DNA of 64,000 nt from a bacterium. GTDB lineage: Bacteria > Patescibacteriota > Minisyncoccia > Phycocordibacterales > UBA1550. Location: positions 4,130-68,129 of the forward strand of contig JAUSES010000029.1 in assembly GCA_030649835.1 (NCBI GenBank). The letters are read 5' to 3'. How positions within the stretch are numbered: the first letter of the stretch is position 1; every line of letters begins with the position of its first letter. The translations under genes and the position numbers were made by a program. The notes below the pieces were generated by a model. The model saw only the letters and a list, made by a program, of their open reading frames with translations. It ran no database searches and was not told the origin of the DNA. Shown here piece after piece: positions 1 to 64,000 of this stretch.

Positions 1-3000
1 CCTGTGCCGTTGGTAAAGCGTGCAACTACTCCGGTTGCGGTTTGTGAGACATGCAATCGTTGCTCTGGGGTGGTGGTGCCAATTCCCACATTCACTGCAA
101 ACGCTCCTGTCCCACCCAAAATGAGCGTATTTGAAGCGGTAGCTTGCGCCAAATAACCGATCGCGGCTGCATTGACGAGGTTGTTTGGAGTAGTCACGGT
201 GCCATCAGTGTATCCAGAGCTATATCCAATAAAAGTGTTCTGGTAGCCAACTGTGTTTGCGTTTCCTGATTGATATCCGATTGCCACAGATGAAGTGCCC
301 GTAGTATTGCTTGCTAGGGCTGAGTCTCCGATTGCAGTGTTTTGAATCCCACTTGAATTTGAAAACAATGCCGATTCCCCAATTGCAGTATTAGAATAAC
401 CTATTGTATTTAGATTAAGAGCTGAGTATCCAATTGCTACATTGAAAAAGCCTGTAGTATTTGAAAAAAGCGCTCTCCATCCTATTGCCGTGTTGAAGTC
501 AGAAGAAGTAGCGACATTAAGCGCCTGATATCCTATCGCAGTATTCTGTGAGCCGTCTGAAAGAAGCGCTGCTCCAGCACCTATCCCCGCTAGTGTTGAA
601 AAGTTTGTCGATGAAGCATACAAAATAGTATTTCCTGCCTGCTTGTAGCCGGAGTATTGGTCAGTGTTGATGAAGCCTGAAACGTCGAGTTTGTAGCCGG
701 GGATAGTCGTCCCTATTCCAACATTGTTTGATGAGTAATCATACACGAATCCGTTTGTTTCCACTGCGAATCCTCCAGCAAAGGTCGAGGTGGCGGTGGT
801 GCTTGTTGCCGTAAGGTAGTTGACCGTGGGACTTGTTGAGGAAGTGAGCGTCGTTCCATCAGAATGGAGCCACCCTTGTCCGAAGGATGTTTGACCCGTG
901 CCTCCCTTTGCGACTGTGAGGGTGCCGGAGATTGTGGCAAGAGTAGTCGTCGCCACCCATGCAGGCAAGCCGTTTGAAACACCGAGGACGTATCCACCGG
1001 TACCAATGCTGAGTTTGTTTAATACGTTTGCAGAGCCAGAATAGAGGAGATCACCTGCGGTATAGGTGGAGAAACCGGTACCACCGTAGAACTGGGAGAG
1101 CGTGGAGCTTGCAGAAACGAGACCACTAATTGCTTGGAGTGGGCCAGTCAATGTACCGAGTGAGAAGTTTGAAGTGAAAAGGTTGGTTGAGGATGCAGTG
1201 GTGGAGAAGGAATTTGTTGAGGTTGCGCTCGTTGTCGTTGCATTCGTAGAAACTAGACTCGGGAAGGTGTTGTTTGAAGTGGTAGTTGCGGTGAAGAATG
1301 CCCCCACAACTTCGCCCACGACGGAGAGTTTCGCGTAGGGGGTGGTGGTACCAATTCCCACATTCACGGCGTCCGCTCCAGTGCCACCGAGGACGATCGT
1401 GTTTGATGCACCGACGCGGGCATTTTTCCCGATGGCGGTAATGTTGGTAAGAACAGAGGTGCTTGCAACCGTTTCAGAACGTGAGGCTTGGTAACCAAGA
1501 AACGTTGCAAACGTGTCGATGACGGACCGCTGATCCTGAGTTGTCCCATCTCCATATCCTGCCTGATAACCAAGAGCAGTTCCTCCTTGCCCCGTGGTGT
1601 TTGAATAGAATGTACGAAATCCGTTCACTGTATTGCTTCCTCCTGAAATATTAGAAAAAAGCGAGTCCACGCCGCTAGCCGTGTTACTCCCTCCTGTTGT
1701 ATTAGAGGACATTGCAGACCTACCAATCGCCGTGTTGTTTCCTCCTGTAGTATTAGTTAGGAGTGCATTCATTCCCACACCTGTGTTATTGCCAGCAGTA
1801 GTGTTTGCAAAAAGCGAGCGATATCCAAGAGCCGTATTGCTATCCGACGATGTCGCCACATTAAGCGCCTGGTACCCTATCGCAGTATTCTGTATGCCAT
1901 CAAAAAGGAGTGCTGCTCCAGCGCCATTTCCCACGAGCGTTGAGAAGCTGGTGGATGATGCATATAAAATAGTATTTCCTGCTTGCTTGTAGCCGGAGTA
2001 TTGGTCAGTGTTGATGAAGCCTGAAACGTCGAGCTTGTAGCCGGGGATAGTCGTCCCTATTCCAACATTGTTTGATGAGTAATCATACACGAATCCGTTT
2101 GTTTCCACTGCGAATCCTCCCGCAAACGTGGAAGTGGCGGTGGTAGAAGTGGCATTTATGATATTTGAAGTGATCGTCCCTGCAACCGCAAGCATCGACA
2201 TCGGACTTGTCGTACCAATTCCCACATTCACGGCGTCCGCTCCAGTGCCACCGAGGACGATCGTGTTTGATGCACCGACGCGGGCGTTTTTCCCGATGGC
2301 GGTGCCGTTGGTGAGTGCTGTTGTGGATGCGACAGATGCATCACGTGAGGCTTGAAAACCAAAAAATGTCATAAATGTATCAATCACCGACTGCTGGTCT
2401 AGAGTGGTGCCGTCTCCTACTCCTGCTTGATACCCGATAGCAGTAGAAGAGGCGCCGGTGGTGTTGAACTGTAGGGCACCGTATCCATTTGCGGTGTTGG
2501 AAGAGCCGGTGGTGTTCTGGTTGAGTGAATAACTTCCCTCTGCGGTATTGTTCTCGCCCGTGGTATTAGCAGCTAGAGATACCACTCCGTTTGCTGTGTT
2601 TAAAGAGCCGGTAGTATTGTTAGCAAGCGACTGATAACCGCTTGAGGTATTAGAAGCCCCCGTAGTATTCAAAGTAAGAGCCCTATTTCCGTTTGCTGTA
2701 TTGAAAAGACCAGTGGTATTAGCACGGAGTGCAAAATAGCCATTTGCGGTATTGTAAGAGCCTGTTGTATTTCCCGAAAGAGCCTGCGCCCCTATCGCGC
2801 TATTCTGAATACCACTCGTGTTTGCGGTGAGCGCTATATATCCTACTGCTGTATTGTAGTCGGTAGATGTTGCTGTGTAGAGAGTTTGATAACCTATTGC
2901 CACATTCCCATCTCCCGATGTGTTAGAGTAAAGTGATTGATAACCATTACCAAGATTAAAAAAGCCCGTTGTATTTGAATAGCCTGCTTGATATCCAGTA

Positions 3001-4148
3001 GCAGAATTGCTAAATCCTGTTGTATTTGAACGAAGTGATTCATTCCCATTTGCGGTGTTTTGATAACCAGTGGTATTAGCGTATAGTGCCTTAAATCCAT
3101 TTGCTGTGTTTCTATATCCAGTTGTGTTGGAGAAAAGAGATTGATACCCCATTGAAGTAGATGACGCGCCTGTCGTATTAGAAAAAAGCGATTGATAGCC
3201 ATTTGTAGTATTTTCAGAGCCCGTAGTATTAGAGTAAAGGGACTGGTACCCCACAGCAGTTTGGTTACTGACAGTGGTATTTGAGTAGAGGGACTGATAG
3301 CCAAAAGCAGTATTGTTGGAGCCGGTGGTATTTGAAGCAAGAGATTGAGAGCCATTTGCAGTATTGTTAGAGCCGGTGTTGGTTAAAGCAGAGAGAGTGC
3401 CATACCCAATTGCGGTATTATTAGAGCCCGTAGTGGCAAAAACAAGGGCACCAGAACCGTTCGCGGTATTGTAGGATCCCGTAGTATTTAGAGAAAGGGA
3501 TTGGTCGCCATGTGCGGTGTTATCTGTTCCTGTAGTATTAAGGGTTAAGGCACCACGACCAGTTGCAGTGTTGGAAAATCCTGTAGTATTGGAACGAAGA
3601 GCCTGAACTCCAACCGCGGTATTATTATCCGACGATGTCGCCACATTAAGCGCCTGATACCCGATCGCAGTATTCTGTATGCCATCAAAAAGGAGCGCCG
3701 CTCCTGCGCCATTTCCCACGAGCGTTGAGAAGCTGGTGGATGATGCATATAAAATAGTATTTCCTGCCTGCTTGTAGCCGGAGTATTGGTCAGTGTTGAT
3801 GAAGCCTGAAACGTCGAGTTTGTAGCTAGGAATAGTCGTTCCAATCCCCACGTTGTTTGTAAAATAATCGTACACAAGTCCACTCGTTTCTGTGGCGAAC
3901 CCACCTGCAAAAGTAGAGGTTGCAGTGCTGCTGGTTGCTGTAAAATATCCAGCCGAAGCTGAGGCTCCGAGATTTGAGACCGAAACAGTACAGTCAGTTG
4001 TTGTTGGAGAACATGTTGGATCAAGTGTTTCACCCGGTGCGTATAATGGTGCCGCGAATACTGTACTCGAAAAAGCAAACAAGGAAAAAACAAACACGTA
4101 GTATGTTTTTTTAAATAATGCAAATCTGCGCGGGTAGATTATTCGCAT
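1..4148 (-). CDS. giant secreted repeat protein (partial; C-terminus lies beyond the window start). It has a signal peptide, then three near-identical modules, each with a tail-fibre-like 'NNVGIGTTxPxYKLDVSG...' segment followed by long runs of 15-16-aa Hep_Hag/YadA-head-like repeats (consensus SNTTGxxNTAxGxxAL)
   Basis: Manual translation of the minus strand from ATG at 4148..4146, with a TGA stop just upstream and GAGGT 7 nt upstream. Codon phase was checked at positions 4100-3981, 3368 and 2240 and stays open to position 1. Every ORF-track ORF in this span is in a different frame, i.e. a shadow ORF. The ORF is absent from the track, apparently because it is edge-truncated. The N-terminus reads MRIIYPRRFALFKKTYYVFVFSLFAFSSTVFAAPLYAPG... 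(signal peptide). Confidence 0.75.
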   Translation of the reverse strand, partial: MRIIYPRRFALFKKTYYVFVFSLFAFSSTVFAAPLYAPGETLDPTCSPTTTDCTVSVSNLGASASAGYFTATSSTATSTFAGGFATETSGLVYDYFTNNVGIGTTIPSYKLDVSGFINTDQYSGYKQAGNTILYASSTSFSTLVGNGAGAALLFDGIQNTAIGYQALNVATSSDNNTAVGVQALRSNTTGFSNTATGRGALTLNTTGTDNTAHGDQSLSLNTTGSYNTANGSGALVFATTGSNNTAIGYGTLSALTNTGSNNTANGSQSLASNTTGSNNTAFGYQSLYSNTTVSNQTAVGYQSLYSNTTGSENTTNGYQSLFSNTTGASSTSMGYQSLFSNTTGYRNTANGFKALYANTTGYQNTANGNESLRSNTTGFSNSATGYQAGYSNTTGFFNLGNGYQSLYSNTSGDGNVAIGYQTLYTATSTDYNTAVGYIALTANTSGIQNSAIGAQALSGNTTGSYNTANGYFALRANTTGLFNTANGNRALTLNTTGASNTSSGYQSLANNTTGSLNTANGVVSLAANTTGENNTAEGSYSLNQNTTGSSNTANGYGALQFNTTGASSTAIGYQAGVGDGTTLDQQSVIDTFMTFFGFQASRDASVASTTALTNGTAIGKNARVGASNTIVLGGTGADAVNVGIGTTSPMSMLAVAGTITSNIINATSTTATSTFAGGFAVETNGFVYDYSSNNVGIGTTIPGYKLDVSGFINTDQYSGYKQAGNTILYASSTSFSTLVGNGAGAALLFDGIQNTAIGYQALNVATSSDSNTALGYRSLFANTTAGNNTGVGMNALLTNTTGGNNTAIGRSAMSSNTTGGSNTASGVDSLFSNISGGSNTVNGFRTFYSNTTGQGGTALGYQAGYGDGTTQDQRSVIDTFATFLGYQASRSETVASTSVLTNITAIGKNARVGASNTIVLGGTGADAVNVGIGTTTPYAKLSVVGEVVGAFFTATTTSNNTFPSLVSTNATTTSATSTNSFSTTASSTNLFTSNFSLGTLTGPLQAISGLVSASSTLSQFYGGTGFSTYTAGDLLYSGSANVLNKLSIGTGGYVLGVSNGLPAWVATTTLATISGTLTVAKGGTGQTSFGQGWLHSDGTTLTSSTSPTVNYLTATSTTATSTFAGGFAVETNGFVYDYSSNNVGIGTTIPGYKLDVSGFINTDQYSGYKQAGNTILYASSTNFSTLAGIGAGAALLSDGSQNTAIGYQALNVATSSDFNTAIGWRALFSNTTGFFNVAIGYSALNLNTIGYSNTAIGESALFSNSSGIQNTAIGDSALASNTTGTSSVAIGYQSGNANTVGYQNTFIGYSSGYTDGTVTTPNNLVNAAAIGYLAQATASNTLILGGTGAFAVNVGIGTTTPEQRLHVSQTATGVVARFTNGT

Positions 4149-4196
4149 AATACCTCATTCATATTATACACTATCTTCGGTGCGTATGACGAGCAA

Positions 4197-4249
4197 AAAT
4201 CAATAGATGGGGAGGTTCGCTACGCGCACCTCCCCATCTATTGATTTTC
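4197..4249. terminator. perfect 21-bp-stem hairpin with a CGCTACGCG apex, between the ends of two convergent/minus-strand genes
   Basis: aaaatcaatagatggggaggt-tcgctacgcgc-acctccccatctattgatttt. Confidence 0.5.
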
Positions 4250-4266
4250 GCTTTCTGACACACAAA

Positions 4267-6183
4267 TTAAACCTCAAACTTCTTCTGAATAATTCCTCTC
4301 GGTGCCTCAACTTCTTGCGAGAAATCTGCCTGTGCGTAGGAGCCATCCTGTCCTTTTCTCATCACGCCCACATTGTATGTTCCCTTTGCCACCAACATAT
4401 AGTATCTGCCGAGTGCATCGGTAATACTTTTTCGCACCTCAACCTTACTATCCGGATGGGAAACTTTCACGACGCCAAAAGCAAGAGGGAGCCCCGTCTC
4501 TTTTTCAATGACTACCCCATGCGGTCTGTCCCCAGTTCCTACCTTGCGGAGAACCCAAACAAAAACATACAGTCCCCAAATTGCAAAATTATACGGCTGA
4601 GGATCAATAAAAATAATAAAAAGAGTTACAATAAAACCAACTATAAATAGGATGCGCGATAGTCGCTCAATAAAAATAATATTACGCGAATAAAACCCCA
4701 TAAGGTGCTGTGTGCGTTTTGCATATTCGTTCCAGTCAAACCCTTCGGGGTCCATGGGAATATCACGCGCAAGAAATGCCCCACCTTCAGTTAGTATAAG
4801 AGGTTCCCCAAAATATAGATTTCCGTAAAACTCATCCGCTGTTTTCCCCGCAAGCACCGTTGACGGAAATTTATAATTTGTTTTATTTACTACAATGCGA
4901 TAGATCCCCGGGGGCGCAAAAAACCCATACCGTCCATCAAGGTCAGTAAATGCCGTCGCAACTTCTTTCCCCTCAAGGGTTTGCAGTTCAACATACGCAG
5001 GATCAAGTGGTTGTTTTGTCACACTGTCATACACAGCGCCCCATGGGCGATGACGACGTTTGAGCCCAAACACGGTGAGCAGGAGTCCCCACAGCTGTGC
5101 GGGAAGTAGGAGCAACTCAGAAAATGAAAATGCCTGCGCAAACAGAAGCGAAAAGAGAGACGTGGTTCCTCCCATCACTACACCAGCAGTAGTTACCGTA
5201 TTACTTGTAATCGCCCCCTGAGGTGTATCTAAAACTATTTTTGCCCCTTGCCGAACATTATCAACTGACTTACGCGCCTGTACCGTACTTCTGTTTACTG
5301 ATTCTTTTGCATTTGAAAATGCGGTGCCTATGCTCGTGATAATATTACCGACTTGTTCTGAAACAGTGTTAACCACTGACGAAAAAGTACCTCCTCCTCC
5401 GCCACCCCCACCAGATGACCCACTATTATTTTGCCCTCCATTTTGCCCTCCATCGGGAGAAGGAATTGGGATTGGAGTAGGGGTTGGTTCTAATGTAGGA
5501 GTTGGAGTTGGGGTGGGCGCAGGTTCTGGTACGGGTGTAGGTTCGGGTATCGGCGTTGGAGGAGGTGTTGGTTCTGGGGTCGGTTCTGACGTTGGTGTAG
5601 GTGGCACAACCACTGGTCCCCCTCCCACAGGATCCGTTTCATTATTGTCACCTGTCCCTGTACACCCAGGATCTGTGGGATAATCTACTTTCCCATCACT
5701 GTCATCATCAATAACATTGCTACACTGTGGAGGTAACCAGTTTGTTTGTACTTTGTGTGAGAGCGTGCCACACGTGCTATCTGTCGCGCAGCTAAAAACA
5801 AGCCAGCCTTTTGTTTCACTCCACGCATAGCCATTAAAGTTTCCCGATGCATCGATGGTCACCCCGCCATTTGTGGGCTTAAAATTTATCCAGCCTGTGT
5901 TTTGCCCCCATGCATACCCGGTAAGGACGCCACTTCCGTTGTTTGTCACACCGCCATTTGTGGGTGCCAAATTGATCCAGCCAAAATTTGTACTCCATGC
6001 GTAACCAGTTATGTTTCCGCTATTCACCACCACGCCACCATTCGTACTACCAAAATTCACCAAAGAATTGTCATCCAAAAACCGCGCATACTTGTTTGTT
6101 GTATCAATGGTCCCCGCAGATGTAAGAAGAGGGACGGCGAAAAAGAAAAAAAGAGTGAGGGCGAGACGCTTCATTGACAACAT
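4267..6183 (-). CDS. modular membrane/surface protein: signal peptide, four Trp-rich beta-repeats (GYAWSxxxGWINF), a Pro/Thr-rich linker, a Gly-rich tract, TM helices and two carboxypeptidase-regulatory-like (CarboxypepD_reg-type) domains
   Basis: ORF-track translation shows a PTPEPTP linker, a GGGGGGGG run, hydrophobic helices, and motifs 'DLDGRYGFFAPPGIYRIVV' and 'DALGRYYMLVAKGTYNVGV'. The track starts at a TTG; the true start is probably MKRLAL at ~6174. Confidence 0.6.
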   Translation of the reverse strand: MLSMKRLALTLFFFFAVPLLTSAGTIDTTNKYARFLDDNSLVNFGSTNGGVVVNSGNITGYAWSTNFGWINLAPTNGGVTNNGSGVLTGYAWGQNTGWINFKPTNGGVTIDASGNFNGYAWSETKGWLVFSCATDSTCGTLSHKVQTNWLPPQCSNVIDDDSDGKVDYPTDPGCTGTGDNNETDPVGGGPVVVPPTPTSEPTPEPTPPPTPIPEPTPVPEPAPTPTPTPTLEPTPTPIPIPSPDGGQNGGQNNSGSSGGGGGGGGTFSSVVNTVSEQVGNIITSIGTAFSNAKESVNRSTVQARKSVDNVRQGAKIVLDTPQGAITSNTVTTAGVVMGGTTSLFSLLFAQAFSFSELLLLPAQLWGLLLTVFGLKRRHRPWGAVYDSVTKQPLDPAYVELQTLEGKEVATAFTDLDGRYGFFAPPGIYRIVVNKTNYKFPSTVLAGKTADEFYGNLYFGEPLILTEGGAFLARDIPMDPEGFDWNEYAKRTQHLMGFYSRNIIFIERLSRILFIVGFIVTLFIIFIDPQPYNFAIWGLYVFVWVLRKVGTGDRPHGVVIEKETGLPLAFGVVKVSHPDSKVEVRKSITDALGRYYMLVAKGTYNVGVMRKGQDGSYAQADFSQEVEAPRGIIQKKFEV

Positions 6184-6283
6184 TGTACAAAATTTGACAA
6201 CTTTCTACAATTTGATACACTACTTGAGTTAATGTCCGTCCCGAAAGCGGACTTTTTTGTTAATAATTAACTGAAAAATCACC

Positions 6284-7549
6284 ATGTTAGACTTAAAAAC
6301 ACTGGGTTCCGCGCTTGAACAGCTTGAAGTAGAGAGAGGGATTCCGCGCGCAAAAATCATTGAGGCTATTGAGCAGGCTCTTGCTGCTGCCTACAAAAAA
6401 GATTTTGGAAAGAAGGGGCAAATTGTCCGTGGGGTTTTTGATATAAACTCTGGCAAAGCAGAATTCATTCAAGTGAAAATTGTAGTTGATGAAAATGCCG
6501 TACGTATGCCGGACGACAGTGACGAGGAGGCGGAAGCAAAAGAAAAAGCGCTCAACGCTGATGTTCCCGAAGGTGAGGAAATCTCCCTCCGCCGTTTCAG
6601 CCCTGAGCACGACATTCTTCTCGCAGATGCGCGCCGTATCAAGCGCGACGCCGTTTCGGGCGACGAAGTTATTTTCCCTCTTGAGGCGCACGACGACTAC
6701 GGTCGCATCGCTGCGCAAACCGCAAAGCAGGTGATCATTCAGCGTATTCGCGAAGCAGAAAAAGTTTCTATCATTGGTGAATACGGCACAAAGACTGGCG
6801 ACATTGTGCAAGGCACCGTGCAGAGAATGGAGCGCGGAAACATTTTTGTTGACCTCGGCAAAACAACGGGTCTCCTTGCATACGAGGACCAGATCCCAAG
6901 CGAGCGCTACAAGCAAGGCGAGCGCATTAGCGCATTCTTATATAAAGTAGAGGAGACACCTCGTGGCATTGACGTACGTCTTTCTCGTGCGCATCCAAAA
7001 ATGATTGAGAAACTTTTTGCGCAAGAGGCTCCCGAGGTTGCCGCAGGCACCGTGCAAATCAAAGCAGTTGCTCGTGAAGCAGGCTCACGTGCAAAGGTTG
7101 CTGTGTCTTCCTCAGACGAACACATCGACCCCATCGGCTCCTGTGTGGGTCAGCGTGGTGTGCGTGTTTCTACCGTCATGAGTGAGCTCGGTGGTGAGAA
7201 AATTGACCTCATTATGTGGTCGGAGGATTCAAAAAAGTTTATCGAAGACTCTCTTTCTCCTGCACAAGTACAGTCTGTAGTTCTTGATGAAGAAAAACAC
7301 CAAGCCACGGTAACGGTTTCGGCAGACCAGCAGTCACTCGCAATCGGTCGCGGTGGACAAAATGTTCGCCTCGCCGCAAAGCTCACCGGCTGGAAGCTCG
7401 ACATCGTTGGTCTTGCAAGTGAAGTAGTAGCCGAAGCAACACCTGAAGGCGGAGTAAAAACAGAAGAGGCAACTGAGACCCTAGACCTAAAGGCTGCTGT
7501 AGCTGAAGCCACCTCTGAAACAACAGAAACTCCCGCAGTATCCGAATAA
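6284..7549 (+). CDS. nusA: transcription termination/antitermination factor NusA
   Basis: NusA N-terminal domain, S1 and KH regions in the translation (…GDIVQGTVQRMERGNIFVDLG…), with an acidic C-terminal tail. Confidence 0.9.
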   Translation: MLDLKTLGSALEQLEVERGIPRAKIIEAIEQALAAAYKKDFGKKGQIVRGVFDINSGKAEFIQVKIVVDENAVRMPDDSDEEAEAKEKALNADVPEGEEISLRRFSPEHDILLADARRIKRDAVSGDEVIFPLEAHDDYGRIAAQTAKQVIIQRIREAEKVSIIGEYGTKTGDIVQGTVQRMERGNIFVDLGKTTGLLAYEDQIPSERYKQGERISAFLYKVEETPRGIDVRLSRAHPKMIEKLFAQEAPEVAAGTVQIKAVAREAGSRAKVAVSSSDEHIDPIGSCVGQRGVRVSTVMSELGGEKIDLIMWSEDSKKFIEDSLSPAQVQSVVLDEEKHQATVTVSADQQSLAIGRGGQNVRLAAKLTGWKLDIVGLASEVVAEATPEGGVKTEEATETLDLKAAVAEATSETTETPAVSE

Positions 7550-7582
7550 TCCTATTAGCTAATAACCTAACACCTAAAACCT

Positions 7583-8119
7583 ATGTCTACAAATCTCTGG
7601 CATGATATTTCACTCGGCGACAATGCTCCTAAGGAAATCAACGTCATTGTTGAAATTCCAAAAGGCTCCAAAAATAAATACGAAATCGATAAAAAGACGG
7701 GGCTCATTGCGCTTGACCGCGCAATGCATAGCGCGCAGGATTACCCTTTTGACTACGGCTTTGTGCCACAAACACTGTGGGATGACGGCGATGCACTCGA
7801 CGTAGTGCTTCTCACTACCTATCCACTTGCTCCGGGGATTTTGGTAAGTGCTCGTCCAGTTGCTATTATGCACATGATTGATGGCGGTGAGGGCGACGAC
7901 AAAGTGATTGCAGTGCCTGTCGGCGATCCACGCTGGGCGGAAGTGCAGGATTTAAAAGACATCAACAAGCATACACTCAAAGAAATTGAGCATTTTTTCA
8001 CCACCTACAAAACAATTCAAAATAAAGTGGTGGAAGTGTCTGGGTTTGAAGGGAAGGATGCTGCCCATGCAGGGGTTTTAAAGAGTATTGAGCTCTATAA
8101 AAAAGAATTTGGGAAGTAG
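7583..8119 (+). CDS. ppa: inorganic pyrophosphatase (family I)
   Basis: Typical family-I PPase sequence (…VIVEIPKGSKNKYEIDKKTG…DGDALDVVLL…). Confidence 0.9.
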   Translation: MSTNLWHDISLGDNAPKEINVIVEIPKGSKNKYEIDKKTGLIALDRAMHSAQDYPFDYGFVPQTLWDDGDALDVVLLTTYPLAPGILVSARPVAIMHMIDGGEGDDKVIAVPVGDPRWAEVQDLKDINKHTLKEIEHFFTTYKTIQNKVVEVSGFEGKDAAHAGVLKSIELYKKEFGK

Positions 8120-8139
8120 CGGGGGGAACTAAAATACAC

Positions 8140-8290
8140 ACTCGGGACGGTGGGAACGGGAACCCACATGAGAAGGAAACGCACAGTCGCTACGCGACTG
8201 TGCGTTTCCTTGTTTTTATGTGTTCTTGCCATCCATATTCCTTCTGTCCCAAATGTTCCTACTGTCCCCTTTCTCTATCCCCTCTCTCCC
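8140..8290. repeat. intergenic palindromic element (family T copy 1) containing a rho-independent terminator hairpin (8173..8219) with a GCTACGCG apex
   Basis: ggaaacgcacagtcgctacgcgactgtgcgtttcc followed by a T-tract. It is flanked by gggacgg…gggaac on the left and gtcccaaatgttcc…ctgtccc on the right. Homologous copies lie at 44330..44445 and 50752..50900. Confidence 0.6.
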
Positions 8291-8389
8291 TTGTAGCCCA
8301 CACTCTTTCCTTATATACTACCTGTATGTGTGAGAAGAGGGGTCGTTGGGACTACAAAATTAATAGTTTTAAATAAACAAATAAAATAT

Positions 8390-9229
8390 ATGAGAAAAAA
8401 CATTATCGCCCTTGCTTTACTTATCGCCTTCGGCGGAGTTGGGATGGCGAGCGCAGAGACAGACGGAACAGGAAGCGCTGATGCATCCGTAACGACAAAC
8501 ACGAGCACGAGTGAGTCATCAACGGGAACCCTCGGGCTACCTCCGACAGTGCCAAAACTTCGCGCAGAAACACGTGAGCAAATGGAAATGAAGGCAAGAG
8601 TGCTTCGCGCGTCTACCACAGAGATGCGCAAGGACATGCGCGCCTCAACCACTGCAGCCATCAAAGTTATGCATGGAGAAATGAAGGGCGACATGAAAGA
8701 CGCACGACACGAAATGGAAGCGCGCGCAAAAGCACTTCGCGCATCAAGCACCATGGCGCGTGAAAACATGAAAGATGAACAGCACAAAAAGCGTCTTGAA
8801 CAAGCACGCAAGAAACTGGAGATGATTGACAAGCGTTTGGAAGCGGCAATTGAGCGCGTTCAAAAACTTTCTGACCGTGTTTCTGAAAGACTCAGCCAGC
8901 AACCAGCAGGCTCAACGACCGTTTCCCTATCTCATCTCGCAGAAGCTAAAGTAAAGCTCGATGAAGCGCGCACCAAATCTGCGTCCCTCAAGCTTTCTAT
9001 TGAAACAGCCCTCGCAAGCTCAGGCTCTGGAACCGCATCAAGCACCACACCAAAAGATGTACTCAAGGATGTGCGCGACGCAGTGAAAGATACTACCGAC
9101 TTGATAAAAGAAGCACACCGCCATGTTGTTCTTGCAATTTCTTCACTAAAGCCAGGACTTAAAAAAGATCGTCCTGCAACAACGACAGCACAAGTGGGCG
9201 CTACTACTAGTGCTACGGTAACTCAGTAA
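8390..9229 (+). CDS. secreted coiled-coil protein (signal peptide; K/E/R-rich helical repeats)
   Basis: The ORF-track ORF is 8330..9229. The likely true start is MRKNIIALALLIAFGGVGMASA at 8390, giving a signal peptide. Confidence 0.6.
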   Translation: MRKNIIALALLIAFGGVGMASAETDGTGSADASVTTNTSTSESSTGTLGLPPTVPKLRAETREQMEMKARVLRASTTEMRKDMRASTTAAIKVMHGEMKGDMKDARHEMEARAKALRASSTMARENMKDEQHKKRLEQARKKLEMIDKRLEAAIERVQKLSDRVSERLSQQPAGSTTVSLSHLAEAKVKLDEARTKSASLKLSIETALASSGSGTASSTTPKDVLKDVRDAVKDTTDLIKEAHRHVVLAISSLKPGLKKDRPATTTAQVGATTSATVTQ

Positions 9230-9341
9230 TCTTATTAGCGACGTAGGACGAGCGAAGCGAAAAGTAATCTTTTCATTTCCGAGCCGAGGAGCTAATATAA
9301 GGGTTGAATACCGCTTTTATTCGTATAATTCATTAACTATT

Positions 9342-9638
9342 ATGGACACCAACATGAACATGGGCACACAAATGCCTACAGAAAAAAAATCAACGGGTGC
9401 AACAATAAGCATTATTGTTATCGTACTCGTTCTTGCATTCGGCGCATACTACTTCCTAAAGCAGGTTCCTGCCGGAATGGACAATGGCGCCGTCACCGAA
9501 TCTGAACTCCAAAATGACCAAGTAGCAAACGCACTTTCTACTCAAGGGTCATCGACAGACATCGCTGATATCCAAAAAGACCTTGACGCAACCGACTTCT
9601 CCGGTATCGACGCAGGCCTAAGCGACGTAACAATCTAA
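9342..9638 (+). CDS. small single-pass membrane protein
   Basis: One hydrophobic helix (ISIIVIVLVLAFGAYYFL), followed by a terminator hairpin at 9664..9709. Confidence 0.5.
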   Translation: MDTNMNMGTQMPTEKKSTGATISIIVIVLVLAFGAYYFLKQVPAGMDNGAVTESELQNDQVANALSTQGSSTDIADIQKDLDATDFSGIDAGLSDVTI

Positions 9639-9663
9639 CAATCCTTTTCTCTCTCAAAAAATA

Positions 9664-9709
9664 AAGGACCGACCTTCTTGAATACTTAAGGTCGGTCCTT
9701 TATTTTTTG
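9664..9709 (+). terminator. rho-independent terminator
   Basis: aaaggaccgacc…ggtcggtccttt followed by attttttg. Confidence 0.6.
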
Positions 9710-9854
9710 TAAACTTTCCTGCCCCTACACCTATTCCCGCATTGTTTAGCTTTTAGAATATTCGGTTACGAGGCGACATTAATCCTTTTTATATTTTCCA
9801 TTCAGTGGTGGTTGTTTAGAAGAACAAAAGCGATACGGGGATAGGTGTAGGGGC

Positions 9855-10907
9855 TTGCAGAACTGTCTTCAAAAGTATATATTGGGGCTCATGATAAATA
9901 TCAAAACCACCCTAAAAAACATTTCTGAAAGCGAAGTAGAGATTCTTTGTGAGGTTCCCTCTGACACATTTGAGAAAGAACGCCCTATTGCACTCAAGAA
10001 AATTGGTGAGGAAGTAACACTTCCGGGTTTTCGCAAGGGGCACGTGCCGGAGTCAATGATTGTTCAAAAATTTGGTGAGGCACTCATCCTCGAAGAAATG
10101 GCAAACCTCGCCATGGACCGCGCCTACAGCGAGATTTTAAATCGCCACAAGGTGAATGCGATTGCAATGCCAAATGTACAGATAAAAAAGCTCGCTATGG
10201 GTAACCCTTTTGAGTTCACACTCACCTTTCAAGTGATGCCTGAAATAAAACTTCCTGATTATAAAAAAATTGCAAAGGAAGTGATGACTATTACAGAAAA
10301 AACTGATGTTACCGACGAGGAAGTGGCGCAAGCAGAAAAGGAGCTCAGCAAACAATTTGCAACCAAAGATCCCGAGGGAAAAGAAGTTCTCCCAGAAATA
10401 ACCGACGAACTTGCACAGAAGTTTGGACCATTTAAAGATGTGGCAGAGTTCCGCACAAAAATCCGTGAGTCAATCGCCCATGAAAAAACAACTCGCGCTC
10501 GCGAAAAGAAACGTATGCAGATTATGGAAAAGGTTGCAGACGGTATCACCACAAAGCTTCCACAAGTATTAATAGACGGTGAGCTTGAGAGAATGATCGG
10601 TCAGTTCAAACACGATGTGGAACAAATGGGGATGAAGTTTGAAGACTACCTCGCGACCACAAAGAAAACTATTGAGGAAATGCGCAAAGAATGGACTTCC
10701 GACGCAGAGAAGCGCGCGAAAGTGCAAATAGCCCTCAACGAAATTTCTCTTTTAGAAAAAATTGAGCCACTTGCAGACGACATCGAGCGCGAATCCAAAT
10801 TTTTCCTCGAAAAATACCCCGACACCGATCCCGCACGTGTCCGCCTCCACCTCTCCATGATGCTCACCAATGAAAAAGTCTTCCAGTTTTTGGAAGCTCA
10901 AAAATAA
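9855..10907 (+). CDS. tig: trigger factor (short form; the PPIase domain appears reduced or absent)
   Basis: N-terminal ribosome-binding domain with the GFRKGHVP signature. The start is possibly MINIKTT at 9891. Confidence 0.75.
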   Translation: MQNCLQKYILGLMINIKTTLKNISESEVEILCEVPSDTFEKERPIALKKIGEEVTLPGFRKGHVPESMIVQKFGEALILEEMANLAMDRAYSEILNRHKVNAIAMPNVQIKKLAMGNPFEFTLTFQVMPEIKLPDYKKIAKEVMTITEKTDVTDEEVAQAEKELSKQFATKDPEGKEVLPEITDELAQKFGPFKDVAEFRTKIRESIAHEKTTRAREKKRMQIMEKVADGITTKLPQVLIDGELERMIGQFKHDVEQMGMKFEDYLATTKKTIEEMRKEWTSDAEKRAKVQIALNEISLLEKIEPLADDIERESKFFLEKYPDTDPARVRLHLSMMLTNEKVFQFLEAQK

Positions 10908-10917
10908 TCTCAGAAAA

Positions 10918-10942
10918 GACCGGCATAATGCCGGTTTTTTCT
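10918..10942 (+). terminator. rho-independent terminator after tig
   Basis: gaccggcataatgccggtc followed by a T-tract. Confidence 0.55.
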
Positions 10943-11328
10943 TAGCTACAAATGATTTGATACTCCTCTTTAATAATCGCTTTCCACTCTGCTGTTTCGT
11001 TTTTGCTACTTAAATCAGTTTTTGTGTATACCAATAAAACTGAGACGGATTGTTTCTCCTTGTTTAACGCAACAATACATCTATTGCCCGAACTCTTTGC
11101 GGATTCTTTTGTTCCTGCTATCCTAAATTTCGTTTTTATAATTTGTACACCTTCTACATCACTAATAGTTTCGGCACGATCAGTCAGAAGTAGATTATCA
11201 ACACGCTCAAGCTCAGCAACAATCGCAAGTCGGGTAATGTCCCATTTCCCTTGGTACTTCTTTTGAAAACTTTTGATGAAATGCCGTTCGGCGAAATCTT
11301 CAATCATTACTGAAAAATTTCCTTGCAT
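10942..11328 (-). CDS. 128-aa protein encoded 12 nt downstream of the HTH-Panacea gene; candidate toxin partner (family not recognised)
   Basis: Operon position. The C-terminal beta-rich segment (NRCIVALNKEKQSVSVLLVYTKTD) is loosely RelE/YoeB-like. Confidence 0.35.
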   Translation of the reverse strand: MQGNFSVMIEDFAERHFIKSFQKKYQGKWDITRLAIVAELERVDNLLLTDRAETISDVEGVQIIKTKFRIAGTKESAKSSGNRCIVALNKEKQSVSVLLVYTKTDLSSKNETAEWKAIIKEEYQIICS

Positions 11329-11340
11329 AATTTTGAACGA

Positions 11341-12042
11341 CTAATACACCACCTCAGGGTCTTCCTGTGTAATGAGTTCGTATGGGATAAGTTCATTGTC
11401 GCGACACAAAAAATATGGAAGTTGATTGTGGGTAAAGTTTACAATTTCATTCGTGTTTTTATCCTTCCACTTTGTTGCAATTTTTTTCATAAGCGACATC
11501 TCCTCTACAGAAAGTGTTCGTATCTTTTCATTTTTATTGCTATCTGATTCGCTCACGAGAAGCATGCCTTTGCCATCAGTATTTTTGCGGTCTATCACAA
11601 TTTTGCCAGACTCCTCAAGCTCGTCGAGTGCGCGAAAAAAGGTATCTGGTACGGGACCATATGAAATCTTCCGATACTGCATGCCACTCATACTTTCAAG
11701 ATGTTCATAGAACCACGCGAAATCTGCAAGATAAAGCAACTTCGCAAGTTTTGTTTTAGTTACTTTGCCGTCATCTTTTTGCGTTAGACTCATGCGTAGA
11801 AAAGAAAGGATCATGTGTTTGTACTTTTCAATGTCGGGGATGGTGCCAGAGAGTAGAGTATCCACTCCGATACTAAAAAAACTTGCGAGCTTCTTTACTT
11901 CATCCACATCAAGCGGTTGTTTCCCTGCCTCTATCGCTGTATATGTTGAGCGAGAAACACCTATCGCTGTGGCGACCTGTTCCTGCGAAAGCCCTCGCCC
12001 TACCCGAAGACTCTTTATGAATTGTGCATATTTATTAGTCAT
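11341..12042 (-). CDS. XRE-family HTH protein fused to a Panacea (DUF4065, SocA/PanA-like antitoxin) domain
   Basis: N-terminus LSQEQVATAIGVSRSTYTAIEAGKQ is an HTH_3 motif. KLAKLLYLADFAWF…YRKISYGPVPDTFF matches the Panacea signature KLxKLLYxAxxW…YGPV. The likely start is MTNKYAQ at 12042; the track ORF extends to a TTG at 12078. Confidence 0.6.
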   Translation of the reverse strand: MTNKYAQFIKSLRVGRGLSQEQVATAIGVSRSTYTAIEAGKQPLDVDEVKKLASFFSIGVDTLLSGTIPDIEKYKHMILSFLRMSLTQKDDGKVTKTKLAKLLYLADFAWFYEHLESMSGMQYRKISYGPVPDTFFRALDELEESGKIVIDRKNTDGKGMLLVSESDSNKNEKIRTLSVEEMSLMKKIATKWKDKNTNEIVNFTHNQLPYFLCRDNELIPYELITQEDPEVVY

Positions 12043-12173
12043 ACACAGATTATACACTGTTTTATGCACAGAAAGCAAGCAATTTTGGTCAAGAATTCAC
12101 ACAAAGGGTGGTATAATGAATGTGCTGGCGTAGTCGAGCCAGCACCTAAATTACTAGAAAATTCGTAGAATTT

Positions 12174-12377
12174 ATGAAGTATTACGTAAACAAAAACCAG
12201 CAAACAAACGGCGACCATGAAGTGCACACAGCAAACTGTTCGCGATTACCGAACCTCGAGAATCGGTTATACCTTGGAGACTTTCTTTATTGCTCACAAG
12301 CAGTAAATGAAGCAAAGAGGTATTATCGGCAATCTAATGGCTGTTATTACTGTTCAAACCCTTGCCATACACAGTAG
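12174..12377 (+). CDS. small Cys/His-rich conserved hypothetical protein (possible Zn-binding)
   Basis: 67 aa with C22, C40, C57, C60, C64 and H65. An extended -10 (TGgTATAAT, 12109..12117) and a 5'-UTR hairpin (12122..12145) lie upstream. Confidence 0.45.
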   Translation: MKYYVNKNQQTNGDHEVHTANCSRLPNLENRLYLGDFLYCSQAVNEAKRYYRQSNGCYYCSNPCHTQ

Positions 12378-12518
12378 ACCAAAGAGGTAAATTGAGCAAA
12401 ATGTGACGGACTATTGAGAGCCAACGGAGAAGGAGGAACGATTTTATGGCCAATCACCTGCGGTGCTAGAAAGGCACACCTCGCTCATAACAAAACCCAC
12501 GAAAGTGGATTTTGTTAT

Positions 12519-12779
12519 TTATATAATTAGAATTATTTGAATTAAAAAACTAAAAGCAATAAGTAGTAGCCCAAAATAACTAAGTTTTTTATATCTTTCG
12601 TACTTTCTTTTTTCAGTTTCGTCAGTTTGTTCTAAAAGAAGACAACTGTCCCCCTCAGGATTAACCCGAGGAGGTAGCCCGAAGAAAAACAATATCATTG
12701 TTCCAACCAACCCAAAAAATGCGCTCCACAATTCAAGATTCATTAAATAGCCAATGAGAATTTCTAAATAATTCTCCAT
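12519..12779 (-). CDS. small two-TM membrane protein, immediately downstream of the restriction-modification gene
   Basis: Two hydrophobic helices. Start lies 3 nt after the stop of the upstream gene. Confidence 0.4.
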   Translation of the reverse strand: MENYLEILIGYLMNLELWSAFFGLVGTMILFFFGLPPRVNPEGDSCLLLEQTDETEKRKYERYKKLSYFGLLLIAFSFLIQIILII

Positions 12780-12781
12780 AT

Positions 12782-15487
12782 CTATTTACTCGTGTACTTC
12801 TTATATAGCTCAAATAAAAATTCAATGCGGGATTCTTTGGTGGGGAATTTTTTGTTGTAGCAGGCGTCGACGGCGCGGTCGAGGTCGGTGTGGGCTTTGA
12901 CGAGCTCGGGTGGCATGGTGTTGGGATCGTATAGATCAGCAAGTGAGCTATGTGGAAATTGCGCACGAGCATCAAGCACACCTTGTGCGGACTCCTCTAC
13001 TTTTTTCTTTTGTTCATCTAAAATATTTTCTGGCCAGGGGAAGTTGTTATAAACAATGTTGATTGAATAATTGTAGTCACTTTTTAATCTTCCACACACT
13101 CTATTAACCCATGTCATGTGCATCAAGGAACTAAGTATTCCAAAAATATATAATAAATTATCTGAAACAACTGATGCTCCTTTGTTGTTGATAACGACAT
13201 TTTTGTGCATAAATCCAATGGGGATTACATCCCTGCTTTCAGAAGAAATGAGTGGGAAAAATAAAAAATTTTCCTCTGGTTGTCTCCTCTCTGCAAAAAT
13301 GGCAGGTGTACTTGCTAATTTTTGAGTTGCTTCACGCGAACTTTCTAAGCGGTGATTTTTAGTCTTCTCAATTCTTTCTAAAACCATCGGCATCATTCTT
13401 AATTTTGAAGGCTCAACACCAACAAGCCACAAGCAATATCGTTTTCTGCTGTTAATTAGTTCCTCAGATCCAATATACTCTCTAAAATACTCTGCACTTT
13501 GTGGTTCAGAATTAACGAACTCGAGGTACTCTTCTTTTGTAAAAATAAGATTACCTCCGTCATTCGGCATACTTCCAAAATTCATTTCTGGGACATTACA
13601 AATGGGCTTTCTGCGACTTTCCAAAAAAATATCATTTCCTTCTGAAAGATACGAGTTGATCTTTTTAACTTCTTTTTCCTTTGGCTCGCTTTTTATTGTC
13701 TCGTATTCATAGAGATATTTTTTAGAAGTCTCCACTGTCGCAAAACCCACAATGACACAATACACAGCTGCAACTCCAGGCGCATCATTATTCCATTTGA
13801 ATGTCTGATGTGCGAAGTGAATTACAATGCCATATTTTTCTTTTAATCTCTTCCACAAAATTCCCACTTGCTCACCTTGGCAGATTGAGTTAGTAGAAAC
13901 GAACGCGGTTTTGATATTGGTACCAACCATATATCGTGATGCCTTTTCATACCATGCAGTTACAAAATCCAAATTGCCTGCACCTTTTGCATTATCAAAA
14001 ATACTCAAGAACACCTCTTTTTGCCCTTTGCTCATTATTCGAGCGCCCACAAAAGGCGGATTACCGAGGATGTACGAGAGTTTGTGCTTGGGTACAACTT
14101 CTTCCCATTTTCTAGTAAGCGCGTTATCATTTACAATTGTCGCTGGTTCACGAAGCGGTAAGCGCAGGTATGGAATGCCAAATTTTGCCGAGAGCTCGTT
14201 GTTCATCTGATGATCTACAAGATACATTGCCGTGCGCGCAATCAGCGCTGGCGACTCCTCTATTTCTATTCCATAAAACTGATTAACATTGAGGAGCGAG
14301 AGGTCTTCGGTGCCAAACATTCTCATCTGTCCTGTTTTATTTTTTATATCAAGGATTTCGAGCTCAAGCCTGCGAAGTTCGCGATACGTAACCACAAGGA
14401 AGTTGCCGCAGCCGCACGCTGGGTCGAGGAATGTGAGCTTTGCAAGCTTTTGATGAAATGCATCAAGTTTTTTTGGATCATACTTCGCTTGATCAAATTC
14501 AACATACAACTCATCAAGAAAAAGTGGTTGAATGACTTTTAAAATATTTTTTTCAGAAGTATAGTGGGCTCCGAGCTGACGTCGACTATCTTCGTTCATT
14601 ACCCCTTGGAACAGGGAGCCGAAAATAGATGCTGATATTTCTGACCAACCAAAACTGCAACACTTCACGAGCTTTAGGCGCGCTCCTGCATCCAAAGATA
14701 CTGGAGCGATACGTTCCGCAAAAACTCCGCCGTTGATGTGTGGGAATGCGTTTAACTGCTCATCGAGATTTGTTTGTCGCTTTTCTCGTGGAGTGTTGAG
14801 GACTTCAAAAATTTGGAGCAAGTGAATGCCTAAATCACTACCGTCTATATTTGTGCGGTCTTCTATATAGGTGCGAAACTGCCCTTGCTGAAATATTCCA
14901 GTGTCCTCGGCAAAGAGGCAGAACAATATACGTGCGAGAAAAACATCAAGGTCATGCCCGCTGTATCCCGTCTTTGCAATCTCGTTGTGAAAATCCGCCA
15001 TCAATTTTGCCGCCTTGATGCTTGCCTCTTCTTCTTTTTCATAATGACGAACAGTATACCCAGAAATGAACCCAAAAAGTTCTATGTTTTTATGTAAATC
15101 TTTAAGCAAAAATTCTTCGTGCTTATTTTCTTCCAAGTCATATACTCGTATTTTTTCAAAATCGGAAACAACAATATAGCGTGGTAGCTCTGCGTTTTTT
15201 AATCCCGGGATATAGTCCTTTGCTTGAGCATATGCTTTGTCGAGGTCTTTGCCTCGCGACTTGTGTTCCGCAAGCATCACCCCTTTCCAGAGAACGTCGA
15301 TAAACCCCTGCGCGCCATCCTGCTTTTTAACATTATATTCAAATGCTGCGACCCTGCGACGAGGAACGCCAAAAACCTCAAAAAATCCGTCCCAAAAACT
15401 TTTTGCTTCTGCGTCTTCGTTGCATTCTCGCTCCCATTCGTGGGCAAAAACGAGGGCGCGGTTTCGTATTTCGTTGAGACTTATCAT
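12782..15487 (-). CDS. Type IIG/IIL single-polypeptide restriction-modification enzyme, MmeI family (N-terminal PD-ExK nuclease, N6-adenine methyltransferase, TRD)
   Basis: FIDVLWKGVMLAEHKSRGKDL matches the MmeI nuclease D-x9-E-x-K motif. LDPACGCGNFLV is motif I. GNPPFVG is motif IV (N6-A methyltransferase). The C-terminal LADLYDP…AH.DLD..V tail is MmeI-like. Length is ~900 aa. Start ATG at 15487 with GGAGG upstream. Confidence 0.75.
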   Translation of the reverse strand: MISLNEIRNRALVFAHEWERECNEDAEAKSFWDGFFEVFGVPRRRVAAFEYNVKKQDGAQGFIDVLWKGVMLAEHKSRGKDLDKAYAQAKDYIPGLKNAELPRYIVVSDFEKIRVYDLEENKHEEFLLKDLHKNIELFGFISGYTVRHYEKEEEASIKAAKLMADFHNEIAKTGYSGHDLDVFLARILFCLFAEDTGIFQQGQFRTYIEDRTNIDGSDLGIHLLQIFEVLNTPREKRQTNLDEQLNAFPHINGGVFAERIAPVSLDAGARLKLVKCCSFGWSEISASIFGSLFQGVMNEDSRRQLGAHYTSEKNILKVIQPLFLDELYVEFDQAKYDPKKLDAFHQKLAKLTFLDPACGCGNFLVVTYRELRRLELEILDIKNKTGQMRMFGTEDLSLLNVNQFYGIEIEESPALIARTAMYLVDHQMNNELSAKFGIPYLRLPLREPATIVNDNALTRKWEEVVPKHKLSYILGNPPFVGARIMSKGQKEVFLSIFDNAKGAGNLDFVTAWYEKASRYMVGTNIKTAFVSTNSICQGEQVGILWKRLKEKYGIVIHFAHQTFKWNNDAPGVAAVYCVIVGFATVETSKKYLYEYETIKSEPKEKEVKKINSYLSEGNDIFLESRRKPICNVPEMNFGSMPNDGGNLIFTKEEYLEFVNSEPQSAEYFREYIGSEELINSRKRYCLWLVGVEPSKLRMMPMVLERIEKTKNHRLESSREATQKLASTPAIFAERRQPEENFLFFPLISSESRDVIPIGFMHKNVVINNKGASVVSDNLLYIFGILSSLMHMTWVNRVCGRLKSDYNYSINIVYNNFPWPENILDEQKKKVEESAQGVLDARAQFPHSSLADLYDPNTMPPELVKAHTDLDRAVDACYNKKFPTKESRIEFLFELYKKYTSK

Positions 15488-15541
15488 GTGTTTTACGTCC
15501 TCCAAGTATACGCCCAATTGTTTTTAATACAAAACGTGCGA

Positions 15542-16255
15542 CTATTTCACAAGTGCCAAGGTGAGTGCGACGATTGCTGCTGTTTCGGCGCGGAGGATTT
15601 GGGGGCCGGTGGTAACAATGGGGATTTTGTGTGAGTGTAAAAACGCTATTTCCTCATCTGTGAAACCTCCTTCGGGGCCGATGAACAGCGAAACGGGTGA
15701 GACTGTGTGCTTCGTGAAATACTCTCGCGCGGATGTTTCTCCACGTGGGTCAAACACGATAAAGTTTTTGTGGGGGATATCTTCCGTTTTTATAATTTCT
15801 AAAATCTCTGGCACCGTTGTGCGCCCAGACTGTTCTGATGCTTCACGCACTATCTTTTGCGCGCGTTCATAGTTCACTCCCTTCTTTTCACTTCGGTCTG
15901 CTTGCACGGGCACAATGCGCGAGGCACCAAGCTCGGTTGCTTTTTCCAACACCATTTCAAAATTATCCTTTTTAATAAGTGCTAGATACAAAGTAACTTC
16001 ACGAAGTGATGAAGGAATGTGTTTCTTTTCCAAAACTTTAAGTGTTGCGAGACTTTTAGACAGTGAAACAAATTCACACAAGGCCTCATCCCCTTTCCCA
16101 TCAAAAAGAACAGCCTTGTCGCACGCCTCCATGCGAAGCACATTCCGCCATTGATTAAGGAGACCCTTGTCCACTAGATTAAACTCAGCGCCCTCAGGCG
16201 GAAGCTCTTTCTTCGGAAAATCCTTATCGTCCACAAAAAATCTATGTAGTTTCAT
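15542..16255 (-). CDS. rsmE: 16S rRNA (uracil1498-N3)-methyltransferase RsmE
   Basis: The RsmE C-terminal motif FIGPEGGFTDEE is present. Confidence 0.8.
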   Translation of the reverse strand: MKLHRFFVDDKDFPKKELPPEGAEFNLVDKGLLNQWRNVLRMEACDKAVLFDGKGDEALCEFVSLSKSLATLKVLEKKHIPSSLREVTLYLALIKKDNFEMVLEKATELGASRIVPVQADRSEKKGVNYERAQKIVREASEQSGRTTVPEILEIIKTEDIPHKNFIVFDPRGETSAREYFTKHTVSPVSLFIGPEGGFTDEEIAFLHSHKIPIVTTGPQILRAETAAIVALTLALVK

Positions 16256-16381
16256 CCCGTTAGAAGTAGGAAATTATTAAAAATTTCCGTAGTTAACTAA
16301 TAAATTGTCAGCCTAAATACATTTATCATAAATTCCCCCTAAACGCCACCCCTGAACCATATGACTTCTAACGGGATTCAT
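16253..16381. repeat. family-1 TIR element copy A (CATCCCGTTAGAAGT … ACTTCTAACGGGATTCAT), with an internal ggaaat…atttcc hairpin
   Basis: The left terminus CAT is the rsmE start codon. Copies also lie at 29577..29703, ~38914..39043 and 55077..55254. Confidence 0.7.
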
Positions 16382-16391
16382 GTTGTTAAAA

Positions 16392-16670
16392 TTATTCAAA
16401 CAAAGAGGCGTGTGTGCCAATGTTTACCAAAAGCAATACTAACACGTCTTTTTCTTTGCGATACAGAAGTAAAATATCATTTTGAACATGACATTCTCGT
16501 ATTCCAACGAATTCACCTTTCAACTCATGATCTTTATATTGAGCAGGGATTTTTTCGCTTTTCTTAAGCAACAAAACTACTTCATCAAGCTTTTTAATAT
16601 GGAAATCCTTGTGCTGCTCAACACGCTTAAGTGACTTTCTGTATTGATTCGATGAAATAACGTGGTACAT
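16392..16670 (-). CDS. type II toxin, YafQ/RelE family
   Basis: YKDHELKGEFVGIRECHVQNDILLLYR matches YafQ-like toxins. Confidence 0.7.
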   Translation of the reverse strand: MYHVISSNQYRKSLKRVEQHKDFHIKKLDEVVLLLKKSEKIPAQYKDHELKGEFVGIRECHVQNDILLLYRKEKDVLVLLLVNIGTHASLFE

Positions 16671-16672
16671 AT

Positions 16673-16960
16673 TTATTTACCAAGAATTTCACGGTGCATC
16701 TGTTCAACATCGTCATACGCTTTAATCTTTCCACTTTTATAATCCCTAAGGGTTTTTTCTGCAATACGTACCAACTCTCGTTTCTTTTCCTCAGGCCAAT
16801 AGTCGGCACTCATTACCGGAAAAGGAATGGACTTTGTATTTACTACTTGTGCAAGAAAAAGCTTCATTCCTGTCGACATATCCAAACCCATAGACTTAAA
16901 GATTTTACTCGCATCACTTTTCATCTTCTTGTCCACCCTAAATTGTAGTGTTGTGGTCAT
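16673..16960 (-). CDS. type II antitoxin, RelB/DinJ family
   Basis: TTLQFRVDKKMKSDASKIFKSMGLDMSTGMKLFLAQVV is a DinJ-like RHH. It lies 3 nt upstream of the toxin. Confidence 0.7.
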   Translation of the reverse strand: MTTTLQFRVDKKMKSDASKIFKSMGLDMSTGMKLFLAQVVNTKSIPFPVMSADYWPEEKKRELVRIAEKTLRDYKSGKIKAYDDVEQMHREILGK

Positions 16961-17094
16961 AAATACAGTATACACCCGCAATCTTCCTTGTCAATACATT
17001 GTCACTACATCAAAATAGTCTATCAGGTCAGCGCAGAAAACAAAAACTCGGCCTGCCGTGAAGCAGACCGAGGTATTGAAAATGAATGCAAAAA

Positions 17095-17601
17095 TTAAAT
17101 AGTGCGACGAAAAAAAACGAAATTTGTATCTGCGCTCCATTCACCGTCATAATGATAATTATTGGGAAGATTCTTCCTTAAATCACTCCTTTTGTAATAC
17201 TCTTGAATTCGTTTATATTCGTTCAAGACAACATTCACCTCCTCTATTAAAGCAACTTCGAATCCACCTTTATCTGAGAGACTGCTACATTGTAAGAACA
17301 TTTGTAGTCCGCGACGACTTTGCGGAAATAGCTCATAGCCAAGCTCTGAAATACGAGCATATGTGTTTCTAAGTTTTGCGCCATTTCCAAAGCCAAGATT
17401 ACGATTAGACGCTATGACTAACTCAGCCCCCGTCTCCTTGCTGTACGTCCTTTCATAATGTCCAACATCCTTAATGGAAGTGGCGGCCTGACTCAAAGCA
17501 GTCAACACCATATTTCTGAGGCATTCTTTTCTGTCTTTTGCCAGCCTATGATTAACACCAGGGGTAATTGTACTAAATGTTGAAAAACGTGAATTGTTCA
17601 T
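17095..17601 (-). CDS. hypothetical protein (168 aa, no recognisable domain)
   Basis: ORF only. Confidence 0.35.
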   Translation of the reverse strand: MNNSRFSTFSTITPGVNHRLAKDRKECLRNMVLTALSQAATSIKDVGHYERTYSKETGAELVIASNRNLGFGNGAKLRNTYARISELGYELFPQSRRGLQMFLQCSSLSDKGGFEVALIEEVNVVLNEYKRIQEYYKRSDLRKNLPNNYHYDGEWSADTNFVFFRRTI

Positions 17602-17740
17602 CGTGCTTCTCCCAAAGTTGATAAAACGGTTAAATTTTGCCCCTCAATCCTCAAAGGACTACTGAAACAAATATAGCAAGTATTTAGGCTTTTGTCAAGT
17701 CAAAATTTGCAACAATTTAGAATTGTGGTACGATACCCAC

Positions 17741-18337
17741 ATGTCCTACTTAATCCCAACTGTTATTGAAAAGTCGCCACAAGGCGAACGTGCGTATGAT
17801 ATTTACTCGCGCCTACTCAAGGAGCGCATCATTTTCCTTTCGGGCGCTATTGATGATGACACGGCAAACATCACCATCGCTCAGCTTCTTTTTCTTGAAT
17901 CTGAAGATCCAAAAAAAGATATTTCTTTATACATCAACTCCCCCGGTGGCTCCGTGACTGCAGGAATGGCGCTCTACGACACCATGCAACACGTGAAGCC
18001 AGATGTTTCTACTATTTGTGTTGGAATGGCAGCATCAATGGGTGCAGTGCTTCTCTCTGCGGGCGCAAAGGGTAAGCGTTTCATACTTCCCAATGCTGAG
18101 GTAATGATTCACCAGCCACTCGGGGGCACCGAGGGGCAGGCGTCCGACATCGCCATCACTGCAAAACATATTTTGAAAATAAAGGAGAATTTGAATAAAA
18201 TACTTTCAAAAAACACCGGCAAGCCTCTCGCACAAATAGAAAAAGACACCGACCGCGACTTTTTCATGTCCGCCGAAGAGGCTAAAAAGTATGGCATCAT
18301 CGACGAGATTTACAAACCCAAGAATCCGCGAAGCTAG
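17741..18337 (+). CDS. clpP: ATP-dependent Clp protease proteolytic subunit
   Basis: [11 protein letters not shown] (Ser), MIHQP (His) and the Asp of the catalytic triad are present. Confidence 0.9.
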
Positions 18338-18403
18338 CCTGCAAAAAAACATCCCCCGCCTTTTTGAAAAAGGCGGGGGATGTTTTTTTGCAGGCTAGCT
18401 TCG
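18331..18403. terminator. long perfect palindrome acting as a bidirectional terminator between clpP (+) and the AAA ATPase gene (-)
   Basis: gaagctagcctgcaaaaaaacatcccccgcc tttttgaaaaa ggcgggggatgtttttttgcaggctagcttc. Confidence 0.6.
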
Positions 18404-18414
18404 GCCAAATATCA

Positions 18415-19566
18415 CTAAAGCAGGTACTCCGGCCATGTATCTTTATTGATCACTTTAATACCTAAATTCTTAAATCTCTTTGCAAAAGCTTCTCTAGTTA
18501 ATGCATTAACCTTACTATCTTGCCATTTGCATTCAAAAGCATTGATATATTCACTTTTTCTTTCAACTATATCCACCTCACTCCCGCTATAGGTGCGCCA
18601 AAAACACATATCGACTGATTCATTTTCATGACGATATTTCTTGAGTCGTTCAATAAATACAAAATTTTCCCACAGTTGTCCGATGTCAGTGCGATTTTCA
18701 ATTTGTGCAAAGTTACTTACCACTGCATTACGAATACCGAGATCAACAAAATAGTATCGTTTATTTTTCCCAATTTCGTTTCTTTCGTTCTCAGTATTTA
18801 CGCTTGTTGAAGATGCAATAATGAATGATTTTTCTAAAATACCAATATATTTTTCTACTGTAGTTCGCGACAGCTGTACCCTTGTTGCAATCTCGTTAAT
18901 AGACACATCGTGCCCAATTTGGAGTGCCAACATTTTAAGCACACTTCTAATTCCTTCATGATTTCTTACCCCCTCAAATTCAAGAATGTCTTTATACAAA
19001 TACGCTTGCGTGATATCACGCATCATTATTTCTTTTAGCTTCGTATCATTTTCTTTGCGTATTGCTGGATAATTACCGTATACCAAAACATCGTGAACGA
19101 CCGAAAGCGTCATCACTCGCCCCAAAGTGAGGTCTATCTCGTGCATATCAAGAGGATAGAGATTGAGATAGCTTGCCCTTCCCGTGAGTGGCTCCGTGGT
19201 ATGGTGCGCGAGTCCGAAAGCAGAAGAACCTGTCACTATAAAAATGGCATCCTTATATGTATCCACCAAGAACTTTAAGGTAAGTCCCGGCTCTTCCAAA
19301 TACTGAGCCTCATCTATGATCACCAATTTTGCATTATTGAGGATCGGCGACACTCTCCCTATTGTTCGTGAGGAAAGCTCCTTTGCTGCAATCCGGTCAT
19401 CCCCCTGTAGCCAAACCTTTTTGCCAGAATAGGCGTCAAAATAATCTCGCAGTAGTGTTGTTTTTCCTGCCTGACGCGGTCCATAGACAACAAGGACTTT
19501 TCCTTCTCGCGCAAATTTTTCAATGTTCTTAGATTGTCTGCGAATGAATTTCATTACTGAAAGCAT
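18415..19566 (-). CDS. AAA+ ATPase with a C-terminal DUF4143-like domain (ATP-binding protein)
   Basis: Walker A VVYGPRQAGKTTLL, Walker B VIIDEAQ; the architecture is typical of AAA_14/DUF4143 proteins. Confidence 0.65.
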   Translation of the reverse strand: MLSVMKFIRRQSKNIEKFAREGKVLVVYGPRQAGKTTLLRDYFDAYSGKKVWLQGDDRIAAKELSSRTIGRVSPILNNAKLVIIDEAQYLEEPGLTLKFLVDTYKDAIFIVTGSSAFGLAHHTTEPLTGRASYLNLYPLDMHEIDLTLGRVMTLSVVHDVLVYGNYPAIRKENDTKLKEIMMRDITQAYLYKDILEFEGVRNHEGIRSVLKMLALQIGHDVSINEIATRVQLSRTTVEKYIGILEKSFIIASSTSVNTENERNEIGKNKRYYFVDLGIRNAVVSNFAQIENRTDIGQLWENFVFIERLKKYRHENESVDMCFWRTYSGSEVDIVERKSEYINAFECKWQDSKVNALTREAFAKRFKNLGIKVINKDTWPEYLL

Positions 19567-19818
19567 AGCATACTAGCAATTTTAAAGCAAATATCGCAAA
19601 CATAGTTACATAATTAAAGCAAATATCGCTTTTTTTGAGTGTCTTCACCTCCTGCCCACAGTCTCAAACACTTGCTTGTGCTCAGCACAAGCGGTATTAT
19701 AAAAATGTACCCAATTTTGTAATTTATATTGACACTTTTATTAAGGGGCGATAACCACCCGCAGATTTGGAGAAAACCGCATAAACATTAAGGATTTCGA
19801 GAACTGGCGGGATTATAT

Positions 19819-21351
19819 ATGGACATTAACATTGCACTCACGCTGGGCGGCGTGATGGCAATTTTGGTCGGAGCGATACTAGGCTATGTTTTGCGGTGGT
19901 TTATTTCAATCAGCAAACGGGGATCTGTTGAAATAGAAATAAAGCAGGTGCTCCTTTCTGCAAAGGAAGAGGCACAAAAAATAATAGAAGATGCCGACCG
20001 AAAAGCCGAAGTGTACGGACGCGAGCTTCACGAGGAAGAACGCGAACAAAGTGAACGATTCAAAAAAATAGAAGAGCGACTTATAAAAAAAGAAGAGTTT
20101 CTCGACAAACGACAGCTTGATGTAGATGGCGAAGCAAATCAGATAAAAGAAAAGGAGGAGGAGCTCCGTATGCTCCGTGAAAAAACAAAAAAAGAAACGG
20201 AGCTTGCGCGTCATGAGCTTGAGCGTGTTGCACATCTCGACACAGAGAGCGCAAAAGAGGAATTACTAAAGCGCGTGGAAATGCAGAGTGAGGAAGACAT
20301 CCTCGTACGTATCAAAAAAATAGAGACCGATGGAGAAGCTCGCCTTGCATTAAAAGCACGCGATATCCTTGCGACATCCATTCAGCGTCTCGCTACTTCC
20401 ACCGTCGCAGAAATGATGGCAACTTCGGTTCCTATTGCATCAGATGAAATCAAGGGGAAGATTATTGGGAAGGAAGGCCGTAATATCCGCGCATTTGAGC
20501 GCGCAGCGGGTGTTGAGGTTATTATTGATGACACCCCAGGCTCTATCCTCATTTCATCTTTTGACCCCGTTCGTCGGCAAATCGCTCGTGTAGCACTCGA
20601 GCAACTCATAGAAGACGGGCGTATCCAGCCTGCAAAAATAGAAGAGGCTGTGGAAAAAGCAAAAGAAGAAGTAAATAAAATAACGAGAGAGAAAGGCGAG
20701 CAGGCTGCATATGAGTGTGGTGTGTTCAACCTTGACCCGCGCATCATTGCCATCCTTGGGCGCCTTCATTTCCGTACAAGCTTCGGACAAAATGTTTTGC
20801 AACACTCAATAGAAATGGCGCACATAGGCGGAATGATAGCAGAGGAAATAGGCGGAGATGTCGCCGTCACAAAAGCAGGAGCGCTCCTTCACGACCTCGG
20901 CAAGGCGGTAGACCACGAAGTGCAAGGGACCCATGTGGAAATTGGAAGAAAGATTCTGCAAAAGTTTGGCGTGGATGTGCGGATCATCCAAGCAATGCAG
21001 TCCCACCACGAGGAATACCCCTACGAGACACTAGAGTCAATTATTGTCCAGACTGCAGACTCCATTTCTGGTGGGCGCCCCGGTGCGCGACGTGACTCTG
21101 CAGAAAACTACATAAAGCGCCTTGAAGACCTTGAGGGTATTGCAAAATCCTTCCCCGCTGTGGAAAAAACCTATGCAATACAAGCCGGAAGAGAGCTTCG
21201 CGTGTTTGTACGCCCAGAGGAAATCAGCGACCTCGAAGCAAAGAAGCTTGCGCGCGACATCGCAATACGCGTAGAAAAGGAGCTCAAGTACCCAGGTGAA
21301 ATAAAAGTAGCAGTGATTCGTGAATCACGAGCGATAGAGTACGCGAGGTAG
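19819..21351 (+). CDS. rny: ribonuclease Y
   Basis: N-terminal TM, coiled coil, KH (IIGKEGRNIRAFE) and HD (LLHDLGKAVDHE) domains. Confidence 0.9.
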   Translation: MDINIALTLGGVMAILVGAILGYVLRWFISISKRGSVEIEIKQVLLSAKEEAQKIIEDADRKAEVYGRELHEEEREQSERFKKIEERLIKKEEFLDKRQLDVDGEANQIKEKEEELRMLREKTKKETELARHELERVAHLDTESAKEELLKRVEMQSEEDILVRIKKIETDGEARLALKARDILATSIQRLATSTVAEMMATSVPIASDEIKGKIIGKEGRNIRAFERAAGVEVIIDDTPGSILISSFDPVRRQIARVALEQLIEDGRIQPAKIEEAVEKAKEEVNKITREKGEQAAYECGVFNLDPRIIAILGRLHFRTSFGQNVLQHSIEMAHIGGMIAEEIGGDVAVTKAGALLHDLGKAVDHEVQGTHVEIGRKILQKFGVDVRIIQAMQSHHEEYPYETLESIIVQTADSISGGRPGARRDSAENYIKRLEDLEGIAKSFPAVEKTYAIQAGRELRVFVRPEEISDLEAKKLARDIAIRVEKELKYPGEIKVAVIRESRAIEYAR

Positions 21352-21373
21352 GACAGAAATAAAATTGTGTATT

Positions 21374-21414
21374 AGTAAGCCCCTGATTTTGCTTCGCAAA
21401 ATCAGGGGCTTACT
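21374..21414 (+). terminator. rho-independent terminator after rny
   Basis: agtaagcccctgattttgc ttcg caaaatcaggggcttact. Confidence 0.6.
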
Positions 21415-21461
21415 AAATTAATAGTTCAAAAAATAAACCCCCAAAAGTCCAAGTCCCCAAT

Positions 21462-21497
21462 TTCGCAATAAACAGCTATAGCTGTTTATTGCGCGAA
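21462..21497. promoter_or_regulatory. ~35-bp palindrome P1 (ttcgcaataaacagctatagctgtttattgcgcgaa) just upstream of the PaaX-like gene
   Basis: Perfect dyad. A near-identical palindrome P2 lies at 22141..22190, just downstream of the same gene. Confidence 0.6.
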
Positions 21498-21505
21498 TCA
21501 ATTAA

Positions 21506-22111
21506 GTGGTATATACTATCAAAATGTCCGCAAGTAAACTCCAAAGGCATGCGCGCCAAAAGCCCCGTCGTAGTGCCTTGCAGCAAAAAATTCTTCTTCT
21601 CTTGTCCGCTGGCCTCGCGCTCGGGCTTACCCGTAACCCAAATCAATACTTTCGCATTGTACGAGAGGCAGGAAAAGAGTTGGACAAAATAAACCGCGGC
21701 TCTCTTAATCGCGCGATCCGCTCTCTGTATGAATCAAAGCTTGTTTCCACAAAAGACAACCATGATGGCACACTGACACTAGTGTTGTCTAAAGAAGGGA
21801 AGCAGCTTGCGTTGACGTACAACATTAATAACATGGAGATAAAAAAGCCGACACAATGGGACGGAAAGTGGCGGATTGTGATGTTTGATGTGCCAGAGCC
21901 ACTCAAAAAAGTGCGCGACTCGCTTCGTATGCATTTTAAAAATATGGGATTTTATGAATTTCAGAAATCTGTGTTTGTGCATCCGTATCCGTGCGCAAAG
22001 GAGATAGAGTATATTGTGGAGTTTTATGAGGCGCAAAAATATATTCGATTTATTGTTGCGACAGATATTGATAACGCACTGGAGCTGAAGAAGAATTTCC
22101 ATCTTCTTTGA
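21506..22111 (+). CDS. PaaX-like transcriptional regulator domain protein (wHTH plus PaaX-C-like domain)
   Basis: WDGKWRIVMFDVPEPLKKVRDSLRMHFKNMGFYEFQKSVFVHP resembles the PaaX C-terminal domain (Cas2/VapD-like fold). Confidence 0.45.
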   Translation: MVYTIKMSASKLQRHARQKPRRSALQQKILLLLSAGLALGLTRNPNQYFRIVREAGKELDKINRGSLNRAIRSLYESKLVSTKDNHDGTLTLVLSKEGKQLALTYNINNMEIKKPTQWDGKWRIVMFDVPEPLKKVRDSLRMHFKNMGFYEFQKSVFVHPYPCAKEIEYIVEFYEAQKYIRFIVATDIDNALELKKNFHLL

Positions 22112-22140
22112 ACGCTCAGTGTCACCGCCCCCGCCGCCAC

Positions 22141-22190
22141 TCTCTCCCGCGCAATAAACAGCTATCGCTGTTTATTGCGCGGGAGAGAGC
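22141..22190. repeat. 45-bp palindrome P2 (ctctcccgcgcaataaacagcta tcg ctgtttattgcgcgggagag)
   Basis: It shares its core with P1 and sits between convergent genes, so it is likely also a terminator. Confidence 0.6.
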
Positions 22191-22317
22191 TAGTGGGAAA
22201 CATTAGTGTTATTTCCGTACGTGTCTTTAGTAAGGGGTTTTATGGTTTTGCAGAAAAAAGCCCACTGCGCCTTGGGAGACGAGCGGGCTGAATTAGAACC
22301 AAAATATTGTATAGAGG

Positions 22318-23049
22318 TTAAGAAACTGCTGAACGGAGACCGCACCGCGCGCCCGAACTGCCGGGGCCGTCCCAATGCACGCGCACCCTGTCGTCGTCCA
22401 GGCCCACGCTCGGCACATAGCCATCGGCACGGCGAGAACCGGTGCAGAGTGTCCACCCAATGATGTCCAAGTGTTCCCCCGTTTCATCGAAATAAGAAAT
22501 CTCGAGAAACATCCTCTCAAGAAGCGTCATTCCGATTTTCATGTCAGGATCCGCTTGGTAGGTCGACTTGCCCAAATACTTCTCATCAGGTTCTACCCCT
22601 ACACGTACCCAAATGGCATACGTTTCCTTGGTGTCGCGCGCATTTTTTGTAACACTCTCATCAAGGTTATCAGAATATTTCCAACACTTGAATGCTTTGC
22701 TCATTCGGTCATACACTTGATTCAGTGTCAGTCCACGCGCGATGATAAGCAAACGCCAATCGCCTTCTGTTGGCACATCAGGGATATGCACGTCAGCTAC
22801 ATTGAGGTCAAGCGAAAAATACTTCTGGTAGAATTTCCGCCAGGCTTCGCGCTTCTCAACATACAAGTCGGTTTGATTGAACATCTCCCGTAATTGCTTG
22901 CGGATTGATTCCTTCTTGCCGATATAATACTGTAGTTGGGAATCAGTCATTTGACTGAAAATTGCTATTAGTATCTCAGTGATAAACCCGATGAGAATGC
23001 CGATTTTCGTAAAGAATTTCGGGCTTTTGGGGGTCTGTTCCATTTTCAT
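22318..23049 (-). CDS. hypothetical membrane-anchored protein (N-terminal TM). The 3' ~130 nt are anomalously GC-rich.
   Basis: ORF. The N-terminal helix is IGILIGFITEILIAIF. Confidence 0.4.
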   Translation of the reverse strand: MKMEQTPKSPKFFTKIGILIGFITEILIAIFSQMTDSQLQYYIGKKESIRKQLREMFNQTDLYVEKREAWRKFYQKYFSLDLNVADVHIPDVPTEGDWRLLIIARGLTLNQVYDRMSKAFKCWKYSDNLDESVTKNARDTKETYAIWVRVGVEPDEKYLGKSTYQADPDMKIGMTLLERMFLEISYFDETGEHLDIIGWTLCTGSRRADGYVPSVGLDDDRVRVHWDGPGSSGARCGLRSAVS

Positions 23050-23279
23050 GGTCTTTTCCTTTGTAAAAGTGCTACGACTTCCAGATCTGCTGGACCAGTA
23101 ACTAGCTTCAAGAATAGCACGATTGGATAGAACTTGTCAAGTAGCATAAAAATCCTTGTATCTATTGCGTAAAAAAACAGACGGGGGTATACTATTTGAT
23201 AAGGGGGCTCGGGGAGCCGTTGCGCCCGAGAAACTCGGTTTTAGTATTAAAAGTTTAATAGTTAATTACATAATATATT

Positions 23280-23552
23280 ATGAACAAAGCAGCTATCGCA
23301 GAAATCATCCACGAGAAAATGGGTGGTACAAAAGTTTCAGCAGAGCAGACACTTGAGGCAATCCTCGAGGCAATGGTAAAGACCCTTAAGGGTGGTGGGG
23401 AGGTTTCAATCGCAGGACTTGGTATCTTTTCAACAAAGGCACGCGCAGCTCGCACCGCACGTAACCCAAAGACTGGTGAAGCTATTCAGGTGAAAGCAAC
23501 AACCGTTCCAAAGTTCCGCGCCGCAAAGGCTCTCAAGGACGCAGTAAAGTAG
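23280..23552 (+). CDS. hup: DNA-binding protein HU
   Basis: IHF/HU fold sequence (…GEVSIAGLGIFSTKARAARTARNPKTGEAIQV…). Confidence 0.9.
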   Translation: MNKAAIAEIIHEKMGGTKVSAEQTLEAILEAMVKTLKGGGEVSIAGLGIFSTKARAARTARNPKTGEAIQVKATTVPKFRAAKALKDAVK

Positions 23553-23612
23553 GTTCAAAAAAAAGAAAACTCAGGCTTTTAAAAAGCCTGAGTTTTCTTT
23601 TTTTTTGAACCT
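23553..23612. terminator. bidirectional palindromic terminator between hup (+) and the methyltransferase gene (-)
   Basis: gttcaaaaaaaagaaaactcaggcttttt aa aaagcctgagttttctttttttttgaac. Confidence 0.6.
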
Positions 23613-23627
23613 ACAAGTACAGTCCAT

Positions 23628-24236
23628 TTAGATTTTATAAATAAACCATGCGCCAACAATCCCACCCAACAACGGCACAAAAGATATTTTCTTAGATTTG
23701 ATGACCTCAAATATTTTTGGGTCTGTAATTCGTCCATGTCGAGCGCGAGCCCCCAATCGTAGTGCATTGATTCCTTTTTCTTTTGACCGAGTACGAAGTG
23801 TGTCACTTACTGCCACTTGCGTCATTTTGTCAGTTGGTTCAATAACGAGCAAGACACCGCCATGTTTTACCGCACTAAAAAGCGAGATTAGGGCGGCAGA
23901 CTTATCTTCAAGTGTCGCAAGTAAAGAAGACGCGGAAACAACATCCGCACTTTCTTTCTTGAGATGCAATGCATCTCCAACCTCAAAAACCGCATTTGAC
24001 CTTTCATTGTGAGCAATTCTCCTTGCCTCACGAATCATAAAAGGATCTGTGTCTATTCCTGTTGCGTCGTATCCATTTTCTACGGCAAGACGGGTCATGA
24101 GCCCTGGCCCACAGCCAACATCAAGCCACTTCCCGTTTTCAATCCTTGGAAGAATGTTCACCGCTTCAGAGTGTAGGTTTTTGTAAAAAACTGCTCCTTG
24201 TAACCAAACAAATAATTTTGCACTTAGATAGCTCAT
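23628..24236 (-). CDS. class I SAM-dependent methyltransferase
   Basis: LDVGCGPGLMT is motif I. Confidence 0.7.
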   Translation of the reverse strand: MSYLSAKLFVWLQGAVFYKNLHSEAVNILPRIENGKWLDVGCGPGLMTRLAVENGYDATGIDTDPFMIREARRIAHNERSNAVFEVGDALHLKKESADVVSASSLLATLEDKSAALISLFSAVKHGGVLLVIEPTDKMTQVAVSDTLRTRSKEKGINALRLGARARHGRITDPKIFEVIKSKKISFVPLLGGIVGAWFIYKI

Positions 24237-24620
24237 TTATTGGTCGTTAGACTTTTTCGGCATCCAAAACAAGAGAAGAGCCACAAAAGCCGTCGCATTT
24301 ACCATCGGGAATAATGACACCGACAAAGCGAGTGTACCATTTATCGTATAGAATATTCCCACCGCAAGATCGACAATCTGGATAAATAACATGTTTTTTA
24401 TCCAAAATACATTCTTTTCTGGATTTTTGGCGATAGCAAACATCCCTACCCCGTATGCGAGAAACCGTGCGGCCAGCATTCCAAGCAAATAAGCGCCGTC
24501 AGTGGGAATGACGGAGAGCCCCATCCATCCAACAAGATTAAGTGGCACAAAAAGAAGCCCAGCCCCTAAAATGAGTTGCACAACACCAATTAATCTTAAT
24601 AGAATCTTCAATTTTTTCAT
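24237..24620 (-). CDS. four-TM membrane protein, directly abutting the downstream methyltransferase gene
   Basis: Hydropathy; operon adjacency. Confidence 0.45.
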   Translation of the reverse strand: MKKLKILLRLIGVVQLILGAGLLFVPLNLVGWMGLSVIPTDGAYLLGMLAARFLAYGVGMFAIAKNPEKNVFWIKNMLFIQIVDLAVGIFYTINGTLALSVSLFPMVNATAFVALLLFWMPKKSNDQ

Positions 24621-24705
24621 AATATTTTTTAAAAATTAATAAACTTGCACCTCAAAAGAATAGCAAGTATACTATCTAATGTAAAGTAGTTACCTTTTAG
24701 AAACC

Positions 24706-25044
24706 ATGAAAAACACAAAACTTATCAAAGATGTCCCGTCTCTCTGTAGTCCAGACTGTCCTGTGAAAAAGACTGCCGATATTATTGATGGGAAATGGGT
24801 TACCCTTATTGTTCGTGACCTTTTATCAGGCAAAAAAAGATATTCGGAATTATTAAAGTCCCTTGTGGGCGTTAGTCCCAAAATCCTTGCAGCACGACTA
24901 AAATATCTTGAGGAAAAGGGAATCCTCACGAGAAAGCCTTATCCTACGGTCCCTCCAAAAACAGAATATGAATTAACAAAATTAGGACTAAAATTAAAGG
25001 ACGTTGTACTTGCAATGGAGGTGTTTGGAGAACATCTTTCATAA
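24706..25044 (+). CDS. HxlR-family winged-helix transcriptional regulator
   Basis: CPV…IIDGKWVTLIVRDLLSGKKRYSELLKSL…YPTVPPKTEYELT is HxlR-type. Confidence 0.75.
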   Translation: MKNTKLIKDVPSLCSPDCPVKKTADIIDGKWVTLIVRDLLSGKKRYSELLKSLVGVSPKILAARLKYLEEKGILTRKPYPTVPPKTEYELTKLGLKLKDVVLAMEVFGEHLS

Positions 25045-25133
25045 AATATGACATCTCTCATACTACCTTCCTATTGCATTTTTTAGTAAACTGGTTTACT
25101 ATATCTTAACCCTGCTAATGGGGCAAATAAAAA

Positions 25134-25553
25134 ATGTGGATTAAAACTTATAGCAAAAAAGTAACGGGAGTGAATATAAATAAAATCTGGAGCGTTTGGA
25201 CTGATGTAAATAATTGGCATACATGGCAAGATGATATTGATTATGCAAAAATAGAAGGAGTATTTGAAGTTGGTAATACTTTTCTGCTCAAGCCAAAGGG
25301 TGGCCCTAAAGTGAAGATTGAAATTATTAGAGTTGAAGAAACTGTAAATTTTACTGATCTAACTAAATTTCCTCTTGCGAAAATGATTGGATCTCACGAT
25401 TTTATTATAGATGGGAACGAATTAGAAATTCGAACAACAATGTCCATAAAGGGGCCATTGTCTTTCCTATGGAGAAAAATAGTTGCAGAAGGTGTTGCAA
25501 ATGGAATGGAGGAGCAAACTAATAAACTTATTGAGCGTGCAAGAAATGTCTAG
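25134..25553 (+). CDS. SRPBCC (polyketide cyclase/AHSA1-like) family protein
   Basis: Typical partner of HxlR regulators; beta-rich 139-aa protein. Confidence 0.5.
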   Translation: MWIKTYSKKVTGVNINKIWSVWTDVNNWHTWQDDIDYAKIEGVFEVGNTFLLKPKGGPKVKIEIIRVEETVNFTDLTKFPLAKMIGSHDFIIDGNELEIRTTMSIKGPLSFLWRKIVAEGVANGMEEQTNKLIERARNV

Positions 25554-26016
25554 ACAATCTACTTTTAAACATGAGGAAGCTGACGACAGCGCAGGGTTCT
25601 TGCTTTGGAAAATAACAGTTCTGTGGCAAAAAAAGCTGTCAACAGTACTTGATCGCTTTAAGATTACTCAAACACAATATGCAATACTTGCTTCTTTAAG
25701 GTGGTTTGAAGAAAGAAATGAGCCACTGAAACAATCTCACCTAGCAGAACATACAAAAATAGACAAAATGACCCTCTCTAAAGCTATTCGGATGCTCGAG
25801 AAAAATGGATTAGTACTTCGGAAGAAATCAGTGCGTGATAGCCGAGCTACGGATGTTTTCTTTACTCCCCAAGGAAAAAAAATTACTGAGAAAGCTATCG
25901 TTGCTATTGAAAAAGCTGATGATGAGTTTTTTGCATGCCTCACCATAAAAACCCTTATTGAGTATAAAACCTTTACTAAGGTAATTATCTCGACAAATGA
26001 CTCCGCCTCGAATTAA
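25546..26016 (+). CDS. MarR-family transcriptional regulator
   Basis: wHTH (QYAILASLRWFEE…LAEHTKIDKMTLSKAIRMLEKNGLV). Its start overlaps the upstream stop as ATGTCTAG. Confidence 0.7.
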   Translation: MSRQSTFKHEEADDSAGFLLWKITVLWQKKLSTVLDRFKITQTQYAILASLRWFEERNEPLKQSHLAEHTKIDKMTLSKAIRMLEKNGLVLRKKSVRDSRATDVFFTPQGKKITEKAIVAIEKADDEFFACLTIKTLIEYKTFTKVIISTNDSASN

Positions 26017-26336
26017 AAAACTAAAACCTTATCAGATTGTTCGATCATCTTGAGGAGGTCATTCATTGTGGAGGTCGGAGCAATTTCTATTTTCTCTTTA
26101 CCGCGGATCTTTAGACAACTTCCACAAGCATAAATTTGGCCATTTAGTTTTTGAAACTCCAAAACCTTTACTGATATATCAAAATCGGTACTATCGGAAA
26201 TGGTATCAATCTCAGAGCCTTCATTCATTAGAAAAATTTCTACCTGATGCCCTGCTTTCATAGCGGTTAGACCAAGACGAAATGTATTATAGACACTTTC
26301 TATTTTATTCGTCTGTAGGATGATGCCAAGTTTCAT
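26013..26336 (-). CDS. DsrE/DsrF/TusD-like sulfur-relay family protein
   Basis: 107 aa with a DsrE-like fold and a conserved Cys (YACGSC). Confidence 0.55.
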   Translation of the reverse strand: MKLGIILQTNKIESVYNTFRLGLTAMKAGHQVEIFLMNEGSEIDTISDSTDFDISVKVLEFQKLNGQIYACGSCLKIRGKEKIEIAPTSTMNDLLKMIEQSDKVLVF

Positions 26337-26354
26337 GATTTATTTATCTTTAAA

Positions 26355-26372
26355 AAGTTTTCTGTGTGGGAT
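26355..26372. repeat. direct repeat of the 3' end of tRNA-Gly(TCC) (gtgtgggataggggaa vs gtgcgggataggggaa), ~210 bp distal to the tRNA
   Basis: 16/17 nt match with tRNA positions 26565..26580. Confidence 0.55.
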
Positions 26373-26565
26373 AGGGGAACCGGGGTCAAGTTTCTAAGCT
26401 CGTAAACTTGCTAAGAACTTTCTCCCCCGGGAGTCCAAGACACAAATCTGCTGATTCGTCTGCGCCCTTTCGCAAGCTCAAGGTGCCCGCCTCCGCCTTT
26501 CGATTCTCCGTACCCGCTACAAAATGCAACAACGCAGAAACTTTCGTTTCAGCGTTGGCATTTTG

Positions 26566-26636
26566 TGCGGGATAGGGGAATCGAACTCCTGATTTCAGTT
26601 TGGAAAACTGAAGTTATACCATTTAACTAATCCCGC
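26566..26636 (-). tRNA. tRNA-Gly (anticodon TCC)
   Basis: Cloverleaf: acceptor GCGGGAT/ATCCCGC, anticodon loop TTTCCAA, T-loop TTCGATT. Confidence 0.85.
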
Positions 26637-26727
26637 AATTTCTTAGAGAATATCAGAAACGACCGAGTTTCGCAACTGCGAAACTCGGTCGTTTCTAACA
26701 CCTACCAACTAAAACCTATCAACTGTT

Positions 26728-27594
26728 TTAGCCCACAATTGACCTCACTTTTGTCACAATCTCATCCAGTGTAAAGTTTGCCTTTACCATAAAATCTTTT
26801 GCTCCGAGTGTCATTGCCTTGTCAAAATCTTCCTTCTGTCCAAGGTTACTCAATATAACAACAGGGATATCAGCTGTCTTTGGTTCATTCTTAATGCGCT
26901 TTAGTATTTCAAAACCATCCACTCCTGGCAAAATAAGGTCACACAAAATTATTTTTGGCTTCCGTTCTGACAAAATGGTAAATGCTGCCTGTGCATCTAT
27001 CGCATTTTGCACATCAAAACCTTCACCTGATAGTTTTCTGACAAGGAGTTCGCGTAAAAATTTATCATCCTCAATAACTAGTATAAATATTTTTTCGCCC
27101 GTAGAAGGGGCGGGTGTTTCGCTTATTTTTTTTTCATCGTTCATAATTTCTTTAGTTACTCCTGTGCTTTTTATATTTTGTGCCCTAATTCCCCATTCTC
27201 CAGGTGGCGCCATCCCTCCACCTGAGAGCACGTGTTCAACTTTTTCTAAAACTTCATTTGGATCAAATACCGCCTTAATTAAAAATTCTCGCGCACCAAG
27301 CTCCTGCGCACGCTTTATTTCTAGTGGCTGGCCAGAGTTTGAAATAATTATAACAGGAATCGTTCTAAGCTCTGCGTCGGCAAAAAGGTCCTCAAGAACC
27401 TCAATCCCCCCTTTGCGAGGCATTAAAATATCCAAAAGAACACAGTCTGGTCGTTTAGCACGGATCTTTTCCATTGCGATAACCCCATCCTCGGCCTTAT
27501 CCACTATGTAGCCATTTTTTTCAAGCTTCTCCGAGAGTACATCTCGCAAGATAGCATCGTCCTCAACAATTATTATTCTTTTTTTCTCAGGCAT
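26728..27594 (-). CDS. response regulator with two receiver (REC) domains and no output domain
   Basis: Two copies of the D-D-K receiver pattern (IIVEDD…LLDILMP… and ILVIEDD…LCDLILP…). Confidence 0.8.
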   Translation of the reverse strand: MPEKKRIIIVEDDAILRDVLSEKLEKNGYIVDKAEDGVIAMEKIRAKRPDCVLLDILMPRKGGIEVLEDLFADAELRTIPVIIISNSGQPLEIKRAQELGAREFLIKAVFDPNEVLEKVEHVLSGGGMAPPGEWGIRAQNIKSTGVTKEIMNDEKKISETPAPSTGEKIFILVIEDDKFLRELLVRKLSGEGFDVQNAIDAQAAFTILSERKPKIILCDLILPGVDGFEILKRIKNEPKTADIPVVILSNLGQKEDFDKAMTLGAKDFMVKANFTLDEIVTKVRSIVG

Positions 27595-27611
27595 AATATT
27601 TATATATTATA

Positions 27612-29579
27612 TTATGAAATCGTCTTGTTTGCCAGCGAAACATCATTGTGTCCACTTCCGGCCCCAACGATGTTCACAGATTCTCCATTATTTGATACAT
27701 CCTCTTTTGGTATTAGCTCTGTAATGGTTGGTATCAATACGGTAAAAGCTGTTCCCTTGCCTTCAACAGTATCAACCCATATCTGCCCGCCGTGGCGCAC
27801 TACAATACTCTTTACAATAAAGAGTCCTAGTCCTGAACCATCTGTCTGCAAATGAATCACATTTGCAGCACGGAAAAACTTAGAAAATAGTTTTGGAAGG
27901 TCTGTTTTAGGAATACCTACACCCGTATCACTAATTTTTATCTCTATATAATCACCATGTTTACTAACTGAGATGGTGACCCTCCCCCTTGGGAACGTGT
28001 ACTTCATAGCATTATCAACAATGTTCTGGAGCGCTATGAGAAGTTTTTCTGGATCAAAAACAAAGTCAGGAATTGTGCCAGCATGATTTTCAAGCCGTAC
28101 CTCAATATTTCGTTCTTTTGAAGGAAGGACGGTGCTTTCCATAAGCATACTAAGAAGTCTCATAAAGTCATTTTTCCCAAAATCATACCCAAACTTACTA
28201 TTCTCTATACGTGAAACATTAAGTAAGTCATTAACGAGCTGGATCATTTTCTCGTTCGTTTCATACCCACGCCTTAACATACCTTTTTGGGTCTCAGAGA
28301 CTTCACCAAGATCTCCATCAAGTAACAGCTTAAGTACCCATTTCACTCCCGAAAGCGGTGTGCGTAGCTGATGTGCAGCCACAGAGATAAAATCTGATTT
28401 CAGTTTATCAAATTCTCTTAGGCTACCTACCATGGAGTTAAAAACATCTCCGAATTGCCCAATCTCATCGTTAGATGTATGCTCTACAGTTTGATTAAAA
28501 TCACCCCCCGCTATTTTTTTAGCAACCAAAGAGTATTTACGTATAGGACCAACGACCTCCGTTTCCAAAATAACAGCGAGTACAACAACGAGAATTACCG
28601 TAAACACTAAACCAATCCACAACATGCGAAGTTTAAGTTGGTTCACCCGAACCTTATAGACATCTTTAAATACCTGAATTTCGGTTAGTCCTGCTATTTG
28701 TTTTTTCCCGTCTGTTCCAACAAAAAATACTGGATTTAATCGCACAATAACATCTACGGTTTTCCCGTTTGGCGTTATGTATGTACGATCAATTTCAAAC
28801 GGGGCCTTTAGTTCGCCACTCATTACACCAAGACGAGCTTTTTTATACTCAGGAGGATCGTCCTTAGTTTCGTTTGGGTTGTTTTGAGTACTTGCTATAA
28901 TATTTAATTTTTCATCAAAAATGATAAAGTTATTAAAAAAATAGAAGTCTTTTACGCTATTTACAATTCGCTGAAGTACGTCAACACTAATTTTTCTAGT
29001 AACAATAAGTGAGCGCATATTTTGGTCAACAAATCTCGTAACAACCTGAAGAACCTTTTTCGCTTCTTCAATATCTGACAAATTTTTTGAGCGCGACGAG
29101 ACAGAAATATCAATAACATTTACCATTTCTGATGAAGTATCGTCGCCTTTAAAAAACACAGGAACATGTCTCTCAAATTCGTAAAAAGTCCCCCTGTCTT
29201 TTTCTGCACTTATTCCCACTCTTTCAACTTCTATCTTTTTCAAGATTTCCCTGTCCTCAAAACTAATCTCCTTTCCTATCAGCTCGTGGTCTTTTGCAGC
29301 AACATAGTATCCGCGCGCATCATTAACATTAATATATTTCAGCTCAGAGCCTGCTCCAATTTTATCTATTGTTGTTTGTAGAGTATCTTGCTGTATATAA
29401 TTTTGAATAAAGGTACGTTCTATCTGATCCCCCAAAATATTTATCACCCCTTGTGAGTCTTCTAAAACTTGCTGTCGTAGGTTTACCGAAACCATATCTA
29501 CGATAACCCAAAAAACTATCGCGAGAATAAACGTAGTTACCGTAACCAAAACAAGATTTACTTTTGTGCCAAGCTTCAT
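27612..29579 (-). CDS. sensor histidine kinase (N-terminal TM, extracytoplasmic domain, HAMP, HisKA, HATPase_c)
   Basis: H-box SVAAHQLRTPL and G-boxes DTGVGIP / GSGLGL. Confidence 0.85.
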   Translation of the reverse strand: MKLGTKVNLVLVTVTTFILAIVFWVIVDMVSVNLRQQVLEDSQGVINILGDQIERTFIQNYIQQDTLQTTIDKIGAGSELKYINVNDARGYYVAAKDHELIGKEISFEDREILKKIEVERVGISAEKDRGTFYEFERHVPVFFKGDDTSSEMVNVIDISVSSRSKNLSDIEEAKKVLQVVTRFVDQNMRSLIVTRKISVDVLQRIVNSVKDFYFFNNFIIFDEKLNIIASTQNNPNETKDDPPEYKKARLGVMSGELKAPFEIDRTYITPNGKTVDVIVRLNPVFFVGTDGKKQIAGLTEIQVFKDVYKVRVNQLKLRMLWIGLVFTVILVVVLAVILETEVVGPIRKYSLVAKKIAGGDFNQTVEHTSNDEIGQFGDVFNSMVGSLREFDKLKSDFISVAAHQLRTPLSGVKWVLKLLLDGDLGEVSETQKGMLRRGYETNEKMIQLVNDLLNVSRIENSKFGYDFGKNDFMRLLSMLMESTVLPSKERNIEVRLENHAGTIPDFVFDPEKLLIALQNIVDNAMKYTFPRGRVTISVSKHGDYIEIKISDTGVGIPKTDLPKLFSKFFRAANVIHLQTDGSGLGLFIVKSIVVRHGGQIWVDTVEGKGTAFTVLIPTITELIPKEDVSNNGESVNIVGAGSGHNDVSLANKTIS

Positions 29580-29703
29580 CCCGTTAGAGGTAGGAAACGC
29601 TGTGCGTTTCCGTAGTTATTTAATAAATAGTAATACATCAATGTTTTATTATTATAATCCCGCTCTCTCATTATACAAACCTGATGACCTCTAACGGGAT
29701 TCA
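29577..29703. repeat. family-1 TIR element copy B (CATCCCGTTAGAGGT … ACCTCTAACGGGATTCAT)
   Basis: The left terminus CAT is the histidine-kinase start codon. Internal hairpin ggaaacgctgtgcgtttcc. Confidence 0.7.
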
Positions 29704-29824
29704 TTTCAATATAGTATAGCAGAATTTTTTTATTAAAAGTGAAGCGTGGGTGTGTATAAATGGAAGAATGGAAAAACAATTGGGCGCCCGCAAGCGGACG
29801 CCCAATAGATCAATTCATTGTCTT

Positions 29825-30349
29825 TCACTCCTTTGGGGAAAAAATCCCTATTGCGTCAAAAAGAAGCTTGTCGAAATCAGAGCCTAAAGGATTCTCCTTT
29901 AAAAGCTCGTCAACACGCATGACTATTTCACTATATCCAAAGGTATATCTAAAAACTGTCAGTTCATCTTCTCTATCCCCAAAAACACGAAAAAAGAACG
30001 GCCCGTCAACCAAAGCAATATCCTTGTCACGATTTCCCCATTGCGCATATTTGGTTGCAGGAATTACAACTGTCTGCATTTTTTCGGATCCCTTGTAAAG
30101 ATCCACATCTGGATTTTCAACCAAACCAAAAATACGGTACCTAACTTGCTCGTGTCCAACGAGCTCTGGGAAGTAGCCTTTGTAAACCTCTCTCAGACAT
30201 ACTCCCTCAACCAAAAATGGTACACCTGCATTCCATCTTACTTCCAAGTTAATCTTATCTCTCATTGCGAGGATTCCACCTAGGTCAACAAATCCATCGG
30301 TATTACCAAGCCCCTCCTCGGGTAAAGGAAAGCCACTATTTCTCTTCAT
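29825..30349 (-). CDS. hypothetical protein (174 aa)
   Basis: ORF only. Confidence 0.35.
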   Translation of the reverse strand: MKRNSGFPLPEEGLGNTDGFVDLGGILAMRDKINLEVRWNAGVPFLVEGVCLREVYKGYFPELVGHEQVRYRIFGLVENPDVDLYKGSEKMQTVVIPATKYAQWGNRDKDIALVDGPFFFRVFGDREDELTVFRYTFGYSEIVMRVDELLKENPLGSDFDKLLFDAIGIFSPKE

Positions 30350-30686
30350 TTGCTACCTCCATTTAAATAATGCACTTCGAAAAAAATAAAAGTTTTATTT
30401 ACACCTACCCTCCCTTACCCTACGCTTGTAGTTGCAAAAGTCAATGTGCCAAAACAGCTTCTTTCTGTGGGTACTGTGGTCACGGATCACTAAGTCTCCT
30501 CATTTGCTCTGCAAATTACGGGGACTAAGTATCCGCTACCCCACCTCGCGGTTTTTGAAAAAATCGGAAAGAAAACTTTTTTTAAAAACATCGCTGCGGT
30601 CGGCACAGCAGTACGGAAGCAAAGCTGTTTGCTTCTTAATTCAAACAGTTACGCAAGCTTATGAGTAACTGTTTGAATTACTGTTG

Positions 30687-30758
30687 TGCCCTCAATAGGA
30701 ATCGAACCTATATTGCAAGCTTCGGAAGCTTGAATCCTATCCATTGAATGATGAGGGC
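30687..30758 (-). tRNA. tRNA-Arg (anticodon CCG)
   Basis: Acceptor GCCCTCA/TGAGGGC, anticodon loop TTCCGAA, T-loop TTCGATT. Confidence 0.8.
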
Positions 30759-30889
30759 TTATAGATAAAACTGTCCTTACTCCGCGCTGAGTTAAATTCC
30801 GTGGAACTCTTTATAGACTAAGCATAACAATGATGTGGGCTTTTTGGTACTGGGGTCCGTTGTACTACGGACGCAAATCCTGTACAGAG

Positions 30890-31963
30890 TTAATTAATCT
30901 CAATATCAATATGTCTCACCGCGGGGATTTCTTTTTTAATTCTTTCTTCTATTTTATCAATACGTTTCCCAATAACCCGTGGCACGCGATCAGTATAGTC
31001 CACGACATACTTGAGAAAATCCTGATAATCCCCTCTTATGGTTTCATAATCTTCCTTAAGCATTCCGCCGTTTGAAAGTTCGCGGAAAAGCGCTGTGCCA
31101 TTCACCTCCACTTCACACTTTGCGCGATATTTCCCAAGCTCTACCACAGATGATTTGAAATCATGTACGCGCTCAATCATGGGGTCCGCAACAAGTATTT
31201 CGATAATTCGCTCCTGCACTTCCTCGGGGATAGACTTTTCCACAAGGAAGCGCTTGTTTTTCATAATCAAAACAACCGCAACCCATGCCAAGAGGACACC
31301 GATGATAATGGAACCACCGGCATCCCACATTGGATTACCCGTAATGTATGAAAGCCAAATAGAAACCATTGCGACAGAAACACCAAAGACTGCGACTCCA
31401 TCTTCATACACCACGGCAAGCACTGTCGGATCACCATCCTGAAATGTCTCCGAAAACGTTGCGTCCTCCCCTCTCGCTTTCCACAACTCACGAAAAGCAA
31501 CAGAGAAAGTAATCATCTCCACCACAAAAGAAACTCCTAATATTATAAATATTTCGGGCTTGAAAAAAATTTCCTCTGGATGAAGCAGTGTGCTGATGCC
31601 GTGATAGACAGTAACTCCAGCACCAACAAAAAATACTCCACAGGCGGAAATTAACGCCCAAAAGAAACGCTCGAGCCCATATCCATATGAAGAATCTTCG
31701 TCGGGTGCGCGGCGACTTTTCACAATTCCCACAAGCAAAAGAGTTTGGTTTGCAGTGTCAGCGAGGCTGTGCACTGCCTCAGAAAAAAGTGAACTTGAAC
31801 CAGAAACAGCAAACCCGATAGCCTTCAAAATAGTAATAACAAAATTACCTAGCAATGCAAATATTACAGAAATAAATCCGTGCTCTTGCATGTAAGGACG
31901 AGCACCTCTATTTAGTTTTTCATTAATATTCATAGTTTTTACCAAAATCTGGTAAAACATCAA
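30890..31963 (-). CDS. cation diffusion facilitator (CDF) family metal efflux transporter
   Basis: Six TM helices plus a C-terminal cytoplasmic domain, with the typical HSLADT motif. The start may be at 31933. Confidence 0.75.
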   Translation of the reverse strand: MMFYQILVKTMNINEKLNRGARPYMQEHGFISVIFALLGNFVITILKAIGFAVSGSSSLFSEAVHSLADTANQTLLLVGIVKSRRAPDEDSSYGYGLERFFWALISACGVFFVGAGVTVYHGISTLLHPEEIFFKPEIFIILGVSFVVEMITFSVAFRELWKARGEDATFSETFQDGDPTVLAVVYEDGVAVFGVSVAMVSIWLSYITGNPMWDAGGSIIIGVLLAWVAVVLIMKNKRFLVEKSIPEEVQERIIEILVADPMIERVHDFKSSVVELGKYRAKCEVEVNGTALFRELSNGGMLKEDYETIRGDYQDFLKYVVDYTDRVPRVIGKRIDKIEERIKKEIPAVRHIDIEIN

Positions 31964-31974
31964 TACAAAATTCT

Positions 31975-32320
31975 AGTCGGGGTGCCGTGCCCAAGGCATG
32001 AATCAGCTGATTCAGAATCGAACTCGGCCTAATCTAAATTTCTTATGGAAATTTCCGCGGAAGTGTTTGGACACTTCCGGTTAAAGCTTTAGTCGGGGTG
32101 CCGAGGAATCCCCGCCTGCCATCGCCTGACTGATCCTTACGAAGCGATTGGCAGTGGCGGGCAGGGAACTCGGCCTATATTCTAGTGAGTGAGCGAAAAG
32201 TAAATACCAATTTACTTTTCCGAGCGAACGACGAATATATTGTACCCAGTTATATCTAAATTTCTAAAGGAAATTTCCGCGAAAGCATCTATATGCTTTC
32301 GGTTAAAGAATGTGTCGGGG
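31975..32320. repeat. two degenerate tRNA-Pro 3'-fragment copies (gtcggggtgccg…aactcggcc), each interrupted by an insertion of ~27 or ~60 nt and followed by a conserved ~60-nt hairpin segment
   Basis: Compared against the intact tRNA at 32315..32385; shared downstream block atctaaatttctNaNggaaatttccgcg…ttNcggttaaag. Confidence 0.55.
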
Positions 32321-32385
32321 TGCCGAGAATCGAACTCGGCCTATCTGCTCCCAAAGCAGACGTACTACCGATATACTACACCCCG
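32315..32385 (-). tRNA. tRNA-Pro (anticodon GGG)
   Basis: C1:G72 and A73 as in bacterial tRNA-Pro, anticodon loop TTGGGAG, T-loop TTCGATT. Confidence 0.75.
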
Positions 32386-32399
32386 ACACATTCTTCAAC

Positions 32400-32495
32400 C
32401 CCACGCAGACGTACTACCGATATACTACACCCCGACTAAAGCTTCAACCCCAAAGCAGACGTACTACCGATATATAACTGCATACAATATATCCT
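32400..32495. repeat. two additional partial copies of the tRNA-Pro 5' half (gcagacgtactaccgatata…) in tandem upstream of the tRNA
   Basis: Period ~45-49 bp with three copies including the tRNA itself. Confidence 0.55.
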
Positions 32496-32647
32496 GCGTT
32501 CGCTCGAAAATACAAACTCCATGTTTGTATTTTACTCACTCACTTGGATATACTACACCCCGTTACACGTGAAACGTAGGAGAATATTAGCACACAAGAG
32601 GCAAATTACGAAATTTGAACACTTGGAACCAGAACATGGGGTAGGTT

Positions 32648-33070
32648 TTACAAAACAAAATTTTCCAAAAACTTTACTTTCGCTGTGCGATTTTTGACAT
32701 CTATCTGCACAGTTATCGCATCAAATACCCACTCAATCTGGTCTTCTGGTCGTCTTTCATACAAATAAACCTGTGTCGTTCGCCTTAAACGCTTTAATTT
32801 ATAAGGGTGCAGATTGTCTTCTGCCCTATATTTATCCGTCCTACTGGAAATACATAGGTCCGACCTATGTGAAGTAGGTATGTTTTCACGTGTAACGCTT
32901 TTTACCTCAATAAAATGCAAAATTTTGCCTTTTTTAGCAATAATATCTATTTCCCCGCATTTTCTGAGAAAATTCTGCTCAATTATTGAAAAACCCTTAT
33001 TTTCTAAGTATTTTTGAGCAATATCCTCTCCTAAACGCCCAATTTTCTGCTTTTCCGTCTTTTCAGCCAT
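32648..33070 (-). CDS. YraN-family (UPF0102) endonuclease
   Basis: GEIDIIAKKGKILHFIEVKS is the YraN signature. Confidence 0.7.
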   Translation of the reverse strand: MAEKTEKQKIGRLGEDIAQKYLENKGFSIIEQNFLRKCGEIDIIAKKGKILHFIEVKSVTRENIPTSHRSDLCISSRTDKYRAEDNLHPYKLKRLRRTTQVYLYERRPEDQIEWVFDAITVQIDVKNRTAKVKFLENFVL

Positions 33071-33453
33071 TAAATATAGTGTAGCATCTTGAGCGTTTCC
33101 CGTGAAGCACGCATTTTACGCTTTTTTGATCCGCCAAGCCCCGTCCTTGGCAAGATTGCCAGGGACGGGGCTTGGCGGATTGCTGGCGTTTCCCGTGAAA
33201 CATCCAATTTTAGGACAATTTTAGAGATCAAAATAGACTATTTCACATGAAACCTATATTTATCAAGGTTTTATGGAAAAATATGGGTATTTTAGCACGT
33301 TTTAGGATCTAAAAAGACCGATTTTAATGTCCTTTATCAACAGTATCCACATGGTTATCCACAGTTTTGGGTCATTTTCCCCATATTTTCCGCCTCAAAC
33401 CGTTGACATGGTGTGTCGGCGTGGTGATTTTGAGAGCAAATGTCCTTTAAAAA

Positions 33454-34191
33454 ATGTGCGAATTTGTATTAAATTGTACTCCTGTGTTATACTTTATACG
33501 TATGCGTACAGACAAAGAGAAGGCGACACAGCTTCGTAGGTTTGGTAAAAGCTATCAGGAAATCGCAGGCGAGCTAGGAATCCCTAAAAGCACTTTATCA
33601 GCGTGGTTTGGCGCCTCTTTGTGGTCACAGAAAATAAAAGATGATCTGAATGTTGTTACACATAGAAAGCACACGATCCGCATAGAAGAGCTCAACAAGG
33701 TGCGTGGGGAACATCTTAGGAATCTTTATATTCAAGCACGACATGAGGCACTTGAGGATTTTGAAATTCTAAAATACCATCCAGCTTTTATTTCAGGTGT
33801 TATGCTCTATTGGGGCGAAGGGGACAAGGCTTCCCTTCACCGCGTATCGCTAACCAACACCGATCCAGCAATGATAAGAATATTCATGGGGTTCCTTAAA
33901 GATGTGTGTGGAGTTGAGGAAAAGAGAATTAAGGCCTGGCTCCTTTTATATCCAGATCTTCAAGAATCTGAGTGCAAAAAATATTGGAAAGAGGAGGCAC
34001 ATTTACAAAATGTAATCTTCAATAAAAGCATGGTAATAGACGGGAGGCATAAAACAAAACGTCTAGGGCATGGTGTTTGCACTGTTGGTGTTTCTAGTAG
34101 ATATTTTAAAGAAAAAATGTTATTGTGGATTTCGTTGTTCCCTGATATGCTTGCAAACAGGGAACTATATGGGAAAGATGCGGATATATGA
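33454..34191 (+). CDS. HTH-domain protein with a possible LAGLIDADG-like nuclease domain
   Basis: N-terminal HTH SYQEIAGELGIPKSTLSAWF. LYWGEGDKAS loosely resembles the LAGLIDGDG motif. The true start may be 33502. Confidence 0.4.
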   Translation: MCEFVLNCTPVLYFIRMRTDKEKATQLRRFGKSYQEIAGELGIPKSTLSAWFGASLWSQKIKDDLNVVTHRKHTIRIEELNKVRGEHLRNLYIQARHEALEDFEILKYHPAFISGVMLYWGEGDKASLHRVSLTNTDPAMIRIFMGFLKDVCGVEEKRIKAWLLLYPDLQESECKKYWKEEAHLQNVIFNKSMVIDGRHKTKRLGHGVCTVGVSSRYFKEKMLLWISLFPDMLANRELYGKDADI

Positions 34192-34256
34192 GTACATATA
34201 TCCGCGACATTCGTGAAAAGTGAATATTATGGGTATACTCACTTTGTCACTCATTT

Positions 34257-34327
34257 GCGGATATAATTTAGTGGTAGAATTCCTCGTTGCCAACGAGAGA
34301 GTGGGAGTTCGATTCTCCCTATCCGCA
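34257..34327 (+). tRNA. tRNA-Gly (anticodon GCC)
   Basis: Acceptor GCGGATA/TATCCGC, anticodon loop TTGCCAA, T-loop TTCGATT; terminator hairpin gccccgaaaggggc+T5 at 34337..34362. Confidence 0.85.
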
Positions 34328-34511
34328 CAATTAAAATTGCCCCGAAAGGGGCTTTTTAATTGTGCGGATAGAGCAAGCCTCCTGCTTGGCTTGCGTGGAG
34401 AATCGAAAGCCGGAATATATTTTTGTAATCAAAAATAATGAGGTGGGGTCGAGGGTACTTAGATTTTTGTGAGTAATGCGATACAAAAAGCTTAGTAACC
34501 CGTGACCGAAA

Positions 34512-34527
34512 GCCCTATCCGCACAAT
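34512..34527. repeat. direct repeat of the tRNA-Gly(GCC) 3' end (ccctatccgcacaat), ~195 bp distal to the tRNA
   Basis: Exact 15-nt repeat of 34318..34332. The intervening segment starts with tgcggatagag (tRNA 5'-like) and contains ggagaatcgaaagccgg, shared with the element next to tRNA-Gly(TCC). Confidence 0.55.
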
Positions 34528-34579
34528 AAATATAAAATAGTCAGCCTCTCTTGAGAGGCTGACTATTTTATATTTATTG

Positions 34580-34651
34580 TGCCCACGCCAGGATTCGAAC
34601 CTGGAATAACGGTTTCGAAGACCGTTGTGATATCCATTTCACTACGAGGGC
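34580..34651 (-). tRNA. tRNA-Arg (anticodon TCG)
   Basis: Acceptor with one T·T mismatch, anticodon loop CTTCGAA, T-loop TTCGAAT. Bidirectional terminator hairpin at 34541..34566. Confidence 0.7.
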
Positions 34652-34720
34652 GTACGAAGACTGTACCGCAAAAGTAGTCAAAAGGCAAAAAAAACGGTAT
34701 GCTTTCAATACTTATTAAAT

Positions 34721-36190
34721 ATGGAAATCAACTATCCAATTCCAAAAGAAGTTTCACGTGTAACAGAAACATTGCGAAACGCAGGTTTTGAGGCGTATTT
34801 GGTGGGTGGATGTGTGCGTGACATATTGCAGGGGATTAAGCCAAAGGATTGGGATGCCACAACAAACGCAACTCCCGAGCAAATCCAGGCACTTTTTGAG
34901 AATTCTTTTTATGAAAATGACTATGGCACAGTTGGAATTGTGAATGAAACAGAGGATGAAACACTGAATGTGGTGGAAGTTACTCCTTACCGCACAGAAG
35001 GTGCCTATACCGACAAACGCCGTCCAGACAGCGTTTCGTTTCACGGGAAACTAGATGATGATCTCACAAGACGGGACTTTACTATCAACGCCATTGCATT
35101 TGATGATTCTAAAGGACATCTAAAGGACATTAGCAACGGACTAAAGGACATTAAGGACAAAGTCTTAAGGACAGTGGGAAACCCTGAGGAACGTTTCAAT
35201 GAAGACGCTCTCCGCGTACTTCGTGCAGTACGTCTTGCCACAGATCTTGGTTTCACGATTGAGTCAGAAACACAAAATGCCATTGTTAAGAAAGCGGGGG
35301 ATTTGAAGCATATTTCTATGGAGCGTATTCGTGATGAATTTTCCAAGATGATTATGACAAAGAATCCTATGGTCGGCATTGTGATATGCCAGAAGCTTGG
35401 GCTACTCAAATACATTGCGCCTGATCTTGAGCGGGGGATTGGGGTAGAACAAAACGGCGACCATATTTACACCGTGTGGGAGCACAACCTTCGCGCCCTT
35501 CAGCATGCAGCCGACCGCGACTGGCCACTTCACGTGCGCCTCGGTGCGCTCTTTCATGATGTTTCAAAACCAGAGACTCGCAGATGGTCAGATGAAAAAA
35601 ATAACTGGACATTTTATGGACACGATGTGGTGGGTGGGCGTGTTACAGAAAAAGCTCTTGAGCGTTTGAAATATCCTAAAAAAATTGTGGAGGTAGTTAC
35701 ACTCCTCGTAAGGCACCATTTGTTTTTCTCCGACATAGAAAAGATTACGCTTTCTGCCGCACGTCGCATTGTAAAAAATGTTGGCCCCGACAACGTATGG
35801 GACTTGATGAAGGTGCGCGCCTGCGACCGTATCGGCATGGGTCGCCCAAAAGAAGCGCCGTATCGTTTGCGTAAGTATGAATCAATGATTGAAGAGGCGA
35901 TGCGCGCTCCGGTATCTGTAGGAATGCTCAAGATTGACGGTGTAAAAATTATGGAAGTTACTCGTGAAACACCTGGACCAAAACTTGGATTCATCCTCCA
36001 CGCACTCCTCGAGGAAGTTCTCGACGACCCAGAGCGCAACACTGAAGAGTACCTCGTGAAACGCACTCTCGACCTCGCAAAGCTCCCCATTGATGAACTA
36101 AAAAAACTCGGCGAAGAAGGGAAGGGGAAAAAGGATGAGGCCGAACAAGGAGAACTCGCGGTAATCCGAAAGCGACACGGGGTAAATTAA
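34721..36190 (+). CDS. cca: CCA-adding tRNA nucleotidyltransferase with HD domain
   Basis: Pol-beta nucleotidyltransferase motif (GGCVRD…WDATT), RRDFTINAIA, and HD motif (HNLRALQH…LFHDVSKP). Confidence 0.8.
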   Translation: MEINYPIPKEVSRVTETLRNAGFEAYLVGGCVRDILQGIKPKDWDATTNATPEQIQALFENSFYENDYGTVGIVNETEDETLNVVEVTPYRTEGAYTDKRRPDSVSFHGKLDDDLTRRDFTINAIAFDDSKGHLKDISNGLKDIKDKVLRTVGNPEERFNEDALRVLRAVRLATDLGFTIESETQNAIVKKAGDLKHISMERIRDEFSKMIMTKNPMVGIVICQKLGLLKYIAPDLERGIGVEQNGDHIYTVWEHNLRALQHAADRDWPLHVRLGALFHDVSKPETRRWSDEKNNWTFYGHDVVGGRVTEKALERLKYPKKIVEVVTLLVRHHLFFSDIEKITLSAARRIVKNVGPDNVWDLMKVRACDRIGMGRPKEAPYRLRKYESMIEEAMRAPVSVGMLKIDGVKIMEVTRETPGPKLGFILHALLEEVLDDPERNTEEYLVKRTLDLAKLPIDELKKLGEEGKGKKDEAEQGELAVIRKRHGVN

Positions 36191-36226
36191 AAAATCCAAG
36201 GATGAACCTTGGATTTTAAATTTTGA

Positions 36227-36556
36227 TTACTCCGACACCATCTTTTTAGGTTCATATTTCACAACGGGCAAATGCGCGTTTTCAGGTCGTCTAAAAAACT
36301 CTGGAAAGCGTTCGTCTTTAAATCCGTGAACGGCAAAATACCGATTGGTTCCTGTCATCCACACTAGGTGAATATAATGTTTAGGTGTTGCATTTTCACT
36401 ACCATAGAAAGGGTCAGGGCCAGTCTCACAATTTCCTAAGGTTTGATAAGAACCAAGCGGCAAGTCCCATGAGCGAAGCTCCTTTCGCTCCTTAAAGCCA
36501 ACATCCCTTTCTCTATTCATCTTTTCTGCTTGTTCTTTTCCCGTCAACAAAATCAT
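36227..36556 (-). CDS. hypothetical protein (109 aa)
   Basis: ORF. It is preceded by the shared leader motif (family 3). Confidence 0.4.
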   Translation of the reverse strand: MILLTGKEQAEKMNRERDVGFKERKELRSWDLPLGSYQTLGNCETGPDPFYGSENATPKHYIHLVWMTGTNRYFAVHGFKDERFPEFFRRPENAHLPVVKYEPKKMVSE

Positions 36557-36620
36557 TATAATCTCCTTCTCGATACCGTCGAGAATGTCGGTTGGGCGGT
36601 TGCCCGCTTCAATGAACGGC

Positions 36621-37004
36621 CTAATGTCCCCGGAAGAACATTACTGCTAGTTTTTCGTATTCCGGATCTTCGGGGTAAATTACTTTAATCGAATAAGCTC
36701 CGGGAGAACTGGTAACTGAACCATAAGCATCATCGGAAGCGGAATGCATTCTTACGGAGTGACCATCTCGCTCGGCCACAACCGTGTAAACTCGCCCGCC
36801 CGCTTCTGTGAGACAAGTGTAACCCCTCCCTACAGTTTTGCATTTCTTTACTATCAGCTTGAACGATTCTGGGGCCGCCATCGCTTCTGAACGATTTTTT
36901 TGAGAGATCGACTCGCTCGCTGCCGAAATTATCACAAAAAATAAGAGGAACAAGAGAATAAGCACGAACACCACTCCAACGGATCCTTTTTGTTTACTAA
37001 TCAT
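36621..37004 (-). CDS. membrane-anchored hypothetical protein
   Basis: Start MISKQKG. N-terminal TM helix, preceded by the family-3 leader. Confidence 0.45.
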   Translation of the reverse strand: MISKQKGSVGVVFVLILLFLLFFVIISAASESISQKNRSEAMAAPESFKLIVKKCKTVGRGYTCLTEAGGRVYTVVAERDGHSVRMHSASDDAYGSVTSSPGAYSIKVIYPEDPEYEKLAVMFFRGH

Positions 37005-37059
37005 TTTGACACTCCTCAACCCAGGAACACGCCTGGAATCGTTGGGCGACTACCCGTTG

Positions 37060-37650
37060 TTACTGTTTGCACGCACAACCTTCATATTCTTGACGAATTC
37101 TCGTTACTAAGAAACAACAAGGGAGAAAAATTACGAGCCATATCAAGCCAACAATTATTCCTCTCTCGTGGGATCCTGGATTGCTATCACTTGGCAGAAA
37201 CATGGAAAGAAAAATTGCCATAGCGAATGTAAGTACGACCAGGATTACTCTTGTCATTTTTCTACTCGAAAAATAATACTGATCAACAATCTTACTTGGG
37301 TATTTATCCCTTTTTTTCACTTCGTCTTCACTGTTTGCTGGCACCATCCACCCAGAGTGAAATCCTTCAGTAGTACTACCGCTAGGCGTATCCGCTCTAA
37401 CGACTACATGTTGTCCGAGCCCAAGCGGGTCTACTCTTTCTCTATTCCACAGATCTCCTGGATTAACGTCGAATGTTTTTATTACTTCAATGCGTGCTGA
37501 ACCAAATTTCAATAAATTCTCATTTTGATTCATATACTTCTTTGAGCCGCTCCATTTCCGAAAAACAACTATGTCCCCTTTATTGAATTGATAACCAATT
37601 AGGAGCTTGTCGCAAAAAAGCAACATAAACCAACGCATCAACTGTTCCAT
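37060..37650 (-). CDS. hypothetical protein with C-terminal TM helices
   Basis: Start MEQLMRWF with GAGGAG 7 nt upstream, preceded by the family-3 leader. Confidence 0.45.
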   Translation of the reverse strand: MEQLMRWFMLLFCDKLLIGYQFNKGDIVVFRKWSGSKKYMNQNENLLKFGSARIEVIKTFDVNPGDLWNRERVDPLGLGQHVVVRADTPSGSTTEGFHSGWMVPANSEDEVKKRDKYPSKIVDQYYFSSRKMTRVILVVLTFAMAIFLSMFLPSDSNPGSHERGIIVGLIWLVIFLPCCFLVTRIRQEYEGCACKQ

Positions 37651-37879
37651 TTTATTCTCCTCAATCCAGGAACGCGCCTGGAATCGTTGGGCGACTGCCC
37701 GTTTCAATGAACTTCCTATTAGGAGTATAGACTATTGCCATAAATAATGTTGAAATAATAATATTTTTGACGAATTGTCCGTACTTAATGCTACTAAACC
37801 TTATAAAATAAGAATATTATAATTGTTCTTTAACAATGAAACAATTGACATAAATGTTGTCATTTTGTATTATTTAAAC

Positions 37880-38641
37880 ATGAAAACACTTACACACAAG
37901 CTTGAGCGACTCGGGCTATCAGAAAAAGAATCAGCAACCTATTTAACGCTCTTGGAGGCGGCCTTTGGCTTGTCTATCGCCATAATTTCTAAAAAAACCT
38001 CTATAAAAAGAAGTACGGTATATCTCACCCTAGAGTCCCTCAAAAAACGTGGTCTCGTCAGCATGACAAAAAATCGTAACCGTCATGTGTATGTAGCCGA
38101 AGACCCAAGAATCTTTGACCAAAAAATAAAAGAGCAGGGGGTATACCTTCAAGAAATTCTCCCTGAACTTCTTTCTATAACGAATGTCCTTGCGAGAAAA
38201 CCACAAATTAGATTTTTTGAAGGTATTGAAGGTATCAAGGAAGTCTATAGAGATACGCTGCAACAACCAAAGGGGAGCGAGATACTCGCGTGGGCAACGG
38301 ATGACTTTGACGAGAAGTTTGACCCATTGTGGTTGACAGAGAAATATGTACCGTCACGAGTCGGCGCAAAAATACATTCTCGCGTCTTGGCGCCAAATAC
38401 GTCATATCTTAAAGACTTAGCGGGAGATAATGTTGCCGCACTTCGCAAAATTAGATTACTGCCACCTGAAGAAGCTACCTTTACAGTGGAAGTAAATCTA
38501 TACAATAAAAGGAAGGTCGCACTGGTTGCACCCAGCGAACAATTCGGTATCATCATTGAAAGCCAATCGGTATTTGAAACACTGAAAGCGATATTTGAAA
38601 ATGCGTGGAAAAATTCAAGTGACTCAAAGATTTTAAACTAG
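37880..38641 (+). CDS. TrmB-family transcriptional regulator
   Basis: N-terminal wHTH LGLSEKESATYLTLLEA…IAIISKKTSIKRSTVYLTLESLKKRGLV. Confidence 0.65.
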   Translation: MKTLTHKLERLGLSEKESATYLTLLEAAFGLSIAIISKKTSIKRSTVYLTLESLKKRGLVSMTKNRNRHVYVAEDPRIFDQKIKEQGVYLQEILPELLSITNVLARKPQIRFFEGIEGIKEVYRDTLQQPKGSEILAWATDDFDEKFDPLWLTEKYVPSRVGAKIHSRVLAPNTSYLKDLAGDNVAALRKIRLLPPEEATFTVEVNLYNKRKVALVAPSEQFGIIIESQSVFETLKAIFENAWKNSSDSKILN

Positions 38642-38660
38642 CACATTCAACTAATACTAC

Positions 38661-38790
38661 TTAATCTCTAGCGTGATCGGGCAGTGGTCCGAACCATAGA
38701 AATCGCTCATGATTGATGCCTGTTTCACGCGGGGGAGGAGGTCGGGGGAAATGAAAAAGTAGTCAATGCGCCAGCCGATAATATCTACTT
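38661..38790 (-). pseudogene. truncated duplicate of the 3' end of xth (~42 codons, ~85% identical to 40164..40290)
   Basis: Minus-strand translation is …IIGWRIDYFFISPDLLPRVKQASIMSDFYGSDHCPITLEIK*, compared with the Xth C-terminus …VGWRIDYFFISPDLLPHVKQATIMTDFLGSDHCPITLVM*. Confidence 0.75.
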
Positions 38791-38795
38791 TTTTT

Positions 38796-38847
38796 CCTAA
38801 CTATCTACTTATAAAATACTATCGTATTTTATAAGTAGATAGTTAGG
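38796..38847. repeat. 52-bp near-perfect palindrome (cctaactatctacttataaaatac tatcg tattttataagtagatagttagg) at the junction of the xth fragment and the toxin-antitoxin cassette
   Basis: Seen directly in the sequence. Confidence 0.7.
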
Positions 38848-38913
38848 GAGCATAACAATTACTTCGAAAAACTCGCTTGCAAACAAGTTAATCTTAAGAT
38901 AAACTTACGGTAT

Positions 38914-39043
38914 ATGAATCCCGTTAGAGGTCGCTCAGTTTATTAAACAGCACCTGCGGGACTTTATGATAAAAGGTTAGATTTATTTACTATGCGATAA
39001 TTAACTACGGAAATGCATGGCATTTCCTACCTCTAACGGGATG
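38914..39043. repeat. family-1 TIR element copy C in inverse orientation (ATGAATCCCGTTAGAGGT … TTTCCTACCTCTAACGGGATG)
   Basis: The right terminus ATG is the start codon of the Phd-like antitoxin. Coordinates are ±2 nt. Confidence 0.65.
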
Positions 39044-39292
39044 AAAACAGCTACCAAAAACATTGTGGGGCTCAAGGAATTGCGAGAAAATATGGACTCG
39101 TATATTTCTGGTGTTCAAAAAGGTAAGTCTTTTATTGTGGTTCGACGTTCAGAGCCAATTTTTCGCCTTTCTCCTGTTGATATTTGGGGAGACGAGGGCG
39201 TGTGGGAAACTGCTGTCGATTTCACCAAAATAAAAAAGGGAGGTGTGCCACTTGCTGATGTAATTGCTTCACTTAAGCGCCGCAATGCATAA
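39041..39292 (+). CDS. type II antitoxin, Phd/YefM-like
   Basis: IVGLKELRENMDSYISGVQKGKSFIVVRRSEPIFRL. Overlaps the toxin start as ATGCATAA. Confidence 0.6.
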   Translation: MKTATKNIVGLKELRENMDSYISGVQKGKSFIVVRRSEPIFRLSPVDIWGDEGVWETAVDFTKIKKGGVPLADVIASLKRRNA

Positions 39293-39527
39293 GATAGACA
39301 AGTTCCTTGCAAAACTGGATGCAGAGCGGCGGGAAAAGGTCCTTGCCATTCTTTTGCGAATACAATCCGAGAATTTTGAAAATCTCGATATCAAAAAACT
39401 AAAAGGGTTCACCCAAATCTATCGCGTGCGTGTTGGTCAATGCCGTATCAAATTTGAAACAGTGCAGAGTAGCATCAACATTATTAATATTGAATTTAAA
39501 GGGGATAATACTTACAAAAACAGCTGA
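39285..39527 (+). CDS. type II toxin, RelE/ParE family
   Basis: LKGFTQIYRVRVGQCRIKFE…INIINIEFKGDNTY. Confidence 0.6.
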   Translation: MHKIDKFLAKLDAERREKVLAILLRIQSENFENLDIKKLKGFTQIYRVRVGQCRIKFETVQSSINIINIEFKGDNTYKNS

Positions 39528-39778
39528 TAAACCTTATGGTCTCCTACTGCCAAAAGCGCCACTTCATTTTCAGACATGTATTCAAAAACGATACGATTTT
39601 TGTAGTCAACAGAAAAACCATAAAACTTTTTCAGTCTTCCCTTTAACTTGTGTACTTCTAACCGCTGATGATTATTTACATCTTTAAACAAGTCAATCTT
39701 TTCAATTACATCATCCTGTAAACCCACTGGCAACTTCTTAAAGAGTCTCAAGAATCTAGGCGTGTATGCAACTTTCAT
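39512..39778 (-). CDS. type II toxin, RelE/ParE family
   Basis: HKLKGRLKKFYGFSVDYKNRIVFEY…ALLAVGDHKVY. Confidence 0.65.
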   Translation of the reverse strand: MKVAYTPRFLRLFKKLPVGLQDDVIEKIDLFKDVNNHQRLEVHKLKGRLKKFYGFSVDYKNRIVFEYMSENEVALLAVGDHKVYQLFL

Positions 39779-39780
39779 AA

Positions 39781-39999
39781 TTAGATTCTTTTCGCAAGTT
39801 CGCGCAAATCCCCACGCAATATTTTGCCATCTCTTACTTCTTGCGATGCCTCAAGGACAGCTCGCACTGCCTCATCTTCAGAAAAACGAGTGAGGGCGCG
39901 ACGAACGACATCTGCCTTGTTGGCTGCGTTACCGCTTTTTACTTGGTTGTTTATGAATTTCTCCAGTTCAGGAGATAGTGGGACGGATAGTGTGGACAT
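39781..39999 (-). CDS. type II antitoxin, ParD/CopG (RHH) family
   Basis: LSVPLSPELEKFINNQVKSGNAANKADVVRRAL. AT-rich inverted repeats tgatat/atatca upstream (40000..40050) are a candidate operator. Confidence 0.65.
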   Translation of the reverse strand: MSTLSVPLSPELEKFINNQVKSGNAANKADVVRRALTRFSEDEAVRAVLEASQEVRDGKILRGDLRELAKRI

Positions 40000-40068
40000 A
40001 TGATATATATTTAATGATATGATATTATCATACTAAATTATCATATAATTTTCAAGTCTTCTTCGAGC

Positions 40069-40118
40069 CTCACCCACCATACATTCCAAGTCATGACTTG
40101 GAATGTATGGTGGGTGGG
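40069..40118. repeat. 48-bp perfect palindrome (cacccaccatacattccaagtcatgacttggaatgtatggtgggtg) between the ParD promoter region and the xth stop
   Basis: Seen directly in the sequence. Confidence 0.7.
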
Positions 40119-40163
40119 TGACTTTAACTCCTATCTCAATTCAAACACAATAGGGCAGTGGCC

Positions 40164-40928
40164 CTACATCACTAGCGTGATTGGGCAGTGGTCGGAGCCG
40201 AGGAAGTCGGTCATGATGGTGGCTTGTTTCACGTGGGGGAGGAGGTCGGGGGAGATGAAGAAATAGTCAATGCGCCAGCCGACGTTGCGCGCGCGGGCGC
40301 CGGTTTTCATATCCCAGTACGTGTATGCATCTTTTTTGTTTGGATTGAGGTGCCGATAAATATCTACATAGCCATGGTAAATGAGCTCATCTATCCATGC
40401 GCGCTCCTCGGGGAGGAAGCCGGTGTTCTTTTCATTTTCTTTTGGGCGGGCGAGGTCCACTGCCTCATGCGCGGTATTCACATCTCCGCAAATAATAATC
40501 TTGTGCCCTTTTTTGCGGAGGCTCTCGGTAAATTCCAAAAAATGATCGTAAAAATCGAGTTTATATTTAAGTCGCACGGGTCCACCACCACCATTGGGGA
40601 AGTAACAATTCAAAAGGACAAAGTCTTGAAAGTAAAGGACAAGGAGTCTCCCTTCTTGATCCATGTCCCTTATCCCCATTCCTTCTTCTACTTTTTCTGG
40701 CTTCACTTTTGTATACACCGCGACCCCGCTGTAGCCCTTGCGCATCTTTGAATGTGAAAAATATGAAAAATAGCCTTTTGGATTGCGCACTTCTTCGGGA
40801 AGTTGCTCTGCCTCTACTTTTGTTTCCTGTAGACACAAAATATCCGCATCCCTTTTTATAATATCGGCAAAATTCCCCTTCTTGTGTATCGCGCGCAATC
40901 CATTTACGTTCCAGGATATAAGTTTCAT
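40164..40928 (-). CDS. xth: exodeoxyribonuclease III
   Basis: AP-endonuclease family sequence (…SWNVNGLRA…LCLQETK…DHCPITL). Confidence 0.9.
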   Translation of the reverse strand: MKLISWNVNGLRAIHKKGNFADIIKRDADILCLQETKVEAEQLPEEVRNPKGYFSYFSHSKMRKGYSGVAVYTKVKPEKVEEGMGIRDMDQEGRLLVLYFQDFVLLNCYFPNGGGGPVRLKYKLDFYDHFLEFTESLRKKGHKIIICGDVNTAHEAVDLARPKENEKNTGFLPEERAWIDELIYHGYVDIYRHLNPNKKDAYTYWDMKTGARARNVGWRIDYFFISPDLLPHVKQATIMTDFLGSDHCPITLVM

Positions 40929-41019
40929 ATTGAATCAATAATAACACATCCGACCATTGTACATTTTATGAATAGGTACTAAGCTTATGTTGTATCAGTT
41001 TACAGAGAGGAGGTGTTTC

Positions 41020-41301
41020 ATGAGTACATTCACTACCAACAAAGAGGATCAAGAATATCGAATAGTTAGACAAGAGATCCAAGCACTGCAGGAAAGTATT
41101 GTGCGTCAACGGGCAGAAATTATTGCACTAATCACAAAACTTGAACTTATTCGCACCAGAAAAGTATTTTCATTGAAAGAACAAGTCGAGAAAAGTGAGC
41201 AAGCGAAGTTAGCCGAGCGGCAACTCAATGAATCACGTCGCTCCCTCAATCGCTCCGAAGCACGAGTCTTGGAACTGGCACAATTGATTGGCATCGATTA
41301 G
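41020..41301 (+). CDS. small coiled-coil protein
   Basis: ORF 40987..41301, probable start MSTFTTNKED. Confidence 0.4.
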   Translation: MSTFTTNKEDQEYRIVRQEIQALQESIVRQRAEIIALITKLELIRTRKVFSLKEQVEKSEQAKLAERQLNESRRSLNRSEARVLELAQLIGID

Positions 41302-41331
41302 CGCGTCATGAAACATTTCGTGGCGCGTTTT

Positions 41332-42261
41332 TTATTTATTGTGAAATTTTTTGTGCACATCTCTCAACTGGTTGTCGGTGATGTGGGTGTAGATTTGGGT
41401 GGTGGAAATGTTGGCGTGGCCGAGCATCATTTGGACAGAGCGAATGTCTGCGCCATTTTGGAGAAGGTCGGTGGCGAAGCTATGGCGCAAAATGTGCGGA
41501 GTAACTTTATCCATTATTCCCGCCTTGGTAGCATAAAACTTTACCATGCGCTCAATGGAGCGGGGAGTGAGGCGCGTGGAGCCATCTTCGCGGGTGCGTT
41601 TTGTTTCACTAACAAAAAGCGCATCGTCCATGTCAGTTCTTTTTTTCAAATATGCGGTGATGGCTTTTTTTGCATCATCGGAAATAAATACCACACGTAC
41701 TTTTTCACCTTTTCCTCGTACAGATATTTCGTCACGCGTGAGGTCGATGTCGCGCTGTAGTGCACACAATTCTGAAAGGCGAAGCCCTGTGGAGAAAAAT
41801 AATTCCAAAATCGCTTTGTCACGGAGCTCCTTGATACTTTCGCCGCTGGGCGCATCAAGAAGGCGACGCAGGTCAACCGGTTTCAAAAGGTCAATCGTGC
41901 GCTCGGCTACTTTTGCAAGTTCAATTTTTTCTGGCGCGTACGACTCCACACCGCGCTTTCGCAAATACTTTAAAAAACTCCGCAAAGCAATGAGATAATA
42001 ATTTTGCGTTTTCTTTTTGAGTGTTTCCGCGCGCCCCTCGTGTACTCCGGCGCTTTGGCGGTTGAGCCACAAGCGAAACGTACGCATCATCTCGTCGGTG
42101 ATGTCGCTTGGCACTGAAGCACCACTTGCTACCAAAAATCGGGTGAGGTAACGCTCGTAATTTTCAATTGTATTCAAACTTCTCCCACGTTCTATTTCCA
42201 AATACTCTAAATATTGACGGGCATATTTACCAAGCGGGGTTTGGGGGATATTGTGCGACAT
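41332..42261 (-). CDS. tyrosine site-specific recombinase, XerC/XerD family
   Basis: RHSFATDLL, LGHANISTTQIYTH and the catalytic Tyr. The probable start is MSHNIP at 42261; the ORF-track N-terminal extension to 42516 runs through a repeat element. Confidence 0.8.
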   Translation of the reverse strand: MSHNIPQTPLGKYARQYLEYLEIERGRSLNTIENYERYLTRFLVASGASVPSDITDEMMRTFRLWLNRQSAGVHEGRAETLKKKTQNYYLIALRSFLKYLRKRGVESYAPEKIELAKVAERTIDLLKPVDLRRLLDAPSGESIKELRDKAILELFFSTGLRLSELCALQRDIDLTRDEISVRGKGEKVRVVFISDDAKKAITAYLKKRTDMDDALFVSETKRTREDGSTRLTPRSIERMVKFYATKAGIMDKVTPHILRHSFATDLLQNGADIRSVQMMLGHANISTTQIYTHITDNQLRDVHKKFHNK

Positions 42262-42414
42262 GAGTACAGTATACAACTGACGACTCACAACTACCAACCA
42301 ACTGACTGACTGGCGCATTTGGCCTTCGGCCAAATGCGCTTTAACGTGCGTTTTTGTAGACCACACACCCCCAGTATCTAGCCAGGAAATTGCATCCTTC
42401 GAATCGTCTTTTGA

Positions 42415-42520
42415 ATTAGCAAATTCACGTCTTGGACGCAGACTCTCAGTAGACACTCCTGGGAAGCAATCCAGTGAGTTGGTACTTAATCCTGGATTGC
42501 TTCGCCTTGCTCGCAAAGAC
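42415..42520. repeat. family-2 element (partial copy): …attcacgtcttggacgca…cctggattgcttcg…ctcgcaaagac
   Basis: Homologous to 57650..57765 and 60225..60330. Confidence 0.6.
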
Positions 42521-42636
42521 GGAGTTTGAAGTTATATAAGGTGTGAGGTGTTACGCGTTTTTTAGTTGTTAGTTGTAAATTGTATCTCGTTAGTTGTATC
42601 TTGTCAGTTGAGAGTAGTTAGTGGTATTATTTCCCC

Positions 42637-42891
42637 ATGAGCTCGTCAAGCAAATATATTGTCATTACCGAATCCCACGACCTGGACGACGGCCCGATGG
42701 ACTCTGCTACAAAAGCTCATGAGGAGGCTGACGAGGCGTCCCTTCTTGCTCTTGAAAAACAAGGCATTTCTATTCTTAGTGAAGAAAGCAGTCCTGCAAG
42801 CGATGAACATCGCGACAATTTTGTTGAAGAATTAATGAATAACAGTGGTATTGAGATAGTTTCTAGTGTTGATAATGAAGAGGAGTTTTAA
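42637..42891 (+). CDS. small acidic hypothetical protein
   Basis: ORF; D/E-rich. Confidence 0.4.
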   Translation: MSSSSKYIVITESHDLDDGPMDSATKAHEEADEASLLALEKQGISILSEESSPASDEHRDNFVEELMNNSGIEIVSSVDNEEEF

Positions 42892-42902
42892 TATAAAATA
42901 AT

Positions 42903-44315
42903 ATGGTAGCAACATTTGTTCTTGTCTATATGCTGATGATGATACCAATAGGTATCTATGCATCAAAGCGGGTCAAGTCTTCTCAGGATTTTGCACTCGC
43001 GGGCAGGCATTTGCCTTTTTCTATGGCAATGGCGACCGTGTTTGCCACATGGTTTGGTTCAGAGACATTTATGGGCGCGGGGTCACGCATGGCAGAGGGG
43101 GGCTTTCTTTCTGTTATTGAAGATCCGTTCGGCGCAGGGCTTTGTCTCATACTCATTGGTTTCTTTTTTGCAAAAAAACTCTACGCGCGTCACAACCTCA
43201 CTATCGGTGACTATTTTCACGAGCGCTACAACAAAGTTGTCGCGACAATGCTTTCCGTTGCAATCATTCTCACCTATTTTGGTTGGGTGGCTGCGCAGTT
43301 TGTCGCGCTCGGCATCATCCTCAATCTGCTCCTCGGTATCCCAGCAATAACCGGAATGCTCATTGCGGCAATTATCATCGTAATCTACACCTACATCGGC
43401 GGTATGTGGGCGGTGTCTATTACTGACACCGTGCAAATGGCGGTAATAGTCATTGGTCTTATTGTTATTTTAGTTGAGGTGCTTTCTCAAAACGGTGGTG
43501 TTTCGTCTATTATTGCAAACACTCCTTCTGACTTTTTTAGAGTAACCCCAAGCGATGCCACCACAAAAGACTGGCTTGCATGGGTCGCCGCATGGATGAC
43601 CATCGGGCTTGGGTCTATTCCCCAACAAGATGTGTATCAGCGTGTCATGTCTGCAAAGTCTGCAGTAATCGCAAAGTGGGCATCGGTCTCTGCGGGGGTT
43701 CTTTACTTCACTATTGCGCTTATTCCACTTACGCTTGGGCTCATCGCTCGCATAAAATATCCCGAGCTCGTGATAAGCGACCCGCAACAACTCCTCCCTA
43801 CACTTATTTTGGACAATACAAACATGATCACGCAAATATTTTTCTTTGGTGCACTTCTCTCTGCCATTATGAGCACCGCGTCCGGCGCGCTCCTCGCTCC
43901 CGCAACACTCCTTGGAGAAAATGTGATTAAGCCATTTTACAACAATATTTCTGACAAAACTCGTCTCTCTATTATTCGTTTCTCTATTATTGTTGTTGCT
44001 TTGGGAGCACTTGCCCTTGCTTCATCTCAAGGGAGTATTTATGAGCTAGTTAGTGGCGCGTATTCAATAACTCTTGTTTCAGCATTTATTCCGCTGGTGT
44101 TTGGGCTCTACACACACAAAGCAAATAGTCTGGGGGCCCTCTTTGCGATTATTCTTGGTGCGGGGGGTTGGCAATTTACCGAGCTCTACGTTACAGACCC
44201 GATGGTTCCCGCAACACTTGTTGGTTTAGGCCTTAGTTTCTCGGGAATGCTGCTTGGGATTTTACTTGAGAAACATATTCACAAGGTAACTCATCACTTT
44301 AGGAAAACAACTTGA
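42903..44315 (+). CDS. sodium:solute symporter (SSS) family transporter
   Basis: ~13 TM helices; PutP/PanF-like N-terminal region with GRxL and GSETFMG motifs. Confidence 0.75.
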   Translation: MVATFVLVYMLMMIPIGIYASKRVKSSQDFALAGRHLPFSMAMATVFATWFGSETFMGAGSRMAEGGFLSVIEDPFGAGLCLILIGFFFAKKLYARHNLTIGDYFHERYNKVVATMLSVAIILTYFGWVAAQFVALGIILNLLLGIPAITGMLIAAIIIVIYTYIGGMWAVSITDTVQMAVIVIGLIVILVEVLSQNGGVSSIIANTPSDFFRVTPSDATTKDWLAWVAAWMTIGLGSIPQQDVYQRVMSAKSAVIAKWASVSAGVLYFTIALIPLTLGLIARIKYPELVISDPQQLLPTLILDNTNMITQIFFFGALLSAIMSTASGALLAPATLLGENVIKPFYNNISDKTRLSIIRFSIIVVALGALALASSQGSIYELVSGAYSITLVSAFIPLVFGLYTHKANSLGALFAIILGAGGWQFTELYVTDPMVPATLVGLGLSFSGMLLGILLEKHIHKVTHHFRKTT

Positions 44316-44329
44316 AAACAAAAGGAACA

Positions 44330-44445
44330 TTTGGGACAGGAAGAACCGAGAGACAAGTGAACGCCCAATCGCTACGCGATTGGGCGTTCACTTGTCTCTA
44401 TTCCTTGTTCCCACCCGTCCCAAACGTTCCCCCTGTCCACGCGTA
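44330..44445. repeat. family-T palindromic element copy 2 (gggacagg…agagacaagtgaacgcccaatcgctacgcgattgggcgttcacttgtctct…gtcccaaacgttcc…cctgtcc)
   Basis: Hairpin with a GCTACGCG apex; likely terminator of the transporter gene. Confidence 0.6.
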
Positions 44446-44481
44446 TTGCATTTTTAGGCAAGATATGCTACAGTACTGTCA

Positions 44482-44745
44482 ATGATTACGACAAAGCAGA
44501 AACAAACTATTATCAAGAAAGCGCAGGTTCATGCGACAGATACTGGCTCACCAGAGGCTCAGGTTGCTATTCTTTCAAAGAGTATTGACCTTCTCGCTCT
44601 TCATTTGAAGAAAAACCACAAGGACAACCATTCAAGACGTGGCCTCCTTCAGATGGTTGCAGATCGTCGCACACACTTGAACTACTTGAAGCGAAAGAGT
44701 AAAAATCGCTATGAGGTGCTCGTCAAGAAGATCGGCCTCAAGTAA
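44482..44745 (+). CDS. rpsO: 30S ribosomal protein S15
   Basis: 87 aa (…GSPEAQVAILSKSIDLLALHLKKNHKDNHSRRGLLQMV…). Terminator hairpin at 44878..44908. Confidence 0.9.
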   Translation: MITTKQKQTIIKKAQVHATDTGSPEAQVAILSKSIDLLALHLKKNHKDNHSRRGLLQMVADRRTHLNYLKRKSKNRYEVLVKKIGLK

Positions 44746-45024
44746 CGAATTCCCCATTTTTGCGTATTTCTTTGTTGCTCGTTTTGTTTGCTCTCGCGAA
44801 GTACTGTTCGTACATCTTGGTCGCAAACATCACTCGCGCCTCGAACTACACTAAAAATGAGAAATTCTGGCCATAAGAAACTCCGCTTCGCGGAGTTTCT
44901 TATTTTCTCGCTTCATGCGATACTATTTGTGGGTACAACTAATCATTTTTAATAAACGAGTCACTGGCATTTTTTGTATTTTCTAATGGCTAGTGGCCAA
45001 CAACTAACAACTATTTTATATATG

Positions 45025-45615
45025 GCAATTATCAAACAAAAAGAACAGCGCGTTGCAATGTTCATTGACGCACAAAACCTTTATCATAGCGCTCGCAATC
45101 TATACGGAGCAAGAGTTAATTTCGGCGCAGTGCTTAAAGAAGCAGTGGCAGGCAGGCACCTCGTGCGCGCTATCGCATACGTCATCACCACAGAAGGTGA
45201 AGACGAGAAAAACTTTTTTGAAGCATTAAACTCCCTCGGTATTGAAACGAAAACCAAAGACCTTCAAATCTTTTTTGGTGGAGCAAAAAAAGCCGACTGG
45301 GACGTGGGTCTTGCGGTGGATGCTATTCGTCTCGGCTCAAAAGTGGATGCGGTGGTGCTCGCATCGGGCGATGGTGACTTTGTTCCGCTCGTAGAATATT
45401 TAAAATTTATGGGAACACAGGTTGAAGTCATCACCTTTGGACGCTCAGCATCAGGCAAGCTCCGTGAGGTTGCCGATGACTTTATCGATATGTGCGATGA
45501 CCAGCGCAAATATCTCCTCGGCTCTCGTGGAGGAAACTCAAACGGTGGAAACACTCGTCGCCCTGCTCGCAAGCAAGCACCTCGCGGAAGGAAAGAACCT
45601 CCAAAGACAGAGTAG
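45025..45615 (+). CDS. NYN/LabA-like domain protein (PIN-like nuclease fold)
   Basis: VAMFIDAQNLYHSAR … VVLASGDGDFVPLVEYLK. Terminator at 45633..45658. Confidence 0.65.
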   Translation, partial: AIIKQKEQRVAMFIDAQNLYHSARNLYGARVNFGAVLKEAVAGRHLVRAIAYVITTEGEDEKNFFEALNSLGIETKTKDLQIFFGGAKKADWDVGLAVDAIRLGSKVDAVVLASGDGDFVPLVEYLKFMGTQVEVITFGRSASGKLREVADDFIDMCDDQRKYLLGSRGGNSNGGNTRRPARKQAPRGRKEPPKTE

Positions 45616-45672
45616 AAAATTCAAAAAATAAGCCCGACACTTGCGTGTCGGGTTTTTTGATTGCTTTCGCAA

Positions 45673-45873
45673 TCAAATTATTTCAGTTCTTGAAATGTCG
45701 TTGTGAATTGGTCTTTTGTCTTGTTTTTGGGCAAGTGCGGCAAATTCTTCCCTCCTCTTTTTTTGATCTATCTCATGTGCCATCATGCGTTGTGCAAATT
45801 TCCCAGCACCCGGTGACCCCGTGTGTGGATGTGTTTGTTGTGTGGCCCCTTGTTTCACTATCTGATTGCTCAT
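45673..45873 (-). CDS. small hypothetical protein (66 aa)
   Basis: GGAGAAGAT immediately upstream of the ATG. Confidence 0.4.
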   Translation of the reverse strand: MSNQIVKQGATQQTHPHTGSPGAGKFAQRMMAHEIDQKKRREEFAALAQKQDKRPIHNDISRTEII

Positions 45874-46003
45874 ATCTTCTCCAATTTTGGAACAAAAAAA
45901 TCAACAGATTGCTCTGTTGAACCAGCCCACACCCTAACACACTAGACATAAAGTTGCAAGTCCGCGCTTTGATAGCGCGCCTGAACAGGCTATAATACAT
46001 GCA

Positions 46004-46993
46004 ATGGAACGAATGATCCCCCACAAAAAATTATTGCCGGGTGTGTACCAAGGAACACCTGAGCAGTTTGACCAAAAGAAAGATGCTGGTCCGCGTCTCT
46101 TTCGTACTATGAAAATGGACGTTGCCGATGCAGTAAAAAACCAAAATGAAACGGCTGTTTCCATAGCGATAGCTGAGGAAAAGAAGAAGGCAGTCGCGCG
46201 GGCAAAAGAGGCAGAGCAGAAACCGACAGTGGCCTCTGCGCCTCCTGCGCCGAAGCCTATTGGGCGCATCATTGTTGTGATTATCGTTTTGCTCGTGATC
46301 GCGCTTACGGGGCTTGCCTCCGTGTATCTTTTGCCAAAAATTAAACAAATAAACCTTCCCACGATTTCTTTTCCTTCGTTTAGTAAAGCAGAAAAAGAAA
46401 GTGCTGTGGTTATACCGATCGTGCCCACACTACTTCCTGCACTCATTCCTGTTCAATACGAAAAGCGTTTTGATATGAGCATGGAGTCAAGAGAGGGTAT
46501 TCTTTCTGGGGTCGCAGGAGCACTGACGGAGGAGCTTCCCTTGGGGGCGATGAAGAACATCTACTTTAGCGAAAAGGCGGGTAGTGCCATTTCATCCTCT
46601 CGTTTTTTTAGTTTTTTTGGAGTTCAAACTCCCGATATTCTCAACCGCTCACTTGAAAAACCTTTTATGGTAGGGCTCGTGGGCGACACCACGGGAAAGC
46701 CTGCGCCATTTCTCATATTAAAAGTTTCCTCATATGAAGCTGGTCTTGCGGGGATGCTTGAGTGGGAGGCGGGGCTACCTGCTTTTTTCAGCACAGTGTT
46801 TGGGTCAAACATCACACAGACAGCAACTCCCACAGCAAAGTTCCGCGATATTGTTATCCTAGAAAAGGATGCACGATTATTCACTCCCGCATTTGGAGAG
46901 CCCATTGCCTATGCATTTGCAAATCCAAATACTATTGTGATTGCTGGAAGTCGTACTGCGCTTGAAACACTTCTTCCGCTAAAAAATAATTGA
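46004..46993 (+). CDS. membrane-anchored hypothetical protein (single TM)
   Basis: Helix IIVVIIVLLVIALTGLASVYLL. Confidence 0.45.
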   Translation: MERMIPHKKLLPGVYQGTPEQFDQKKDAGPRLFRTMKMDVADAVKNQNETAVSIAIAEEKKKAVARAKEAEQKPTVASAPPAPKPIGRIIVVIIVLLVIALTGLASVYLLPKIKQINLPTISFPSFSKAEKESAVVIPIVPTLLPALIPVQYEKRFDMSMESREGILSGVAGALTEELPLGAMKNIYFSEKAGSAISSSRFFSFFGVQTPDILNRSLEKPFMVGLVGDTTGKPAPFLILKVSSYEAGLAGMLEWEAGLPAFFSTVFGSNITQTATPTAKFRDIVILEKDARLFTPAFGEPIAYAFANPNTIVIAGSRTALETLLPLKNN

Positions 46994-47091
46994 CATCCCT
47001 ATCCATATACCATAGTATCTTAATCAGAATACCTGTTCAAAAAACTAGTCACCATCAACCCACTTTCTACATTTTATCGAGGAGAAGTTAT

Positions 47092-47940
47092 ATGCAAGCT
47101 AAAATAATAAATGGTCATGAAATCGCAGAGAAAATACGTGCCTCATTAAAAAGTCAGCTTGAAGGGATTCAATTAAAACTCGGAATCCTCTGTTCAGATA
47201 CATCGCCTGCTTCAATCTCGTACCAAGAAACCCTCATAAAAATTGCTCGCTCGCTTGATATACAGGTGGAAATTGTTCGTTTCCAAAAGGGTACTCCCCA
47301 GGAGGCTTTTAAGACAAAAATCTCTGAGTGGAATGAGGACACTGAAATACATGGAATCTTTCTGCTGCAACCACTTTTTGAGGGTATTAATGTAAGCGAA
47401 CTTAGAGTGCTTATTCACCCCCTGAAAGATATTGAGTGTGTTCACCCATATAATTCGAGCCTTAAACACTTCTCGGAAGATCACGTTGGGTCGTGCACCG
47501 CAAAGGCAATAATGGAGATCTTAGAATCCACTGGTGTCCAGTTAGAGGGTGCGGAGATTGTGGTTGTGGGGCACAGTAACATTGTTGGACAGCCGGTAAG
47601 CAAGCTGCTTATTGAAAGAAATGCGACTGTCACAACCTGCAACAAAGCAACATCAAACAGGGGGCTTCTTCGTAATCACGTAGAGCGTGCCGAAGTGCTT
47701 GTAGTTGCCGTCGGTAAAGCAAACTGCATTCCAGGAGATTGGATAAGGGTGGGCTCTGTGGTTATTGATGTTGGGTTTAATGATGTTGGCAATGGAAAAG
47801 TTGCTGGGGACGTCGAATTTGCTGTTGCGCAAAAACGGGCCAGTTACATCACTCCTATGGTTGGTGGTGTGGGCCCAGTCACTGCAATTATTGCAATGAG
47901 GCAATTGCTAATTGCTTACAAATTGCAACAAAAAAAGTAG
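47092..47940 (+). CDS. folD: bifunctional methylenetetrahydrofolate dehydrogenase/methenyl-THF cyclohydrolase
   Basis: Start MQAKIING with GGAGAAG upstream. GHSNIVGQPVS…VGGVGPVT are FolD motifs. Confidence 0.8.
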   Translation: MQAKIINGHEIAEKIRASLKSQLEGIQLKLGILCSDTSPASISYQETLIKIARSLDIQVEIVRFQKGTPQEAFKTKISEWNEDTEIHGIFLLQPLFEGINVSELRVLIHPLKDIECVHPYNSSLKHFSEDHVGSCTAKAIMEILESTGVQLEGAEIVVVGHSNIVGQPVSKLLIERNATVTTCNKATSNRGLLRNHVERAEVLVVAVGKANCIPGDWIRVGSVVIDVGFNDVGNGKVAGDVEFAVAQKRASYITPMVGGVGPVTAIIAMRQLLIAYKLQQKK

Positions 47941-48034
47941 TTTATGAGACAGCTCGTTTACTCAAGCCATTTTGGCAGAAGTAGACGAGCTGTTTTTATT
48001 AAAATTTAAGAATACGAGAGATGCTCGCTCCTTT

Positions 48035-48643
48035 TTATATAAACGAATTTACTCCTGATGCCGCACGAATTTGCTGTAATGCCCCCAGTATGTAGTCGCG
48101 CTTTTCTTTGCAAAACCCAACATCCGTAATACCATCCAAGTTCACCACCACGTTGACCTTAGAACCAAGTAGACATGCGAGCAATAAATATCGACCTACT
48201 TCAACATCGCTTATCACTGACGGATTACAAATTTTTCCCAACCTCTCCGCCACAAGAAGAACCTTCAAACATATTTTAAATACTGCGAACGGAACTTCTG
48301 ATGAAGCCTTCAATGCTTCCTGTATGGCTTTTGCTCGTATTTCAGTTTCAATAGAATTTTCTTTGGGCAACCTGCGTGCCACTATGACCGCTTTGAAACT
48401 AGCGGCATCCTGTTCTGCAAGATTAAGAAGATTACGTCGGTTTGTTTCTAAATTTACAAGAATTAATCGAATCTCTTCATCGACCTTAGTAAATTTTTGT
48501 TTACCAAGAGTAAGATTACAGACCATTGCCAATAAGGCAACCCCTTGAGCCCCTGTTATTGCTGTTACGACTCCCCCACCAGGCGTAGGGTTAGCGCTAG
48601 CAAGATCATCAAAATACTCCGCTATTGTCTGTTTACTAAACAT
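48035..48643 (-). CDS. formiminotransferase-cyclodeaminase C-terminal-like (methenyl-THF cyclohydrolase FchA-like) protein
   Basis: GGGVVTAITGAQGVALLAMVCNLTLGK. Confidence 0.65.
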   Translation of the reverse strand: MFSKQTIAEYFDDLASANPTPGGGVVTAITGAQGVALLAMVCNLTLGKQKFTKVDEEIRLILVNLETNRRNLLNLAEQDAASFKAVIVARRLPKENSIETEIRAKAIQEALKASSEVPFAVFKICLKVLLVAERLGKICNPSVISDVEVGRYLLLACLLGSKVNVVVNLDGITDVGFCKEKRDYILGALQQIRAASGVNSFI

Positions 48644-48737
48644 GATTGATTATCATCTTACCGTAACTATCACAAAGTATCTACATGGTCCTCCCTAAAT
48701 ATTGCATTTCATACTTCATATGATAAACTGTTCTCAT

Positions 48738-49097
48738 ATGATAAATACCGACGATCTCAAAAATACTCTTCTGGAAGAAAAGGCACGGCTCATGCTCGAG
48801 CTTTCTGGTGTTGGACATGAAAATCCTGAGATAGAGGGCGACTGGCAACCATCTGCGCCAGACTTAAATATCCCCACCGCAGACATCAATGATACCGCAG
48901 ACAGCATGGAAGCTTTTGAAGAAGCTGCTGCCATAGAAGTGGAGCTTGAAGCGCGACTTCTTGAAGTAGACTCTGCGCTCTCACGCATTGAAGCCGGCAC
49001 ATACGGCATTTGTCGCATCTGCGGAAGCGCCATCGAAGATGCGCGTTTGCATGCAAACCCCGCAGCACCAACCTGCATCGCGCACCGAGAAGGATAA
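48738..49097 (+). CDS. DksA/TraR-family C4 zinc-finger protein
   Basis: C-terminal CRICGSAIEDARLHANPAAPTCIAH, a four-Cys finger. A hairpin at 49082..49124 overlaps the stop. Confidence 0.65.
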   Translation: MINTDDLKNTLLEEKARLMLELSGVGHENPEIEGDWQPSAPDLNIPTADINDTADSMEAFEEAAAIEVELEARLLEVDSALSRIEAGTYGICRICGSAIEDARLHANPAAPTCIAHREG

Positions 49098-49201
49098 GTT
49101 GCTCCGCAACTTATCCTTCTCGGTGCGCACAATTGACCTGTGACAATTAACATGTGACGAATGCACCCTCTGTCAATTGTCAAATGTTAATTGTTAAACG
49201 T

Positions 49202-49218
49202 CCCCCCCCCTTTTTTTT
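49202..49218 (+). promoter_or_regulatory. C9T8 homopolymeric tract directly abutting the comM start codon
   Basis: cgtccccccccc tttttttt ATG. No Shine-Dalgarno sequence. Confidence 0.5.
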
Positions 49219-50751
49219 ATGCAATTTTCAAAACTATTTTCTGCGCAAATAGTTGGTCTTGTCCCCCATATTGTTGAAGTTGATCTCTCCAAGGGGCTCA
49301 ACAATTTTTCTCTAGTGGGGCTTCCGAGTGCGTCGGTAGATGAGTCCCGCGACCGCGTGAGCGCTGCAGTCAAAAACTCTGGCTACGAATCACCAAAACA
49401 AAAAAATCAAAAAACAGTAATCTCCCTCGCGCCTGCCGAGCTCAAAAAAGAGGGCTCGCATTACGACCTCGCCATCGCACTCGCGTATCTTTTTGCATCC
49501 GGTGAAACAAACTTTGACCCCAAAGGGAAACTTTTTCTCGGCGAGCTCGCGCTGGACGGCACCCTTCGCCCCATTCACGGTGCTCTTCTCATTACCAACG
49601 CCGCAAAACAAGCCGGCTTCACAGAAATATTTTTACCAAAAGTGAATGCCGAGGAAGCCGCACTCGTAGAGGGGATAGTTGTGTATGGTGTGCGCAATCT
49701 CATTGAAGCACTGCACCACCTTGATAAAAAGATGAAATTTAATTTGACCGCGTTTGAGCGAACTGAAAAAACTCCACAGACAAATACAACAAACAAAACA
49801 AACGTTGATCTCTCGCACATCAAGGGACAAGAGTTTGCAAAACGCGCACTTGAAATAGCCGCCGCAGGCAATCACAACCTTGCTTTGTGGGGGCCACCAG
49901 GAACAGGGAAGACAATGCTCGCGCAGGCGTTTCCGCACTTGCTCCCCGATTTACAAAATGAACATTCGCTGGAGGTGACTGGTATTCACTCGGTCGCAGG
50001 AACACTCCGTGAAAACATTATGACGCGCCCGCCTCTTCGCGCGCCACATCACACTGCCTCGTACCCTGCGGTTATTGGCGGAGGAACCACACCAAAGCCG
50101 GGGGAGATTACACTCGCGCATCGCGGTGTGCTTTTTTTAGATGAATTTCCTGAGTTTGATAGGCGTGTCATTGAGTCACTTCGTGAGCCACTTGAAGAGG
50201 GGCACATTCGCATCACGCGTTCAAAAGGTCATGACACATTTCCTGCACGATTCATTTTGCTCGCCGCAATGAACCCATGCCCGTGTGGAAAATATGGAAG
50301 CGAAGAACGCTGTACCTGTATGCCCGGCACGCTCGCTTCATACACGCGGAAAATTTCTGGCCCCATTGTAGACCGCATTGAGCTTTGGGTAAAAGTTTCC
50401 CACATGAGCCACGATAAACTCTCACAAAAAAGTGCGAGTGAAAACACGGAGAGAGTTCGTGCGCGGATTGAATCTGCGCGCAAAGTACAACAAGCACGCT
50501 TCGCAAACCATTCGCGTAAGATTACGACCAATAGCGAAATGCGCGCAGATGATATTGAAACTTTTATACAACTCTCACCAAAACTTCGCACTCTTTTCAA
50601 TGCTTCCGCTGAACGCCTCAGGCTTTCCCCACGCGCACATCACAAAACCATCAAGGTCGCCCGCACCATTGCAGACCTCGACCAGTCTCCCGATATCCAA
50701 GAAAAACATCTCCTCGAAGCCTTTGCATATAGACCAACGGAGCTGAGGTAG
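49219..50751 (+). CDS. comM: YifB/ComM-family Mg-chelatase-like AAA+ ATPase
   Basis: ChlI-type ATPase with Walker A GPPGTGKTMLA and an N-terminal Lon-protease-like domain. Confidence 0.85.
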   Translation: MQFSKLFSAQIVGLVPHIVEVDLSKGLNNFSLVGLPSASVDESRDRVSAAVKNSGYESPKQKNQKTVISLAPAELKKEGSHYDLAIALAYLFASGETNFDPKGKLFLGELALDGTLRPIHGALLITNAAKQAGFTEIFLPKVNAEEAALVEGIVVYGVRNLIEALHHLDKKMKFNLTAFERTEKTPQTNTTNKTNVDLSHIKGQEFAKRALEIAAAGNHNLALWGPPGTGKTMLAQAFPHLLPDLQNEHSLEVTGIHSVAGTLRENIMTRPPLRAPHHTASYPAVIGGGTTPKPGEITLAHRGVLFLDEFPEFDRRVIESLREPLEEGHIRITRSKGHDTFPARFILLAAMNPCPCGKYGSEERCTCMPGTLASYTRKISGPIVDRIELWVKVSHMSHDKLSQKSASENTERVRARIESARKVQQARFANHSRKITTNSEMRADDIETFIQLSPKLRTLFNASAERLRLSPRAHHKTIKVARTIADLDQSPDIQEKHLLEAFAYRPTELR

Positions 50752-50900
50752 GGGAACGAGGGGGACACACGGGACAGGAAGAACGAAAAATATACGAAAC
50801 AACGCGCTGTCGCGTAGCGACTGCGCGCTTCTTCCCCGTGTGGGGTTCCCCTTGTGTGCCCCTGTTCTTCTTGTCCCAAATGTTTCCCCCCCCCCGCCCC
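50752..50900. repeat. family-T palindromic element copy 3 (gggacaggaagaac…cgcgctgtcgcgtagcgactgcgcg…gttcttcttgtcccaaatgtttccccccccc)
   Basis: Outer IR gggacaggaagaac/gttcttcttgtccc, a GCGTAGCG apex hairpin, and a terminal C9GC5 tract. Confidence 0.6.
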
Positions 50901-51974
50901 CTAAAACGGATTCTTCGCTCCACGCACTTCAAAGTGCAAATGTGAACCACTAGATTTTCCTGTATTCCCCACCTCGCCAATAAATTGCCCCTTGTCCACG
51001 CGTCCACCCACTGCGGTAAATACAGTGCTCAAATGTCCATACAAAGTTTGTGTACCGTTTGGATGTTCAATCACAATATAGTTGCCATAGCCACCCCCAC
51101 ACGTTCGTCCACAAGCGCCTGTTTTAAACTTGCTTACAATCACAATACCTTCCGCCGAGGCATACACTGGAGTCCCCCTCGGTGCGCCATAGTCCACACC
51201 ATTGTATCCATGAATCCCCTGTGTCTTGTGTCCCAAAGGAACTGGGTGAGCATAGTATCCATTATATGCAGGATATGAAGCAATAGTACGAGAGCGACTT
51301 CCACTTGTGGTGCTTCCTGATGTTGTTGGCACTACTACCTCAGCTCCATTTGGCACAATGACAATATCTCCCACAGAAAGTTTTTCTGTCGCAGTCATGT
51401 CGTTAAATTCAAGAATTTCTGCCATATCTCCTTTGTATTTCTTTGCAATACTCTGAAGTGTGTCTCCTTTTTGTACCGTGTGCTGAACGCCGTCAATTGG
51501 TAAAACAACAAGGTGCTGACCGTCACGAAGCGTAGCCCCTCGAGAAAGGTCGTTTGCCCAAAGAATAGTGTTGACTGACACCCCAAACATTTTCGCCACC
51601 TGAGCTATCGTGTCCCCAGAACGAACAACGTAGAGACTTACTTTACCCTGATGATCTCCTTGCTCCACGTCAGCGAGGGTTCCGGATGGTCCTGTTTCTG
51701 AAAGGAGGGCGCTGTCGTCCACAACAGTAATATCGCCACCTCCTTTTGCGGGATTTGGGTCAAAATTAACCGCCCCTTCCAAAAGGCTAATTGTCTGCGA
51801 ATTCTGCGCCTCAGAACGCACCGCCAAAACAGCTGTATTATTTGACTTCTTTTCAGATAAATAGAAAAAACCCCTAGCCTCTACTACGGCAAGGGGGGCG
51901 AGGAGCCCAAAAATAACAGACAAAAGAAAAACTAAGGTGCTCAAAAACCCGCCGAAAGTCGCGCCCTTTTGCAT
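50901..51974 (-). CDS. M23-family peptidoglycan endopeptidase with two LysM domains
   Basis: LysM copies (YVVRSGDTIAQVA…, HTVQKGDTLQSIA…) and the M23 HxH motif (GSHLHFEV). Confidence 0.8.
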   Translation of the reverse strand: MQKGATFGGFLSTLVFLLSVIFGLLAPLAVVEARGFFYLSEKKSNNTAVLAVRSEAQNSQTISLLEGAVNFDPNPAKGGGDITVVDDSALLSETGPSGTLADVEQGDHQGKVSLYVVRSGDTIAQVAKMFGVSVNTILWANDLSRGATLRDGQHLVVLPIDGVQHTVQKGDTLQSIAKKYKGDMAEILEFNDMTATEKLSVGDIVIVPNGAEVVVPTTSGSTTSGSRSRTIASYPAYNGYYAHPVPLGHKTQGIHGYNGVDYGAPRGTPVYASAEGIVIVSKFKTGACGRTCGGGYGNYIVIEHPNGTQTLYGHLSTVFTAVGGRVDKGQFIGEVGNTGKSSGSHLHFEVRGAKNPF

Positions 51975-52217
51975 GGTTACCTCTGCTTTTATTCCAGCTT
52001 TCCTCGAGATGGAAAGACCAAAAATAGTCCACCACGACTTTTTTCGGGTAAACCTTGAAAAATATGAGTATTTCGCCCGGACTGCTTTCTTTTGCCCTCG
52101 TCCGAGGTCCTGTAATTTTGTAGAAATAGGTCTATATAATAGGTGCCGTTCGGTCGTACGGTCAGGTCGGGAAAAGTCGTGTTTTCTGTGAACCTGGGGC
52201 CAATCCCCATGGTTAAG

Positions 52218-52403
52218 GGTCGGTCCAAGATTTAATGTCTAGCAAAAACTTTAAAATTTACTGCGAAAATCATGAATCTCGAGGAGGCATATATCATATG
52301 CTGACAAGAGATTGATGATTTGCAGCGGAAATTTTAGGGTTTTGGCAGACAAACAAGCGCAAGCTGTATCTTTATGCCCTGTGTTTAAATCTTGGACCGA
52401 CCC
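52218..52403. repeat. long-range inverted repeat (gggtcggtccaagatttaa … ttaaatcttggaccgaccc) enclosing ~145 nt within a 580-bp intergenic region
   Basis: 18-19-bp perfect arms. Confidence 0.6.
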
Positions 52404-52484
52404 TGTTTAACGATAGCATAAATCATTACTGAAAAGGAGGGCTCTGGGGATATGTTGTGGACAACTTTTGGGTCGAAAATCCCT

Positions 52485-52512
52485 TGACTTTTCTATATAT
52501 TCTTGGCATAAT
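52485..52512 (+). promoter_or_regulatory. sigma-70-type promoter (TTGACT, 16-nt spacer, CATAAT) upstream of the 836-aa gene
   Basis: Consensus-like hexamers ~40 nt upstream of ATG 52554. Confidence 0.5.
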
Positions 52513-52553
52513 TCTATGTACATAAACACAAGCTTGTGTAATAATTCAAACTA

Positions 52554-55064
52554 ATGAACAACTCAAAAGAAACATTTGAATTTAAACCTCATCTGCAAGA
52601 AATTTCTGATGTAGAAGTCATCGGCACCCCTTCAACATTGGACTCAACAAACCCAAATAAGCCTGCGGAAGCAGCGAGCTACGGCATGGGTGCCCACTTT
52701 GAAAAGGCAGGAATCACAGCAGCAAGCTTTCCTGCTGAAAAACCAGAGGCGCCTGTCGCCTCTGCGGCAAACGAGACTTTTGAAAAAGGCACGGCCGGGA
52801 CAGTGAACGAGAATAAGGCTCCTCGCGGTGGAAGAGGGACAAAAGGGGCGCCAGATGAAATCAAAGAAGCTATTGAGGAGGCACAGAAAATAGAAGTCAA
52901 AATTGACCACGATTTTGCAAAACTAAAGAAGCACAAGGATGATCTCGTTCGTACGCTCGCCAAACTTCACCTTCAAGAAACTGAGGCCCTGAGGCGTGGG
53001 GTTTCTCTTGATCTTCAAAAAAAACTACGAGGCAAGGTAGATAGAGCTCAAGCAAGCCTTGATAAAATAAATGGCATTCTTCCAAAGACAACAGAAAATG
53101 GTGCGCCGAGCGAACATCAGGCTATTTTAAAAATAGTTGAAGATTATAGAAAAAATAAAGATGTCCTTAAAAAACTTTATTCAAAAATAGGAAAGGCAGA
53201 AAACGACCTTAAGAAAAAGCCGGGGGACGGCAGGATACAAGGAGAGGAAAATCGCGCTCAAGCAGAAAAGGCAATCGTGGAAACAAACCTTGCAAAAATT
53301 GCAGCCGATGCTGAGCAACTACTTGCAAAAACAGAGGCTCCATCGCTTTCAGAAGAGGCGGGGCTTTCATACACACACGCACAAGCTGTTGCCGACCGCA
53401 AGGAATGGGAAGAGCGTCACAAAAATGCGCAGGCAGATGCCGTGCTTGAATCAGTGCCAGCAGAGAATGAAATTGAGTTTGAGTCACAAGCAGTAGAAAA
53501 ATCAGCACAAGAAAACTACGCGGAGGGGTGGGAGCGTATTTGGGGTAAAAAAGAAACAGAAAAAAACAATTCAGAAATTCCCACCCTTACCGAGGTGGTT
53601 GAGGAGCCAATTGCAAAATTTGAATTGTCCGAAAGAGCGCGAAGTGGTCTCAACCCTGAACAACTAGAACTTTTTGAGAAGGTGCAGGAAGGAATTTCTA
53701 ATGCGGAAAAATCCGCCACAGAGCAAGTAAAAAAAGCAGGGATGCCAGAAAAAATGTTGGGTCTTTTACGCAAAGGTGGGGAGTCATATTCAAAGTTGCC
53801 ACTAAAAACAAAACTTCTTGTTTCTATAGCACTCTTTGGAGTAGCGTGGGCAGCAGGCGGAACCATTGCGAGCGTAGCAATAGGAGGTTCTGCTATCCAG
53901 CGCGCCCTCGGTGGTATGGCAACATTTGTCGCAGCAGAAGGGGCATTGAAAGCAAGTGCGGAAAAGGGTGGGGGTGGGCGTGGAAAATTTGAAAAATCTC
54001 GACACACCGCGGAAGCTCTGCTTGCCGGGTTCCTCGTTGGAGGTGGGGCACTCGGTCTTGCTATCAATAATGCTTTGGCTGAAGGACTCCCTTCTCATGA
54101 AACAGCAACCGCGCCTGTGGAAACTGATGCTGAAAAAATTGAAAAGTTGCGATCAGAAATAATGCCTAAAGCAAATCTTGCAGCGCTTGATACTGCACCA
54201 AATACTGACTACACTGCTGTCGCAGAGGCAGGGGATTCTCGTTGGACTCTCGTGGGCGAGGCCCTTGCCAAGGGCCCTTACGAAAAGGAGTTCAGTCTTC
54301 TTCCTCAAGGTCAGCAGGAATACGTCATTGATGCAATCAAGGATAAACTTACTGCGGGAATGACCGCGGAACAAGCGAATATGCTGAACGTAGGAGATGA
54401 AATTGATTTCAAAGAAATTTTTGCAGACAAGGATTTCATAGAGAAAACGTTTGCTGATGCGCAAAACCTCAGCACGCCGGAGCTCGAAAATATTGCGAAT
54501 TACAATCCTGATGAAGTTGCAGATGCGCCCACGGTTAAGGAAATTTTTGAACCTAAAGTAATGGATTTTTCTCCCCACGGTGCGCTTGAGGGGTCATCTT
54601 CTCCAGTACCAACAATTCCATCAGAAATTCTTCCGGGAGATCCTCCAAAAATTATAGAAAACTTCTCTCTTGAAAACCTTTCTACTCCAGATGCTCCCAC
54701 GCTAACTGAAAATCTAGCTTCAATATCTCCTATTTTTACGCCGAGCGATCCACAGATTCTTATTTACGCAAAAGAGGTAACAGACAATAATATACAATCA
54801 GTTTTTGGTAAGGTGGGTGGGTTTCTTGGATTTGGTTCTTCAGACGGGCAAGAAATATTTAAAAACTTTGCCGACAAGCCGGTTGACCAATTTATTGGAA
54901 CGAAGGCTCCGTCAGTACTTACTGTGGATGAAGGAAAAATGAAAGAACTAATTGAAAAATCAGTTGAGCAGACGCATGTCAAATCAATGCCTGGAGAAAA
55001 GGTTGTGGATTATTTAAACCGCTCTGCAGCAATCAACATTGAAAGGTTCACAAAAAACGGTTAA
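52554..55064 (+). CDS. large coiled-coil protein (836 aa) with central Gly/Ala-rich TM segments
   Basis: ORF. The N-terminal ~400 aa are K/E-rich helical. TM-like segments LLVSIALFGVAWAAGG… and LLAGFLVGGGALGLAI. Confidence 0.5.
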   Translation: MNNSKETFEFKPHLQEISDVEVIGTPSTLDSTNPNKPAEAASYGMGAHFEKAGITAASFPAEKPEAPVASAANETFEKGTAGTVNENKAPRGGRGTKGAPDEIKEAIEEAQKIEVKIDHDFAKLKKHKDDLVRTLAKLHLQETEALRRGVSLDLQKKLRGKVDRAQASLDKINGILPKTTENGAPSEHQAILKIVEDYRKNKDVLKKLYSKIGKAENDLKKKPGDGRIQGEENRAQAEKAIVETNLAKIAADAEQLLAKTEAPSLSEEAGLSYTHAQAVADRKEWEERHKNAQADAVLESVPAENEIEFESQAVEKSAQENYAEGWERIWGKKETEKNNSEIPTLTEVVEEPIAKFELSERARSGLNPEQLELFEKVQEGISNAEKSATEQVKKAGMPEKMLGLLRKGGESYSKLPLKTKLLVSIALFGVAWAAGGTIASVAIGGSAIQRALGGMATFVAAEGALKASAEKGGGGRGKFEKSRHTAEALLAGFLVGGGALGLAINNALAEGLPSHETATAPVETDAEKIEKLRSEIMPKANLAALDTAPNTDYTAVAEAGDSRWTLVGEALAKGPYEKEFSLLPQGQQEYVIDAIKDKLTAGMTAEQANMLNVGDEIDFKEIFADKDFIEKTFADAQNLSTPELENIANYNPDEVADAPTVKEIFEPKVMDFSPHGALEGSSSPVPTIPSEILPGDPPKIIENFSLENLSTPDAPTLTENLASISPIFTPSDPQILIYAKEVTDNNIQSVFGKVGGFLGFGSSDGQEIFKNFADKPVDQFIGTKAPSVLTVDEGKMKELIEKSVEQTHVKSMPGEKVVDYLNRSAAINIERFTKNG

Positions 55065-55076
55065 TATTACACAAAC

Positions 55077-55254
55077 ATGAATCCCGTTAGAGATGAAAGC
55101 GTTATGTTTTTGTCACCAATAGGATATACTGAAGCTATTACTATTAACAGATTGATATAATAAGGATACGGAAACTTGTCCCGTTAGAAGCCGCGAGAGA
55201 ATCGCAACGCTGAGTTGCTTCTAACGGGATAAATTTCCTATCTCTAACGGGATG
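55077..55254. repeat. family-1 TIR element copy D (ATGAATCCCGTTAGAGAT … TTTCCTATCTCTAACGGGATG) with a nested inner copy of the arms (cccgttagaag…cttctaacggg)
   Basis: The right terminus ATG (55252) is the start codon of the downstream gene. Confidence 0.7.
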
Positions 55255-55584
55255 AATAACACAGAACTCAGAGAAATTTTAATAAAAGAACTTGGCATTG
55301 AGGGACTGCCCGAGGAAGCGCAGGATGAAATCGTGGGCAAGCTTGGGGAGATTATTTTGAAGTCGCTTACGGTTGCGATTTTTGACAAGCTTTCTGGCGA
55401 GGCGCGAGAGGAATTTGAGCGCATTAGTGAAGCGGGGGATTCTGATTTGATTCAGGAATTTCTTGAAAAAAGTGTTCCAGACTTACATCTTCTTATGGAA
55501 GAGGAGGTCAAAAAAACGCTAAATAACTTTGCAGACAAGGGTGCGAGCGGAGAGGAGAGACCAAAAGAAAGGGGAGAGATATAG
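55252..55584 (+). CDS. small acidic hypothetical protein (110 aa)
   Basis: ORF. Followed by a 62-bp perfect palindromic terminator at 55591..55652. Confidence 0.45.
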   Translation: MNNTELREILIKELGIEGLPEEAQDEIVGKLGEIILKSLTVAIFDKLSGEAREEFERISEAGDSDLIQEFLEKSVPDLHLLMEEEVKKTLNNFADKGASGEERPKERGEI

Positions 55585-55666
55585 AGTCAGCACAAAAAAG
55601 AAACAGATGCCTCGCCAAAACTTTGGCGAGGCATCTGTTTCTTTTTTGTGCTAAAGTAGCTACACC

Positions 55667-57610
55667 ATGGAACACCTCGCTCATCTAAATGAAAAACAAA
55701 AAGAGGCGGCGATGCACAAAAATGGCCCTCTTCTCATCATTGCAGGTGCGGGAACTGGCAAGACGAGCACACTCACGCACCGTATTTTAAATCTCGTAAA
55801 GGAAGGTATTGCGCCGAGCGAAATACTCGCCATCACCTTTACCAACAAAGCCGCAAAAGAAATGGGCGACCGCGTAAGTGAGCTTTTTTTGAAACACGGT
55901 TTTGATGCCGGCGTACGCTACGGCGACGCGCGTCCCTTCATTGGCACGTTTCACTCTCTTGGCGTGCACATTCTCCGTGCGCATGCGCAGGTGTTTGGGC
56001 TCACAAAACATTTCACTATTGTAGACAAAAATAGCGCAAGCTCGCTTATCAAGGAGGCGATGAAGGAGCAGGGGCTGGATTCAAAACAGTTTCCTCCGGA
56101 CCGCATTGCGGGCGTCATCTCTCGGCAAAAGGGCGCGCTTGTTACGCTTGCTCAATATAAAAGCGATGTGGGAAATGCGTACTTCCCGATGATTGTTTCC
56201 GCTGTATGGGAGCGCTATGAGCGTCTCCTCGCACGCGAAAGCGCGCTTGATTTTGATGATCTTATTTTAAAAACAGTAATCCTTCTTCGTGACCACGCTG
56301 AAATCCGCCGTGCATATCAATCACGCTGGAAGTACGTTCATATCGATGAATACCAAGACACCAACGCAGTGCAGTATGAAATGGCGCGCTTGCTCGCGGG
56401 TGAAACAATGAACATTTGCGCGGTGGGGGACGGCGACCAAAACATTTACAGCTGGCGTGGCGCAAACCTTCAAAACATTTTGAATTTTGAAAATGACTAC
56501 AAGGGCGCACAGACAATTCTTCTCGAGGAAAATTATCGCTCTACACAAACCATTCTCGCTGCTGCAAACGACATTATCAAAAAAAACACGGTACGTAAAG
56601 AAAAAAATCTTTTTACCAGAAATGCAGAGGGCGACAAAATTTCTCTCATTGAAAGCTACGATGAAGGGGGCGAGGCGCGCACCGTAGGAGAAAAAATAAA
56701 ACACCTAATAGACAGTGGCACCGACCCAGAAGCTATTGCCGTGCTCTACCGTGCAAACTTTCAATCCCGCGCACTTGAAGAAGCGTTTCTTATGATGGAG
56801 ATACCGTACCAAGTCCTTGGTGTTCGTTTTTTTGAACGTAAAGAAGTGAAGGATGTTTTATCTTTCATTCGCGCGGCTCTCAACCCCGAAAGTCTGTCGG
56901 ATATCAAGCGCATTATTGATTCACCTCCGCGCGGTATCGGAAAAGCGACCCTCATGAAAATGTTTGCAAAAGACGAAGCGAGCCTCACGCCCGCTGCCCA
57001 AAAGCGCGTGAAGGAATTTTGGGCACTTCTAGAGTCAATCAAGGAATTCGCTCTTGTAGAAAAAACCTCCAATCTTATTAAATTTGTTTCTGAAAAATCA
57101 GGACTTGAGACATCTCTCAAGACAGGGACCGACGAGGACAATGACCGTCTTGAAAATATTCACGAGCTCGTAACGCTCGCCACAAAGTACGACTTTCTCC
57201 CACCAGAAGAGGCAGTGGAAAAACTTTTGGGAGATGCAGCTCTCGCAAGCGACCAAGACTCAATGATGAAAAGCTCCCGTGCAGTCAAAATGATGACGGT
57301 GCACGCTGCAAAAGGCCTTGAATTCCCTTACGTATTTGTGACAGGGTTGGAGCAAGATTTGTTTCCGCACAAACGCATGGGGCCAGGAACTGGCTCAAAA
57401 GAAGACAGCGAGGAGGAGCGCCGGCTTTTTTATGTGGCTATCACGCGCGCAAAGAAAAAACTTTATCTTTCGTACGCATCCGTACGCACTATTTTCGGAC
57501 AGCGCCAGGTAAATGCTCCGTCAGAATTCCTATCCGACATCGACGACGCTCACACCGAGCACGAAGTTGGCAACACCGACAACGAGCCGGTGATTAATAT
57601 CAGCTGGTAA
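55667..57610 (+). CDS. pcrA: ATP-dependent DNA helicase, UvrD/PcrA/Rep family
   Basis: Motif I AGAGTGKT, motif II DEYQDTN, motif VI VAITRAKK. Confidence 0.85.
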   Translation: MEHLAHLNEKQKEAAMHKNGPLLIIAGAGTGKTSTLTHRILNLVKEGIAPSEILAITFTNKAAKEMGDRVSELFLKHGFDAGVRYGDARPFIGTFHSLGVHILRAHAQVFGLTKHFTIVDKNSASSLIKEAMKEQGLDSKQFPPDRIAGVISRQKGALVTLAQYKSDVGNAYFPMIVSAVWERYERLLARESALDFDDLILKTVILLRDHAEIRRAYQSRWKYVHIDEYQDTNAVQYEMARLLAGETMNICAVGDGDQNIYSWRGANLQNILNFENDYKGAQTILLEENYRSTQTILAAANDIIKKNTVRKEKNLFTRNAEGDKISLIESYDEGGEARTVGEKIKHLIDSGTDPEAIAVLYRANFQSRALEEAFLMMEIPYQVLGVRFFERKEVKDVLSFIRAALNPESLSDIKRIIDSPPRGIGKATLMKMFAKDEASLTPAAQKRVKEFWALLESIKEFALVEKTSNLIKFVSEKSGLETSLKTGTDEDNDRLENIHELVTLATKYDFLPPEEAVEKLLGDAALASDQDSMMKSSRAVKMMTVHAAKGLEFPYVFVTGLEQDLFPHKRMGPGTGSKEDSEEERRLFYVAITRAKKKLYLSYASVRTIFGQRQVNAPSEFLSDIDDAHTEHEVGNTDNEPVINISW

Positions 57611-57649
57611 ATAATAGACCTCCTTCAAAAGTCGTAATCTTACCACCGA

Positions 57650-57765
57650 GTGTCTTTATCTGTCTTTGCGAGAAGGTACCCCGACGTGGCAATCTACAGG
57701 TTATTCCTGGATGCTTCTGAATCAGCAGATTCACGTCTTGGACGCAAGCCTCGCAAAGACACGAG
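57650..57765. repeat. family-2 element copy (gtctttgcgag … gattcacgtcttggacgca … ctcgcaaagac)
   Basis: Terminal IR GTCTTTGCGAG/CTCGCAAAGAC. Confidence 0.6.
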
Positions 57766-57929
57766 GAAGGACTTTTGAAAGAGGTCTAATATTTACAATT
57801 TTGTGCTTCCTCTACCATGTCTTCGCACATACATCCCAGCAATAGAACGCTATAGCGTTCTATTGCGCGGAGGAGATTTTTATAAAATATTGTGGTTTTT
57901 GAAGGGTGGTTGGTATACTCATAACATCT

Positions 57930-58799
57930 ATGGTTTATGCGAAAAAATCACTGGGGCAGAATTTTTTAAATTCGAAAACTGTTGCACGTGACATTGTGCG
58001 GGCAGGGGAACTTTTGCCTACCGACACCGTACTTGAGATCGGCCCAGGGAAGGGGTTTCTTACAGTCGAGCTTCTTGCGACGGGGGCCCGTGTGGTTGCA
58101 GTAGAAAAAGACGACAGAATGATACCAATACTTCAGGAAAAGTTTGCAAATGAGATCAAAAAAGGCCAACTTTCGCTCATTAATGCTGATATCATGGATG
58201 TTTTTCAAAATAAAGGACCGTCCTTTATTTTTGGGGCAAAGAAGGAGAAAATAAAGGACGGTCCTTTATTTGAATACAAACTTGTGGCTAATATTCCATA
58301 CTATTTAACAGGACAAATTATTCGCACATTTTTAGAAGCGGGAAAAAAGCCCGAGCGAATGATCTTGATGCTCCAAAAAGAAGTAGCAACACGCATCGTT
58401 GCACGCGACAAAAAAGAAAGCATCCTTTCCATCGCGGTAAAAGCCTATGGCACACCAAAGCTTATAAAAAAGGTCCCTGCGCGCTACTTTACTCCCTCAC
58501 CAAAGGTTGACTCTGCTATTCTTGCTATTTTAAATATTTCAGGAAAACATTTTCTCGACAAAAAATCGGAGGAACATTTTTTTGAAATTGTTCGCGCTGG
58601 CTTTGCTCACAAAAGAAAATTCCTTGCAGGAAATTTAAAGGAATTTTTTAAAGAAAAAACGGCAGATATTCTCAAAGGTGCAAATATTTCAGAAACTGCG
58701 CGAGCAGAAAACCTCACTCTGGAAAATTGGCTCGCTATTGCGAAACGAAGTCCACGGGCACACCAGTGTCTGAAGACAAGGATGTCCCCGCGGTCATAA
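57930..58799 (+). CDS. rsmA: 16S rRNA (adenine1518/1519-N6)-dimethyltransferase RsmA/KsgA
   Basis: MVYAKKSLGQNFL…LEIGPGKGFLT…NIPY. The 3' end may be shorter than the ORF. Confidence 0.8.
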   Translation: MVYAKKSLGQNFLNSKTVARDIVRAGELLPTDTVLEIGPGKGFLTVELLATGARVVAVEKDDRMIPILQEKFANEIKKGQLSLINADIMDVFQNKGPSFIFGAKKEKIKDGPLFEYKLVANIPYYLTGQIIRTFLEAGKKPERMILMLQKEVATRIVARDKKESILSIAVKAYGTPKLIKKVPARYFTPSPKVDSAILAILNISGKHFLDKKSEEHFFEIVRAGFAHKRKFLAGNLKEFFKEKTADILKGANISETARAENLTLENWLAIAKRSPRAHQCLKTRMSPRS

Positions 58800-59223
58800 T
58801 TGAGCCTATTGCAGGAGGTAGAGTGAAGCATCCATCCGGCACTGTCACCAAGCATAATGGTGCTGCGCCCTTGGTATACGACCCTAAAATCCAATTACCT
58901 GGAGGTTCTGTTGAAAGCCATGTATACCCTGCCCACATCCCAACAGGGCTATAAACTGTATGGGTATAATCGTACATAAAAGTTTCTGCTGTTTGTATAA
59001 ATTCTCCCCCCGCAGGCGGTCCTACAACCACATAGGCAAGGGCTGCTCCCTCTGAGCATGTACACGGAGTTGTAGACAAAATCTGCCCGCCAAAACCTAA
59101 AAGTGCTCCTGCTTTTTGTGTTTTTGCGCTAAACGAAACTCCAACAACCAAAATAGCAATCGCAAAACTAAGCAAAACTGTTTGCGCTCGGGTTTTTTTG
59201 AAAATTTTAAATAGAAATTTCAT
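58735..59223 (-). CDS. secreted/membrane-anchored hypothetical protein
   Basis: N-terminal hydrophobic helix; Cys-containing motif TTPCTCSEGA. Confidence 0.4.
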   Translation of the reverse strand: MKFLFKIFKKTRAQTVLLSFAIAILVVGVSFSAKTQKAGALLGFGGQILSTTPCTCSEGAALAYVVVGPPAGGEFIQTAETFMYDYTHTVYSPVGMWAGYTWLSTEPPGNWILGSYTKGAAPLCLVTVPDGCFTLPPAIGSIMTAGTSLSSDTGVPVDFVSQ

Positions 59224-59224
59224 A

Positions 59225-60175
59225 TTACAGAAGTTTCAACGAAAAAGGTTTTGCATTGCTTACACCATTTTCATTCATTATATATACCGACACAGGAATT
59301 GAGAAATTTTTTATTTTTGGCGTACTGGTCGCATTGTTGAAAAGATTTTTCGGGATTACAAAACTCATGGTAGCACCATCTATAGATGAAACATTTTTAA
59401 AAGCACCGATGCCTGCGACCATCATTGTGTTGCCCGTGCTCAAAAATCCACTACCGATAACTACTACAGTATCTCCCGTTGAGACAGCCGTAGGCAAAAC
59501 ACTCTCTATTTTTGGCCCCGCTGTCACACCGTCTGTCACAATAAAAAATGCATCTTTATTGCTTTCTCCGCGCGCATTTTTTACAAAAAGAGGATACACG
59601 CCTTTTGGAATTTCTGGAACTTTTAAAGAAATAGACTGTCCGTTCCACGAGGTCGCCCATGAGACAGCGTGGTCAGCGCCAAAATACACCGTGTTGTCCT
59701 TTGGCGTAAAACCAGCGCCTGAAATTGAAATCGTGGTCCCCGGCTTTGCAGAATACTGCGAAGGGAACATCACGACTACTTTTCCTTTTTCAACTGCAAG
59801 TGTAGGAAGTTCTTTCAAAGGAATGTTTGTCGCTGGTGCTCCTATAGTGAGTGCCTTTATTTTTTCTCTTGTTTTGGGGCCAAAAATTCCAGTGCCGAAG
59901 GGAAGCCCATTAGGAGTGAGTATTTCCGCGCGATATTTCTCTTGGAATTTTACCAACCCGCGTTTTGTCCCAGCGCCAAAATAACTGGTTTCATTACCCA
60001 CCGACCCCACACCGCTTTCCGCCACACGCGTATCGCTATCCGTATTCAAAAAAACTTGAAGCGCACGCACGTCATCCCCCCGCATTCCCAAAGAAAGTGT
60101 GCGGGTGAATGTTGCCCCAAAAACGACATTAGGAAAAACGAGAACGGCTACAAAAAATATCCCTAAAAACTTCAT
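59225..60175 (-). CDS. secreted protein with a peptidoglycan-binding (PG_binding_1-like) domain and IPT/TIG-like beta domains
   Basis: LSLGMRGDDVRALQVFLN…GYFGAGTKRGLVKFQEKY. Start MKFLGIFF. Confidence 0.55.
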   Translation of the reverse strand: MKFLGIFFVAVLVFPNVVFGATFTRTLSLGMRGDDVRALQVFLNTDSDTRVAESGVGSVGNETSYFGAGTKRGLVKFQEKYRAEILTPNGLPFGTGIFGPKTREKIKALTIGAPATNIPLKELPTLAVEKGKVVVMFPSQYSAKPGTTISISGAGFTPKDNTVYFGADHAVSWATSWNGQSISLKVPEIPKGVYPLFVKNARGESNKDAFFIVTDGVTAGPKIESVLPTAVSTGDTVVVIGSGFLSTGNTMMVAGIGAFKNVSSIDGATMSFVIPKNLFNNATSTPKIKNFSIPVSVYIMNENGVSNAKPFSLKLL

Positions 60176-60224
60176 TTCTAAATGATACCATATTATTTTT
60201 GGAACCATTCACCTCACTACGTAA

Positions 60225-60330
60225 ATTTAGTTTCAGTCTTTGCGAGCGAAGCAATCTAGGGTCCTGGATAGCGCCCGAGACGTGAATCTGGTGATTCAGC
60301 CACGCACTACGTGCTCGCAAAGACAGGGAT
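60225..60330. repeat. family-2 element copy in inverse orientation
   Basis: gtctttgcgagcgaagcaatc…cgagacgtgaatctg…ctcgcaaagac. Confidence 0.6.
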
Positions 60331-60386
60331 GAAGGAAGTCTCTCTTTTTTGCTGTACAAAAAATACCTGCACGGTATACTAATATC

Positions 60387-62042
60387 ATGAACATACAAGA
60401 AGTCCTTCACGGTGAAAATAGGAAAAAGATTATTATTGGCATTGTGGTAGTTATTGTAATTATTCTTTTGCTTAGCATTACCGTTAGTGTTGGCAAAAAA
60501 AATACCTCCGAAGCAGATTTGGCGAAGCAAACCGAAACTCAAATTCTTGCAGACCTTGCTCAGCTTTCCCCACCCGGAGAAGGGGAGAATGGCGTCCTCT
60601 CACACAGCGAACGCGTGCGTCTTGAAATGCCCCTTATTACGCTCTCAGCAGACACCACCACCGTTGCCCCAGGGCAACCTGCAGTGATTACGTGGGCTTC
60701 AAAAAATGCAACAGATTGTGCCGACGGTATTGGTAACCAAATTCGCCTTGAGGGAAGCTACTCTATTACTCCAAAAGAAGACTATACTCTAGATATTTTG
60801 TGTACCGGCCCAAAAGGCGCGGCGGCACAGTCTCTCACGATATCTGTCATTACAGCTCCGCTCATAAATTTGTCTGCATATCCTACCGAGGTTGCGCCCG
60901 GGCAACAATCATTTATTACATGGAATACTTCCAATGCAACAAGCTGTCTTGATGGTAGTGGAAAAACACTTCGGCTAAATGACACACTCGCCATTACTCC
61001 TCTGCGAGCCTACACTTTTGAAATAAAATGCACCGGCGAAAAAGGAACAGCCAAAAAGTCCCTCGCAATAGCAGTTAATCCCCGAGCTCAATATGCCACT
61101 ACAAAAACAGGAACTACCGGCACTGTTGGTACGGTAAAAACGGGGACACCACCAACTGATTCAAAAACACCGATAAAAGTAGCGCCTATTATCGTTTCTG
61201 CTCCCGGAGAACGAACGGTGACAAGTGTGGGCCCCGGGCCAAAAATCACACTCACTTTTAATCCTGACACACTTCTAAAGGATACTGATTCATCCACTTT
61301 TTCGTGGACAGTAGAAAACGCTACTTCCTGTACTCACTCTGCCCCCACGGGAATAGTTGTTCCCAGTGCAACAAACAGTTCTGCTACGCGCCTGCTTACG
61401 GGAGCAGCCGTAGACGAAGCAGGTCTTTTTAGTGAAATGACTGGCTCAAAACAAATTTGGCTCCCAAGTGGAAAAACGAGCGCAAAAATTACTTTTAACT
61501 GCGTAAGCGTCGACGGTAGATCCACCGCATCAAATACACTTTCGCTGGACAATGCGCTTGCTTCCATTACTGCTAAGCCAACAATTGAACTTTTTGCAAA
61601 TCCCGGCACGGTATCAGCCGGTGGCACATCCGAAGTCTCGTGGGAAACCACAAACACAATCCCTGGCGGACAATGTTTTGCAAGAGTTACCGCAGAAGCA
61701 CATGTTTATAATCCAGTTACAGATACCTATGGGAGTTCCTTATACAGCTCAAAAGCAGGTGTGCCGGTAAACGGAAAAATGAAGGTTACTCCCGGACTTT
61801 CAAACAGCCCTATTCCAGGGGGTGGCACTAGTTTTAATGAAATAAACGCAGGAGCAGTAACTGGTCTTGGGCCCGGGCTTACAAGCCTCCTGGGTGGTGG
61901 CGATGATACCTCTTGGTACACCCCCGCGAACGTTACTCTCTATTGTGGAAACAGGTTTGGAACAACAGAGAAATCAATTACGGTGCAGGTTCCTCCACCA
62001 CCCGACTGTGGTGGATGGCTTTCGTGTACTTTTCGTTTCTAA
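60387..62042 (+). CDS. membrane-anchored surface protein with ~5 tandem Ig-like repeat domains
   Basis: Repeats of the form TxVAPGQxxxITWxxxNATxCxDG…C(T)GxKG. Confidence 0.5.
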   Translation: MNIQEVLHGENRKKIIIGIVVVIVIILLLSITVSVGKKNTSEADLAKQTETQILADLAQLSPPGEGENGVLSHSERVRLEMPLITLSADTTTVAPGQPAVITWASKNATDCADGIGNQIRLEGSYSITPKEDYTLDILCTGPKGAAAQSLTISVITAPLINLSAYPTEVAPGQQSFITWNTSNATSCLDGSGKTLRLNDTLAITPLRAYTFEIKCTGEKGTAKKSLAIAVNPRAQYATTKTGTTGTVGTVKTGTPPTDSKTPIKVAPIIVSAPGERTVTSVGPGPKITLTFNPDTLLKDTDSSTFSWTVENATSCTHSAPTGIVVPSATNSSATRLLTGAAVDEAGLFSEMTGSKQIWLPSGKTSAKITFNCVSVDGRSTASNTLSLDNALASITAKPTIELFANPGTVSAGGTSEVSWETTNTIPGGQCFARVTAEAHVYNPVTDTYGSSLYSSKAGVPVNGKMKVTPGLSNSPIPGGGTSFNEINAGAVTGLGPGLTSLLGGGDDTSWYTPANVTLYCGNRFGTTEKSITVQVPPPPDCGGWLSCTFRF

Positions 62043-62180
62043 TTGTTTCGTGGGCAAAATAACCGGGACCATTTGGCTTCGCCAAATGGTCCCGGTTATT
62101 TTTGAACCTCCCAATATTTGTCAATTATCTCTACCTCTTCTCTTTTCTCTCTGCTATACTATGTGTGAGAAGTGTAGAAT

Positions 62181-62963
62181 ATGGGACAACATTCAAAAAA
62201 AATTTTTTCTGTCCTTTTCGCACTTCTCATTGGTGCGGGTATTATTTTCTTTGCGTGGAAAGGGGGTGGGGTAACGTACCTAAAAGATTCATCAACGACC
62301 ACGAATGAAGAATGGAAAGACACCCTAAGCGTCATCCCCGAAATCTCTCCGTTAAAAACTCTTGGGTTTTCTGGAGGGGTTGCAACAGGGAAAAACGATG
62401 CTACCACCACCACGAGCGCCCTTGCGCGTGACCTTTTGGTGGAGTATGCGCTCACACAGACAAGCGCAGCTTCTACAACCTTAAGCGATGCAGAAGTGGG
62501 TGGAATAGCGCAAACACTTGCTGAACGCGCGCGCGCAAATTCCACGATAAAAACCTACACCGAAAAAGATTTGCATATCGTTCCCGCGAGCACTTCGTCT
62601 TTAGCAATCTATCAAAAAGAAGTTTCTCAAGCACTCGCTCTTTTTCAAAAAGAAAATACTGTAAACGAGCTCCGTGTCGTCTATGAAGCAACCCAAACAA
62701 AAGACGCATCCTCGCTAACGGTGCTTGCCACCTCAGTGAACGCCTACCAAAAGCTTATCAAAACCCTGCTTGCGTTAAATATCCCAAAATCCGTCGTCCC
62801 GTTTCATCTTCTCCTTTTAAAATCACAAGCAACTCTTGTTTCCGGAATACAAGATATGGCACAAATGCTCGCTGACCCCGTGCGCGGAATGAACGGCCTC
62901 GCAACATACCAAAAGGGAACCCAACTTGTAGCCCAAATAAATAAAATTCTCAGTCCAAAGTAA
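62181..62963 (+). CDS. membrane-anchored hypothetical protein
   Basis: ORF with an N-terminal TM helix. Confidence 0.45.
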   Translation: MGQHSKKIFSVLFALLIGAGIIFFAWKGGGVTYLKDSSTTTNEEWKDTLSVIPEISPLKTLGFSGGVATGKNDATTTTSALARDLLVEYALTQTSAASTTLSDAEVGGIAQTLAERARANSTIKTYTEKDLHIVPASTSSLAIYQKEVSQALALFQKENTVNELRVVYEATQTKDASSLTVLATSVNAYQKLIKTLLALNIPKSVVPFHLLLLKSQATLVSGIQDMAQMLADPVRGMNGLATYQKGTQLVAQINKILSPK

Positions 62964-62968
62964 TTTTT

Positions 62969-64000
62969 ATGAAACATATTTCTCGCGCAATTTTAAGAAC
63001 TCTCGCCATCATCGTTTTTTCAAGTGGCACTCTTTTTTCACCAAACATCGTACGAGCAATAAACATAGGTGACGCAACACAACAGGTGAGTGGCGACTGT
63101 GTGTTGGTTGGGGTAGAAACATGGGCGGCAGCAAAAACTGAATCCTTGGTGAGTGGGGCTGTTAGTATTGCGAATAACGTAACCTCTGTTCCAATTTCAA
63201 ACATTCTTATAGAAAACTCGACAGCAACGAGCGACGCATACGCAGGAAAAATAGAGCCTTGGTACACTTGTATTGGCTACAGTATTGGACAACTTGTGCT
63301 CAAGGAACTTACTGATCAAACAATTGCGTGGATTCGTGGTGGCTTCAACGGGAGCCCCTCGTATTCAATAGACACGCACAAGCTTTTTACTGACCTTGCG
63401 GATATGGTGGCTAGCACACTTGCGCGGGATATTCGCAACTATAATATGTGTGACTTTAGGGTTGGTTACAAAAACGACCTTGCAAATTGGGTTGAAACAT
63501 CAGGAAATGATCGAGCAAAGCTTCCTGAAAGATATGCTTGTCCTTTTCAGGATGAGTTCAACTTCACTGCATCAGAGCTCTATGGAAACTTCCAAAAGGG
63601 TGGGTGGAAATTTTTTGAAAAAACCCTCAATGATAACGGAAATCCCTTTGGGGTTGCGGTGATGACTGCAGGCGAGCTCACGAGAGCCCAGGAGCAGGAG
63701 GTGCGGATTCAGGAACAGCGCTTAAGCTGGGGGGCAGGGTTCCTTGAAATTATAGATGAGGACAAATGTATATACCCCGAAGGAATCACCAAGGAAATGG
63801 TTGATGAGATGGCTACAAGTGGAAACTCTGCAGCTGCGGTTTCGTATAAAAAATCCTACTGCGGCGTGACCACACCGGGAAAGGCGATTGAATCAGCAAT
63901 GACGGAATACTCTAAAGTAAGTTGGGATAGACTTAAGCTTGCTGATAACCTTAGCAAGATTACTGCAGCACTCATTAATAGACTCAGTGATGATGCGATA
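62969..64000 (+). CDS. secreted hypothetical protein (partial; continues beyond the window end)
   Basis: Manual translation from ATG 62969 (MKHISRAILRTLAIIVFSSGTLFSPNIVRA…) stays open to 64000. Absent from the ORF track, probably because it is edge-truncated. Confidence 0.6.
   Translation, partial: MKHISRAILRTLAIIVFSSGTLFSPNIVRAINIGDATQQVSGDCVLVGVETWAAAKTESLVSGAVSIANNVTSVPISNILIENSTATSDAYAGKIEPWYTCIGYSIGQLVLKELTDQTIAWIRGGFNGSPSYSIDTHKLFTDLADMVASTLARDIRNYNMCDFRVGYKNDLANWVETSGNDRAKLPERYACPFQDEFNFTASELYGNFQKGGWKFFEKTLNDNGNPFGVAVMTAGELTRAQEQEVRIQEQRLSWGAGFLEIIDEDKCIYPEGITKEMVDEMATSGNSAAAVSYKKSYCGVTTPGKAIESAMTEYSKVSWDRLKLADNLSKITAALINRLSDDAI

What the first reader, a model, noticed from the sequence alone, without database searches (positions are those of the whole stretch)
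31975..32500. tRNA-Pro(GGG) locus with multiple tRNA-fragment copies: two 3'-fragment copies split by 27- and 60-nt insertions, and two tandem 5'-half copies
Downstream of the intact tRNA are two units that each begin gtcggggtgccg…aactcggcc (acceptor and T-arm) but carry an insertion within the T-arm region, followed by a conserved hairpin block. Upstream are two extra 45-49-bp copies of the D-arm/anticodon half. This looks like the scar of repeated site-specific recombination at tRNA-Pro (serial integration and excision). A YraN nuclease, an HTH/LAGLIDADG-like gene, a XerC/D recombinase and two more tRNAs are nearby. It is not a CRISPR array.
Basis: seen in the sequence. Interest (0 to 1): 0.55.

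Follow-up and report, generated by a model that had tools for sequence, protein, structure and literature searches.

The report
Russian-doll nest of tRNA-Pro genes
One working proline tRNA gene sits inside the broken halves of two older copies of itself, which shows that in this small-genome (Patescibacteria) bacterium a complete tRNA with its own processing stem was inserted more than once into the anticodon loop of the resident gene; this is an unusual gene architecture, most likely a by-product of recombination and not a new molecular machine.

Summary
The intact gene is tRNA-Pro(TGG), not GGG, on the minus strand (32314-32385). The outer 5' half is itself split by a 73-nt element, so the locus spans 31961-32612. 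A second, inverted copy of that element lies at 32180-32252.

The fragments are nested. In tRNA sense the order is 5'half-a, 5'half-b, intact tRNA, 3'frag-b, 3'frag-a. Each inserted unit is a cassette: 14-nt leader, complete tRNA, complementary trailer, and two hairpins. It sits between canonical positions 37 and 41 of the previous copy. The leader and trailer extend the acceptor stem by 15 bp (97% paired in 14 loci; 21 G-U against 3 A-C; strong covariation).

Eleven related Yonathbacteria-like loci from independent assemblies show zero, one or two nest levels with the same junctions, all behind one conserved promoter-like block.

No integrase, cargo or duplicated core is present. The best explanation is out-of-register homologous recombination, in which the flanking tRNA halves act as arms and copy a diverged, probably imported, cassette into the intact gene. 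The 26- and 55-nt inserts and the 73-nt element are small hairpin elements sitting in the dead fragments.

It is a new variant of tRNA-gene recombination scars, of moderate interest.

The parts
32584..32612 (-). Promoter-like block (TTCGTA, 17 nt, TGC-TAATAT) upstream of the whole array
   Evidence: The block TTCGCA-17-TGcTATGAT is conserved in nested and simple relatives. The consensus scan did not flag it, so promoter function is inferred from conservation.
32562..32575 (.). Palindrome GTTACACGTGAAAC (on the tRNA-sense minus strand it reads GTTTCACGTGTAAC) directly before the outermost 5' half
   Evidence: 8 near-matches, all within 32562-35970, against 0.25 expected. Relatives have GTTTC...GAAAC at the same place.
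32547..32562 (-). Outer 5' half (H5a), part 1: tRNA positions 1-16
   Evidence: 16/16 identical to the intact tRNA.
32475..32547 (-). E1: 73-nt structured element inserted in the D loop of H5a, at TATAT
   Evidence: nhmmer family hit, E 5e-17. Consensus fold has 8 covarying pairs. The same insertion is present in L005, L006, L037 and L038.
32449..32474 (-). Outer 5' half (H5a), part 2: tRNA positions 11-36, ending in TTTGGG
   Evidence: 26/26 identical.
32435..32448 (-). Leader s5B (GTTGAAGCTTTAGT) of cassette B, complementary to s3B
   Evidence: Inverted repeat I3, 22 nt, 95% complementary. It is the same type as the functional cassette of L004 and L037.
32400..32434 (-). Inner 5' half (H5b): tRNA 1-30 plus the loop GTGGGG (canonical positions 1-37)
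   Evidence: 34/36 identical. The GTGGGG junction is shared by L004, L005, L008, L012, L026, L029, L034 and L038.
32386..32399 (-). Leader s5C (GTTGAAGAATGTGT) of the innermost cassette C
   Evidence: Pairs with s3C over 15 bp, including G36-G37 of H5b (I2, 40, 51).
32314..32385 (-). Intact tRNA-Pro(TGG), with no encoded CCA
   Evidence: ARAGORN; Rfam tRNA 61.9 bits. It is identical in most relatives.
32301..32314 (-). Trailer s3C (CACATTCTTTAACC)
32258..32300 (-). Hairpins hp1C (32281-32300) and hp2C (32258-32276) of cassette C
   Evidence: Covariation: hp1 has 5 pairs changed on both sides, hp2 has 1.
32180..32252 (+). E2: second copy of the E element, in the opposite orientation, between hp2C and 3' fragment b
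   Evidence: nhmmer E 2e-18. Found at the same place in L005, L006 and L029.
32166..32178 (-). 3' fragment b (T3b), part 1: tRNA positions 42-54
   Evidence: 13/13 identical.
32111..32165 (-).
   Evidence: The same stem at the same site is found in L006 (longer version) and L038 (two copies). In L038 one copy encloses a complete tRNA-Arg(CCG).
32092..32110 (-). T3b, part 2: tRNA positions 55-72 (with one extra C)
32036..32091 (-). Trailer s3B (32079-32091), hp1B (32059-32078) and hp2B (32036-32054) of cassette B
   Evidence: Direct repeat D2. The sequence is 95-96% identical to the L004 and L037 cassettes.
32014..32035 (-). 3' fragment a (T3a), part 1: tRNA positions 40-60
   Evidence: 21/21 identical, plus one extra T.
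31988..32013 (-). 26-nt insert made of two mini-hairpins: hpA GAATCAGCTGATTC and hpB TGCCTTGGGCA
   Evidence: An orthologous insert lies at the same T-stem site in L037, L029 and L003. hpA-like modules are over-represented in the window.
31976..31987 (-). T3a, part 2: tRNA positions 61-72
   Evidence: 12/12 identical.
31961..31975 (-). Outermost trailer TAGAATTTTGTATTG, a relic of the ancestral trailer AAGGATTTTGAC; the cation-efflux gene starts just beyond it
   Evidence: Compared with the simple loci L007 and L009-L011.

Best explanation
The locus holds one functional tRNA-Pro(UGG) gene nested inside the remains of two earlier copies of the same gene.

The repeated unit is a cassette: a 14-nt leader, a complete tRNA, a complementary trailer and two hairpins. 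In the RNA, leader and trailer extend the acceptor stem into a continuous helix of about 22 bp. This is probably a processing stalk for a double-strand-specific RNase. RNase P, 3' trimming and the CCA-adding enzyme encoded at 34721-36190 would then act on the product.

A cassette lies between canonical positions 37 and 41 of the resident gene. It splits that gene into a dead 5' half upstream and a dead 3' fragment downstream. Because the inserted cassette again contains an intact tRNA-Pro, the event can repeat, which gives the Russian-doll order. Once one nest exists, its flanking 5' half (36 nt) and 3' fragment (33 nt) serve as homology arms. Out-of-register homologous recombination or gene conversion against any intact tRNA-Pro gene then copies the cassette into the anticodon loop with identical junctions. 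That target can be a sister copy or DNA taken up from a related lineage.

In the window, the outer cassette B is the type that is still functional in L004 and L037. The inner cassette C is a diverged allele that most likely came from another lineage. Everything is transcribed from one conserved promoter upstream of the outermost fragment. The dead fragments later collected small hairpin elements: E1 and E2, the T-loop hairpin, and hpA/hpB.

Shown: the nested anatomy, the stalk and hairpin covariation, recurrence across lineages, and the absence of integrase, cargo and core. Inferred: the recombination mechanism, the import of cassette C, and the RNase III-type processing. Unknown: how the very first insertion arose.
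For: Anatomy and exact fragment matches.

Matched pairs in nested order: s5C with s3C and s5B with s3B (I2 and I3). The two cassettes differ at 4 stalk pairs and 3 hp1 pairs, and every difference is compensated.

The stalk is an RNA-level helix on the tRNA-sense strand. Over 14 distinct loci and 15 positions there are 182 Watson-Crick pairs, 21 G-U, 3 A-C and 4 other. On 9 cassettes, 99.3% of cells are paired and 16 pairs change on both sides (stalk 10, hp1 5, hp2 1). No shuffle out of 500 reaches the observed value, and sliding the partners drops pairing to 31-48%.

Relatives, all in the same synteny (YraN, then tRNA-Pro; the cation-efflux gene follows in most, but is absent in L026, L034 and L038):
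- Simple state, with only the ancestral stalk: L007, L009, L010, L011.
- One nest: L004, L008, L029, L034, L037, L006.
- Two levels: the window, L005, L026, L038.
- 3' fragment only: L003. 5' half only: L012.

The junctions are the same everywhere. The 5' half ends at canonical position 37 (38 in L006 and L038), and the 3' fragment starts at canonical 41.

The outermost 5' halves are the most decayed: L004 30/36, L005 25/32, L038 29/36. This fits an order of outer = older.

L037 equals the window minus cassette C.

Cassette type conflicts with genome relatedness. Window cassette B is 96% identical to L004 and 95% to L037, although YraN is 56-59% and the efflux protein 75% identical. The closest genome, L003 (82%), carries a cassette that is only 71-74% identical.

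Ectopic recombination through short shared tRNA segments occurs in these genomes: L026 has a Pro/Gly chimera at the T-loop sequence TTCGATTCTC.

One promoter-like block lies upstream of the outermost element in both simple and nested loci.

The whole-locus RNA folds at -270 kcal/mol, z = -16.8.
Against: The first insertion is unexplained. No transposase, integrase, target duplication or other mobile signature was found for the cassette.

The homology arms are short (about 33-36 nt).

No donor carrying cassette C alone was found, so import is inferred only from the compensated differences and the discordance with genome relatedness.

In L026 the trailer of the 3' fragment does not match the leader of its expected 5' partner. 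L003 and L012 have fragments on one side only. So unequal exchange or deletion within each side also occurs.

The tRNA-derived parts of old fragments show no substitutions across the window, L037, L029 and L003, while the modules inserted in them differ at 4-5 of 26 nt. Pure neutral decay does not predict this. It hints at gene conversion or at some function of the outer shells.

The efflux-protein tree is nearly star-like, so patchy distribution is weak evidence on gain versus loss.
Confidence: 0.55

Rival explanations
1. Serial site-specific integration and excision. Integrative elements with attP sites inside tRNA-Pro integrated repeatedly. Each one supplied a replacement tRNA part and displaced the old part. 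The elements were later lost, leaving only the att scars.
For: Direct repeats of a tRNA 3' part downstream of an intact tRNA are the classical integration signature (own knowledge; tRNA fragments arising from integrated elements are reviewed in PMC9897764). T-loop insertions in these genomes do look like this: in L026 a unit carrying the tRNA-Gly 3' end sits in the T loop of the tRNA-Pro fragment, with CGATTCT at both junctions. A tyrosine-recombinase gene is present in the window.
Against: No shared core exists at the anticodon-loop junctions, and 3 nt are lost. Nothing lies between a 5' half and the next leader. The units of 49 and about 116 nt carry no ORF. Fragments on the 5' and 3' sides come in matched, covarying leader and trailer pairs, so they entered as one complete cassette. 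The recombinase is 9 kb away in conserved housekeeping synteny. Neither the hp2 motif nor the 5'-half junction motif has any hit in 2.9 million viral contigs. All real hp2 hits in the metagenome scan are tRNA-Pro loci of this type; YraN lies upstream wherever the upstream sequence was examined.
Confidence: 0.13
2. Two independent tandem arrays. The 49-nt unit (leader plus tRNA 1-37) and the roughly 116-nt unit (tRNA 41-73 plus trailer plus hairpins) each expanded by slippage or unequal crossing-over. The leader and trailer matches were kept or restored by compensatory evolution.
For: The 5' side has a regular period of 49-50 nt (D1). L003 has only a 3' fragment and L012 only a 5' half. In L026 the extra 3' unit carries a trailer of the same type as the inner one and does not match its expected 5' partner.
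Against: This cannot create the first half-gene junctions. It would give identical stalks at successive levels, whereas cassettes B and C differ by 7 fully compensated pairs and B remains 95-96% identical to the L004 and L037 cassettes. Nested matching of leaders and trailers in the window, L038 and L005 would require selection on stalks that flank dead fragments.
Confidence: 0.15
3. The outer shells are functional RNA. One form of this idea is a tRNA-like processing scaffold for the inner pre-tRNA. Another is a tRNA-Pro(GGG) with hp2 as a long variable arm, whose intron at position 37/38 is the inner tRNA cassette.
For: When leader, tRNA, trailer and hp1 are removed in silico from L008 or L004, ARAGORN calls the shell a 93-95-nt tRNA-Pro(GGG). 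The loop is GTGGGGT and the anticodon stem is TCTGC paired with the invariant linker G(C/T)GGA. tRNA-derived parts of old fragments are perfectly conserved while their inserts diverge. Most insertions lie in loops. The 5' junction is the canonical intron and split-tRNA position.
Against: I designed the construct myself, and a 5-nt wobble-tolerant match is expected about 0.4 times per unit by chance. The window's own shells are not called. They carry insertions in the D loop, T loop and T stem, and have lost the outer leader. Many outer 5' halves are decayed. Bacteria have no known protein-based tRNA splicing, and excision by RNase P and RNase Z would leave unligated halves (own knowledge). No group I intron or other Rfam family matches.
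Confidence: 0.07
4. Assembly artefact: a collapse or chimera of tandem tRNA genes or of strain variants.
For: The repeats are longer than common k-mers, and the Logan contigs break inside them.
Against: Both flanks are reproduced base for base by an independent assembler. The only path that uses all the junctions is the nested one. The same architecture, with lineage-specific differences, occurs in at least 11 distinct loci from different studies.
Confidence: 0.02

Closest known systems
Partial tRNA gene copies left by integrative elements (attL/attR scars of tyrosine-integrase elements in bacteria and archaea)
   Same: Exact partial copies of a tRNA lie next to an intact copy of the same tRNA. 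The functional gene is preserved because the incoming DNA supplies a replacement.
   Different: Here the incoming unit is a complete tRNA with its own leader and trailer stalk. There is no integrase or cargo and no duplicated core. 3 nt are deleted. Fragments lie on both sides in nested order. The unit is 190 nt or less.
Split, permuted and intron-containing tRNA genes of Archaea (Nanoarchaeum split tRNAs, Caldivirga tri-split tRNAs; PMC3218864, PMC4390854)
   Same: The break is at canonical position 37/38. Complementary sequences flank the pieces. Several 5' halves lie next to 3' parts.
   Different: This is a bacterial genome. The pieces cannot rebuild a tRNA because positions 38-40 are missing. 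The complementary sequences extend the acceptor stem of the inner gene and do not pair the two halves at the break. The outer pieces decay and collect insertions.
Group I introns in tRNA anticodon loops, including those of Patescibacteria (PMC13011429)
   Same: The same phylum, the same target (the tRNA anticodon loop), and spread by homology-dependent copying into an uninterrupted allele.
   Different: There is no ribozyme (no Rfam hit). The gene is rescued by a replacement tRNA carried in the insert and not by splicing, so the target site is regenerated and nesting can repeat.
Leader-trailer processing stalks of rRNA operons (RNase III substrates)
   Same: The 5' and 3' flanks pair into a long helix that encloses the mature RNA, with covariation and G-U pairs.
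   Different: Here it is applied to a single tRNA. The helix is continuous with the acceptor stem. Cleavage has not been tested.
Small palindromic insertion elements (MITEs, REPs, Rickettsia palindromic elements)
   Same: E1 and E2, hpA and hpB, and the T-loop hairpin are short, hairpin-forming, ORF-less repeats. They are found at several sites, including inside coding regions of relatives.
   Different: E has no terminal inverted repeats. The modules are only 12-15 nt long. No cognate transposase was identified.

Membership tests
Integrase-type tRNA integration scar (attL/attR) | Direct repeat of part of the tRNA flanking the inserted DNA | tested here: met
   3' fragments at 31976-32035 and 32092-32178 repeat tRNA positions 40-72.
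Integrase-type tRNA integration scar (attL/attR) | Identical core (crossover) sequence at both junctions, with no loss of target bases | tested here: not met
   The 5' half ends at canonical position 37 and the 3' fragment starts at 41, so positions 38-40 are absent and no core is shared.
Integrase-type tRNA integration scar (attL/attR) | Integrase gene and cargo, or their remnants, between the repeats | tested here: not met
   The units are 49 nt and about 116-222 nt long and hold only hairpins. The nearest recombinase is 9 kb away in housekeeping synteny.
Integrase-type tRNA integration scar (attL/attR) | The element occurs free or at other sites (phage, plasmid or island) | tested here: not met
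   0 hits in viral contigs. All real metagenome hits are tRNA-Pro loci of this type; YraN lies upstream wherever the upstream sequence was examined.
Split or intron-containing tRNA gene | Interruption at canonical position 37/38 | tested here: met
   The 5' halves end at G37 in most loci and at A38 in L006 and L038.
Split or intron-containing tRNA gene | The exons together encode a complete tRNA | tested here: not met
   Positions 38-40 are missing, and ARAGORN finds no gene in 5' half plus 3' fragment. A gene is called only with an ad hoc join that uses the hp1-hp2 linker in L008 and L004, and not in the window.
Split or intron-containing tRNA gene | Bulge-helix-bulge motif and a splicing endonuclease or ligase | not tested
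   No formal search for a BHB motif was made. The enzyme repertoire of the genome cannot be read from one 64-kb window.
Group I intron in a tRNA gene | Group I ribozyme core | tested here: not met
   No Rfam intron family matches at the gathering threshold or at E up to 10.
CRISPR array | Identical short repeats separated by unique spacers of similar length | tested here: not met
   The repeats are tRNA parts of different extent on the two sides of an intact tRNA, and there is no spacer pattern.
Leader-trailer processing stalk (RNase III-type substrate) | The 5' and 3' flanks form a conserved helix supported by covariation on the RNA strand | tested here: met
   15 bp, 97% paired, 21 G-U against 3 A-C. 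10 stalk pairs change on both sides.
Leader-trailer processing stalk (RNase III-type substrate) | Cleavage by RNase III in the helix | not testable with these tools
   This needs transcript-end mapping or an in vitro assay.

The most novel reading that the evidence does not exclude
The cassette is a new kind of non-autonomous selfish element, a 'replacement-tRNA homing cassette'. It spreads between Patescibacteria by carrying tRNA-half homology arms plus a working substitute tRNA with its own processing stalk. It can therefore knock out an essential single-copy tRNA gene without cost. Because it regenerates its own target, it stacks into Russian dolls. Spread may be stimulated by a double-strand break in the anticodon-loop DNA, made by a nuclease such as the widespread HTH plus LAGLIDADG-like family encoded about 1.1 kb away. 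A rarer alternative is that the outer shells are functional tRNA-like RNAs hosting a tRNA in an intron-like position at 37/38.
Probability: 0.2. Interest if true: 0.8.

Novelty: new variant of a known kind. Interest (0 to 1): 0.55.

Why it matters
Partial tRNA genes are normally read as footprints of integrases. Here a whole tRNA with its processing stem was inserted repeatedly at the canonical 37/38 position, in a bacterium, with no integrase, ribozyme or splicing machinery.

If the homology-arm model is right, it gives a simple DNA-level route by which an essential tRNA gene can be interrupted, replaced and exchanged between lineages. It also gives a bacterial case to compare in the old debate on how split and intron-bearing tRNA genes arise at position 37/38.

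Practically, it warns annotators of candidate-phyla genomes that tRNA-Pro loci can hold several pseudo-halves and that assemblies break there.

It also points to several uncharacterised small structured elements around tRNA genes in this phylum: the E element, the 'X' element after the Gly and Arg tRNAs, and the mini-hairpin modules.

Tried and rejected
- Rfam at the gathering threshold and at permissive E-values: only the five tRNAs. No intron, ribozyme or sRNA family fits the cassette, E, the T-loop hairpin or the X element.
- Viral contig scans with the hp2 motif and with the 5'-half junction motif: 0 hits.
- The 60-nt hairpin and the E motif do not recur elsewhere in the window.
- The terminator scan found nothing in the locus. 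The promoter scan found only weak sites.
- The Xer-like recombinase was rejected as element-borne.
- I considered a three-gene tandem array with two deletions. I rejected it because outer leaders and trailers pair with each other and differ from the inner pair.
- I considered E1 and E2 as terminal inverted repeats of one insertion. I rejected this because their span crosses the s5B/s3B pair, and because relatives carry E1 alone (L037, L038) or E2 alone (L029).
- Literature searches found no description of nested tRNA genes in Patescibacteria.
Full report
CHECK OF THE OBSERVATION

The window holds five tRNA genes. The one in the finding is tRNA-Pro with anticodon TGG, not GGG, on the minus strand at 32314-32385 (ARAGORN; Rfam tRNA 61.9 bits).

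blastn-short with each tRNA against the window shows that only tRNA-Pro has partial copies around it:
- positions 1-30 at 32434-32405 (E 3e-12)
- positions 11-36 at 32474-32449
- positions 1-16 at 32562-32547
- positions 43-60 at 32031-32014
- positions 59-72 at 32105-32092
- positions 42-54 at 32178-32166
- positions 61-72 at 31987-31976

The repeat finder gives a 49-50-nt period for the 5' halves and a 74-nt block, 80% identical, after each tRNA 3' end.

- The outer 5' half is itself split by a 73-nt element (E1), and its first 16 nt lie at 32547-32562.
- A second, inverted copy of that element (E2) lies at 32180-32252.
- The whole arrangement is nested.

Two contigs from an independent assembler (Logan, run SRR13727527) match both sides of the locus base for base and stop only at the 31-mer repeat.

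ANATOMY (tRNA sense = minus strand; coordinates)

Reading 5' to 3':
1. Promoter-like block, 32612-32584
2. Palindrome GTTTCACGTGTAAC
3. 5' half a, part 1 (tRNA 1-16)
4. E1
5. 5' half a, part 2 (tRNA 11-36)
6. Leader s5B, GTTGAAGCTTTAGT
7. 5' half b (tRNA 1-30 plus loop GTGGGG)
8. Leader s5C, GTTGAAGAATGTGT
9. Intact tRNA
10. Trailer s3C, CACATTCTTTAACC
11. hp1C, then hp2C
12. E2 (reverse orientation)
13. 3' fragment b, with a hairpin of about 55 nt in its T loop
14. Trailer s3B, TAAAGCTTTAACC
15. hp1B, then hp2B
16. 3' fragment a, with a 26-nt double mini-hairpin in its T stem
17. Relic of the ancestral trailer
18. Start of a cation-efflux gene

s5C pairs with s3C and s5B pairs with s3B (I2 and I3). 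The fragments therefore form shells around the intact gene.

In canonical numbering, each 5' half ends at position 37 and each 3' fragment begins at 41. Positions 38-40 are lost.

RELATIVES

The neighbouring cation-efflux protein retrieves Candidatus Yonathbacteria, Nomurabacteria and Paceibacterota MAGs at 75-82% identity. They share the synteny tRNA-Arg, tRNA-Gly, YraN, tRNA-Pro, efflux gene, tRNA-Arg. A metagenome scan with the hp2 motif added more loci. Every real hit is a tRNA-Pro locus of this type, and YraN lies upstream wherever the upstream sequence was examined.

The loci fall into a series:
- No fragments, only a 14-bp ancestral stalk (GTCGAAATTCTT / AAGGATTTTGAC): L007, L009, L010, L011.
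- One nest: L004, L008, L029, L034, L037, L006.
- Two levels: the window, L005, L026, L038.
- 3' fragment only: L003.
- 5' half only: L012.

The junctions are the same everywhere. L037 is essentially the window without cassette C. The outermost 5' halves are the most decayed (L004 30/36, L005 25/32, L038 29/36), so outer means older.

A conserved block, TTCGCA-17 nt-TGcTATGAT, lies upstream of the outermost element in both simple and nested loci. Nothing resembling a promoter fits in the 14 nt before an inner tRNA. I therefore infer that the whole array is one transcription unit.

THE CASSETTE IS A STRUCTURED RNA UNIT

Over 14 distinct loci, the 15 positions on either side of the tRNA form 182 Watson-Crick pairs, 21 G-U, 3 A-C and 4 other. 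The excess of G-U over A-C places the helix on the tRNA-sense RNA.

On nine aligned cassettes, 99.3% of cells are paired and 16 pairs change on both sides (stalk 10, hp1 5, hp2 1). No shuffle out of 500 reaches these values, and slid partners drop to 31-48% paired.

The stalk is continuous with the acceptor stem, giving about 22 bp. The tRNAs lack an encoded CCA, and a CCA-adding enzyme gene lies at 34721-36190 (Pfam annotation). I infer, but cannot test, that a double-strand-specific RNase opens the stalk before RNase P, 3' trimming and CCA addition.

The whole 641-nt transcript folds at -270 kcal/mol, z = -16.8.

MECHANISM

Integrase-type integration does not fit:
- The junctions share no core, and three bases are missing.
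- There is no cargo or ORF in the units.
- The hp2 motif and the half-gene junction have no hits in viral contigs.
- The only recombinase in the window is 9 kb away, beside exonuclease III. The same arrangement is seen in the distant L034, so it looks like a housekeeping Xer gene.

Because the leader and trailer of each shell match each other and differ from those of the next shell, each shell must have entered as a complete cassette that split its predecessor.

Once one nest exists, the 36-nt 5' half and the 33-nt 3' fragment that flank a cassette are homology arms for any intact tRNA-Pro gene. Out-of-register recombination or gene conversion would copy the cassette into the anticodon loop and reproduce the same junctions at every level. 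The inserted intact tRNA regenerates the target.

The window's two cassettes differ by seven fully compensated base pairs. Meanwhile cassette B is 95-96% identical to the still-functional cassettes of L004 and L037, whose proteins are only 56-75% identical to the window's. The closest genome, L003, has a cassette that is 71-74% identical. This points to import of a diverged allele and not to in-situ duplication.

Short-homology ectopic exchange does occur in these genomes. In L026 a unit that normally follows tRNA-Gly(TCC) sits, with the tRNA-Gly 3' end attached, inside the T loop of the tRNA-Pro fragment. It is joined at the shared T-loop sequence TTCGATTCTC.

Unequal exchange within each side also occurs: L026 has a mismatched trailer, and L003 and L012 are one-sided. 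How the very first cassette entered an anticodon loop remains unknown.

THE INSERTIONS IN THE DEAD FRAGMENTS

E (73 nt; TATAT | TCAAGYGAGTGAGCGAAAT - variable hairpin - ATTTCCGAGCGAGCGCAGAATATATTGTAYYCAGTTA | TATAT) is a dispersed family. It has copies away from tRNA-Pro in L004, L007 and L037, and its consensus fold has 8 covarying pairs. It has no terminal inverted repeats and no Rfam match.

The T-loop hairpin recurs at the same site in L006 and L038. In L038 one copy encloses a complete tRNA-Arg(CCG).

The 26-nt insert consists of two mini-hairpins. Relatives of these modules occur elsewhere in the window and, in relatives, inside the YraN and efflux coding regions.

WHAT DOES NOT FIT NEATLY

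The tRNA-derived parts of the old fragments show no substitutions across the window, L037, L029 and L003, although the modules inserted in them differ at 4-5 of 26 nt. Gene conversion on such short tracts, or some function of the shells, would be needed to explain this.

When leader, tRNA, trailer and hp1 are removed in silico from L008 or L004, ARAGORN calls the shell a tRNA-Pro(GGG) with hp2 as a long variable arm. I designed that construct myself. The required 5-nt pairing is expected about 0.4 times per unit by chance. The window's own shells are not called. I rate this reading as unlikely but not excluded.

SURROUNDINGS

The ORF at 33454-34191 belongs to a family widespread in Patescibacteria. 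A second family member (51% identical; locus tag Q7K40_02760) has the same locus-tag prefix as the window's copy (Q7K40_01565) and so is probably a paralogue in the same MAG.

The ORF is found next to some nested loci only, so no link to the nest is shown.

COMPARISON AND VERDICT

The nearest known things are:
- integration scars at tRNA genes
- archaeal split and intron-bearing tRNA genes
- group I introns in patescibacterial tRNA genes (PMC13011429)
- rRNA-type processing stalks

The locus shares features with each of the first three (integration scars, split/intron-bearing tRNA genes, group I introns) but fails a defining test of each (see the membership table); for the processing stalk the covariation test is met and cleavage could not be tested. 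Literature searches found no description of nested tRNA genes.

I classify it as a new variant of a known kind (recombination remnants at a tRNA gene), of moderate interest. There is a minority chance that it is a self-propagating replacement-tRNA cassette.

Noticed in passing
window 34329-34525 (after tRNA-Gly gcc), about 26340-26560 (minus strand, after tRNA-Gly tcc), about 30450-30680 (minus strand, after tRNA-Arg ccg); also L004, L006, L007, L008, L010, L011, L026: A conserved element of about 170 nt ('X') follows Gly and Arg tRNA genes. Its motifs are GGAGAATCGAAAGGCGGAG, GGGGTCGAGAGTACTTAG and CTTAGTAACTCGTGACCGA. The order is: tRNA, a perfect hairpin, an inverted copy of that tRNA's own positions of about 52-72, X, then a direct copy of its last 12-19 nt. 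It has no Rfam match.
   Followed up: partly
window 32475-32547 (minus strand) and 32180-32252 (plus strand); L004 3664-3744, L007 1730-1810, L037 965-1046: The E element is a 73-nt dispersed structured repeat with conserved arms and a hypervariable, covarying central hairpin. It is inserted at TATAT and has no terminal inverted repeats.
   Followed up: partly
window 26444, 32000, 42413, 57719, 60284; relatives L003, L006-L011, L037: Mini-hairpin modules (GAATYAGCNNATTC and TGYCTTGGRCA-like) are over-represented: 9 strand matches against 1.8 expected. In relatives they sit between GTTTC and GAAAC half-sites, inside the YraN coding region and in the 5' part of the efflux gene. This is reminiscent of Rickettsia palindromic elements.
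   Followed up: partly
window 32562-35970: Eight near-copies of the palindrome GTTTCACGTGAAAC, all within 3.4 kb (0.25 expected). Three lie in the divergent region between YraN and the HTH/LAGLIDADG-like ORF, and one lies between the tRNA-Pro promoter-like block and the first tRNA fragment. They may be operator sites.
   Followed up: no
[not shown]
   Followed up: yes
L038 (minus strand) 1603-1810: The T-loop hairpin of the outermost tRNA-Pro 3' fragment encloses a complete tRNA-Arg(CCG). The efflux gene present in other genomes between tRNA-Pro and tRNA-Arg is absent there.
   Followed up: partly
window 34200-34360; loci L003-L012: tRNA-Gly(gcc) has opposite orientation in different relatives. 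In the window it is flanked by inverted copies of its own 5' end (TATATCCGC, upstream) and of its 3' end (GTGCGGATAGAG, downstream). This suggests inversion through tRNA-derived inverted repeats.
   Followed up: no
window 32648-33070 (minus strand, YraN/UPF0102) and its orthologues: The YraN coding region has a variable in-frame stretch after the VTREN/VSREN motif. In the window it contains the hairpin CATAGGTCGGACCTATG, and in relatives one to several mini-hairpin modules.
   Followed up: no

Follow-up and report, generated by a model that had tools for sequence, protein, structure and literature searches.

The locus after tRNA-Gly(GCC) raises the question of why an intact tRNA gene should be followed, on the same strand, by a second copy of its own 3' end. 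In the window, by which we mean the whole 64-kb stretch of DNA analyzed here, the exact sequence CCCTATCCGCACAAT occurs at the tRNA 3' end (34317-34331) and again at 34513-34527, and an inverted copy with one mismatch lies between the two on the minus strand (34359-34373). Four matches with two or fewer mismatches were found against 0.10 expected, a number that was reached in none of 100 shuffles. A preliminary description of this DNA had reported the exact 15-nt repeat, which we also observed, although the start-to-start distance is 196 bp and not 195. It had also reported a terminator-like hairpin between the tRNA and the element, and this is indeed present: GCCCCGAAAGGGGC (34339-34352) is followed by TTTTT, so that the whole site covers 34339-34357. 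The 196-bp block at 34329-34524, which ends with the C of the repeated ...CCGCAC, represents a single member of a family of elements, and no credible ORF was found in it. The coordinates of its parts, of the neighboring genes and of the other copies in the window are given in Table 1.

Table 1. Features of the element after tRNA-Gly(GCC), its flanks and the two other family copies in the window.
Feature	Position	Strand	Basis or remark
tRNA-Gly(GCC)	34257-34328	+	ARAGORN; intact, host gene of the element
T1, tRNA segment from T-loop C56 to discriminator A73 plus C74 (CGATTCTCCCTATCCGCAC)	34310-34328	+	Sequence
Spacer: A-rich trailer, hairpin GCCCCGAAAGGGGC, T-run, trailer complement	34329-34363	+	Terminator-like site, full-transcript fold
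5' arm, acceptor part (GCGGATAG)	34364-34371	+	Antisense to CTATCCGC, tRNA 3' strand; inverted-copy search and fold pairing
Optional inserted hairpin, 7-bp stem, 8-nt loop UCCUGCUU	34373-34394	+	Fold
5' arm, T part (GGAGAATCG)	34397-34405	+	Antisense to CGATTCTCC, tRNA T-loop and T-stem
Core junction: AAA, P2, GGA, variable hairpin P2a, GA, GG	34406-34446	+	P2 covariation, RNAalifold
P2 (core)	G34409-C34411 paired with G34442-U34444	+	
P2a, variable hairpin	34415-34439	+	
P3, long hairpin GGUCGAGGGUACUUAG...CUUAGUAACCCGUGACC	34447-34507	+	Fold, covariation
3' arm (T2): decayed T part GAAAG, then exact CCCTATCCGCACAAT (34513-34527)	34508-34527	+	
Bidirectional terminator, 20 bp	34530-34573	both	Host flank, outside the element; shared with convergent tRNA-Arg(TCG)
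tRNA-Arg(TCG)	34579-34651	-	Convergent neighbor
Second copy, after tRNA-Gly(TCC) (26565-26636, -)	26364-26519	-	Model R1, 53.9 bits, E = 2e-13
Third copy, mostly core only, after tRNA-Arg(CCG) (30686-30758, -)	30467-30610	-	Model R1, 31 bits, E = 7e-7

Both arms of the element match the same tRNA segment, T1 (CGATTCTCCCTATCCGCAC), and this rule holds across the family. In consensus members the 3'-arm repeat spans C56 to the discriminator with 18-19 identical nucleotides. In the fold of 34364-34527 from the window copy, GCGGAUAG pairs with CUAUCCGC to give a 7-bp acceptor-like stem, and P1 consists of the acceptor part and only 3 bp of the T part. The host tRNA, for which the Rfam RF00005 call covers 34257-34327 (64.6 bits), is 100% identical at six orthologous loci and differs by a single base in L137. 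The spacer, T1 and the 5' arm together constitute a long, near-perfect palindrome, and its trailer arms are altered in concert in the relative L135. The full-transcript fold resembles a T-loop insertion. The optional hairpin, whose loop has the family consensus AACUGCUU, occupies the position where the D and anticodon arms of a tRNA would be, and is also present in L027, L067, L097, L105, L074, L009, L123 and L131. We considered whether this hairpin is an anticodon arm, and reading the sequences gave no register with U33 and a purine at position 37. P3 contains a G.U wobble and a CUUAG/CUUAG segment, both of them conserved.

The segment tgcggatagag (34363-34373) had been compared with the tRNA 5' end. 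The resemblance exists, but the segment is more aptly seen as the reverse complement of the tRNA 3' end. In L054 the corresponding segment is GAUUCCA and pairs with U.G wobbles, whereas the tRNA 5' strand at that place is GGCCCUA; in L051 it places U opposite A67, whereas the tRNA itself has a C.A mismatch. Because of these differences, we regard the 5' segment as an antisense copy of the tRNA 3' end and not as a copy of the tRNA 5' end.

The window contains three family copies, following tRNA-Gly(GCC), tRNA-Gly(TCC) and tRNA-Arg(CCG), and model R1 run with filters off detected no others in it. The proposal that both tRNA-Gly genes carry homologous appendages with tRNA-derived ends was borne out: one covariance model matches the two full-length (76.5 and 53.9 bits), and they align beyond the tRNA-derived ends, sharing the exact 18-mer GGAGAATCGAAAG[C/G]CGGA outside the acceptor-derived ends (34397-34414, plus strand; 26492-26509, minus strand). 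The 3' arm of the second copy, CGGTTCCCCTATCCCACA, repeats the tRNA end with slight decay, and the third copy has neither GGAGAATCGAAAG nor a repeat of the tRNA-Arg end. The cores of the three are 53-61% identical. A partial duplicate of the 3' end, of a different kind, was also seen at tRNA-Pro in the window.

Using model R1 at E < 1e-4, we obtained 64 copies of the family from 44 sources, and all of the named sources are Patescibacteria. The unit is about 100-160 nt long. A scan of the genome collection with the shared 17-mer returned 120 loci, a biased sample in that it was seeded with GGAGAATCGAAAG and the scanned DNA consisted of 8-kb pieces. When the window is added to these 120 loci, 41 of 123 motif occurrences lie no more than 200 nt downstream of a tRNA on the same strand. 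Matches of the 17-mer outside the CPR are attributable to chance, given that about 280 were expected in 596 Gb and none exceeded 25 bits. The specificity for tRNA-Gly that had been suggested was not upheld, as family members occur behind at least 12 species of tRNA and behind one tmRNA, and the third window copy itself follows a tRNA-Arg. In other words, this is a family of ORF-less structured elements in the immediate same-strand 3' flank of Patescibacteria tRNA and tmRNA genes.

Each unit is composed of an optional hairpin or terminator, an antisense 5' arm, a three-way-junction core and usually a sense 3' arm, and the core has the layout P1-GAAA-P2-P2a-GG-P3. P1 is a continuous helix of 7 + 5 + about 5 bp that has the discriminator as its end and is paired in most members. 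The tRNA identity of the arm ends abruptly at position 73/74, and the nucleotides of the T-loop are either paired or replaced by the three-way junction. The middle of the element had been described as a degenerate tRNA-like segment; instead, it is a conserved, covarying three-way-junction RNA fold, and neither ARAGORN nor Rfam calls a tRNA there. In the alignment of the 64 copies, which had been recruited by model R1, paired cells amounted to 84.2%, compared with 68.8% in shuffles, and the covariation score was 0.388, compared with 0.145 in shuffled alignments; none of 500 shuffles reached the observed value, and slid controls scored 0.04-0.08. The middle pair of P2 covaries (AU in 22, CG in 22 and GC in 16 of the 64 copies), and the conserved G.U of P3 is found in 52 of the 64. 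The junction nucleotides of the core are conserved across Saccharibacteria and Paceibacteria. Tandem copies and decayed copies that retain only the core also occur. These results show that the family is real and that its fold is backed by covariation. G.U and U.G pairs outnumber A.C and C.A pairs (162 versus 77), and this favors the tRNA-sense strand as the folded strand. It is from sequence features only, namely strand, position and these wobble pairs, that we infer expression of the element as RNA. A terminator-like hairpin with a T-run separates the tRNA from the element in 23 of 46 copies.

Comparison among host genes shows that the arms are fitted to the tRNA or tmRNA that precedes them. 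The upstream tRNAs include those for Gly, Pro, Arg, Leu, Cys, Glu, Met, Ala and Tyr. The longest stretch shared by the tRNA tail and the 3' end of the element is 15-19 nt for Gly, Cys, Glu, Met, Leu, Pro and Arg, and 12 nt for Ala. The T part of the 5' arm reads CCAGGATTCG after Arg, GTGGGACTCG after Leu and CGAGAATCG after Pro. In every case the 5' arm is complementary to the host tRNA and is never a copy of the tRNA 5' strand, and in the single copy adjoining a tmRNA the antisense arm is perfect over 16 nt. The pairing of the arm frequently runs past the discriminator into the genomic trailer, and an encoded CCA is copied into the element only sporadically. Of 30 copies with a decayed 3' arm, 25 have a 5' arm whose pairing with the real tRNA end is the better one, and the reverse is true in one. 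In L105, the cores at tRNA-Gly and tRNA-Pro are 100% identical and the arms differ, each fitting its local tRNA. Thus, cores are exchangeable between loci, with the arms remaining local.

We also compared the orthologous site in relatives, where an ORF and tRNA-Gly(GCC) face tRNA-Arg(TCG) and the gene for the CCA-adding enzyme. Synteny of this gene with the element-rich Arg/Gly tRNA cluster was seen at 10 loci. The site is empty in L129, L130 and L138, with 52-73 nt separating the same two tRNAs. Only the Gly side is occupied in the window, L133 and L134; only the Arg side in L131 (identical to L128), L123 and L136; and both sides in L135 and L137. Close relatives thus either have or lack the unit as one discrete block between direct repeats of the tRNA 3' end. 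The filled block of the window is 91% identical to that of L133, compared with 73% for the adjoining ORF DNA, and the downstream flank cannot be aligned; beyond the element, in the region of 34530-34573, the flank is entirely different between relatives. P3 has undergone a compensatory change from G-C to A-U between the window and L133.

To examine whether the element belongs to a known class, we searched several resources. Rfam 15 at the gathering threshold returned only tRNAs in the window, and a permissive scan (E <= 10) of 34200-34700 added only weak chance matches (Thr-leader, miRNA) that arose from the terminator hairpin. None of the Rfam families, self-cleaving ribozymes, Y RNA, tmRNA, RNase P and HEARO among them, came near its gathering threshold on the element. 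A tRNA or tRNA pseudogene is not supported, as ARAGORN and Rfam call only 34257-34328 and nothing in 34329-34528 even at E <= 10. A group I intron was likewise rejected: there is no Rfam match at E <= 10, the upstream tRNA is complete, and the repeat cannot be placed in any register that provides a 5' splice-site U together with a terminal G. A retroviral-type primer-binding site does not fit either, since the sequence upstream of GCGGATAG is AATTGT, which complements the genomic trailer CAATT and not CCA. P2 is no K-turn, having a bulge of 1 nt instead of 3. A MITE is contradicted by the 53-61% core identity in the window and by terminal repeats that vary per locus as the local tRNA end. The inverted repeats that close a retron msr-msd are present, but a reverse transcriptase was seen neither among the window ORFs scanned with Pfam nor by sequence inspection of the ORF clusters of 43 loci.

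Linked proteins gave a similar picture. The nine window ORFs scanned with Pfam either are genes of ordinary chromosomal type or gave no match, and when 416 ORFs from the 43 loci were clustered, only syntenic housekeeping genes emerged (UPF0102/YraN, HU, RNase Y, CCA-adding enzyme, LepA and ClpP); in both sets, no transposase, integrase or reverse transcriptase was consistently linked. Scans of viral contigs with the 18-mer and with a gapped core pattern gave one chance match each (12.8 and 13.3 bits), with no tRNA close by. As for the marks of an integrated element, tRNA 3' direct repeats at both ends and empty sites in relatives were found, and integrase and cargo are absent. A literature search that included the motif sequence found no description of the element, the nearest being group I introns of the anticodon loop (PMC13011429). 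The family is thus apparently undescribed so far.

We propose, with a probability of roughly 0.45, that this is an ORF-less structured RNA element, mobile or rapidly turning over, that homes to tRNA-like 3' ends. Both its mobility and its homing mechanism are what we infer from the patterns above. The element would act as a selfish, mobile or rapidly turned-over unit and would spread probably by recombination, in which the invariant tRNA gene supplies homology on the left and the element's own 3' repeat supplies it on the right; DNA uptake is a possible occasion for this. Recombination of the two repeats would lead to precise loss, and the arms may be re-templated on the local tRNA through gene conversion or template switching across the palindrome. 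The element may be transcribed together with the tRNA through read-through; about half of the copies have no intervening terminator-like site. In such an RNA, the 3' arm would capture the antisense 5' arm to make a helix like an acceptor/T-stem minihelix; failing this, the 5' arm would instead pair with, and unfold, the 3' quarter of the tRNA itself. The conserved core would be the module under selection, either a factor-binding site or a catalytic or processing fold. Several points count against this proposal. A terminator-like site in 23 of 46 copies would limit read-through, a right homology arm of 12-19 nt is short for RecA-type recombination, and recombination alone leaves the conservation of the antisense arm and the core unexplained. 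The presence/absence pattern could reflect repeated precise losses instead of gains. In addition, the 91% orthologue identity, along with at least one compensatory change, is explained as well by purifying selection on an RNA useful to the host as by recent spread.

Such an RNA, a small RNA capped by a tRNA minihelix in which the helix of the arms imitates the acceptor stem of the neighboring tRNA stacked on its T-stem, is an explanation that we consider unlikely. RNase P, RNase Z or exonucleases and the CCA-adding enzyme would excise it from the tRNA co-transcript and finish its ends, and its core might bind a conserved CPR factor of tRNA or translation metabolism. The continuous P1 ending at the discriminator, the sharp stop of tRNA identity at 73/74, the covarying fold with junction nucleotides kept between Saccharibacteria and Paceibacteria, and the synteny of the CCA-adding enzyme gene with the Arg/Gly tRNA cluster at 10 loci are all in its favor, as are orthologous copies that are much better conserved than adjoining coding DNA and carry a compensatory change. 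However, a single orthologous site shows empty, Gly-side, Arg-side and double states, many copies have the antisense 5' arm without the acceptor part of the 3' arm, and the pairing often extends into the trailer, which a tRNA-like end does not need; moreover, the T-loop is absent and an encoded CCA is copied only sporadically. The antisense arm is instead central if the element is a cis device on a read-through pre-tRNA, a possibility that we find doubtful. Here the 5' arm would pair with the tRNA from T-loop to trailer in a duplex of up to about 40 bp that unfolds the tRNA and could flag it for RNase III, the 3' arm being a decoy and the core choosing between the pairings. This swapped structure is precisely what minimum free energy folding predicts for the complete transcript (-161.5 kcal/mol, z = -15.6), the complementary match between the 5' arm and the real tRNA end is better preserved than the 3' arm (25 versus 1), and the trailer arms of the palindrome co-vary between relatives. 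Yet terminator-less copies were expected to be richer in intact 3' arms, and no association between the spacer terminator and 3'-arm integrity was found (p = 0.53 and 0.77, the latter for counts of 10/23 and 12/23). The same tRNA also occurs without the device in close relatives, a ligand or protein sensor has no support, and co-transcriptional folding would form the tRNA cloverleaf first.

It is also conceivable, though we judge it quite improbable, that the element works at the DNA level, its hairpins serving a trans-acting recombinase in single-stranded DNA during transformation or replication, with the direct repeats as the recombination core. Comparable cases of folded single-stranded DNA are integron attC sites, CTX phage attP and IS200/IS605-derived palindromic elements. 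The discrete block between direct repeats of the target, the known empty sites, the strand-specific structure and the lack of an encoded protein agree with this, G.T is the best-tolerated mismatch in DNA too, the terminator-like hairpins could shield the element from transcription, and one relative has a tyrosine recombinase gene a few kb away. On the other hand, no recombinase is consistently linked, the viral contigs contain no copies, and the folded arms rebuild only the right half of the T-arm palindrome used by T-loop-type integrases; the purine-rich junctions (GAAA, GGA/GA) and the fixed G.U are typical of RNA tertiary motifs, and half of the copies, those with no intervening terminator-like site, would presumably be co-transcribed with the tRNA. 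Direct repeats from T-loop to 3' end are the classical signature of integration into tRNA genes, which raises the idea that the elements are inert leftovers, either scars left where tRNA-integrating islands were excised or deleted, or tandem tRNA duplicates that have decayed. The existence of decayed family copies and the other type of partial 3'-end duplicate at tRNA-Pro in the window accord with it. However, scars would share no covarying three-way-junction fold across classes of a phylum, would lose an antisense arm tuned to at least 12 tRNAs and a tmRNA, and would not hold 91% identity beside unalignable flanks. This idea is largely refuted by the covariation, the pairing of the 5' arm with the real tRNA end and the 91% block identity, and we regard it as highly improbable.

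More speculatively, the family may be a class of programmable, protein-less RNAs, in which a core scaffold carries a guide of about 18-20 nt that base-pairs with a selected tRNA or tmRNA between its T-loop and its discriminator. This guide would steer either homing of the element itself, in the manner of a mobile ribozyme or guide RNA, or an enzymatic action on the tRNA (cleavage, ligation, modification or sequestration), and the 3' sense copy would mimic the substrate or product. We think this somewhat unlikely; if it holds, such a guide-plus-scaffold RNA could provide a natural, reprogrammable handle for specific tRNAs. If the element is mobile, as we propose, it would represent a new route by which a gene-less element homes to the most conserved genes of a genome, and it would bear on old ideas of tRNA 'top halves' as tags of replicating RNAs. 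Patescibacteria account for a large share of bacterial diversity and have tiny genomes, and dozens of conserved 100-160-nt non-coding elements on the tRNA and tmRNA genes of such genomes need an explanation. The elements may also add to contig breaks at tRNA clusters, and such breaks were seen in two relatives.

To our knowledge, no described class of RNA or mobile element unites a conserved scaffold with both an antisense arm against the 3' quarter of the neighboring tRNA and a sense copy of that quarter. Elements integrated at tRNA and tmRNA genes at the T-loop sublocation (islands, prophages and integrase-less cis-mobilizable derivatives) are similar in that the insert lies directly 3' of an intact gene, is bounded by a direct repeat from T-loop to 3' end and has empty sites in relatives. 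However, the insert described here is only about 100-200 bp long and gene-less, and it carries both the att-like segment in antisense and an RNA fold with covariation; furthermore, one family occupies at least 12 tRNA species with re-matched arms and was found in none of the viral contigs scanned.

ORF-less group I introns are unusually frequent in the tRNA genes of Patescibacteria and have a patchy distribution; their insertion sites are in the anticodon loop (35/36 is one such position), and they match the group I models of Rfam and self-splice (PMC13011429). They resemble our element in being small, structured, protein-less, tied to tRNAs and patchily distributed in the same phylum, but the element leaves the tRNA intact, follows it, is half the size and has no Rfam match. 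The primer-binding sites of retroviruses and LTR retrotransposons share with it about 18 nt of complementarity to one particular tRNA at its 3' end (the 3' strands of T-arm and acceptor). Those sites pair with the mature CCA end and sit in a retroelement far from the tRNA gene, whereas the element adjoins the tRNA gene, complements the trailer instead of CCA and has no linked reverse transcriptase.

Another comparison is with tRNA-like end modules, including the tRNA-like domain of tmRNA, the bacterial Y RNA YrlA, the 3' tRNA-like structures of plant viruses, MALAT1 mascRNA, plant mitochondrial t-elements and the tRNA-miRNA units of gammaherpesviruses. Enzymes of tRNA maturation process such modules, some of which are transcribed jointly with another RNA. 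As in our element, one or both RNA ends imitate the acceptor/T 'top half' of a tRNA and end at the discriminator; in contrast to them, the element has no T-loop, these nucleotides being base-paired, its pairing often enters the trailer, and it mimics its particular neighboring tRNA and not one fixed identity. Finally, MITEs, IS200/IS605-derived palindromic elements and integron attC sites are likewise small, non-coding, hairpin-rich, repeat-flanked, strand-specific and trans-dependent. The present family differs from them in that its terminal inverted repeats are the target sequence and vary with the target, its copies within a genome are not near-identical, and its conserved features resemble RNA junction motifs.

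The exact 15-mer CCCTATCCGCACAAT, which covers the 3' end of tRNA-Gly(GCC) plus 4 nt of trailer, recurs downstream of the gene, as the preliminary description had reported, and an inverted copy with one mismatch is also present. With up to two mismatches, CCCTATCCGCACAAT has four matches in the window versus 0.10 expected. The appendages of the two tRNA-Gly genes share the exact 18-mer GGAGAATCGAAAG[S]CGGA, and therefore align beyond their tRNA-derived ends; the homology proposed between them thus holds.

Features of the window at the tRNA genes and element copies. R1 is the covariance model of the family; rows without positions lie, in the order listed, between the two CCCTATCCGCACAAT repeats.
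Feature	Position	Strand	Remark
R1 match 2	26364-26519	-	53.9 bits; behind tRNA-Gly(TCC)
tRNA-Gly(TCC)	26565-26636	-	
R1 match 3	30467-30610	-	31 bits; behind tRNA-Arg(CCG)
tRNA-Arg(CCG)	30686-30758	-	
Partial second copy of tRNA-Pro T-arm and 3' end	32092-32178	-	downstream of tRNA-Pro(TGG)
tRNA-Pro(TGG)	32314-32385	-	
Gene recurring beside the tRNA cluster	32648-33070	-	
245-aa ORF	33454-34191	+	directly upstream of tRNA-Gly(GCC)
tRNA-Gly(GCC)	34257-34328	+	
CCCTATCCGCACAAT, first occurrence	34317-34331		
CCCTATCCGCACAAT, inverted copy	34359-34373		
R1 match 1	34387-34524	+	76.5 bits
CCCTATCCGCACAAT, second occurrence	34513-34527		
Strong bidirectional terminator	34530-34573		between element and convergent tRNA-Arg(TCG)
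tRNA-Arg(TCG)	34579-34651	-	73 nt, CCA-less
Gene recurring beside the tRNA cluster	34721-36190	+	
A-rich trailer			
Terminator-like hairpin GCCCCGAAAGGGGC			followed by TTTTT
Complement of trailer			
GCGGATAG			
Hairpin			7-bp stem, 8-nt loop
GGAGAATCG			followed by two more hairpins

A motif scan with GGAGAATCGAAAGNCGG against one genome per prokaryotic species gave at least 120 loci. Chance alone would by our own arithmetic give a 16-base word about 280 times in 596 Gb, and the matches outside the CPR are mostly of this kind. Among the listed loci and the window, 41 of 123 matches had a tRNA on the same strand no more than 200 nt upstream; nearly all of these 41 come from Patescibacteria (Saccharibacteria and the Yonath-, Kaiser-, Campbell-, Lloyd- and Paceibacteria groups). 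From 26 tRNA-linked matches (alignment A2) we built R1, and searched the loci retrieved with this single motif (L numbers, 8 kb each). R1 detected 64 copies at E < 1e-4 over 44 match-bearing sources, these E-values being rough because the model was calibrated quickly; many of the copies lack the seed motif and stand behind other tRNAs. The window holds no copies beyond the three in the table, even with filters off. The hosts are the tRNAs for Gly (GCC/TCC/CCC), Pro (TGG), Arg (TCG/CCG), Leu (CAA/TAA), Cys, Glu (TTC/CTC), Met, Ala and Tyr, and in one case (L104) a tmRNA (RF00023), so that the restriction to tRNA-Gly suggested earlier has to be given up. Tandem pairs of copies behind one tRNA occur at L072, L005, L066, L050 and L094.

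Two of these copies deserve separate description. The tmRNA gene of L104 (2327-2874, minus strand; Rfam 50.2 bits) is 548 nt long, a length that suggests a possible intron; the copy behind it (2143-2284, minus strand) has a 5' arm, GAGATGGGGAGAATCG, that is fully complementary to the 3' end of the tmRNA. The window copy behind tRNA-Arg(CCG) is mostly core only and lacks the GGAGAATCGAAAG motif; a hairpin with the loop AACAGCUU lies upstream, and the 3' end of the copy, ACAGTACCCACA, looks closer to the tRNA-Gly acceptor strand than to that of tRNA-Arg.

On the tRNA strand, in the 5'-to-3' direction, the consensus opens with a 5' arm that is antisense to the 3' strand of the acceptor; then come an optional hairpin (loop AACUGCUU), an antisense T part (e.g. 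GGAGAAUCG), a GAAA junction, helix P2, GG, helix P3, and a 3' arm that is tRNA sequence from T-loop C56 to the discriminator. P2 has three base pairs (G-N-C with G-N'-C) enclosing GGA, the variable hairpin P2a and GA, and P3 is a long hairpin starting with GGUCGCG and ending with CGUGACC. In the 64-member alignment, the share of paired cells was 84.2% (68.8% in shuffles), double changes occurred in 24 of 30 pairs, and the covariation score was 0.388, a value that 0 of 500 shuffles reached (shuffles gave 0.145, slid partners 0.04-0.08); these figures are somewhat inflated because the alignment was fitted to R1. A MAFFT-based set of 26 agrees with this picture. The middle pair of P2 is AU in 22, CG in 22 and GC in 16 of the 64 copies. 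In P3, 52 of 64 copies keep one particular G.U pair, and in total there are 162 G.U/U.G against 77 A.C/C.A; the strand that folds, be it RNA or single-stranded DNA, is therefore the tRNA-sense one.

The unusual property of the family is that its arms match the host tRNA. Whichever tRNA species lies upstream, the 3' arm repeats its last 15-19 nt, with identity from C56 to position 73/74. For example, the tRNA-Pro tail TTCGATTCTCGGCGGCCCGA at L011 is followed by an element ending in ...GACCGATTCTCGGCGGCCCGAA, and at L053 the tRNA-Leu tail TCGAGTCCCACCCTGGGCAC and the element 3' end are identical. The 5' arm is complementary to this same segment: GCCCCTGCCAGGATTCG faces CGAATCCTGGCAGGGGC in Arg, GTGGGACTCG faces CGAGTCCCAC in Leu, and CGAGAATCG faces CGATTCTCG in Pro. 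The resemblance to the 5' end of the tRNA that had been noted before does not amount to a copy, as two loci show. At L054 the arm is GAUUCCA, with U.G wobble pairing, where the tRNA 5' strand is GGCCCUA; at L051 the arm has U opposite A67, where the tRNA itself has a C.A mismatch. Among 30 copies with a decayed 3' arm, the 5' arm pairs better with the tRNA in 25 and with its own 3' arm in one. The GCC copy in the window is of this decayed type: GGAGAATCG still fits CGATTCTCC of the tRNA, and the 3' arm there is CGAAAGCC.

We also compared the orthologous locus (245-aa ORF, tRNA-Gly(GCC), convergent tRNA-Arg(TCG), CCA-adding enzyme) in relatives fetched through its two flanking proteins; the window belongs to a Patescibacterium of the Paceibacteria type, and the CCA-enzyme homologues with source names come from Nomura- or Yonathbacteria. 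The tRNA-Gly is 100% identical in six of seven relatives compared, L137 being one base off. The intergenic region is empty in L129, L130 and L138 (52 or 73 nt, a single terminator), holds a Gly-side element in the window, L133 and L134, an opposite-orientation element belonging to tRNA-Arg in L131 (=L128), L123 and L136, and both in L135 and L137. This pattern could reflect losses as well as gains. Host flank, different in every genome, restarts directly after ...CCGCAC, and the element is thus a discrete 196-bp block between the tRNA-end repeats. Between the window and L133, the block is 91% identical, the neighbouring ORF DNA 73%, and the downstream flank unalignable; one of the differences is a compensatory change in P3, from G-C to A-U. 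Both trailer arms of the palindrome have changed together in L135. At L105, the tRNA-Gly and tRNA-Pro copies have 100% identical cores (GGAATCGAAAG to CGATTC), with unlike inserted hairpins and unlike arms, each fitting its own tRNA. Across the family, the nearest relative of a core is often at a different tRNA in another genome.

Several further features of these loci were noted. In L135 (1038-1110) and the same region of L137, a nested insertion of about 70 nt with two hairpins lies within the Gly-side element, between the AACUGCUU hairpin and GAATCG, replacing part of the antisense T arm. The tRNA-Arg(TCG) of L128/L131 (1370-1445, minus strand) has 76 nt, an encoded CCA and the acceptor GCGCCCG, and is of another type than the window gene at the orthologous position; tRNA and element may have been replaced together. 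The contig of L123 ends at the element and that of L124 50 nt from tRNA-Arg, which suggests that element repeats may break metagenome assemblies. The 245-aa ORF has no Pfam match; it is 70-76% identical (amino acids) in relatives sharing the inverted tRNA-Gly orientation, and relatives lacking it (L125-L127) carry tRNA-Gly on the other strand. Among 43 Patescibacteria loci, several genes recur beside the Arg/Gly/Pro tRNA cluster in which elements abound: those for the nuclease-like UPF0102/YraN (14 loci), HU (12), RNase Y (10) and CCA-adding enzyme (10). This recurrence spans Saccharibacteria and Paceibacteria and is probably old synteny; two of the products, CCA enzyme and YraN, are candidates for a partner of the element that acts in trans. 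Bacterial tRNA-Gly usually has U73. The tRNA-Gly genes of the window (34327 and 26566) and of the retrieved loci have A73, usually without encoded CCA, and this may point to a eukaryote/archaeal-type GlyRS. The partial copy of tRNA-Pro (ataggccgagttc ... attcctcggcaccccgac) carries within its T-loop an inserted hairpin of about 55 nt and is followed by a copy of the tRNA-Pro trailer hairpin; since R1 does not match it, we regard it as another kind of tRNA-end duplication.

Members of the family are thus gene-less units with a strand-specific structure, attached to tRNA-like 3' ends; their arms match the host, and relatives either have or lack the whole block. We tentatively favour a selfish or rapidly turning-over element (probability roughly 0.45). 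Such an element would be inserted and precisely lost with the tRNA gene and its repeated 3' end as recombination substrates. Gene conversion from the neighbouring tRNA, or else template switching across the palindrome, would rematch the arms of the element at each site. Read-through would produce its RNA; the terminator-like site before the element is missing in 23 of 46 copies. This RNA would need to fold on itself, keeping the antisense arm from invading the tRNA: at equilibrium, the full transcript is predicted to adopt the alternative fold, in which about 40 bp join the T-loop-to-trailer segment of the tRNA to the 5' arm, and the 3' arm pairs with the tRNA 5' strand. The conserved core may bind a factor or may be catalytic.

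The element might instead be a host ncRNA that is capped by a tRNA minihelix and processed by RNase P, RNase Z and CCA-adding enzyme, which we consider unlikely. A cis device settling the fate of read-through pre-tRNA seems improbable; one of its predictions failed. The folded strand could also be single-stranded DNA serving as a recombination site, which is very improbable, and that the copies are inert scars is hardly credible.

We found no ORF within the element, and neither its surroundings nor the recurrently linked genes included an integrase, reverse transcriptase or transposase; the viral contigs scanned contained no true family copy. No Rfam 15 family matches the element and the searchable literature holds no description, so that the family appears new when set against Rfam 15 and a full-text literature that is thin in subscription journals. 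The group I introns of Patescibacteria tRNA genes are located in the anticodon loop (PMC13011429) and are different from the element described here, which lies directly 3' of its host gene.

Follow-up and report, generated by a model that had tools for sequence, protein, structure and literature searches.

The window, that is the whole 64-kb stretch of DNA analyzed here, carries a minus-strand operon of three small genes, flanked on one side by a divergently transcribed gene for a TrmB-family helix-turn-helix regulator and on the other by an intrinsic terminator (Table 1). A single promoter would drive the whole of this operon, hereafter the cassette operon. Its terminator is the only hairpin that a terminator scan of the locus recovered, and the same hairpin forms the fixed right-hand border of the gene slot in the window and in two related loci, L158 and L161.

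Table 1. Features of the cassette locus in window coordinates (hp1 and hp2, first and second hairpin of the leader)
Feature	Position	Strand	Basis and description
Bidirectional intrinsic terminator	36191..36217	.	Terminator scan; common to the convergent cca gene
Gene 3	36227..36556	-	ORF, 109 aa
Leader C	36557..36620	-	Sequence, repeats, fold; before gene 3; hp1 36605-36594 (GGGC AACC GCCC), linker AACCGA 36593-36588, hp2 36585-36567, Shine-Dalgarno GGAG 36566-36563
Gene 2	36621..37004	-	ORF, 127 aa; N-terminal membrane anchor and one Ig-like (A9-type) repeat unit
Leader B	37005..37059	-	Sequence, repeats, fold; between gene 1 stop and gene 2 start; hp1 37055-37044 (GGGT AGTC GCCC, U.G wobble), linker 37043-37039, hp2 37037-37020, Shine-Dalgarno 37017-37012
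Gene 1	37060..37650	-	ORF, 196 aa; orphan, two C-terminal hydrophobic helices
Leader A	37651..37718	-	Sequence, repeats, fold; entire 5' UTR of the cassette operon; hp1 37700-37689 (GGGC AGTC GCCC), linker AACGA 37688-37684, hp2 37682-37665 (TCCAGG CGCGTT CCTGGA), Shine-Dalgarno GAGGAG 37662-37657, ATG at 37650
Cassette operon promoter-like site	37724..37753	-	TCAACA-18-TATACT; -10 box aligns in nine loci
TrmB-like gene promoter	37845..37873	+	TTGACA-17-TATTAT
Palindrome TGACA-N7-TGTCA	37846-37862		Overlaps -35 and spacer of the TrmB-like gene promoter
TrmB-family helix-turn-helix regulator	37880..38641	+	253 aa; Pfam PF01978, E=3e-13; divergent from the cassette operon
Tyrosine recombinase, Xer-like	41332-42516		XerA model 241.7 bits (cut-off 220)

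None of the cassette proteins, the gene 1 product included, gives a match above threshold in Pfam, PHROG or PADLOC, and an all-against-all blastp comparison shows the three products to be mutually unrelated. The only homologue of gene 1 among 5.8 billion proteins is gene 1 itself. Residues ~42-115 of the gene 2 product match tandem repeats in giant proteins, which correspond to the Pfam IG_AIR9/SCAB-Ig domains. Gene 3 is the only cassette family present in more than one lineage, its counterparts being 70% identical in L158 and 43% identical in L161. The AlphaFold2 models of the products of gene 3 (pLDDT 37) and gene 1 (pLDDT 46, of low confidence save for helices 129-191) are too poor to be fit for fold searches. 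Purifying selection is evident in both gene 3 (dN/dS 0.28) and a 126-aa cassette gene (dN/dS 0.40), which are therefore real genes. The TrmB-like protein, with 95 homologues, scores far under the cut-offs of the sugar-sensing TrmB equivalogs, and its mRNA is probably leaderless because the -10 box ends 6 nt before the ATG.

Each of the three genes is immediately preceded, on the minus strand and directly 5' of its ATG, by one copy of a repeated leader. In the repeat search leaders A and B match over 63 nt at 84% identity, and A and C over 33 nt at 85%. The start of leader A as a UTR was placed from the -10 box ending at 37724; leader B is without the 5' part TTCATTGAA, while the 5' 33 nt of leader C are homologous to leader A approximately from the transcription start through AAC. 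Leader C thus has in common with A the 5' part (TTCATTGAA-CGGGCAnnCGCCCAAC) and the Shine-Dalgarno sequence, and carries at the position of hp2 a hairpin with another stem sequence. An earlier examination of the bare sequence (the sequence-only reading) had already recognized the three copies, the mutually unrelated products and the divergent TrmB-family neighbor, all of which were confirmed. Its coordinates hold for A and B, but the range that it assigned to C (36590..36640) is off by ~25 nt and spans merely the 5' half of the leader and the end of gene 2. Likewise, the 45-nt consensus, the CCAGG..CCTGG dyad and the GAGGAG Shine-Dalgarno sequence, which it had ascribed to every copy, are present in A and B, whereas C shows a 33-nt 5' match followed by a different second hairpin (TTCTCGA-CGGTA-TCGAGAA) and AAGGAG; the GGGC-N4-GCCC dyad does occur in all three (GGGT in B being a G.U wobble). 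In all three copies the ATG lies 6-7 nt beyond the Shine-Dalgarno sequence.

A 16-nt core of the leader, CGGGYARYCGCCCAAC, has three exact matches in the 64 kb, all at the cassette locus, and core matches with 3 mismatches in the 64 kb are at chance level only. Neither the core nor a structural descriptor recovered extra copies in the rest of the window, nor did the descriptor elsewhere in the 11-20 kb of related loci, and the many scattered copies expected of REP, BOX or MITE-like dispersed repeats were seen in neither. The descriptor is loose, matching about once per 41 kb of unrelated DNA and on average 0.85 times per shuffled window, and among the copy searches only the exact cores are informative. 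Scans of genome contigs with ARCGGGYARYCGCCCAAC and of metagenome contigs with GCCCAACGATTCCAGG, patterns too unspecific for collections of such size, gave among the matches listed only single ones without leader context, those in genomes coming mostly from G+C-rich organisms. Three scans of viral contigs yielded no true leader and thus no sign of a phage-borne one. A literature search on RNA motifs or integron-like systems in candidate-phyla-radiation bacteria returned nothing relevant.

Comparison of the copies from the window and from related loci shows that the leader is built of five successive parts. An AU-rich 5' stretch (..AG..AG.U.AUUGAA), found in first-position copies and in copy C, is followed by hp1, a 4-bp G+C hairpin of the form GGGC-N3-5-GCCC, by a conserved linker AAC(C/U)GA, and by hp2, a hairpin of 4-7 bp in which the stem sequence is free and the pairing constant. 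The Shine-Dalgarno sequence begins 0-5 nt past hp2, and the ATG lies another 6-9 nt on. The hp2 loop, beginning C(G/A)G.U, complements the linker, and a possible, though weakly supported, pseudoknot of 3-5 bp could form between the two. We also note that the hp1 stem, the linker and the hp2 loop are strongly conserved in sequence, which suggests that some partner recognizes them, a feature not required by a pure stabilizer or insulator. Several other features were considered by eye and dropped, namely an internal promoter (a TTGAAA without a -10 partner), a k-turn, a tRNA-like substrate of the CCA enzyme (AAC(C) rather than CCA follows hp1) and a pairing of a 5' UCAUU with the start codon, which is inconsistent between loci.

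MAFFT aligned the variable-length hairpins inconsistently; a hand-made alignment and a Python descriptor were used, and the N-padding of that alignment would distort a covariance model. In 12 leader instances from 10 loci, 94.9% of cells are paired as against 83.8% in shuffles, and both-side changes occur in 8 pairs, a result matched by 0 of 500 shuffles, these counts leaning towards the fold because the structural alignment was hand-fitted to it. The second hairpin is 100% paired with compensatory changes in 6 of its 7 pairs, the first is 97.9% paired with one C-G to A-U change, and sliding the partners by 1-3 columns lowers pairing to 14-61%. Both hairpins were recovered in 10 of 11 leaders by RNAalifold and single-sequence folds. 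Folded singly, the leaders reach only modest z-scores (-0.8 to -2.9), and 81-nt windows give no significant ones. The covariation set comprises only 10 distinct sequences from one narrow clade, and hence holds few independent covariation events. Seven stem cells are G.U pairs, which would become A.C if read on the opposite strand; these wobbles place the fold on the sense strand, and therefore in RNA. Sequence comparison makes it probable that each repeat represents a structured mRNA leader of ~45-68 nt, which would act in cis on its transcript. A search of positions 35500-39500 against Rfam 15 (cmscan, E<=10) gave zero matches on the leader strand, and at the gathering threshold only tRNAs were found in the whole window. 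The sole Rfam matches near the locus are chance microRNA-like ones on a 24-bp perfect palindrome at 38796-38847.

Using the TrmB-like neighbor (56-89% identity) we located nine related metagenomic loci, and in all nine the leader is present with hp1, the AAC(C/U)GA linker, a pairing hp2 and the Shine-Dalgarno sequence. It lies 5' of the first gene divergent from the TrmB orthologue (L158, L161, L159/L160, L163-165, L286, L287, L291 and L292), and is absent from L288-L290, where TrmB identity is 46-48%. Each related lineage examined has its own set of genes in the slot, between two conserved flanks, so that the term three-gene module, used in the sequence-only reading, is misleading. At least 10 unrelated families of orphan ORFs stand behind the leader, among them membrane proteins, lipoproteins, Ig-like proteins and zinc-ribbon proteins. 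Homology between loci breaks within the leader or at its end, namely at 37686 (the AAC after hp1) and at the ATG. For example, the first leader of both L158 and L161 is a hybrid, with hp1 like that of window copy A and hp2 like that of copy C, and L161 additionally shows a truncated leader fused to the upstream ORF, with the breakpoint in the middle of hp2. Cassette and leader of L159 are ~92% identical to those of L163 (gene dS 0.17) as against ~76% for TrmB (dS 1.6), and the exchanged tract takes in the promoter and ends outside the leader.

The same leader, at the same spot, precedes completely different genes in relatives, and we accordingly read it as a reusable expression adaptor. We propose, with a probability of roughly 0.6, that it is a portable cis-acting element affecting translation or mRNA stability in a hypervariable slot for small genes. 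It precedes every cistron of the slot and stays in place at the locus when one ORF gives way to another. Whatever ORF is inserted 3' of it would gain the same compact 5' structure beside an exposed Shine-Dalgarno sequence, and the leader would set translation initiation and protect the 5' end of each cistron regardless of the flanking sequence. The repeated copies would at the same time provide homology for deletion, shuffling and swapping of cassettes between related genomes. The sequence-only reading had favored co-regulation through the leader, and its suggestion of an RNA-level element is borne out by the pairing of hp2, which is kept despite sequence change, and by the strand-specific G.U wobbles. 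A generic promoter or Shine-Dalgarno context, which it had named as the outcome that would count against it, fits in that the leader does precede many unrelated genes, but across genomes, in the 64 kb of the window and the 11-20 kb of related loci searched, the leader is confined to one locus and is thus neither. Attenuation, another of its suggestions, finds no support, as no U-tract follows either hairpin (AAC or the Shine-Dalgarno sequence does) and the Shine-Dalgarno sequence is not sequestered in most folds.

Among the alternatives, the one that survives best, though we regard it as unlikely, is that the leader is a sensor, either a translational operator or a small pseudoknot riboswitch, which tunes all cistrons together. 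Here the linker would pair either with the hp2 loop or with the first Gs of the Shine-Dalgarno region, and a ligand or RNA-binding protein would fix one of the two states. The structure with covariation that is expected of a riboswitch is indeed present, and the linker and loop are conserved in sequence despite lying outside both stems. The two are complementary in 11 of 12 leaders (AACG:CGUU, ACCG:CGGU, AACUG:CAGUU); their helix is 85.7% paired, one pair changes from C-G to U-A, and where the linker has an indel the loop has a matching one. However, the pseudoknot rests on this one covarying pair, seen in two possibly sister lineages, it is broken in the second leader of L158, and the 0-3 nt of loop left for the crossing helix would be sterically tight. 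The alternative state is suggested by minimum-free-energy folds of L158_1, L159, L163 and L292, in which CC of the linker pairs with GG of the Shine-Dalgarno sequence, and of A-type leaders, in which CGAU of the linker pairs with AUUG just 5' of it, but these pairings amount to 2-4 bp and are unable to covary. As to an expression platform, the Shine-Dalgarno sequence is unpaired in most folds, with marginal pairing to the linker in some leaders, and no obvious on/off logic is apparent. Furthermore, the genes behind the leader are unrelated orphans without a common pathway, which is atypical for a riboswitch, and no Rfam model of a riboswitch, or at E<=10 of a small self-cleaving ribozyme (hammerhead, twister, pistol, hatchet and others), matched.

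One extension of the adaptor reading, which we consider a long shot, is that in this clade of uncultured, probably patescibacterial, organisms the locus is a leader-delimited cassette platform, in which one regulator-controlled promoter would serve an array of promoterless orphan ORFs, and the leader would be both translation adaptor and, at the hp1-AAC junction, crossover point for the gain, loss and intergenomic exchange of cassettes. By analogy such a platform might be regarded, with equal reserve, as a functional counterpart of the integron in which an RNA leader takes the place of attC and IntI. Decidedly improbable is the stricter alternative that the leader is itself a DNA recombination site, whose hairpins mark cassette boundaries as attC does in integrons and where a recombinase, such as the nearby Xer-like enzyme, would insert or excise ORFs at GCCCAAC (reverse complement GTTGGGC, which fits GTTRRRY). 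It could account for the lineage-specific gene content between conserved flanks, for the recent exchange of the cassette region between lineages and for the hybrid leaders of L158 and L161, whose homology breaks exactly at the AAC; GCCCAAC fits RYYYAAC, and the tyrosine recombinase is syntenic, adjoining TrmB in L162 and lying near it in L159. Nevertheless, homology also breaks at the ATG and midway through hp2, which makes the cassette junctions imprecise, and no leader copy lies past the last cassette, be it between the gene 3 stop and the terminator or after the last gene in L158 or L161. The RYYYAAC motif, in an element of at most 45 nt, is without a GTTRRRY partner at attC-like spacing; examined by eye, the leader does not show the attC layout (57-141 nt, R''/R' flanking L''/L'), the sole GTT-like partner being a GTTGAGG found in copy B alone, 20 nt away. 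The G.U wobbles would be mismatches in DNA and favor the sense strand only. The recombinase reaches 121 bits on the integron-integrase model TIGR02249 (cut-off 265) and 69 on NF011946 (cut-off 435) while passing the XerA model, and the tract shared by L159 and L163, including the promoter and ending outside the leader, is as expected of ordinary homologous recombination.

It is very improbable that the repeats are inert remnants of a local 5' UTR duplication: the match between copies C and A does begin near the transcription start, which a duplicated UTR would explain, and the window holds only three copies, but the leader persists down to 56% TrmB identity while nearby intergenic sequence and ORFs are replaced, and its stems are maintained through compensatory changes. 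Scarcely credible is the view, offered in the sequence-only reading, that the leader is an operator in DNA, bound by the neighboring TrmB-like repressor and reiterated 5' of each gene, for which its position beside a divergent helix-turn-helix regulator and its small dyads might speak, since the hp2 dyad changes in sequence between copies of one genome and between orthologous loci while remaining self-complementary, so that one protein would be unable to read all versions, the hp1 arms are just 4 bp, and copies B and C lie inside the operon, distant from any promoter. A site read by a protein in double-stranded DNA should keep its sequence, and should neither covary nor recur within the operon. 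The sequence-conserved double-stranded palindrome near a regulated promoter that is expected of an operator is instead provided by TGACA-N7-TGTCA, a block invariant in nine loci spanning 56-100% TrmB identity, of which a degenerate copy overlaps the cassette -35. This palindrome at its own promoter, and not the leader, is the more likely candidate operator of the TrmB-like protein, which would control the cassette operon via DNA palindromes at the back-to-back promoters.

The expression adaptor proposed here would be a structured cis-acting RNA without an Rfam match, from a little-studied lineage with few known regulatory RNAs, and it presents an unusual pattern in which the conserved unit is the 5' leader and the interchangeable orphans are the coding sequences. 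If it truly acts independently of context, it would explain how small genes, once acquired, can be expressed at once in these reduced genomes, and might serve synthetic biology as a compact insulator part of natural origin; if it also guides exchange, it would represent a new route of gene-cassette turnover. The locus further offers a tractable experimental pair in the TrmB-like repressor and its candidate palindrome.

Comparable elements are known from several systems. Like REP/BIME, the pneumococcal BOX and RUP and the Neisseria Correia elements, the leader is a short intercistronic hairpin repeat with a possible effect on mRNA stability; however, those elements occur in tens to hundreds of genome-wide copies not tied to a start codon, whereas the leader is found at one locus (in the 64 kb and related loci searched) and in fixed register with the Shine-Dalgarno sequence and ATG. 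Its compact fold directly 5' of the Shine-Dalgarno sequence recalls the 35-50 nt preQ1-I, SAM-II/V, guanidine-III and fluoride riboswitches, and the order of hairpin, AAC linker and hairpin bears a superficial likeness to the fluoride aptamer. It differs from the small pseudoknot riboswitches in that its candidate pseudoknot uses the 5' linker rather than a 3' tail, with the Shine-Dalgarno sequence remaining unpaired, its hp1 loop is variable (3-5 nt), the downstream genes share no function and there is no Rfam match. With integron arrays, including the Pc-attI platform with attC-bounded cassettes and CALINs, the locus shares a fixed chromosomal platform with one promoter, small, mostly orphan, promoterless ORFs in the same orientation that vary in content from one close relative to the next, a short repeat able to form a hairpin at each ORF junction and a tyrosine recombinase gene nearby. 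Unlike attC, which lies 3' of the ORF, the leader is 5' of each ORF, includes the Shine-Dalgarno sequence and has a strand-specific fold with G.U pairs pointing to RNA; it is also shorter, lacks the attC architecture and is absent after the last ORF, with imprecise junctions and a recombinase that is Xer-like without the IntI signature. Finally, 5' stabilizer or insulator leaders are known in the ompA 5' hairpins, the ermC and aprE leaders and the B. thuringiensis cryIIIA STAB-SD, with RiboJ and bicistronic designs as synthetic insulators. As in these, a stable 5'-proximal structure stands by a strong Shine-Dalgarno sequence independently of the coding sequence, and the proposed effect would be the same, namely uniform translation and a transcript shielded from decay at its 5' end. 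Sequence conservation in the linker and loop exceeds the needs of a simple stabilizer, and unlike the natural stabilizer leaders, which belong to single genes, the module described here recurs ahead of every cistron and persists through the exchange of ORFs.

The small genes between the TrmB-like gene (trmB) and cca are each preceded by a structured element on the sense strand, which is specific to one clade and is repeated ahead of each cistron in a slot with a changing set of ORFs. Its 16-nt core CGGGYARYCGCCCAAC occurs exactly 3 times in the 64-kb window, always at this locus (leaders A, B and C before genes 1, 2 and 3), and a search of the window allowing three mismatches gave no more matches than chance. 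In a repeat search the match between A and B (84% identity) spans 63 nt and runs from the first hairpin (hp1) to just beyond the ATG; that between A and C (85%) is limited to 33 nt, beginning near the predicted transcription start and ending at an AAC triplet. The 45-nt consensus claimed for all three copies by the sequence-only reading, which placed copy C about 25 nt off, thus holds for A and B but not for C. C shares the first dyad (GGGC-AACC-GCCC); the second is CCAGG-N6-CCTGG in A and B, and TTCTCGA-CGGTA-TCGAGAA occupies that place in C. That the three products are mutually unrelated and the divergent neighbor belongs to the TrmB family was borne out by all-vs-all blastp and by detection of a TrmB helix-turn-helix domain, respectively; none of the three products matched a Pfam family. 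A promoter-like site precedes A, a terminator follows gene 3, and a U-tract after either hairpin was found in none of the leaders, implying that genes 1-3 form an operon, with A as its 5' UTR and B and C in intercistronic positions.

Features of the locus and its surroundings (window positions unless a locus is named)
Feature	Position	Strand	Remarks
Gene 1	37650..37060	minus	ORF, 196 aa; leader-like sequence abutting its ATG
Gene 2	37004..36621	minus	ORF, 127 aa; leader-like sequence abutting its ATG
Gene 3	36556..36227	minus	ORF, 109 aa; leader-like sequence abutting its ATG
Cassette promoter-like site TCAACA-18-TATACT	37753..37724	minus	~25 nt upstream of copy A hp1
Bidirectional terminator	36191-36217		after gene 3; common to convergent cca
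trmB	37880..38641		divergent from genes 1-3
trmB promoter TTGACA-17-TATTAT	-35 TTGACA 37845-37850	plus	inside invariant block AAATGACAACATTTATGTCAATTG
Palindrome TGACA-N7-TGTCA	37846-37862	plus	in the same block; overlaps trmB -35 and spacer
Exonuclease III gene (xth) remnant	38660-38779	minus	40 codons of the 3' end
Palindrome	38796-38847		perfect; 24-bp arms, 4-nt loop
Toxin-antitoxin-like pair	39017-39527	plus	
Toxin-antitoxin-like pair	39512-39999	minus	
Palindrome	40071-40116		perfect; 23-bp arms, no loop
Intact xth	40164-40928	minus	
Tyrosine recombinase	41332-42516	minus	syntenic
L159/L163 mosaic divergence	L159 159-700 vs 808-1563		cassette region vs trmB

We assembled 12 leader instances (10 distinct sequences) from one narrow clade, all 12 of which show an identical layout of hp1, a linker, a second hairpin (hp2), GGAG and ATG. 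Hp1 has a 4-bp stem (GGGC/GCCC, GGGU/GCCC, GGGC/GCCU, GGGA/UCCC or (A)GGC/GCC(C)) and a variable loop of 3-5 nt, and the linker reads AAC(C/U)GA plus 1-3 nt. Hp2 has a stem of 4-7 bp in eight different sequences (UCCAGG/CCUGGA with the 3'-arm variant UCCAGG/CCUGGG, UUCUCGA/UCGAGAA, ACCCGG/CUGGGU, AUCUGG/CCGGAU, CCCCGG/CCGGGG, UCCCGG/CCGGGA, CCAG/CUGG and UCCCAAG/CUUGGGA) and a loop of 5-7 nt beginning C(G/A)G.U; GGAG lies 0-5 nt past it and the ATG another 6-9 nt on. In a structural alignment of the 12 leaders, which we adjusted by hand to the fold and which draws on this narrow clade, 94.9% of cells are paired against 83.8% in shuffles, and double-sided changes occur at eight pairs; none of 500 shuffles reached either value. 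Hp2 is 100% paired with compensatory changes at 6 of its 7 pairs; for hp1 the figure is 97.9%, and a single change there turns C-G into A-U. When the 3' partners are shifted by 1-3 columns, pairing falls to 14-61%. Between the orthologous leaders of loci L159 and L163 hp2 differs by C-G to U-A, C-G to U.G and G.U to G-C. RNAalifold predicted both hairpins on the same alignment, and single-sequence folding recovered both in 10 of 11 leaders (z-scores -0.8 to -2.9). The stems contain seven G.U cells, each of which would read as an A.C mismatch in the opposite strand; the fold is thus one of the sense strand, and hence of the mRNA. From these comparisons we infer a post-transcriptional role for the leader, probably as a portable adaptor that serves translation or the stability of the mRNA.

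A linker-loop pseudoknot is suggested by 11 of 12 leaders, in which linker and hp2 loop are complementary: AACG:CGUU in A-type leaders, ACCG:CGGU in C-type leaders, L159/L163, L287 and L292, AACUG:CAGUU in L286 and AACUG:CAG(G)UU in L291. At the variable base of the linker the pair is C-G in seven cases and U-A in two, with zero mismatches, and where this base is missing its loop partner is missing as well. However, this may amount to just one independent compensatory event, the helix is broken in the second leader of L158 (L158_2), and spanning the helix with the remaining 0-3 nt is sterically tight, so that the pseudoknot is suggestive only. Folding also gave nested alternatives: in L158_1, L159, L163 and L292 the two leading G of the Shine-Dalgarno (SD) sequence pair with the linker CC, and in A-type leaders the linker CGAU pairs with AUUG just upstream of that sequence; such an alternative cannot covary.

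The sequence-only reading had also considered the leader an operator for the adjacent TrmB-like protein, which is unlikely, as its dyads covary and it recurs inside the operon. The likely operators are two palindromes of the intergenic region: TGACA-N7-TGTCA, which lies in the invariant block AAATGACAACATTTATGTCAATTG of an alignment of nine such regions, and a degenerate CAACA-N7-TGGCA, recognized by inspection of that alignment, which overlaps the cassette promoter -35. The end of the trmB -10 is 6 nt from the ATG, and no SD sequence is present (37845-37882, plus strand), so that the trmB mRNA is probably leaderless.

A dispersed repeat was rejected, since neither a core search nor a loose structural descriptor (background about 1 match per 41 kb) found other copies in the window or in an extra 11-20 kb of related loci; pattern scans of viral contigs gave chance matches only. 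Around 20 G+C-rich prophage contigs (L001, L004, L005 and similar from IMG/VR, Comamonadaceae prophage; also L069 and L072) carry a hairpin AACGGGCAGCCGCCCAAC with AGGAG and an ATG some 12 nt further on; it superficially resembles hp1-AAC-SD but lacks a second hairpin, and is probably an unrelated intergenic hairpin. The leader strand had no Rfam match at E<=10, and at gathering thresholds the whole window yielded five tRNAs and nothing else. These tRNA genes lie within 8 kb (26566-34651) just upstream of the leader locus, two of them flanking 34257-34651, adjoining cca.

Gene 3 has one homologue (70% identity), on contig L158, which is syntenic with the window in the order TrmB gene, same intergenic region, leader, gene 3 homologue, second leader, a new 71-aa zinc-ribbon gene, same terminator and cca. 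Using the TrmB protein as an anchor for further loci, we found the leader 5' of the first gene divergent from trmB in L161 (TrmB 89% identical), L159/L160 and L163-165 (76%), L286 (65%), L291 (64%), L287 (62%) and L292 (56%). Judged by the names that homologues carry, the source, an uncultured bacterium (NCBI MAG, locus tags Q7K40_), is probably of the Patescibacteria type. The leader is absent in L288 (48%) and L289/L290 (46%), where cca directly follows trmB; in L289/L290 (10001-12439) the CCA-adding enzyme gene is on the same strand. The leaderless arrangement in L289/L290 implies that trmB and cca were neighbors before there was a cassette slot; the slot apparently came to lie between them by insertion or inversion.

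The ORFs behind the leader differ in nearly every lineage, and comprise gene 1, gene 2, the gene 3 family, the 71-aa zinc ribbon, a 109-aa multi-pass membrane protein, 126-aa, 105-aa and 258-aa proteins, a 109-aa lipoprotein and a 107-aa protein. Blastp detected no similarity among these families (the L291 and L292 ORFs were judged by inspection), none had a Pfam, PHROG or PADLOC assignment above threshold, and a search of 5.8 billion proteins gave no homologue of gene 1. These ORFs are real genes, because dN/dS is 0.28 for gene 3 and 0.40 for the 126-aa gene; that of TrmB is 0.06. The gene 2 ectodomain (residues ~42-115) consists of one unit of an Ig-like A9 repeat (Pfam IG_AIR9 / SCAB-Ig), which elsewhere forms 3-17 tandem units in giant proteins of 400-7000 aa; with its membrane anchor gene 2 thus represents a one-domain 'mini' version of a giant surface-protein repeat.

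Breakpoints mapped by blastn of the window against L158 and L161 show that left-flank homology (trmB, intergenic region, 5' UTR and hp1) stops at 37686, the C of AAC, and picks up again in leader C. The first leader of L158 and L161 is thus a hybrid with hp1 of A and hp2 of C, the product expected of a crossover between two leader copies. In L161 the leader C homology stops at the ATG, and another ORF follows, running into a truncated leader (..GAATTCATGGATTGAGGAGTGTTAAAATG); this truncated copy corresponds to the 3' half of leader B, and a divergent gene 3 paralogue lies behind it. Between L159 and L163 cassette, leader and promoter are ~92% identical (cassette gene dS 0.17) against ~76% for the adjacent trmB (dS 1.6), so that the cassette region must have been exchanged recently relative to regulator divergence; this mosaic indicates its recent recombination or transfer. 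We infer that the leader supplies the homology for cassette exchange.

On the other side of trmB, the xth remnant shares 86% identity with the C-terminus of the intact xth, which lies at a distance of 1.4 kb. Between them lie two toxin-antitoxin-like pairs, which look like an island inserted at the xth 3' end; in L159 xth lies one small gene after trmB without this island. The two palindromes bracketing the island differ in sequence and could be island ends or terminators; Rfam microRNA matches were spurious, caused by the first of them.

The slot is reminiscent of an integron in its platform with one promoter, its promoterless orphan cassettes with a hairpin repeat at each junction, the fit of leader GCCCAAC to RYYYAAC, and the syntenic tyrosine recombinase, whose gene directly adjoins trmB in L162 and is close by in L159. 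Unlike in an integron, this recombinase is Xer-like (241.7 bits on NCBIfam archaeal XerA, equivalog cut-off 220; below the bacterial XerC and XerD cut-offs) and scores 121 bits on the integron-integrase model (cut-off 265), the repeat measures <=45 nt and stands 5' of every ORF with the SD sequence inside it, and the last cassette has no copy after it. The junctions are also imprecise: breakpoints are leader-linked, and exchanged tracts can reach past the leader. On these comparisons, homologous recombination via leaders and flanks fits better than a dedicated site-specific system.
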